From Leifsonia sp. Root112D2 (GTDB lineage Bacteria; Actinomycetota; Actinomycetes; Actinomycetales; Microbacteriaceae): a stretch of 24,000 nucleotides of DNA. The position numbers were made by a program, and so were the translations under genes. The notes under the pieces are model-generated. The model was not told where the DNA came from, searched no databases, and was given only the letters and a program-made list of their open reading frames with translations. The DNA is taken from positions 1,148,641 through 1,172,640 of the forward strand of contig NZ_LMCU01000001.1 in assembly GCF_001424905.1 (NCBI RefSeq), given 5' to 3'. Of the stretch, positions 1-24,000 are shown piece after piece. Every line of letters begins with the position of its first letter. Position 1 is the first letter of the stretch.

Positions 1-1
1 G

Positions 2-415
2 CTGATGGGCGCATACATCAGCCGCTGGAGCGCATCCACCCGCGACCAGGTCGCGGCGATCTACGAGATGTTCCCCGTGCTCGGAGAGATGAAGGGCCGC
101 CTCGCCGGCGCGCTGTCGGGCGGGCAGCAACAGATGCTCGCCATCGGTCGCGCGCTCATGTCGAAGCCCAAGCTGCTCGTGCTCGATGAGCCGTCGATGG
201 GGCTGTCGCCCAAGCTGGTGGACGAGGTGCTCGCGGTGGTGCAGCGCCTCAACAGCACGGGCATGAGCATCCTGCTGGTGGAGCAGAATGCCAAGCTCAC
301 CTTCGAGGCAACCACGCAGTGCTACGTGATGGAGAACGGCGAGATCGTCATGGACGGCCCCGCCGATTCTCTGCGCCACGACCCGCGCGTGCGCCAGATC
401 TACCTGGGGATATAA
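2..415 (+). CDS. livF: Branched-chain amino acid ABC transporter ATP-binding protein (LivF-like), C-terminal part; 5' end lies outside the window
   Basis: Frame is open to the left window edge. ABC signature LSGGQQQM, Walker B LLVLDEPSMGL, H-loop region LLVEQN and a LivF-type tail RVRQIYLG. Stop TAA at 413-415. Confidence 0.85.
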   Translation: MMGAYISRWSASTRDQVAAIYEMFPVLGEMKGRLAGALSGGQQQMLAIGRALMSKPKLLVLDEPSMGLSPKLVDEVLAVVQRLNSTGMSILLVEQNAKLTFEATTQCYVMENGEIVMDGPADSLRHDPRVRQIYLGI

Positions 416-435
416 CGAACACCGAGACCCGGGCG

Positions 436-1689
436 ATGCCGCTGTGGGCGGGGAGAACTTTCGCACTGCTCGGAATAGTTCTTCTCGCCCTTAACCTGCG
501 CACCGCCGTCGCGGCGCTCTCGCCGATCGTCGCGATGATCAACAACGACGTTCCGCTGGACAACGCCGGGCTCGGCGTGCTCGGAATGCTGCCCCCGGTG
601 GCCTTCGCCGCCTCCGCTCTTGTGGCGCCGATGCTGGCCAAGCGCGTGGGCCTGGAGCGCCTCGTGGTGCTCAGCATTGCGGTGGCCGTGGTTGGCCACC
701 TGCTCCGGGCGGTTTCTGGATCGTTCGTGGTGCTGTTCGTGGGGTCGCTGCTCGTGTTCGTGGCCATGGGGGTGGGCAACGTCGTGCTGCCGCCTCTGGT
801 CAAACGGTATTTTCCCGACCGGATCGGCATGGTCACCTCGCTGTACGCGACGATCAATGCGGTGGGCATGGCTGTTCCCCCGCTCGTGGCCTTTCCTCTT
901 GCGGATGCCGCCGGCTGGCGGCTCTCGCTCGGAATCTGGGCGGTACTGGCGGTGCTCGCACTGTTCCCGTGGATCGGTGTGCTCGTGCAGAGCCGGCGCG
1001 AGCGGGCCGAGCGCGTGGAGCGGGAGGCGGGAGCAGAGCCGGAACCGGTGGCATCCGCTGCACTGCACAGCCAGATCTGGCGTTCGCGCACCGCGTGGGC
1101 TCTTGCGCTGGTCTTTGCCGTGGTTTCGTTTCACGTCTATACGTTGTTCGCGTGGTTGCCGCGGATGCTGGTGGAATCGGCCGGGCAGACGCCCGCCACC
1201 GCCGGTGCGCTGCTCGGTCTGTACTCCGCCCTGGGCTTTCCGGTGGGAATCATCGTGCCCATGATGATCGTGCGCATGCGCAATGTCTCGTGGATGATCT
1301 ATCTGGGCGCGGTGGGCTTCGTGCTGGGCTATCTGGGCTTCATCTTCGCGCCGTCGCTCGCGCCCTGGCTGTGGATCGTGCTGATCAGGGTGGGATCGGT
1401 CATGTTCCCGGCCTGCCTCGTGCTGATCAACCTGCGGTCGCGCACCCCCGTTGGCTCGGCCGCCCTGAGCGGATTCGTGCAGGCCGTCGGCTATGCGCTC
1501 GCGGCGCTCGGCCCGCTTCTGGTGGGCCTGTTGTATAACGCTGACACCGGATGGCTGGGTGCGTACCTGCTGCTCATCGCCACGGTGGTGGTCGCCTTCG
1601 TCGCCGGATCCATGCTGCGCACGCCACGATTCGTCGAGGACGAACTGCGCGAGGTCGCCCGCACGCACCAATCATCGACCCCGCTCTAG
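436..1689 (+). CDS. MFS transporter (CynX / cyanate-permease-like subfamily)
   Basis: Taken from track ORF 319..1689. ATG at 436 avoids overlap with livF. About 12 hydrophobic segments. The N-terminus LLGIVLLALNLRTAVAALSPIV...GLGVLGMLPPVAFA is typical of CynX-type MFS. GC3 is high. Confidence 0.8.
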   Translation: MPLWAGRTFALLGIVLLALNLRTAVAALSPIVAMINNDVPLDNAGLGVLGMLPPVAFAASALVAPMLAKRVGLERLVVLSIAVAVVGHLLRAVSGSFVVLFVGSLLVFVAMGVGNVVLPPLVKRYFPDRIGMVTSLYATINAVGMAVPPLVAFPLADAAGWRLSLGIWAVLAVLALFPWIGVLVQSRRERAERVEREAGAEPEPVASAALHSQIWRSRTAWALALVFAVVSFHVYTLFAWLPRMLVESAGQTPATAGALLGLYSALGFPVGIIVPMMIVRMRNVSWMIYLGAVGFVLGYLGFIFAPSLAPWLWIVLIRVGSVMFPACLVLINLRSRTPVGSAALSGFVQAVGYALAALGPLLVGLLYNADTGWLGAYLLLIATVVVAFVAGSMLRTPRFVEDELREVARTHQSSTPL

Positions 1690-1720
1690 AACGGTCGACC
1701 GCACGAGAAAGGTTGTTTTC

Positions 1721-2605
1721 ATGGCACACCGACAGATCGGCATCGCCCACCTGACGATGCTGCAGCTTACGCCGCCCGAGCTGGTGGCAACGGCCGCCGA
1801 GGCCGGCTACGACTTCGTGGGTGTGCGCGTTGCGGTGGCCACCGCAGGCGAGACGCCGTATCCGATGCAACCGGGTTCGGCGATGTCGAAAGAGACGCTC
1901 GCCCGACTCGACGACACGGGGCTGCGCGTGCGCGACATCGAGTTTCTGGTGCTCGACGCATCCGCGGGCCCGGCGCTCTGGATGCCCGCGCTCGAGGCCG
2001 GGGCGGCACTCGGCGCGAGTTCGGTGAGCGTGGTCGGCGGCGATGACGATCTCGGCCGACTCGCGGACACCCTGGCCCGGCTCACCGAGGATGCGCGGCC
2101 GTATGGCATCCTTCCCACGCTGGAGCCGATCAGCTACCAGGTCGTGCGTTCGATTCCGGATGCCGCGCGCCTCGCCCGCGGTGCCGGCGCCGCTATTCTC
2201 GTGGATGCGCTGCACCTGCAGCGCTTCGGCGGCAGCGTCGAGCAGGTTGCCGCTCTCGAACCGGAGCTGGTTCCCATTCTGCAGATTTGCGATGCGCCGC
2301 TGGCGACGCCGGAGCATTTGGATCCACCCGCGACGATGCCGCAGGGAATGACCACCAATGGTTCGGTTCTGCAGCTCGAGGCGCGCGCATTGCGCCTCGT
2401 GCCGGGAGAGGGTGAGTTGCCGCTACGCGAGCTGATCGCCGCGGTCGCCGCCGACACCCCCATCAGCGTCGAGGTTCCCAACGCCACCCTGAGCGCGAGA
2501 ATGTCGCCCGTCGATTTCGTTCGGATGAATCTGGTGGCGGTACAGGCATTGCTCGCTGAGCGCGGCGAGTCGCTCGGGCAGGCCGGGGGAGAGGGCGCAC
2601 GGTGA
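1721..2605 (+). CDS. Xylose-isomerase-like TIM-barrel protein (sugar phosphate isomerase/epimerase family; possibly a dehydroshikimate-dehydratase-like enzyme, unproven)
   Basis: Taken from track ORF 1493..2605. ATG at 1721 is preceded by GAGAAAGG. The ~294-aa size and the alternating beta/alpha pattern (IGIAHLTM..., YDFVGVR, LEPISY, ILQICD) fit the AP_endonuc_2-like fold. The stop overlaps the next start (GTGA). Confidence 0.7.
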   Translation: MAHRQIGIAHLTMLQLTPPELVATAAEAGYDFVGVRVAVATAGETPYPMQPGSAMSKETLARLDDTGLRVRDIEFLVLDASAGPALWMPALEAGAALGASSVSVVGGDDDLGRLADTLARLTEDARPYGILPTLEPISYQVVRSIPDAARLARGAGAAILVDALHLQRFGGSVEQVAALEPELVPILQICDAPLATPEHLDPPATMPQGMTTNGSVLQLEARALRLVPGEGELPLRELIAAVAADTPISVEVPNATLSARMSPVDFVRMNLVAVQALLAERGESLGQAGGEGAR

Positions 2606-4437
2606 TGATCGCTGATGAGCCGGGTGCGGCATCCGCCCCTGCAGGGCCGCGCACCGCAGCAATCGACTGTGACGTTCTCGTCATCGGCTCGGGGGCCGGC
2701 GGGCTGTCTGCTGCGGTGACGGCCGCGTTCCACGGGCTGAAGGTGATAGTCGTGGAGAAAGAGGAGAAGTGTGGAGGCGCCACCGCATTCTCCGGTGGCT
2801 GGATGTGGGCGCCGCGTAATCCGCTGGCTGTCGCCGACGGCGTGAAGGAGGATATCGAGCTGCCCCGCGAGTACCTGCGGCAGCGCCTCGGCGAGAACTT
2901 CGATGCGGCCCGGGTCGACGCATTGCTCGAGGCGGTGCCGCACATGGTCGGCTTCTTTCATACGAAGACGAAGCTGCAGTTTGTGCCCGGCAGCTCGATC
3001 TCCGACATCTACGGCAAGACGCCCGGTGCCGGAACCGGGCATCGTTCGGTGGCGCCCAAGCCGATCAACGCGCGTCGGCTTAGTAAGACGGTGCGCGCGA
3101 CGATGCGTCGCCAGCTCTACGAGACCTCGTTTCTGGGCATGGGCATCATGGCCGGCCCTGATCTGCGGGCCTTTCTGTTCGCGATGCGCGGCGACGCGAA
3201 GGCGTTGTGGCATGCAACGTGGCGCGTGGGGCTGCACCTCTGGGATCTTCTGACCCATCACTACGGGCTGCAGCTCGTCAACGGCACGGCACTCATCGGC
3301 CGTCTCATGCAGTCGGCCGAAAACCTGGGCGTCGACATCCGGGTGTCGTCGCCCGCGCTGCGGCTGACGACGGATGCCGGGCGTGTCACGGGCGCGGTCG
3401 TCGCCTCTCCCAGAGGTGGGCCGGGCGACGAGCAGGGCGGCGAACTGAGCATCCACGCCCGCCTTGGTGTCGTGCTGGCCACCGGCGGCTTTCCGAACGA
3501 TGTGGCACGACGCAAACAGTACTTTCCCCGCGTGCCTACCGGCGAGGAGCACTGGACGCTGGCGCCGGCCGGCACCTCGGGTGACGGCATCACGCTGGGC
3601 GAGTCGGTCGGTGGGCACCTCAATCACAATGTGGCGGCACCGGCGGCGTACTGCCCCGTCTCACTCGTTCACTATCGCAACGGCCGAGTCGGCGTCTTTC
3701 CACACATCATGGACAGGGGCAAGCCGGGGGCCATCGGCGTGCTGAAGAACGGCAGGCGCTTCGTGAACGAGGCCAACGGCTACCACGACTACGTGCTCGG
3801 CATGCTCGCCGCGGTTCCCGAGGGTGAGCCCGTCGAGTCGTGGCTCGTTGCCGACCACACCTTTCAGCGGCGGTATCCGCTGGGCATGTCGAAGCAGCGG
3901 CCGGTTCCCACCTTCCCGTACCTGCGCAACGGTTACCTGACGAAGGGCCGCACCATCGAGGAACTCGCGCGCAACTGCGGCATCGACCCTGCCGGTCTCG
4001 CCGCGACGGTCGTCGAGTTCAACGCGAACGCCCGCCGGGGCGCCGACCCGCTCTTCGAGCGTGGCGAAACACCGTTCAACCGCTACGCGGGTGACCCCAC
4101 AGTGAAGCCGAACCCCTCACTGGCACCGATCAAGACCGGCCCGTTCTATGCCGTCAAGGTGCTCCCGGGCAGTTTCGGTACATTCATGGGGCTCGAGACG
4201 GACGCGCGTGCGCGCGTTCTCGGCGACGGCGGCAAGCCGATCGCGGGGCTGTATGCCGTCGGCACCGACCAGGCCAACGTGATGGGCGGCCACTACCCGG
4301 CCGGCGGCATCAACATCGGCCCCGCCATGACCTTCGGCTATGTCGCCGGACGCGACCTTGCCGGCGCTACCGCCTACGAGGACGGCCGAGACGCTGCGGT
4401 GGAGAATGGTTCGCATGGATCTTCAGCTCAGCGGTAA
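2602..4437 (+). CDS. FAD-dependent oxidoreductase, FAD_binding_2 / KstD (3-ketosteroid dehydrogenase)-like flavoprotein
   Basis: GTG start at 2602 overlaps the upstream stop. N-terminal dinucleotide fold DVLVIGSGAGGLSAAVTAAFHGLKVIVVEKEEKCGGATAFSGGWMW. The C-terminal motif GLYAVGTDQANVMGGHYPAGGINIGPAMTFGYVAG is typical of the family. Confidence 0.85.
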   Translation: MMIADEPGAASAPAGPRTAAIDCDVLVIGSGAGGLSAAVTAAFHGLKVIVVEKEEKCGGATAFSGGWMWAPRNPLAVADGVKEDIELPREYLRQRLGENFDAARVDALLEAVPHMVGFFHTKTKLQFVPGSSISDIYGKTPGAGTGHRSVAPKPINARRLSKTVRATMRRQLYETSFLGMGIMAGPDLRAFLFAMRGDAKALWHATWRVGLHLWDLLTHHYGLQLVNGTALIGRLMQSAENLGVDIRVSSPALRLTTDAGRVTGAVVASPRGGPGDEQGGELSIHARLGVVLATGGFPNDVARRKQYFPRVPTGEEHWTLAPAGTSGDGITLGESVGGHLNHNVAAPAAYCPVSLVHYRNGRVGVFPHIMDRGKPGAIGVLKNGRRFVNEANGYHDYVLGMLAAVPEGEPVESWLVADHTFQRRYPLGMSKQRPVPTFPYLRNGYLTKGRTIEELARNCGIDPAGLAATVVEFNANARRGADPLFERGETPFNRYAGDPTVKPNPSLAPIKTGPFYAVKVLPGSFGTFMGLETDARARVLGDGGKPIAGLYAVGTDQANVMGGHYPAGGINIGPAMTFGYVAGRDLAGATAYEDGRDAAVENGSHGSSAQR

Positions 4438-5212
4438 ACGCGCCATCATCACCGGAGGCAGCCGGGGCATCGGCCTGGCCGTCGCGAAAGCCCTCGCCGC
4501 AGAGGGTGCAGATGTGGTGCTGGCAGCCCGCGGTCACGCGGAGCTCGATCTGGCCCGTGCCGCAGTTGAAGAGCTCGGCCACAAGGTAATGGCGATCCCG
4601 ACCGACACGAACGACGACTCCTCGGTGCAGGCGCTCGTCGCAGCGGCGGTGGAAGGCCTCGGCGGTGTAGACATCCTCATCAACGCTGCCGCACGGGCCG
4701 CCACGCCCGGCAGCCCCCGGATGCTCGCCGACCTTCGTGACGAAGACCTGCGGGCCGAGATCGAGACAAAGGTGCTCGGTTGCCTGCGCACGGCGCGCGC
4801 GGTGGCACCCCTCATGGTGCAACAGGGCTGGGGGCGCATCGTGAACGTCAGTGGCCTCGCCGCCCTGAACGCCGGCAACACCTTCGGGTCTATGCGCAAC
4901 GTGGCGGTTGCCGCGATGACCAAGAATCTGGCCGACGAGCTCGGCGCGGCGGGCGTGAACGTGACGGTCGTGCATCCGGCTCTCACCCGCACCGAGCGCA
5001 CACCCGCCCTGATCGACGCCACGGCGGCCGCGCGCGGAACCACCCTCGGTGAGGCCGAGGCGCTGCTCGGCGGCGGCTCGACCATCGGGCGCATGGTGAC
5101 GGCCGAGGAGGTGGCGGACGTGATCGTCTTCCTCGCCTCCCCGCGCAGCGTGGCCATCACGGGCGACGCCATCCCGGTCGGCGGCGGAACCCCTGGGCCC
5201 ATCCGCTACTGA
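4415..5212 (+). CDS. Short-chain dehydrogenase/reductase fold protein, atypical (no catalytic Tyr)
   Basis: Taken from track ORF 4340..5212. ATG at 4415 has GGAG 10 nt upstream; an alternative ATG lies at 4406. TGGSRGIG cofactor motif, NAAA, IVNVSG and TKNLADELGAAGVNVTVVHP. The start overlaps the 3' end of the preceding gene. Confidence 0.85.
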   Translation: MDLQLSGKRAIITGGSRGIGLAVAKALAAEGADVVLAARGHAELDLARAAVEELGHKVMAIPTDTNDDSSVQALVAAAVEGLGGVDILINAAARAATPGSPRMLADLRDEDLRAEIETKVLGCLRTARAVAPLMVQQGWGRIVNVSGLAALNAGNTFGSMRNVAVAAMTKNLADELGAAGVNVTVVHPALTRTERTPALIDATAAARGTTLGEAEALLGGGSTIGRMVTAEEVADVIVFLASPRSVAITGDAIPVGGGTPGPIRY

Positions 5213-5229
5213 AGACGCGGAATGGAAAA

Positions 5230-6126
5230 CTACTGGGCCAGTTCGCGCTCGGCGATCAGTTCGAGAAAGTGGGCGCGCATCCGTGCCGCGTCGGGTTCGA
5301 TTCCGGTGATCAGGCGCATTCCCGCGACGGCCTGTCCCACGTTCATGCGGCCGCCGTCGAGGGTGCGCAGGCCGTGGGCACGGGCGTTCAGCAACACCTG
5401 GGTCTCGATGGGAAAGTAGACCACGTCGGCGACCCAGGCATCCGCCCGCAGCCGCGCAACGTCGAACGCGACACCGGGGTGATTGGTCATGCCGAGCGGG
5501 GTGGCGTTGATGACGCCGTCCGCACGGGCGAGCGTACCGGCCACCTCGTCGGGCCCGTTCACGAGCACCTCGCGATCGGGGAAAAGCTCTCGCAGCCTCT
5601 GAGCGAGCCCCTCGACGCGCTCGGGCACGAGATCGGTGAGCGTGAGCTGCTGCGTGCCGAGCGCGAGCATCGCATAGGCGGAGGCCGAGCCGGCGCCGCC
5701 ACCGCCGAACTGCACGACGTTCTCGAGGGCGGCATCCGGAAGCCCGTCGAGAACGCCGTCACGAAAGCCCACCCAGTCGGTGTTGTAACCGATGAAACGG
5801 CCGTCGCGGATGAGAACGAGGTTGACCGCTCCGAGGCGTTCGGCGTCGACATCCACCTCATCGAGGTACTGCATGACGAGCTGTTTGCACGGATGCGTGA
5901 TGTTCAGCGCCGAGAAGCCCTCGTCGCGTGCCTCATGGAGCAGCCGCCCGACGCTCTCGGCGGGCTCGTTCAGCTCGAGCAGGTCGAGCAGCCGGTATTC
6001 GTAGTCGAGGCCGAGTTCGTGGGCCTCGCTCTCGTGCAGCGGCGGCGACAGCGAGGGGCCGATGCCCTCGCCGATGAGGCCGACCAGGTAGGCGGTGCTC
6101 GGGACTGAAGCGTTTTCGGCGTCCAC
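5230..6126 (-). CDS. aroE: Shikimate / quinate 5-dehydrogenase (AroE/YdiB family)
   Basis: C-terminal 298 codons of the 770-aa track ORF. GTG start at 6126-6124 with GAAGGG ~9 nt upstream. Motifs LIGEGIGPSLSPPLH, NITHPCK, GYNTDWVGF and the Rossmann segment FGGGGAGSA. Confidence 0.85.
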   Translation of the reverse strand: MDAENASVPSTAYLVGLIGEGIGPSLSPPLHESEAHELGLDYEYRLLDLLELNEPAESVGRLLHEARDEGFSALNITHPCKQLVMQYLDEVDVDAERLGAVNLVLIRDGRFIGYNTDWVGFRDGVLDGLPDAALENVVQFGGGGAGSASAYAMLALGTQQLTLTDLVPERVEGLAQRLRELFPDREVLVNGPDEVAGTLARADGVINATPLGMTNHPGVAFDVARLRADAWVADVVYFPIETQVLLNARAHGLRTLDGGRMNVGQAVAGMRLITGIEPDAARMRAHFLELIAERELAQ

Positions 6127-6351
6127 GGTGACTGACCCTTCAAAAGAACGGATGTTGTCGATAGCATAGCAAGAAGAGTTCAACTGACGAATAAATGTAC
6201 GCACAACGAACACGACCGCGGAACGCTCATCGAACCGCCACTCCAGGCGAGCCGGTAAGCGCAGCACGGGCCGACACCGATATGCTCGCGGCAGCCGAGC
6301 TCGACGGATAATCTGGATCGACTTCGAGGAATGGAAGTAGGGCGTCCTGCA
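6127..6351. promoter_or_regulatory. Divergent promoter/operator region between aroE-like and double-aroQ genes
   Basis: 225-bp non-coding gap, visibly AT-richer than its flanks. It contains the tandem ATAGCATAGC (6161-6170), a TTC-N7-GAA dyad (~6179-6191) fitting a T-N11-A LysR-type box, and the hairpin GCTCG-N7-CGAGC (~6283-6299). No site can be assigned with certainty. Confidence 0.4.
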
Positions 6352-7290
6352 ATGACACGACCACGCGTTCTGGTGCTGAACGGACCCAACCTCAATTTTC
6401 TCGGGCGGCGTGAACCGGCGCTCTATGGCTCGGTCACTCTCGACGCCGTCACCGAATCGCTCGCGGGCTTGGCGGCCGGGCGCGGCGTGAGTCTGGACTG
6501 CCGCCAGAGCAATAGCGAAGCTGTGCTGATCGATGCGGCGCAGGAGGCGATGAGCGACTTCGATGCCGTGATCATCAACGCGGGTGGGCTCAGCCACAGC
6601 TCGGTGGCGCTGCGCGACGCGCTCGCAATGCTGCCGGTGCCGGTCGTCGAGGTGCACGTCACGAACATTCACGCTCGCGAGGAGTTCAGGCACCACTCCT
6701 TCATCTCGGATGTCGCTGCCGCCGTGATCGTCGGCGCGGGAACGAACGGCTACCTGCTGGCGCTCGAGCACGTGCTGTCGCTGCTGCCAGCTGCTCAGCC
6801 GGCTGCGCATCCGGGCACGGATGCCGGTGCAGCCGGCGGGTCGCAGGCATCCGCTCTGGTTCTCAGCGGACCGAATCTCAACTTTCTGGGGCGGCGCGAA
6901 CCGGGTCTCTACGGTGATGTCACCCTCGACCAGATCGGCGAGCGAGTAGCGACCGAGGCGACGAGGCTCGGCATGACGGCGGACTTTCGGCAGAGCAACA
7001 GCGAGTCTGAGCTCGTGGATGCCGCACAGGAGGCGATGAGCGCCTTCGACGCCGTGATCATCAACCCCGCCGGGCTGTCGTTCACCTCTATACCGTTGCG
7101 CGATGCGCTGGCGATGCTGCCGGTGCCGGTCATCGAGGTGCACATCACGAACATCATGGCGCGCCCGGCCGAGTACCTGCATCACTCCCACATCTCGCCG
7201 ATCGCCACCGCGGTGATCATGGGTGCGGGCGCGCACGGTTACGAGTTGGCGCTGCAGCAGGCGGCGCATCTCGCCGCGGAGAAGCACTGA
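6352..7290 (+). CDS. aroQ: Tandem-fused double type II 3-dehydroquinate dehydratase (two DHquinase_II modules in one polypeptide)
   Basis: Taken from track ORF 6331..7290. ATG at 6352 gives MTRPRVLVLNGPNL; the ATG at 6331 has its SD directly abutting. Module 1: LNGPNLNFLGRREPALYG, INAGGLSHSSVALRDA, EVHVTNIHAREEFRHHS. Module 2: LSGPNLNFLGRREPGLYG, INPAGLSFTSIPLRDA, EVHITNIMARPAEYLHHS. A Pro/Ala/Gly linker joins them. Confidence 0.85.
   Translation: MTRPRVLVLNGPNLNFLGRREPALYGSVTLDAVTESLAGLAAGRGVSLDCRQSNSEAVLIDAAQEAMSDFDAVIINAGGLSHSSVALRDALAMLPVPVVEVHVTNIHAREEFRHHSFISDVAAAVIVGAGTNGYLLALEHVLSLLPAAQPAAHPGTDAGAAGGSQASALVLSGPNLNFLGRREPGLYGDVTLDQIGERVATEATRLGMTADFRQSNSESELVDAAQEAMSAFDAVIINPAGLSFTSIPLRDALAMLPVPVIEVHITNIMARPAEYLHHSHISPIATAVIMGAGAHGYELALQQAAHLAAEKH
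6364..7263 (+). repeat. Intragenic tandem duplication, period 486 nt (162 codons), two copies
   Basis: Nucleotide-level similarity between the copies, e.g. caggaggcgatgagcg at 6541 and 7027, and GGA of the GPN motif at 6382 and 6868. A one-codon insertion in copy 2 lies near 7165. Confidence 0.85.
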
Positions 7291-7305
7291 TCGGTCGGGT
7301 GGCCC

Positions 7306-8196
7306 ATGGAACTGCGGTGGATCGAGGCGTTCATCGCTGTCGCCGAGGAACTGCACTTCGGCCGGGCCGCGCAGCGGTTGGGGCTGGCGCAGTCGCCGCT
7401 GAGCCAGACGATCCGGCGGCTGGAGCGCGAGCTCGGCGCTCCACTCTTCGAGCGCAGCACGCGCTCGGTCGCCCTCACCGGTGCCGGTGTCGCGTTTCTG
7501 CCGCACGCCAGAAAGATGCTCGGTGAGCTCGACCTTGCGCATCGATCCGTGCGCCAGATCGAGCAGGGCGAATACGGTCGGGTCACCATCGGCTTCTCAG
7601 GCGCGCTGAACCACCTCACGCTGCCGCCGCTCACCCGGGCCGCGCGCGGCCGGTATCCGGGGATCGAGCTGACCCTGGTCAACCAGCTGGTCACCGAGGA
7701 TGCGATCAGGCGGCTGCACAACGGCGAGATCCACTTGGCCTTCGTCGGCCTGCCGCTCGAGTCACCGCCCCTGGCAACTCGTGCGATCTCGAGGGAGCCG
7801 CTGGGTGCGACGCTACCCTCCGACCATCCGCTGGCCCGTCGTGCCGAGTTGACGGTGGCCGAGCTCGAAGGCGAGGATTTCGTCTCGCTGCCGGTGAGCC
7901 GGGGCTCGACGGTGGGCGAGAACCTCGTGCGGGCGTGCCTCGGGGCCGGGTTTCGGCCGCGAATCGTTCAGGAGATCGTCGACCCGTACACCGTGCTCTC
8001 GTTCGTTGCCGCCGGCGTCGGCATCAGCCTCATGCCGCAGTGCATGCAGCCGATCATGCCCGCCGGCTCAGTGTTCATTCCGTTGCGCGGCGACGTTCCC
8101 GTTCAGGAGGCGGGCCTCGCCTGGAACCCCGACGATGTCTCGCCGGCCCTCGCCTCGATTCTCGCGCTCGCCGAGGAGATCCTGCCCACGCCCTAG
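7306..8196 (+). CDS. LysR-family transcriptional regulator
   Basis: N-terminal wHTH MELRWIEAFIAVAEELHFGRAAQRLGLAQSPLSQTIRRLERELGAPLFERSTRSVALTGAG, followed by a ~200-aa effector domain. It lies 15 nt downstream of the aroQ stop. Confidence 0.9.
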   Translation: MELRWIEAFIAVAEELHFGRAAQRLGLAQSPLSQTIRRLERELGAPLFERSTRSVALTGAGVAFLPHARKMLGELDLAHRSVRQIEQGEYGRVTIGFSGALNHLTLPPLTRAARGRYPGIELTLVNQLVTEDAIRRLHNGEIHLAFVGLPLESPPLATRAISREPLGATLPSDHPLARRAELTVAELEGEDFVSLPVSRGSTVGENLVRACLGAGFRPRIVQEIVDPYTVLSFVAAGVGISLMPQCMQPIMPAGSVFIPLRGDVPVQEAGLAWNPDDVSPALASILALAEEILPTP

Positions 8197-10154
8197 TGCA
8201 ACGCGGCGGCGAGCTGCTGCGCGGTGTCGTAGCCGCTGAGTATGGCGTTGCGGATGGTGGCCGGCGACTTCTCGATGGCGCTGCCCGCTGCGAGAACCGC
8301 ATGCCGGATGCCCAGCCCTGCAGCAAGCTCGCCTTCGCTCTCGGCCGGCACCGTGCCGTGCGAGATCAGCAGCGGTCCCGGGGCGTCGAGCCACGCATCC
8401 GTGCCGTCGGCGTCGGTGATTCGAATGCGGCGCTCGGCAATTTCGGCGATGGTGCTGCCCAGGAGAATCCGCACATTCGGGTTCGCCATCAGGCGCGGCA
8501 GGGCCAGAATCTTGGCCCGGCGCCCCGAATCGGGCGCGAGCTGCTCCTGCTCGCCCACCAGCAGCACGGCCGTTCCGCGCGCAGCGAGCGTGTCGGCCAC
8601 CGACATGGCCACGCCGTCCGCGCCCCAGATGGTGCAGGCGGCGAGGGGCTCGTCCAGTTCGTGCGTCTCGAGCCAGTTCCGAACATCCATCACCGGTGAC
8701 TCGCCCGCCACGACGGTTTCGCTCAAGGCGGGCGCCTGCGGTCGGATGCCGCCGGTGGCCAGCACCACGGCATCCGGCTTCAGTGCCGTCAACAGCGACT
8801 CATCGACGTGTGTGCCGAGCGAGACGGTCACGTTCAGTCGCTCGAACTCGCGGGCCGACCAGTCGAGAAAGCGGTGAAAATCGGGGGTGGACTTCATCCG
8901 TGCCGCCTCGGCCATCTGGCCGCCGAGTGCCGCGCGCTCGTCGGCGAGTGTCACATCCGCCCCCGCCAGCGCGAGCTCGCGGGCCAGCGTCAGGCCGGCC
9001 GGGCCCGCACCCGCGACCACGACGCTGCTGCCCGTGCGCACCGTGGGGGTGGCGAGCGGAACGCGCCCGCGACCGACCGTGGGGTTGACGGTGCAGCCGA
9101 CGGGGCCGACGCCGAGATTGTCGATGCAGACGTTGCAAGCGATGCACGGGCGGTACTCGCCGCCCTCAAGGCAGGCGGTCGCGAACGTGGGGTCGGCGTG
9201 CAGGGCGCGGGCCAGACTCACGAAGTCTGCGGTGCCCTCGGCCAGCACTGTCTCGATGATCTCGGGGCTGTTCAGCCGCCCGGCCATGCCCAGTGGCTTG
9301 CCGAAGCGGCGGTATGCGGCGGCGTACTCGCTGAGCAGACCCGGCTGCCATTCGCCCGACTGCACGATCCACTCGCCGGCCTCGTAGCTGCCGGCCGAGA
9401 GGTCGAGAAAGTCGAGTGCGGCGAGGTCGGCGCGTGCCACGATGGCCAGCGTCTGCTCGGCGGTCAGCCCGCCCTCGGTGCCTTCGAGCACAGAAATGCG
9501 GATGCCGAGGGGCGTGTTCGGCGCGTTCTCACGCACCGCGGCAATCACCAGATTGAGAAACAGCGCGGAGTCGGCGAACTCGTCGCTGCGGTGGTTGTAC
9601 AGCGGCGACATGAACTGGTGCACGAGGTAGCCGTGCCCGCCATGGATGCTCAGCACGTCAATGCCGGCCGCAACACAGCGAGCCGCCGCAGTGCCGTATT
9701 CGGCGGCGAGTTCGTAGATCTCGGCCGTGGTCAGCTCACGCGGCATCTCGCCGCCGGCCACCGCGCACGGCACCGGTGAGGGCGCGACATTCGGATGCCC
9801 GCTCACCGTGCTCTGCGCGGTGCGGCCACCGTGGTTTAGCTCACAACCGACGAGCGCGCCCTCGGCGTGCATCGCGTCGGCGAGGTGGCGCAGGCCCGGA
9901 ATGCAGGAATCGTCGTGGGCACCGAGTTGGTGAGTGCGGCCTTTGCCATCGGCGCGCACGTAGGTGGCCTCGGCCATGACCAGGGCCACGCCAGCGGCGG
10001 CACGCTGCACCAGGTAGTCCTCGTAGACATCCGTCATGTGGCCCTCGGTGTCGCAGTAGTTGCGCTCCATCGGGGCCGAGACGAGCCGGTTGCGCAGCGT
10101 GAGGCGGCCCAGCGCAAGGGGCGATGCCGTGATGTTCGTGTGTGGCTGCGTCAT
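8193..10154 (-). CDS. FadH / BaiCD-type NADH:flavin oxidoreductase (OYE-like TIM barrel + 4Fe-4S + FAD/NAD(P) domain; 2,4-dienoyl-CoA-reductase family)
   Basis: OYE-like N-terminus LRNRLVSAPMERNY...GCELNHGGR. Cys cluster CIACNVCIDNLGVGPVGCTVNP. Second dinucleotide fold VVVAGAGPAGLTLARELALAG. The ATG overlaps the upstream stop (ATGA at 10151-10154). Confidence 0.9.
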   Translation of the reverse strand: MTQPHTNITASPLALGRLTLRNRLVSAPMERNYCDTEGHMTDVYEDYLVQRAAAGVALVMAEATYVRADGKGRTHQLGAHDDSCIPGLRHLADAMHAEGALVGCELNHGGRTAQSTVSGHPNVAPSPVPCAVAGGEMPRELTTAEIYELAAEYGTAAARCVAAGIDVLSIHGGHGYLVHQFMSPLYNHRSDEFADSALFLNLVIAAVRENAPNTPLGIRISVLEGTEGGLTAEQTLAIVARADLAALDFLDLSAGSYEAGEWIVQSGEWQPGLLSEYAAAYRRFGKPLGMAGRLNSPEIIETVLAEGTADFVSLARALHADPTFATACLEGGEYRPCIACNVCIDNLGVGPVGCTVNPTVGRGRVPLATPTVRTGSSVVVAGAGPAGLTLARELALAGADVTLADERAALGGQMAEAARMKSTPDFHRFLDWSAREFERLNVTVSLGTHVDESLLTALKPDAVVLATGGIRPQAPALSETVVAGESPVMDVRNWLETHELDEPLAACTIWGADGVAMSVADTLAARGTAVLLVGEQEQLAPDSGRRAKILALPRLMANPNVRILLGSTIAEIAERRIRITDADGTDAWLDAPGPLLISHGTVPAESEGELAAGLGIRHAVLAAGSAIEKSPATIRNAILSGYDTAQQLAAALH

Positions 10155-11812
10155 CGCATCCGCTCCTTCTGGGGTGTTTCGGCTTCATCGGCACGGTACT
10201 CGCTCAGGTATTCACCCACACTGAAGGCTCGGGTGATTGCCGAGCCCAGGGTGGCACCGCCGCCGGGGTAGGCGCCGCGAAAGACCGTCGCCGAGCAGTT
10301 TCCTGCCGCGAAGAGTCCCTCGATAGCGTGACCGTCACGCCCGAGCATGCGCCCGTGCGCGTCGACCTGGATGCCGCCGGCCGTGCCGAGCACGCCGGCG
10401 TGAATCTCGACGGCATAGAACGGGGCCGTGGACAACGGGGCGAGGCAGGGGTTGGGCAGATTGTTCGGATCGCCGAGGTGCCTGTCTTCGGGCGCATCGC
10501 CGCGGCCGAATGCGCTGTCGTGCCCGGTCGCGGCATCCGCGTTGAAGGTGGCAACAGTGGCCTCGAGGCCGGCGCGATCGATGCCGCAGAGCTCGGCGAG
10601 GGCACCCAGGCTGTCGGCCCGCAGCATCCACTCCTCGGCGATTCCCGGCGTGGAGCCGGCCACCGAATAGCACTGCAGGTAGCCGGAATCGAAGACGAGC
10701 CAGGCCGGATTGTTCTGTTGCCGGCTCGTGCCCGGATCGACGTTGGCGAACACGCGCGTGAGGTCGTGGTAATTCAGCGCCTCGTTCACGAAGCGTCGCC
10801 CGCGGGCGTTCACGGTGATGGAGCCCGGCAGTGTCATCTCGACATTGGCCATGCGGCCGGAGGGCTGGTCGTCGTAACGCTGCGTGGGTGCGGCGATGAC
10901 CGGCACGCCCCAGATCGCCGTCATCTCATCCATCGCCGCGCCGGCGCCGAGGGCGAGCATCAGCCCGTCACCCTCATTGCTCGGTGCGCTGATCGGGGTG
11001 ATCGGCATTGGCAGCAGAGCTTCGCGAAGGTGTCTGCTCCACTCGAAGCCACCGGATGCGACGACCACGTTCGTCGCTGCCACGCTGGCCTCGCGGTCGT
11101 TCCCAGCGTCGTTCACGGTGAGGCGCCACCCGCCCGATTCGTCCCGCTCCAGCGCGGTCACCCGGGCATCGCGCGCGAGGTCGATTCCGCGGTCGATGGC
11201 CGAGGCCAGAAGGGCCGCCACGAGGGCGCCACCCATGGTGCGGATGCCGGCCTCGCGACGTTCGCGCAGCATCCGCTCGTCGACCGGGGCACCCCGCAGC
11301 GCATCGCGTTCGTTCATGCTGATCGGTGGAAAGTAGCTGGGCGGGCGAATGGCCTCGGCCAGACCGGGGACCGCCGCCGGGTCGAACGGGTCATTGTCGA
11401 GACCGCGACCCACGGCCGCTCCCGGCCAGTCCAGGTGATAGTCGGGCCGGGCGAGCGGGGTGAAGCTGACCCGCGTCTTGTCGACCAGATAGCGCACGGC
11501 GCGGGGCGCGGTACCGATGTACCAGCGCATCTCCGCTTCACTCATGCGCGGGCCGGCCGCTGCGTTCAGATAGGCGAGGGCTGCGTCATCGCTGTCGGCA
11601 AAGCCGGCCTCGTTCATCAGATGGTTGCACGGCGCCCACATCACGCCGCCGGAGAGCGCCGTCGTTCCCCCGAATTTCGCAGCCTTCTCCAGCACGAGAA
11701 CGCGGCGGCCTCCGTCGGCGGCACGGATCGCAGCGACGAGCCCTGCCGCTCCGCTGCCGATCACGACAACATCGTACGAGGCACCGAGCTCGGTCAGCGG
11801 GCATCCGATCAT
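10151..11812 (-). CDS. FAD-dependent oxidoreductase, FAD_binding_2 / KstD-like flavoprotein (paralog of 2602..4437)
   Basis: YDVVVIGSGAAGLVAAIRAADGGRRVLVLEKAAKFGGTTALSGGVMWAP, and the C-terminal GLFAAGNCSATVFRGAYPGGGATLGSAITRAF. The ATG overlaps the upstream stop (ATGA at 11809-11812). Confidence 0.85.
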   Translation of the reverse strand: MIGCPLTELGASYDVVVIGSGAAGLVAAIRAADGGRRVLVLEKAAKFGGTTALSGGVMWAPCNHLMNEAGFADSDDAALAYLNAAAGPRMSEAEMRWYIGTAPRAVRYLVDKTRVSFTPLARPDYHLDWPGAAVGRGLDNDPFDPAAVPGLAEAIRPPSYFPPISMNERDALRGAPVDERMLRERREAGIRTMGGALVAALLASAIDRGIDLARDARVTALERDESGGWRLTVNDAGNDREASVAATNVVVASGGFEWSRHLREALLPMPITPISAPSNEGDGLMLALGAGAAMDEMTAIWGVPVIAAPTQRYDDQPSGRMANVEMTLPGSITVNARGRRFVNEALNYHDLTRVFANVDPGTSRQQNNPAWLVFDSGYLQCYSVAGSTPGIAEEWMLRADSLGALAELCGIDRAGLEATVATFNADAATGHDSAFGRGDAPEDRHLGDPNNLPNPCLAPLSTAPFYAVEIHAGVLGTAGGIQVDAHGRMLGRDGHAIEGLFAAGNCSATVFRGAYPGGGATLGSAITRAFSVGEYLSEYRADEAETPQKERMR

Positions 11813-12861
11813 GGTCGGGATGCCGGCATGTCGATGGCCACCTTGCCCACCCGCTCGGTGCGTGAACGCATGGTCTCGAAGGCCGTGCCCAGATCGTCGA
11901 AGTCGAAGCGGTGCGTGATGAGACTGCGGGCCTCGCTCTGGTGCAGGTCGATCATCTCGAGGGCCTCACCGATGAGATTCATGCTGTTGCGGCTGCCGAT
12001 CAGATCGACCTCCTTGATGGGCACGACGCGCATGGAGAGCTGCGCCTCGCGGTCGGAGATGCCGACGAGAACGATGCGTCCCGTGGTCGTGACGATGCCG
12101 AGCGCGTTCTGCAGCGAGGAGGGCTGGCCTGTCGCCTCGATCACGAGGGAGGGGCCGTCACCGTCGGTCCACTCGGAGATCATGGCGGCCGTCTGCGCGG
12201 AGGGGAACTCGCTCGCCGGATCGATCAGAATCGTGTCGAGCGCGCCGAACTGGCGCGCGAAGGCGCAGCGTTCTTCCACGGTGTCCGCCGCGATGACGTG
12301 CACGCCCAAATCGCTGAGATACATGGTGGCGAGCAGGCCGATGGGGCCGCTGCCCAGAACCAGGGCCTTCTCTCCGGCGACGGGGCGGCCGCGGTTCACC
12401 GCCTGCATGGCGATGCTCATGGGCTCGCACAGCGGGGCGATCTCCAGGGGCAGATTGGCCGGAACCGGGTAGAGCTTCTCGAGCGGGATCGACATGAGCG
12501 TGGCCAGCGCGCCGTCTTCGTAGCATCCGTAGATCGACATGTGCGTGCACGCATTCACACGGCCGGCACGGCAGGCGTAGCAGTTGCCGCAGTAGAACAT
12601 GGGGGAGACGGCGACGCGATCGCCGACAGAGAACGGCGAGCTCGCGGCATCCGCCTCGGTCAGTTGCTCGATGACGCCGACGAACTCGTGGCCCTGGATG
12701 ATGGGCAGATCGGTGGCGTAGTCGTCCTCCCAAATGTGCAGATCCGTGCCACACAGCGTGACGTGCCGGATGCTCACCAGCGCGTGACCGGCGGAGGCCT
12801 CCGGATCGGGGCGGTTCTGGTATTCGATTCGCTCTTTGGAGACGGTGACAGCTGCGAGCAC
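11809..12861 (-). CDS. Zinc-dependent medium-chain alcohol/polyol dehydrogenase (MDR family)
   Basis: Taken from track ORF 11809..12951. GTG at 12861-12859 lies 4 nt after the YciI stop. Motifs CGTDLHIW, GHEFVGVIE, structural-zinc CGNCYACRAGRVNAC and Rossmann LVLGSGPIGL. Confidence 0.85.
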   Translation of the reverse strand: MLAAVTVSKERIEYQNRPDPEASAGHALVSIRHVTLCGTDLHIWEDDYATDLPIIQGHEFVGVIEQLTEADAASSPFSVGDRVAVSPMFYCGNCYACRAGRVNACTHMSIYGCYEDGALATLMSIPLEKLYPVPANLPLEIAPLCEPMSIAMQAVNRGRPVAGEKALVLGSGPIGLLATMYLSDLGVHVIAADTVEERCAFARQFGALDTILIDPASEFPSAQTAAMISEWTDGDGPSLVIEATGQPSSLQNALGIVTTTGRIVLVGISDREAQLSMRVVPIKEVDLIGSRNSMNLIGEALEMIDLHQSEARSLITHRFDFDDLGTAFETMRSRTERVGKVAIDMPASRP

Positions 12862-12865
12862 GGGG

Positions 12866-13168
12866 TCAGCGGGCAATCTCGCCGAAGGCGATGTTCCACT
12901 CGGCGATCTCGCGGCGGGCGACGACGCCGTTCTGCATGAACGGCTCGCCATCCATCAGACGGGTGACGTCGTCGATCGATTCGCCGCTGACGATGAGCAG
13001 CGCGCCGGCAGCCACGCCGCTCGCCTCGTCGGCGAGCACCCGGCCCGAGAGAAGCAGGCGCTTGGCTTCGAACTGTGCGGTGAGGAACTGCATGTGCGCC
13101 TCGCTGTACGGCGCTTTGGCGGCCTCGGAATTCTCGCCATATGTGTATCTGATCGCGAAGGTGGCCAC
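12866..13168 (-). CDS. YciI-like small protein (dimeric alpha/beta barrel)
   Basis: 100 aa. GTG start with a strong GGGAGAGGA SD upstream. The pattern H-x2-F...LLLSGRV...GALLIVSGESIDDV...DPF-like EPFMQNGV...W is typical of the YciI family. Confidence 0.7.
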   Translation of the reverse strand: MATFAIRYTYGENSEAAKAPYSEAHMQFLTAQFEAKRLLLSGRVLADEASGVAAGALLIVSGESIDDVTRLMDGEPFMQNGVVARREIAEWNIAFGEIAR

Positions 13169-13221
13169 GCGCCGTCCTCTCCCTTGAAGTGCACAGTTGA
13201 TGACTCCACACTGCCAAAGGG

Positions 13222-13251
13222 ATTACCGCGCGTCTATAGCATTATTACCGC
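13222..13251. promoter_or_regulatory. Direct repeat ATTACCGC x2 (13222-13229, 13244-13251; 22-bp spacing) upstream of the YciI operon; candidate operator
   Basis: Exact 8-mers spaced two helical turns apart in the AT-richer leader, 55-100 bp upstream of the first gene of the - strand operon. Confidence 0.25.
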
Positions 13252-13302
13252 ACGATTATGTGTGAATAGCGCCTAATGGATGCGGATGATTGACGATTTG
13301 GG

Positions 13303-13323
13303 CGTGACCGGCGGTGGGTCACG
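13303..13323 (-). terminator. Small hairpin immediately after the Fic stop codon
   Basis: CGTGACC (13303-13309) pairs with GGTCACG (13317-13323): 7-bp stem, 7-nt loop, no U-tract. Confidence 0.3.
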
Positions 13324-13324
13324 A

Positions 13325-14443
13325 TCAGAACAGCGTTGCATCCAATTCGGGTAATGCGGAGTCAGCGCTTGTGAGCAGGTCGAGGAACGCGACATTGATA
13401 AAGAGGCGCTCGCGCCCCATCTTCATGTCGTGAAGCGCTCCGGCATCAACGAGCGCATTCAACCACCCTGTGGCGGTCGGTCGGGAGACCCCGCATCTGT
13501 CCATGACATTCGAGATTCGACAGTAGGGCTGCTCGAACATGACGTCGAGAAGGTCTTTGTTTGCGCCACCAGAGGTGACGCGACGTATCTGTTCTTGTGC
13601 GCGCACCTGGAGCTCATGAATCGCATCGATTTTCCTTACCGTCGATGTGGCGGTTTGACGAAGCCCTTCAATGATGAAGAGAACCCATTCTTCCCAGGCC
13701 CCGTGCGCAGTTACTTCCAGCAGCAAGCGGTAATACTCTGATCTGTTTTCAATCACATATCTCGAAAGATAGAGGATTGGCTGATTCAGCACCCCGGCAT
13801 CGATGAGGAGCAAAACGTTGAGGATGCGTCCCGTTCGGCCATTGCCATCGGCGAATGGGTGAATCGCTTCGAACTGATAGTGCGCAAGCGCCATTCGCAC
13901 AATGGGGTCGAGGCCAGGGGACGAGTGGATGAATTGCTCCCACGCCGAGAGTTTGTCCCGGATGAGGTTTTCACCCGTTGGCGGCGTATATATCGCCTGT
14001 TTGGTCACGGGATTTCCGATAAATGTGCCCGGAAGACGACGGAGTCCCATGTCTCTCGAGTGAATGTTGGAACATACCTCGATGGCCGTTGTCACCGACA
14101 GCGGTCGTGTCGCCAAACTCTCGATCCCGCTGAAGAGCGCGGAACGATATCGCAACGTTTCCTTTGTTTCGGGGCTTGTCGCGGCTGCTTCATCGTCCGC
14201 GAATCGGAAAAGGTCGTCGGCTGTCGTGACGATGTTCTCGATCTCTGAACTCGCCTGGGCTTCGAGGAGCGGAATGGCGTTGATGAGGACTGTCGGGTTG
14301 GGAATCCTTCGGGCCGCTTGATCGAGGGACGCGAGAGCCGCCCGTGCCTCGACTGTGGCTTTGAGTACGCTTTTCGTTTCGATGTCGCCGGCCGGCGGCA
14401 GGGGAGGCAGCTCGTTATAGGGCTGGTTCGGATGCCACGTCAT
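13325..14443 (-). CDS. Fic family protein (class II; Fic_N + Fic core + C-terminal winged helix), AMPylase-type
   Basis: Canonical Fic motif HPFADGNGRTGR (13826-13861). N-terminal inhibitory-helix motif SSEIEN, i.e. [ST]xxxE[GN] (14234-14251). The Fic_N start is MTWHPNQPYNELPPLPP. ATG at 14443 is preferred over the TTG at 14449. Confidence 0.9.
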   Translation of the reverse strand: MTWHPNQPYNELPPLPPAGDIETKSVLKATVEARAALASLDQAARRIPNPTVLINAIPLLEAQASSEIENIVTTADDLFRFADDEAAATSPETKETLRYRSALFSGIESLATRPLSVTTAIEVCSNIHSRDMGLRRLPGTFIGNPVTKQAIYTPPTGENLIRDKLSAWEQFIHSSPGLDPIVRMALAHYQFEAIHPFADGNGRTGRILNVLLLIDAGVLNQPILYLSRYVIENRSEYYRLLLEVTAHGAWEEWVLFIIEGLRQTATSTVRKIDAIHELQVRAQEQIRRVTSGGANKDLLDVMFEQPYCRISNVMDRCGVSRPTATGWLNALVDAGALHDMKMGRERLFINVAFLDLLTSADSALPELDATLF

Positions 14444-14473
14444 ATGCAAACTCTATGACCACATTCGAGAAAC

Positions 14474-14502
14474 GTGTAAAATTTTAGCCATATTTTTTAC
14501 AC
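14474..14502. promoter_or_regulatory. Inverted repeat GTGTAAAA-N13-TTTTACAC in the AT-rich Fic upstream region (candidate operator/promoter)
   Basis: 8-bp perfect arms at 14474-14481 and 14495-14502, 30-60 bp upstream of the Fic start. The region is AT-rich with TAAAAT-like -10 candidates on the - strand. Confidence 0.3.
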
Positions 14503-14632
14503 ATCAACGACATGTGCTCAATCATTTGGCATGTCCTCGCACACTGTCTCCTCAGCGACCAAGCCCTCGGTGTCATCGTCACTTGGGGCAGATTGATCAT
14601 GACGGTACCGGGCAGGCGGCTCGTGTGCCGCG

Positions 14633-16414
14633 TCAGATCGACTGGCGGTAGCCGAAGAACTCGTGGTCGTTGTTGTAGCCGCCAAGACCGCCGCCGATCT
14701 CCGCGAAGTCTTCGACGAACTCGATGGCCTGTATCCATTTGACCATCTTGAATCCGAGCTGGGTCTCGTTGCGCAGCCGTAGGGGCGCCCCGTGGCCGAA
14801 CGACAGCGGTGCGTCGTTCATGTCGTAGGCGAGCATGGTCAGGCGATAGCTCATCTGCTCGATGGCTTGGGCGTCGTAGTAGAGGCCGCCCTCCGGGCCG
14901 AGGGCGAAGGAGTAGAAGATCACCCATTTGGCTTCGGGCTTCGGCTTCACGGTGTCCAGGATGGTCTGCATGGAGATGCCGCCCCACTTGGCAATACCCG
15001 ACCAGCCCTGAATACAGAAGTGCTGGGTGATCTGCTCGTGATGCGGCAGGGCGCGCAACTGCTCGAGAGTCAGTTCCACCGGATGCTCGACCAGGCCGTG
15101 CACGGTGAGCTTGTAGTCGGCGAAGTTGCCGGCCTGAAGCCGCTGATAGTCGTCGGTGTCAGGGTATTTGCCGTTGTGCCAGAAGTACGGCGAAATGTCG
15201 TCCTCCGTGTACTGGCCGGGCTTGGAATCGATGTGCTCGAACAGCCGCTGAGCGGGCCCGATCAGCGCGTATCCGACCTTCTGCACCACGCGTGGATGCC
15301 GGTAGGTGAACGGGGTTGCCGCAACCCAGGCGACGACTACGACCACCATCGACGCCGCAAAGATCCAGAATCCGAGCCACGATTCGGAATCCTGGGAGGC
15401 GTACATGTGGTTCAGATTGCGCAGGGCCCCCGTGGTCAGCACGAGCGCAACGTGAACGACGATGAAAATGATGAACCAGCACAGGATCAGGAAGTGTGTC
15501 GACCGCGCGAACTGAATGCTGAAGACCGAACTGACCTTGCGAAAGCGAGTGGAGAGCACGGGCGACATTCCCAGCCCTGTGATGAGGGCGAGCGGCGCCG
15601 CGATGAAGACGGTGACGAAGTACGCGATGAGCTGCAGGCTGTTGTAGTTGCTCCAGCCCGACTCGGTGGGCCAGTCCAGCGAGAGGTATTGGATCGCAAC
15701 CGAGATCGCGTTCGGAATGACGTCCCAGCGCAGCGGCACCAGTCGCATCCATTGCCCCGTCGTGAACAGCAAGACGAAGAAGACGATGCCGTTGGCCAGC
15801 CACAGCGTGTCGATGCCGAGATGCCACCAGCGAGCCAGGCCGATCGAGTGCCTGCGGCCCGGGAGTCCGACGCCGTTCGGCAGGGTGATCGAGTCTTCCT
15901 TTGCCGTGTAGAGGGGGTTGGTGGGAACGGGCTTCTGAATTCGAAACCACTCTTTGCCCGGTGTGGAATGCCTCGTCCAGTAGAGCCGGGGGTGGTCGGA
16001 GAGGATCGTGACTCCGGAACGGATGATGAAGATCATCAGGAACATGTTCAGGAAGTGCTGCCAGCCGATCCACGCCGGAATCCCTACCGGTGCGTTGTCC
16101 GGCAGTTCGGACGTTCCGGGATACGTGCGGATGAAATCGTGCACGGCTGGAAGCCCTCGAATCCCCTGGGCCACGGCCACCCCGATGAGCAGCAGGACGA
16201 GCCCGATCGGTATCAACCAGAGCAGGTTGAACCACTTGCTGTGACCGATGCGCACCCGCGGCGCCACGCCGTATTGTGCGGGCACGCCTCCGGCCCAGTC
16301 CTCGTCGACGACGGTATAGCGCGTGCGATCGAGTTCCGCTCGAAAACTCGCGCGCACTCCCTCAGCGCCAATATCCGAGGCGGGCAGTGGCCGATCCTTC
16401 GAAGGAGGCTCCAT
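14633..16414 (-). CDS. Membrane-anchored molybdopterin-dependent oxidoreductase (six-TM b-type-cytochrome-like domain fused to a MsrP/YedY / sulfite-oxidase-family Moco domain)
   Basis: Six hydrophobic segments at approx. aa 61-85, 115-138, 198-221, 260-283, 305-329 and 346-369. The C-terminal ~190 aa carry HFCIQGWSG (YedY-like Cys motif), MLAYDMNDAPLSFGHGAPLRL and GFKMVKWIQAIEF. Confidence 0.8.
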   Translation of the reverse strand: MEPPSKDRPLPASDIGAEGVRASFRAELDRTRYTVVDEDWAGGVPAQYGVAPRVRIGHSKWFNLLWLIPIGLVLLLIGVAVAQGIRGLPAVHDFIRTYPGTSELPDNAPVGIPAWIGWQHFLNMFLMIFIIRSGVTILSDHPRLYWTRHSTPGKEWFRIQKPVPTNPLYTAKEDSITLPNGVGLPGRRHSIGLARWWHLGIDTLWLANGIVFFVLLFTTGQWMRLVPLRWDVIPNAISVAIQYLSLDWPTESGWSNYNSLQLIAYFVTVFIAAPLALITGLGMSPVLSTRFRKVSSVFSIQFARSTHFLILCWFIIFIVVHVALVLTTGALRNLNHMYASQDSESWLGFWIFAASMVVVVVAWVAATPFTYRHPRVVQKVGYALIGPAQRLFEHIDSKPGQYTEDDISPYFWHNGKYPDTDDYQRLQAGNFADYKLTVHGLVEHPVELTLEQLRALPHHEQITQHFCIQGWSGIAKWGGISMQTILDTVKPKPEAKWVIFYSFALGPEGGLYYDAQAIEQMSYRLTMLAYDMNDAPLSFGHGAPLRLRNETQLGFKMVKWIQAIEFVEDFAEIGGGLGGYNNDHEFFGYRQSI

Positions 16415-16424
16415 GCCCAGAGCG

Positions 16425-16449
16425 TAGCCGGGTGTCGGAGCCCCGGCTA
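16425..16449 (-). terminator. Hairpin between the XRE-cupin gene and the molybdoenzyme gene (terminator or RBS-proximal structure)
   Basis: TAGCCGGG (16425-16432) pairs with CCCGGCTA (16442-16449): 8-bp stem, 9-nt loop. It lies 27 nt after the XRE stop and 10 nt before the downstream start. No U-tract. Confidence 0.35.
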
Positions 16450-16475
16450 GCTGCGGGTCGCCGCTGTTCTCCCGC

Positions 16476-17090
16476 TTACGGAGCGGATGACGGGCGCGCC
16501 CGCACGTGCATCCGCTCGCCTTGCCGACCGAACAGGCTGAGGAATTCGACCGCGCCGGTGCCGGCTCGTCCGAACCAGTGCGGGGTTCTCGTGTCGAATT
16601 CTGCCGCCTCTCCGGCGGGAAGAATCAGGTCATGGTCGCCGAGTACGAGGCGGAGCTGGCCGCGCATGACATAGATCCACTCGTAGCCTTCGTGCATCTG
16701 CGGATTGGGCTCGCCGGGAGGGATCGAGGCCGGAATGACGTGCTTGAACGCCTGCAGCCCATCTGCGCCGCGACTCAGGGGCAGTATCGTCATGCCGCCC
16801 CGGGTGACGGGGCGAATGTGGATGCGCGGATCTCCCGTTGCGGGTGCCCCCACGAGTTCGTCGAGGGGAACCCCGTGCTCGCGAGCGAGCGGCAGGAGCA
16901 GTTCAAGCGTCGGCTTTCGTTGCCCGGCCTCCAGGCGGGAGAGGGTGCTGACGGAAATGCCTGTCGCTGCGCTGAGCTCGGCCAACGTGGTGTTGCGCCT
17001 CAGGCGCAGCGCGCGCAGCCTCGGCCCGACCGAGTTCAGCACGTCTCCTGTCGTGTCATCCACCGCTTCAGTTTGCCAGACCGGCAACAA
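16476..17090 (-). CDS. XRE-family transcriptional regulator with C-terminal cupin domain
   Basis: HTH_3 segment LRALRLRRNTTLAELSAATGISVSTLSRLEAGQRKP, and a cupin segment HEGYEWIYVMRGQLRLVLGDHDLILPAGEAAEFDTRTPH. The TTG start at 17090 is uncertain; an alternative GTG lies at 17063. Confidence 0.8.
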   Translation of the reverse strand: MLPVWQTEAVDDTTGDVLNSVGPRLRALRLRRNTTLAELSAATGISVSTLSRLEAGQRKPTLELLLPLAREHGVPLDELVGAPATGDPRIHIRPVTRGGMTILPLSRGADGLQAFKHVIPASIPPGEPNPQMHEGYEWIYVMRGQLRLVLGDHDLILPAGEAAEFDTRTPHWFGRAGTGAVEFLSLFGRQGERMHVRARPSSAP

Positions 17091-17112
17091 AGCTTGTCAA
17101 TTCGCGCCCCAT

Positions 17113-17128
17113 CGTTCCACGATGAACG
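17113..17128. promoter_or_regulatory. Inverted repeat CGTTC-N6-GAACG in the divergent XRE-cupin / flavoprotein intergenic region
   Basis: 5-bp arms at 17113-17117 and 17124-17128, 12 nt upstream of the + strand start. Short, so chance occurrence is possible. Confidence 0.25.
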
Positions 17129-17139
17129 CGGAGGTCATC

Positions 17140-18096
17140 ATGACGCGAACGAACGAGAACGAATATGACGTGGTCATCGTCGGAGGCGGCGCCGCCGGGC
17201 TGAGCGCGGCCGTATCCCTGGGGCGCTCGCGGCGTTCCGTGCTGGTTATCGACGCCGGCGAGCCGCGCAATGCGCCCGCGGCCGGCGTGCACAACTTTCT
17301 GAGCCGCGACGGGGTGAACCCGCTCGAACTGCAGCGGCTCGGCAGGGACGAGGTCGAACGCTACGGGGGACGTGTGGCGCGGGGCAGCGCCGTGACGGCG
17401 AGCCGCACCGACGAAGGTTTCGTGGTGACGATGGAGGGCGGCAGCGTGGTTCGGGGGCGGCGGCTGCTCGTCGCATCCGGTGTGGTCGATGAGCTGCCGA
17501 GTGTGGTGGGGCTGCAGGAGCGCTGGGGCAAGGACGTGGTGCACTGCCCGTATTGCCACGGCTGGGAGGTGCGCGACCAGGCGATCGGCATACTCGCGAC
17601 CGGGCCGATGGCCATGCATCAGGCGATGCTGTTTCGGCAATTGAGCGCGACCGTCACCTTCTTCGCCCACACCGCGCCGCCGCTCACGGACGAGGAGCGG
17701 GAACAGCTCGCCGCGCGCGACATCCGCGTGGTCGAAGGCATCGTCGAGTCGCTCGAGGTGGTGGACGACGCGCTCGCCGGGGTGCTGCTGGCAGACGGGG
17801 CGAGACATCCGGTGCAGGCGCTTGCCGTGGCCACGACCCTGACGGCGCGGTCCGAGATTCTCGGCGGTCTCGGAGTGAAGCCGACGGCGCATCCGATGGG
17901 CGTCGGCACCTACATCGAATCGGATGCGACGGGGCTGACCTCGGCCGCCGGCGTGTGGGTGGCCGGTAACGTTACCGACCCCGTGGCCCAGGTGGTGACG
18001 GCGGCAAGCGACGGTCTGCGCGCCGGCGCCGCCATCAACGCCGATCTCATTGCCGAAGAAGTGCGCGAGGCGATTGCCGCGCGAGCGACCGCCTGA
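17140..18096 (+). CDS. NAD(P)/FAD-dependent oxidoreductase, thioredoxin-reductase-like with CPYC redox motif
   Basis: Taken from track ORF 16705..18096. ATG at 17140 has GGAGG 6 nt upstream. Motifs YDVVIVGGGAAGLSAAVSLGR, HCPYCHGWE and GVWVAGNVTD. Confidence 0.85.
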   Translation: MTRTNENEYDVVIVGGGAAGLSAAVSLGRSRRSVLVIDAGEPRNAPAAGVHNFLSRDGVNPLELQRLGRDEVERYGGRVARGSAVTASRTDEGFVVTMEGGSVVRGRRLLVASGVVDELPSVVGLQERWGKDVVHCPYCHGWEVRDQAIGILATGPMAMHQAMLFRQLSATVTFFAHTAPPLTDEEREQLAARDIRVVEGIVESLEVVDDALAGVLLADGARHPVQALAVATTLTARSEILGGLGVKPTAHPMGVGTYIESDATGLTSAAGVWVAGNVTDPVAQVVTAASDGLRAGAAINADLIAEEVREAIAARATA

Positions 18097-18141
18097 TCGC
18101 AGGCGCCGCGACCGGCGGCAATGGAGTAGACCCCCTTGTCT

Positions 18142-18160
18142 CAAACATCATACGTATGAT
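18142..18160. promoter_or_regulatory. Candidate operator site 1: CAAACATCATACGTATG plus the full 14-bp palindrome ATCATACGTATGAT (18147-18160)
   Basis: Perfect 14-bp palindrome ~60 bp upstream of the beta-helix gene. The 17-nt core is identical to 20907-20923. It is flanked by direct CCCTTGT repeats (18133-18139, 18163-18169). Confidence 0.5.
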
Positions 18161-18212
18161 ATCCCTTGTTCTGGGGACACTGTAGCCCTCCGAACAAAGG
18201 GAGCAATCAGAC

Positions 18213-20855
18213 ATGACATTGACGTCAGACACTCAAGGATTGACAACGAAACGAAGGAGGCGCCGAGTTGCGGCGCTTTCCGTGCTCAGCGCCGGGTTCG
18301 TCGTCGCATCGGCACTCTTTCCGCTCAGCGCCCAGGCTGCTCCATCGACGACGTACTTCGCGTCGCCCGACGGCAGCGGCTCAGGCAATTGCGTTCAAAC
18401 CCGGCCGTGCTCGCTCGAGCATGCCCAAAACATCGTGCGGGGTAAGGCACACCGTGGCGACGTCAGGGTGGAACTCGCCGACGGCACCTACCGCATCACC
18501 AAGCCGCTGCAGTTTCGGGCGAACGACGGAGGCGGCGAGCACACGATCGAGTGGAAGGCTGCACCCGGTGCGCACCCTGTGATCTCGGGGGCCACGAAAG
18601 TCGGTGGCTGGGTGAAATCGGATGCCGGCTCCGGCATCTGGGAGGCCTCGACCCCGAGTGGGCTCGACACCCGCCAGCTCTTCGTGAACGGAACGATAGC
18701 GCCACGCGCAGCGATGCGACTGGCAAACTCGGATGTCACGCCCACGGCGACCGGACTGACCATCAAGAACCCCGCGCTCAGCTCCCTCGCGACGCTCCCC
18801 GACCAGGGGCGCATCGAATTCGAGTCGCTCGGGGACTTCACCAACCGCTACTCGCCGGTGAAAAGCATCAGCGGCAGCGAGATCACGATGAAGCAGCCGG
18901 CCTGGAACAACAACACCTGGGGCTGGGACACCGTGCAGAACTCGTTCCTGGCCGGGCCGAGTTGGTACCTGGACAACTCCCTTCGATTCCTCACCGAGGT
19001 CGGCCAGTGGTACATCGATCCCGATGCAGGCACGCTCTACTACAAGCCGGCGGCAGGGATCGACCCGAACAGCCTCGATGTCGAACTGCCGCGCCTGCAG
19101 TCGCTCGTCAGCATCGGTGGAACCTACCAGAAGCCGGTGACGGGGCTTGCATTCAGCGGCATCCAGTTCACAGGCACCTCGTGGATGGGCCCATCCGTCG
19201 ACGGATATGCAGACCAGCAGAACGGAACGTTCATCAAGGGCGCGTACGACTACCGCCCCGCGGATGCGTTCACCAGCTGCTCGCGTGGCTGCGAGATGTT
19301 CGAGCGCGCCCGCACCGACTGGTTCCAGGAGCCCGCGGCCGTGCAGGTGTCGGCGGCGAGCCGAATCTCGTTCACGGGTAACACGTTCACCAACCTTGGC
19401 CAGTCGGCCCTGGGAATCGGAAACGACGCCAACGCCACCTCGTCTGGAATCGGTCTCGGTGCCAGCAACATCAGCGTGGTGGGCAACCGCTTCATGGAGG
19501 ACAGCGGGCATGGCGTGGTCGTCGGCGGTGTTCTGCCCGACGCGCATCACCCGAGCGATTCGCGAATGACCAACAAGGACATCCTGATTCAAAACAACAC
19601 GATCAACCGGGTGTCCGTCGATTACAAAGACAACAGCGGCATTCTCAGCACCTACGTCACGAATGCCAGCATTCTTCACAATGAGGTCTCCAACGTGCCG
19701 TACGACGGAATCGACACCGGTTTCGGATGGGGCATCAACGACGCCGGCGGCTCGAACGACTACGTGGATCGCGGCTATTACAAGTGGAACACGCTCTACA
19801 CGACGCCGACCACGCTGAAGAACACCCGCGTTGAGGCGAACCTCGTTCACAACACGAAGTCGCGATTCGCAGACGGCGGAACCATCTACAACCTCTCCGC
19901 CAACCCTGGATCAACCTTCGACAAGAACTATCTCTTCAACATCTCCGGGGTCGGGCTTTACCTGGACGAGGGCTCACGGTCGATGACCTGGGAGAGCAAC
20001 GTCGTGCAGGGCGGCTCGTTCGTGTTCACAAACGCGTACAGCCTGCGCAATAACACCAGCGACAACGTCATTCAGAACAACTGGTACAACTCCGGTGGCG
20101 TGTCGGCGCCGAATGCCGAGGCGCACAACAACAAGCTGGTCAACAACATCAAGGTGAATGGTGCTGACTGGCCGGCTGGTGCTCGCGCAGTGATCTGCGC
20201 ATCCGGAGTCGAAGCGCAGTACCGCACCGCCCTGAACGCGAACCTGTTCGGGTTCACCGGATGCTCGACCGATTCACCGCTCGCATCGGGGTTCAGCATG
20301 GCAGGGGCATCCGCCCTGAGTGCGTACTTCGGCCAGAACGGTAAGGCGTTTGGCATCGCCGCGAAGGGCGCAGACGTCTGGGGCGCCGGTGGCCAGCATG
20401 ATGACCAGTTCGGGGCCATCTACCGCGCCGGTTCATTCAGCGACGCCTCGAGCGCTTCCGTTCGGGTGGTGTCGGTGAACGACGCCGATCCGTGGGCGAA
20501 GTCGGGCATCATGGTGCGCAACGATATGACGAAGGCTGGAGCATCGGGAGGATGCGCCGTCGTGGCTGCGACGGCTCGCAACGGAGTGGTCTTCGAATGG
20601 GATTCCAACGGTGACGGCTATCTCGACACGGATGCTAAGGCGAACGTCGACAGCCACAGGCCCGTCTGGGTGCGACTCACCCGCTCGGGAATGTCGTTCT
20701 CGGCCTCGTATTCGTACGATGGCGTGAACTATGTGCCGGTCGGCTCGCCGGTCACACTGGCCTCCGCGGCCGGCACGCAGGATGCCGGCATCTTCTCTAC
20801 CTCGCACAACACCACCCAGTCGGCGATCAACCAGTTCGACTCGCTGACGTATTAG
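18213..20855 (+). CDS. Secreted right-handed parallel beta-helix protein (pectate-lyase-fold glycan-active enzyme candidate) with a C-terminal ConA/LamG-like jelly-roll domain
   Basis: SD GGGAG lies 9 nt upstream. Twin-Arg signal KRRRRRVAALSVLSAGFVVASALFPLSAQA/AP. The N-terminal YFASPDGSGSGNC...DGTYRI is typical of beta-helix enzymes. Repeated N/G-rich turns (NNTINR, HNEVSN, HNTKSRFADGG, ESNVVQGG). The C-terminus has WAKSGIMVRN...WVRLTRSG...SYDGVNY. Confidence 0.75.
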   Translation: MTLTSDTQGLTTKRRRRRVAALSVLSAGFVVASALFPLSAQAAPSTTYFASPDGSGSGNCVQTRPCSLEHAQNIVRGKAHRGDVRVELADGTYRITKPLQFRANDGGGEHTIEWKAAPGAHPVISGATKVGGWVKSDAGSGIWEASTPSGLDTRQLFVNGTIAPRAAMRLANSDVTPTATGLTIKNPALSSLATLPDQGRIEFESLGDFTNRYSPVKSISGSEITMKQPAWNNNTWGWDTVQNSFLAGPSWYLDNSLRFLTEVGQWYIDPDAGTLYYKPAAGIDPNSLDVELPRLQSLVSIGGTYQKPVTGLAFSGIQFTGTSWMGPSVDGYADQQNGTFIKGAYDYRPADAFTSCSRGCEMFERARTDWFQEPAAVQVSAASRISFTGNTFTNLGQSALGIGNDANATSSGIGLGASNISVVGNRFMEDSGHGVVVGGVLPDAHHPSDSRMTNKDILIQNNTINRVSVDYKDNSGILSTYVTNASILHNEVSNVPYDGIDTGFGWGINDAGGSNDYVDRGYYKWNTLYTTPTTLKNTRVEANLVHNTKSRFADGGTIYNLSANPGSTFDKNYLFNISGVGLYLDEGSRSMTWESNVVQGGSFVFTNAYSLRNNTSDNVIQNNWYNSGGVSAPNAEAHNNKLVNNIKVNGADWPAGARAVICASGVEAQYRTALNANLFGFTGCSTDSPLASGFSMAGASALSAYFGQNGKAFGIAAKGADVWGAGGQHDDQFGAIYRAGSFSDASSASVRVVSVNDADPWAKSGIMVRNDMTKAGASGGCAVVAATARNGVVFEWDSNGDGYLDTDAKANVDSHRPVWVRLTRSGMSFSASYSYDGVNYVPVGSPVTLASAAGTQDAGIFSTSHNTTQSAINQFDSLTY

Positions 20856-20862
20856 CGCGATC

Positions 20863-20891
20863 GGAGGGGCGGAGCGTGAAGCTCCGCCCTC
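20863..20891 (+). terminator. GC-rich stem-loop terminator after the beta-helix gene
   Basis: GGAGGGGCGGAGC / loop GTGAA / GCTCCGCCCTC: 9 contiguous GC-rich pairs plus 2 after a one-G bulge, starting 8 nt after the stop. No clear U-tract, as is common in high-GC actinobacteria. Confidence 0.55.
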
Positions 20892-20906
20892 TGTGCGCGG
20901 TCTATA

Positions 20907-20923
20907 CAAACATCATACGTATG
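20907..20923. promoter_or_regulatory. Candidate operator site 2: CAAACATCATACGTATG (palindromic core CATACGTATG)
   Basis: 17/17 identical to 18142-18158. It lies between the terminator and the SBP start, 64 nt upstream of ATG 20987. TATTAT, a possible -10, follows at 20927-20932. Confidence 0.5.
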
Positions 20924-20986
20924 CCCTATTATCTGTACTACGCCTCCTCGGAGTCGTCAATGAAGTCGACAAGACAAGGACATCTC

Positions 20987-22360
20987 ATGATCGGAATCCA
21001 CCATGTGGTGCGTTCACGCCGCCGATCGGCGCTGACCGTCACCGCACTTGGCGCCGCAACGGCGCTTTTTGCTCTTACCGGGTGCAGCACCGGGACGAGC
21101 ACAACGAACGGATCGTACGGTTTTCCCGAAGCCAAGCAGAACGCCTCCTCGACGATAACCGTCTGGGTCGACGCGGATCGCCAGGCCGCCGCGAAGGCAT
21201 TTGAAAAGGCGAACCCCGACACCAAGATCAAGGTCGTCTCGTATGACGGCTCGGCGAACGGGTCGAATTCTTTCCGCACGAAGATGCAGCTCTTCGACAG
21301 GGCCGGCAGCGGCTGGCCCGATGTCGTGTTCTCCTCCCAGAATACCGACGCGGCCTGGGCAAGCCAGAAGAGCGGTGGCAAGCAGGCCTTCGCCGCCACC
21401 CTCGACAAGGGCCTTGTGCCTCAAAAGACTCTTGACGGCTTTGCTGCGGGCGCGCTCAACCCGTGCACCGTTGAGGGCCACGTCTACTGCCTACGCAACG
21501 ACCTGGCCCAGGCGGTGCTCTGGTACAACAAGTCGCTCATGGACCAGTTCGGGTACAGCATTCCAAAGACCTGGGAAGACTACGAGGCTCTCGGCGCCAA
21601 GGTCGCCAGCGAGCACCCTGGATACATCATCGGTACGGCGGGAGACGCCTGGACCCCCGAGGTGTTCATGTGGGCGAGCAAGTGTGAGGCCAACAATGTG
21701 ACCGGACCCAAGGCCGTGACGGTGAAGACAGACACAACGCAGTGCAAGCGCGCTGCCTCGTTGCTCGACACGCTTCGCGAAAATGGCACGGTTCCGCCCG
21801 TCAGCGTGTTCACGCCGGAGTTCGTGAAGAAGTACACCGGCAAGGTGCTGATGATGCCCGGCCCCGCGTGGTACGCCGGCGCGATCTTCAACAACCCCCA
21901 GTCGCTCAACGTGCCCGCCGGCCAGCTGGCTGTTGCCGCTCCTCTTCCCTGGAAGGGTGAGGACAAGGCGGCTACCGGCAACGTCGGTGGCGGCACCTGG
22001 TTCATCTCCAGCCACTCGAAGAACCTCAAGGCGGCCGAGAAGTTCGTGCAGTACGTCACGACGGCGGATGCATACCAGGTCGACCTCGCACCGGGCTACC
22101 CCGCGTACTCGGCGGCCGCCGACAAGTGGATCGCGAAGCAGGACGCCAGCAAGTACTTTGCAACGCCCCTGCAGCCCATCGTGACCGCGGCCTCCCAGAT
22201 CTGGGACGGCTGGGGCTACGGAATCTTCAGCCAGGAGGCCATCTGGGCCAAGACCATCACCACGGGCGTCGCCGGAGGCAAGACGATCTCCGAGCTGCTG
22301 CCCGCCTGGCAGACGGCGATCGAGAACCAGGCCAAGGTCGACGGATACAAGGTGAACTAA
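20987..22360 (+). CDS. ABC transporter extracellular solute-binding lipoprotein (carbohydrate, family 1 SBP)
   Basis: Taken from track ORF 20876..22360. ATG at 20987 has AAGGA 6 nt upstream; an alternative ATG lies at 20960. Signal peptide with lipobox ALTGC. The body is SBP_bac_1-like (ITVWVDADR..., WYNKSLMDQFGY). Confidence 0.85.
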   Translation: MIGIHHVVRSRRRSALTVTALGAATALFALTGCSTGTSTTNGSYGFPEAKQNASSTITVWVDADRQAAAKAFEKANPDTKIKVVSYDGSANGSNSFRTKMQLFDRAGSGWPDVVFSSQNTDAAWASQKSGGKQAFAATLDKGLVPQKTLDGFAAGALNPCTVEGHVYCLRNDLAQAVLWYNKSLMDQFGYSIPKTWEDYEALGAKVASEHPGYIIGTAGDAWTPEVFMWASKCEANNVTGPKAVTVKTDTTQCKRAASLLDTLRENGTVPPVSVFTPEFVKKYTGKVLMMPGPAWYAGAIFNNPQSLNVPAGQLAVAAPLPWKGEDKAATGNVGGGTWFISSHSKNLKAAEKFVQYVTTADAYQVDLAPGYPAYSAAADKWIAKQDASKYFATPLQPIVTAASQIWDGWGYGIFSQEAIWAKTITTGVAGGKTISELLPAWQTAIENQAKVDGYKVN

Positions 22361-22361
22361 C

Positions 22362-23303
22362 ATGACCCTCGCTCCTCCGAGCGACCAACTGACCGCCGGC
22401 GCGAATGCGCGCCGGCGGTCGGCTCGGCCCGAGAGACGCCCTGCCGGGCGCGTGCCCATCGGGTACGTCTTCGTCTCTCTTTACACGGTTCTCGCCCTGG
22501 CCTTCGGCATCGTCCCGGCCATCTACGCGCTGGTACTCGCGTTCACTACCGGTGATGGCGGATTCGCCGGCCTCGACAACTTCGTCAAGGTCGTCACCGA
22601 CTTCCGCTTTTGGCCGGCGGTGCTGCACGTCACGCTGTACCTGGTCATCTGGCTGGTGATGCTTGTCATCTTCGTGGTGGCGCTGTCGCTCATCGTTCAC
22701 GCGGTGAGAGTGCGCTGGGCAGGCACGACGCTGCGCTTTATCTACTATCTCCCCGGGGCGCTTGCCGGAGCATCCAGCGTGCTGCTGTGGCTGTTCGTTC
22801 TCGACCCGACTGCCAGCCCGGTCAGCGGCCTTCTGCGCCTGATGGGCATGAACAGCTTTGTGCAGGTGATCCAGCCGGGAAACCTGCCGGTCATCTTCGC
22901 GATCATCGCCTTCTGGACCGGAGCTGGCGGCTGGATAGTGATCATGTATGGCGCGTTGAACAACGTGAGTACCGACGTGATCGAGGCCGCCCGCATCGAC
23001 GGGGCGAATGCGTCGCAAATCGCGATGCGCATCCAGTTGCCGATGCTTCGCAAGTGGATTGCATACATGGGTGTGATGTCGCTCGCGGCAGGAACCCAGC
23101 TGTTCGTCGAACCACAGTTGCTCAGCCAGGCCAGTAACGCGGTGGTCCCCAACGACTACTCGCTCAACCAGCTGGCCTATCAGTACGCGTTTCAGCAGAA
23201 CGACTTCAACGGCGCGGCCGCGATATCGCTCATCCTGCTGGTGGTCGCTCTTCTGCTGTCGTGGGTCTTCGTGACTCGCGGCGGCCTCTTCGAGAAGGAA
23301 TGA
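22362..23303 (+). CDS. Carbohydrate ABC transporter permease (MalF/UgpA-like)
   Basis: Starts 1 nt after the SBP stop. Six hydrophobic segments. EAA loop IEAARIDGANASQIAMRIQLPMLR. Confidence 0.9.
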   Translation: MTLAPPSDQLTAGANARRRSARPERRPAGRVPIGYVFVSLYTVLALAFGIVPAIYALVLAFTTGDGGFAGLDNFVKVVTDFRFWPAVLHVTLYLVIWLVMLVIFVVALSLIVHAVRVRWAGTTLRFIYYLPGALAGASSVLLWLFVLDPTASPVSGLLRLMGMNSFVQVIQPGNLPVIFAIIAFWTGAGGWIVIMYGALNNVSTDVIEAARIDGANASQIAMRIQLPMLRKWIAYMGVMSLAAGTQLFVEPQLLSQASNAVVPNDYSLNQLAYQYAFQQNDFNGAAAISLILLVVALLLSWVFVTRGGLFEKE

Positions 23304-23305
23304 CG

Positions 23306-24000
23306 ATGACTTCACTCTCCACCGAACGTCGCCAGGGTGTCGGGCTTCCCGCGTGGGGCGGGCGCTCTGTCGCCGGGCTGATACTCGTTCTCTTCGTGCT
23401 GTTCTTCGTGATTCCCATCATCTGGCTGCTCTTCGCCGTCACGAAGACCTCACGGGCGCTGATCGTCTCGAACCCGTTCGCCATTGGCTCGTGGACCGAT
23501 TTCATTGCGAACTGGAATCAGCTGTTCGGCTTTCAAGACGGGGCCGTGACGGTCTGGATCGGCAACTCCGCGCTGTACACGCTCGGCGCGCTGGTGATCA
23601 CCCTGATCGCCAGCATTCCCGCCGGGTACGCGCTGGCGCTCACCGATTTCAAGTTGCGCAAGGCGCTGCTGGTTCTGACGCTGGTCGTGATGCTCATACC
23701 GAGCACGGCGCTGGTGTTGCCGGTGTTCCTCGAGCTGAACAGTGTCGGATTGATCGGTTCGCCGCTCTCGGTGATTCTGCCGATGTCGTTCTTTCCCTTT
23801 GGCGTGTATCTCACGTACATCTATTTCTCCACGAGTATCCCGCGCGACCTGCTCGCAGCTGCGCGCATCGACGGCTGCAGCGAGGTGCAGGTCTTCACGC
23901 GCATCGCGCTGCCGCTTGCCGCCCCCATTGTGGCGCTCGTCGCGTTCTTCAGCTTCGTTCAGAACTGGAACAACTTCTTCCTGCCATTCGTCATGTTGCC
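23306..24000 (+). CDS. Carbohydrate ABC transporter permease (MalG/UgpE-like), 3' end outside the window
   Basis: Not in the ORF track because no stop falls within the window. My translation from ATG 23306 is MTSLSTERRQGVGLPAWGGRSVAGLILVLFVLFFVIPIIWLL...LLAAARIDGCSEVQVFTRIALPLAAP, which contains an EAA loop. It is open to position 24000. Confidence 0.85.
   Translation, partial: MTSLSTERRQGVGLPAWGGRSVAGLILVLFVLFFVIPIIWLLFAVTKTSRALIVSNPFAIGSWTDFIANWNQLFGFQDGAVTVWIGNSALYTLGALVITLIASIPAGYALALTDFKLRKALLVLTLVVMLIPSTALVLPVFLELNSVGLIGSPLSVILPMSFFPFGVYLTYIYFSTSIPRDLLAAARIDGCSEVQVFTRIALPLAAPIVALVAFFSFVQNWNNFFLPFVML

Follow-up and report, generated by a model that had tools for sequence, protein, structure and literature searches.

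Type II dehydroquinases are textbook dodecameric enzymes and antibiotic targets, and the contributions of individual active-site residues have been worked out in detail. The usual particle is a homododecamer, a tetramer of trimers. Catabolic representatives are single-domain proteins and include fungal QutE and C. glutamicum QsuC, whose gene (qsuC) lies in qsuABCD with the LysR-type regulator QsuR. In Candida albicans Aro1, only four of the five domains are active (PMC9074039). The inactive domain of this pentafunctional biosynthetic protein is reportedly the dehydroquinase domain; it is of type I (aldolase-fold), has lost its activity and is unrelated in fold and lineage to the module considered below. 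Known type II dehydroquinases have subunits of about 150 aa that assemble into homododecamers with 23 symmetry (PMC7144000). In their active site (residue numbers throughout are those of the M. tuberculosis enzyme, Mtb), His81 and Arg112 hydrogen-bond the C5 hydroxyl of the substrate, Arg112 also helps to lower the pKa of Tyr24, and the carboxylate and C1 hydroxyl are held by Asn75, the backbone at 102/103, Ser/Thr103 and His101 (PMC6011038).

The soil and root actinobacterium Leifsonia sp. Root112D2 encodes a rare variant of this well-known dehydratase of the shikimate/quinate pathway, a protein with two copies in head-to-tail order, the second of which keeps the catalytic residues and has lost the two ligands of the C5 hydroxyl. 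In the 24-kb stretch of DNA analysed (the window), the gene is laid out as follows:

6352..7290, + strand: tandem type II dehydroquinase gene, 312 aa, 100% identical to WP_327063329.1 (Leifsonia sp. Root112D2)
6364..6786, + strand: module 1, canonical type II dehydroquinase (TIGR01088 183.8 bits, cutoff 169.85)
6787..6846, + strand: linker PAAQPAAHPGTDAGAAGGSQ, 20 residues, Pro/Ala/Gly-rich (orthologue alignment; pLDDT <50)
6847..7287, + strand: module 2, dehydroquinase-like, all catalytic residues kept, C5-hydroxyl sub-pocket remodelled

The open reading frame (6331..7290, + strand) runs without interruption from end to end. NCBI and the orthologues agree on the ATG at 6352 as start codon, for a protein of 312 aa; an alternative in-frame ATG upstream, at 6331, would give 319 aa. 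A Pfam profile search matches PF01220 to the whole protein in two stretches, as expected (334.9 bits, E = 3.6e-101), and each half separately matches NCBIfam type II dehydroquinase (aroQ) models. The initial annotation of a single uninterrupted frame holding two complete DHquinase_II-like modules is thereby borne out, and the linker position and the exact 486-nt offset that it gave are both recovered from the DNA. Ungapped DNA identity is 72% at that offset and at most 38% at other offsets from 300 to 700, which makes the 486-nt register unique; at the protein level the two modules are 66% identical. Module 2 taken alone scores 160.0 bits against TIGR01088, under the equivalog cutoff of 169.85, and passes the subfamily models NF003807 (163.7 against 130 bits) and NF003805 (153.2 against 146).

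The linker is poorly conserved (0-59% identity among orthologues), and its DNA is GC-rich and of low complexity. Some 20 orthologues of Microbacteriaceae type, from isolate genomes as well as metagenomes, have the fusion in frame, and their linkers vary between these independent assemblies, a recurrence that excludes the hidden stop or frameshift in the linker entertained at the outset. Members of the cluster at ≥90% identity are all 312 aa long and trace to four separate sources, namely two Logan assemblies, a JGI contig and an NCBI genome. The single-chain fusion is genuine. Its architecture, thought unusual from the start, is rare and undescribed; literature searches on tandem, fused or pseudo type II dehydroquinases found no paper, which is not proof of absence. 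In a genome-collection scan with the full protein, the matches listed were all single-domain aroQ loci.

The AlphaFold2 model of the single chain (mean pLDDT 79.5, pTM 0.83) predicts two flavodoxin-like modules, with the five-stranded α/β fold and β-α pattern in both halves. The top PDB matches from Foldseek are all type II dehydroquinases, with TMt (target-normalised TM-score) of 0.82-0.92 and one module each. Fold and motifs common to both modules are those of the single-domain AroQ/AroD proteins of M. tuberculosis, S. coelicolor, H. pylori and C. glutamicum; for the Mtb and C. glutamicum chains identity is about 50% and TMt around 0.9. In contrast to these enzymes, the Leifsonia protein has two modules in one chain, and in module 2 His81 and Arg112 are missing and Phe111 is replaced by Tyr. 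Six chains of such a covalent dimer would fill the twelve positions of a dodecamer. Since the modules are covalently linked, full tetrahedral (23) symmetry would be impossible, and we infer a hetero-assembly of lower symmetry that combines sites of module 1 with sites of module 2.

The codons that distinguish the two active sites are:

6595..6597, + strand: His codon (CAC) of module 1, equivalent to Mtb His81 (DNA read and alignment)
7081..7083, + strand: Phe codon (TTC) of module 2 at the His81 position, Phe in 19/19 orthologues
6688..6690, + strand: Arg codon (AGG) of module 1, equivalent to Mtb Arg112 (DNA read and alignment)
7174..7179, + strand: Tyr-Leu codons (TAC CTG) of module 2 at Phe111-Arg112, Tyr in 18/19 and Leu in 19/19 orthologues
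7156..7158, + strand: Met codon of module 2 at position His106, a fixed difference between the modules (18/19)

The His, Phe, Arg and Leu codons at positions 81 and 112 (the Leu CTG being 7177-7179) are all in the frame of the ORF. Module 1 had been called canonical, in agreement with its TIGR01088 score and its residue set (P11, N12, R19, Y24, N75, H81, D88, E99, H101, T103, R108, R112). Module 2 has P11, N12, R19, Y24, N75, D88, E99, H101 and R108 in 19/19 orthologues. The lid pair Arg19/Tyr24, Asn75, the trans Asp88, Glu99-His101, Ser/Thr103 and Arg108 are shared by both modules, in the window protein as in all 19 clade members, as had been proposed for the lid Arg/Tyr, the Asn of IIN, the Asp of RDA and the Glu/His of EVH in module 2. 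The acid/base residues are thus all kept and module 2 does not show the loss of chemistry-essential residues that would define a pseudo-enzyme; the residues changed are binding and electrostatic ones only.

These changes are focal. Only six positions are fixed and different between the modules (77, 81, 106, 111, 112 and 126), and three of them are otherwise near-invariant in the family (His81 in 131 of 140, Phe111 in 124 of 140, Arg112 in 133 of 140); module 2 has Phe, Tyr and Leu, respectively. The replacements of His81 by Phe and of Arg112 by Leu, already read from the window, hold in 19/19 orthologues. The role first given to this pair, anchoring the C1 carboxylate/hydroxyl, was wrong: the two residues bind the C5 hydroxyl (PMC6011038). 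These C5 ligands are present in module 1 and absent from module 2 (19/19), where the carboxylate and C1-hydroxyl ligands are all kept, and Phe81, Tyr111, Leu112 and Met106 make the pocket more hydrophobic and aromatic. As for the change of EEFRHHS to PAEYLHHS, the Arg-to-Leu part is general, but the one-codon insertion is confined to a subclade (P0001-P0011), P0012-P0019 having AR-EEYLHHS. The change of NAGG to NPAG, also singled out initially, is rejected as a functional lesion and reflects normal variation: the active S. coelicolor enzyme has NPAAYSHTS, module 1 has NPGG in half the clade, and Gly and Ala stand at 94:46 at position 77 among single-domain representatives.

Selection on the two modules is alike. 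Comparing the window gene with its orthologue in L087 gives a dN/dS of 0.096 in module 1 and of 0.094 in module 2 (dS about 0.5), and values for both modules lie between 0.05 and 0.2 in all pairs with estimable dS; module 2 has 59 invariant columns and module 1 has 68. By these measures module 2 is not a decaying remnant and is under purifying selection equal to that on module 1. One clade member, P0020, from a 1.2-kb contig, has a wrecked module 2 (lid absent, H101S) and shows that such chains can occur even where the second site is not functional. Bootstrapped NJ analysis recovers modules 1 and 2 of the clade (clade A) as monophyletic in 97/100 replicates, and a second tree has the same topology; the fusion originated through internal tandem duplication within a lineage of Microbacteriaceae.

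Tandem type II dehydroquinase fusions are rare but recurrent. Further tandem PF01220 proteins are found in clade B (P0021-P0026), in P0136, P0139, P0169 and P0267, and in P0170, P0200 and P0235; like the window protein they have two modules per chain, about 275-310 aa and one canonical module. Clade B modules are monophyletic in 94/100 bootstraps, and all of these other tandem families stem from independent duplications. The second module of clade B carries D88S plus H101F, whereas window module 2 keeps both residues, and the seven remaining proteins have one wrecked module, whereas window module 2 keeps its catalytic residues and lid. In strongly degenerate partner modules the whole lid is gone. 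The other tandem families have thus lost chemistry residues in the way expected of a pseudo-enzyme, and this loss of catalytic and lid residues illustrates how a module kept only as a partner looks.

A likeness to module 2 is also found in single-domain proteins. A stand-alone, Bradyrhizobium-type subfamily has Phe81 with His112 and its remaining catalytic residues intact (Bradyrhizobium sp. S69 P0368; P0177, P0197, P0203, P0205, P0218, P0262). It shares with module 2 the NPAGxSF motif, Phe81, a non-Arg residue at 112 and often Tyr111, and differs in being single-domain and in having His instead of Leu at 112. These proteins group with module 2 in just 1/100 bootstraps, and the Phe81/non-Arg112 pair evolved independently in the two. 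A separate acquisition of module 2 as a paralogue was considered and rejected on that value, set against the 97/100 with module 1. The genomic context of the stand-alone proteins, where examined, was uninformative.

The genes around the fusion in the window are:

319..1689, + strand: MFS transporter, 67% identity to its MFS counterpart adjoining the fused gene in L001
2602..4437, + strand: KstD-family FAD desaturase, passing the generic NF009476 model 'FAD-dependent oxidoreductase'
5230..6120, - strand: AroE-family shikimate/quinate dehydrogenase-like gene, divergently transcribed (PF08501; NF009201 374 bits, cutoff 235)
7306..8196, + strand: LysR-family regulator directly downstream of the fused gene, 77% identical to the same-position regulator in L090
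8193..10154, - strand: flavin oxidoreductase of the FadH/OYE type, conserved as a neighbour (73% identity to its L090 counterpart)
10151..11812, - strand: second KstD-family FAD desaturase, best NCBIfam match the ChcC1 model, below cutoff
11809..12951, - strand: Zn-dependent alcohol dehydrogenase, likewise conserved as a neighbour (77% identity to its L090 counterpart)

The AroE-like gene scores 265 bits against the quinate/shikimate dehydrogenase model NF010631, below cutoff, and the first desaturase resembles the ChcC2 4-oxocyclohexene-carboxylate dehydrogenase model, also below cutoff. In orthologous loci the fused gene lies near genes for IclR/LysR regulators, ABC/MFS transporters, PobA-like proteins, thiolases and CoA-transferases, and in six of them (L001, L006, L088, L090, L095, L096) a QuiC-like dehydratase, a Zn-dependent alcohol dehydrogenase and the fused gene occur together; the dehydratase scores 571 bits against NF042435, below the equivalog cutoff of 1200. 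The context of these orthologous loci fits hydroaromatic catabolism. As in qsu-type clusters, a transporter, a QsuB/QuiC-like dehydratase, a dehydrogenase and a LysR/IclR regulator lie near the fused genes. Differently from the qsu cluster, most orthologous loci have an adjacent Zn-dependent alcohol dehydrogenase and not an AroE-family QsuD, and the window itself has an AroE-like dehydrogenase, LysR and MFS genes, but no QuiC/QsuB-like gene was found within its 24 kb. The TIM-barrel ORF at 1493-2605 matches nothing in PDB or NCBIfam and does not resemble the orthologous QuiC-like genes, which leaves no ground for naming it a dehydroshikimate dehydratase. Plain quinate/shikimate catabolism, for which one dehydroquinase suffices, would account for the conserved neighbours.

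What, then, does module 2 do? We tentatively prefer, at somewhat less than an even chance, a catabolic tandem dehydroquinase in which module 1 is ordinary and module 2 is probably catalytic with altered recognition at C5. Module 1 would convert 3-dehydroquinate, derived from quinate, into 3-dehydroshikimate, which in the orthologous loci would pass to the adjacent QuiC/QsuB-like dehydroshikimate dehydratase and on to the protocatechuate/β-ketoadipate route. Module 2 would still bind a dehydroquinate-like ligand and would most likely keep the lid-Tyr/His elimination chemistry. Its substrate might be a hydroaromatic compound without a free C5 hydroxyl or with this hydroxyl carried differently; alternatively, it might be dehydroquinate itself, handled with different kinetics. 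The initial annotation had offered module 2 as either a pseudo-enzyme scaffold or a site for a different substrate. A different or altered ligand is favoured on account of the equal purifying selection, the catalytic and lid residues kept in 19/19, the focal, fixed changes and the convergent Phe81/non-Arg112 pair; the scaffold is disfavoured, although it remains the main rival.

In that rival explanation, which we consider unlikely, module 2 would be a non-catalytic pseudo-enzyme partner whose part is only to form the oligomer and to supply Asp88 in trans to the module 1 sites, all activity residing in module 1; Asp88 of module 2 could be conserved only for completing neighbouring module 1 sites. 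The loss of both C5-hydroxyl ligands speaks for it, the more so as Arg112 helps to lower the Tyr24 pKa, so that its loss could cripple catalysis in module 2 even with the other residues intact. The sub-cutoff TIGR01088 score, the wrecked module 2 of P0020, the several independent tandem families in which one degenerate module plainly serves as partner and a pathway context requiring one dehydroquinase only point the same way. However, a scaffold would not require a strict lid and catalytic set, and the retention in 19/19 of Arg19/Tyr24, on a flexible, solvent-exposed lid, together with His101, Glu99, Asn75, Arg108 and Ser/Thr103, therefore counts against it. Partner modules that did degenerate have lost the lid, and clade B module 2 has lost His101 and Asp88, whereas dN/dS of module 2 here equals that of module 1. 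The replacements are specific (Phe, Tyr and Leu fixed) and do not resemble drift, and the Phe81/non-Arg112 pair recurs in stand-alone proteins, which cannot scaffold a fused partner.

A bolder version of catalytic function, to which we give a rather low probability, is that Phe81 with a non-Arg112 residue marks a second specificity class, evolved at least twice and acting on a C5-altered dehydroquinate analogue, so that the fused protein would be bifunctional with two dehydratase activities. Candidate analogues would be deoxy, amino, acylated or regio-/stereo-isomeric keto-quinates produced by the co-operonic Zn-dependent dehydrogenase, whose gene in L090, for example, lies at 5057-6043. Aminodehydroquinate carries its amino group on C5; literature searches for RifJ found nothing relevant. 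If this version were true, the fused protein would be a lower-symmetry, hetero-dodecamer-like particle for hydroaromatic catabolism.

There is also a slim chance that the function of module 2 is regulatory or ligand-sensing, through binding of, for example, an aromatic product or another pathway metabolite and allosteric action on module 1. Its strong conservation and its more hydrophobic, aromatic pocket would suit such a role, and planar aromatic carboxylates are known to fit the active sites of type II dehydroquinases, citrazinic acid in the Mtb complex 3n8k being an example. Against this purely inferential reading, literature searches found no precedent for allostery in the type II dehydroquinase family, and the retention of the full acid/base machinery would be left unexplained. 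Negligible, finally, is the chance that a sequencing or assembly error in the linker joined two ordinary neighbouring aroQ genes, a suspicion whose sole ground is the GC-rich, low-complexity linker and which runs against the continuous ORF, the four sources of 312-aa members and the differing in-frame linkers of about 20 orthologues and of a second, independent clade.

The fused and related proteins are currently annotated merely as "type II 3-dehydroquinate dehydratase". As a natural covalent dimer, the Leifsonia protein is a ready-made experiment on how far a 23-symmetric assembly tolerates broken symmetry, and together with the more degenerate tandem families it forms a natural gradation that runs from a duplicated enzyme to a pseudo-enzyme partner. 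The fusion and the convergent stand-alone Phe81 proteins point to an unrecognised active-site configuration at the C5-hydroxyl sub-pocket, and such an alternative sub-pocket could mean an unknown substrate in hydroaromatic catabolism.

The catabolic island of the window carries a genuine two-module type II dehydroquinase that is under selection, arose by internal duplication and has a canonical first module. The + strand is open without interruption from 6331 to 7290, and the ATG at 6352, the start used by NCBI and in the orthologues, yields a 312-aa protein with 100% identity to WP_327063329.1 ("type II 3-dehydroquinate dehydratase," Leifsonia sp. Root112D2). The initial annotation described one reading frame with two dehydroquinase modules at an exact 486-nt offset, and every observed detail is borne out. 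Ungapped DNA identity is 72% at this offset and at most 38% at others (range 300-700). PF01220 (Pfam) matches two stretches, as had been expected (E = 3.6e-101), NCBIfam aroQ models are matched by either half alone, and direct reading confirms the linker (6787-6846), the His/Phe codons (6595-6597 / 7081-7083) and the Arg/Leu codons (6688-6690 / 7177-7179). The modules share 66% protein identity. The two-module chain is shared by all of the approximately 20 orthologues (P0001-P0020, with the window protein clade A; 57-100% identity, 293-328 aa), which come from many metagenomes and from isolates bearing the names Leifsonia, Microbacterium and Parafrigoribacterium; their linkers vary in sequence and length and are always in frame. 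That the linker hides a stop is excluded, because the fusion is kept both in these orthologues and in members of a ≥90% identity cluster, 312 aa apiece, from four separate sources; that the fusion is an artefact is barely credible.

How do the modules differ? With all modules placed on M. tuberculosis numbering, module 1 has a fully canonical residue set, and module 2 retains, in 19/19 clade members, P11, N12, R19, Y24, N75, D88, E99, H101, S/T103 and R108. Fixed differences from module 1 to module 2 are confined to six alignment positions (77 G→A, 81 H→F, 106 H→M, 111 F→Y, 112 R→L, and 126 V→M). Position 77 is free to vary across the family (G 94 : A 46), which is otherwise near-invariant at 81 (His 131/140), 111 (Phe 124/140) and 112 (Arg 133/140). 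His81 and Arg112 are the hydrogen-bonding partners of dehydroquinate's C5 hydroxyl, with Arg112 also helping to lower the pKa of Tyr24; Asn75, Ser103, His101 and the backbone of residues 102/103 bind the carboxylate and C1-OH (PMC6011038). The earlier view of His81 and Arg112 as anchors of the C1 carboxylate/hydroxyl is thus incorrect in its details, and the only family-atypical fixed changes of module 2 fall in the C5-OH sub-pocket. The change from NAGG to NPAG, previously singled out, is ordinary variation, as the active S. coelicolor enzyme has the motif NPAAYSHTS and module 1 reads NPGG in half of clade A. The one-codon insertion (ARPAEY) is present, although confined to the subclade P0001-P0011 rather than clade-wide. 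In P0020, a clade A protein, module 2 is wrecked (lid deleted, H101S) and module 1 intact; its source is a 1.2-kb contig, so this is either a real degenerate variant or an assembly problem.

Constraint on module 2 is equal to that on module 1, its divergence being focal and not diffuse. In pairwise Nei-Gojobori comparisons of six orthologous genes, dN/dS in the least saturated pair (window and L087, dS ~0.5) is 0.096 (module 1) and 0.094 (module 2), and the remaining pairs with estimable dS give 0.05-0.2 in both. Invariant columns number 59 in module 2 vs. 68 in module 1; linker identity between orthologues is only 0-59%.

Tandem type II dehydroquinases are rare yet recurrent: HMMER, run exhaustively against 1.84 billion 50%-identity representatives, recovered 9149 hits to the family, and nine among the best 150 have two modules. 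These are P0005, standing for clade A; P0024, for clade B (P0021-P0026; ~38-41% identity); P0136, P0139, P0169 and P0267, in which the N-terminal module is canonical and the C-terminal one strongly degenerate; and P0170, P0200 and P0235, with the reverse arrangement. The degenerate partner in the last two types lacks the lid and most catalytic residues. Whether such fusions were common or already characterized had been asked; the literature searched contains no description of one. In clade B the C-terminal module has D88S and H101F fixed and keeps His81 and Arg112. Around its gene at L003 8317-9243 lie two TIM-barrel genes and genes for a TRAP transporter, a citryl-CoA-lyase-like enzyme, an acetolactate-synthase-like TPP enzyme and an aldehyde dehydrogenase, a set that does not readily suggest a quinate cluster. 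P0027 and P0030, both truncated in the second module, appear to represent a third tandem duplication; their linker is rich in Lys, Glu and Ala.

In NJ trees of the separated modules (100 bootstraps), the module 1 group is sister to the module 2 group in clade A (97/100) and in clade B (94/100). A merger of pre-existing paralogues is thus rejected; each of the two clades arose by its own, independent internal duplication.

The surroundings of the fused gene in the window are as follows.

1493-2605, +: TIM barrel, xylose-isomerase-like (PF01261, E = 1e-10)
2602-4437, +: KstD-family FAD desaturase, similar to the ChcC2 model (below cutoff)
Divergent from the fused gene: AroE-family dehydrogenase (NF009201, 374 bits, above cutoff)
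Downstream of the fused gene: LysR regulator
8193-10154, -: FadH/OYE-type flavoenzyme
10151-11812, -: second KstD-family FAD desaturase, the only one with the ChcC1 model as best hit (below cutoff)
Also flanking: SDR, Zn-ADH and MFS transporter

Since the TIM-barrel frame as listed shares ~200 nt with the MFS gene, it probably begins further downstream; neither NCBIfam nor PDB gives a sequence match to it, and it is not similar to the QuiC-like genes found at orthologous loci. There (L001, L006, L088/L089, L090/L091, L095, L096) the fused gene adjoins a gene for a QuiC/QsuB-like dehydroshikimate dehydratase with AP_endonuc_2 and Glyoxalase_5 domains (625-641 aa; called at 552 aa in L095, whose assembly is fragmented; 571 bits against NF042435, under the equivalog cutoff). 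Most of the orthologous loci have a co-oriented Zn-ADH of 328-350 aa directly upstream (L090 5057-6043; L001 8936-9988; L088 8963-9949; L096 2284-3270; L087 1597-2589), in the place held in the usual qsu cluster by an AroE-family quinate/shikimate dehydrogenase. This Zn-ADH may be a non-orthologous quinate dehydrogenase or an enzyme for another cyclitol. ABC or MFS transporters, IclR or LysR regulators, and PobA-like, thiolase and CoA-transferase genes also occur beside the fused gene. The window shares a LysR-OYE-ZnADH block with L090 (73-77% identity); its 24 kb contain neither a QuiC-like gene nor the 328-aa Zn-ADH. The overall setting is hydroaromatic catabolism (quinate/shikimate→protocatechuate), and the two KstD desaturases and FadH/OYE enzyme hint that alicyclic keto-acids are aromatized or reduced in steps outside textbook quinate breakdown. 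Farther along, 13325-14449 (-), which separates the catabolic island from the gene block that follows, encodes a Fic/DOC-family protein (Fic_N and SoFic-like C-terminal domains), and 14633-16414 (-) joins a cytochrome b561-like membrane domain (PF01292) and a molybdopterin oxidoreductase domain (PF00174) in one frame, like an MsrQ/MsrP pair fused in a single chain.

The AlphaFold2 model (22-sequence alignment; mean pLDDT 79.5, pTM 0.83) has a flavodoxin-like fold in both halves and a disordered linker, with low confidence for the lids and 106-112 loops. Foldseek matches are all type II dehydroquinases (TMt 0.82-0.92), a single module aligning each time. The type II enzymes known so far form homododecamers, in which four trimers are arranged with 23 symmetry (PMC7144000). 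On combinatorial grounds, six covalent dimers filling the twelve positions could not preserve this symmetry, and should the two modules of a chain bridge the tetrahedron's twofold edges, mixed trimers would be unavoidable.

What, then, does module 2 do? Our leading, still tentative reading is that it binds a dehydroquinate-like ligand and probably catalyzes elimination, with altered C5 recognition. Against this, one dehydroquinase suffices for the pathway as understood, and loss of Arg112 may hurt catalysis. The main rival, a serious contender if somewhat unlikely, makes module 2 a structural partner giving Asp88 in trans. Clade B and the P0136- and P0170-type families illustrate the appearance of a partner that is unconstrained or serves structure alone; compared with these, retention of the flexible lid's Arg/Tyr and the His/Glu pair in 19/19 clade A proteins argues that module 2 still uses these residues. 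A regulatory ligand site is a minor and quite improbable rival.

An abundant stand-alone subfamily (named source Bradyrhizobium sp. S69) combines Phe81 with His112, usually Tyr111, all catalytic residues and the motif NPAGxSF. It spans six 50%-identity representative clusters, and 118 sequences were sampled. Its proteins are P0177, P0197, P0203, P0205, P0218, P0262 and P0268-P0385 (loci L092 8001-8444 and L094 8001-8441), and the genes around its members are uninformative as to role. It joins module 2 in only 1/100 bootstraps; therefore, the pairing of Phe81 with a residue other than Arg112 arose at least twice. No sampled representative has Phe81 together with Arg112. A rather doubtful suggestion is that this pairing marks out a second class, with a specificity of its own, among type II dehydroquinase-like dehydratases.

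The family, chemistry and pathway of the fused protein are well known; a covalent tandem with a selectively remodeled second site is undescribed in the literature searched and annotated only generically. The degenerate tandem families (P0136, P0139, P0169, P0267, P0170, P0200, P0235), taken together, grade from duplicated enzyme into pseudo-enzyme partner.
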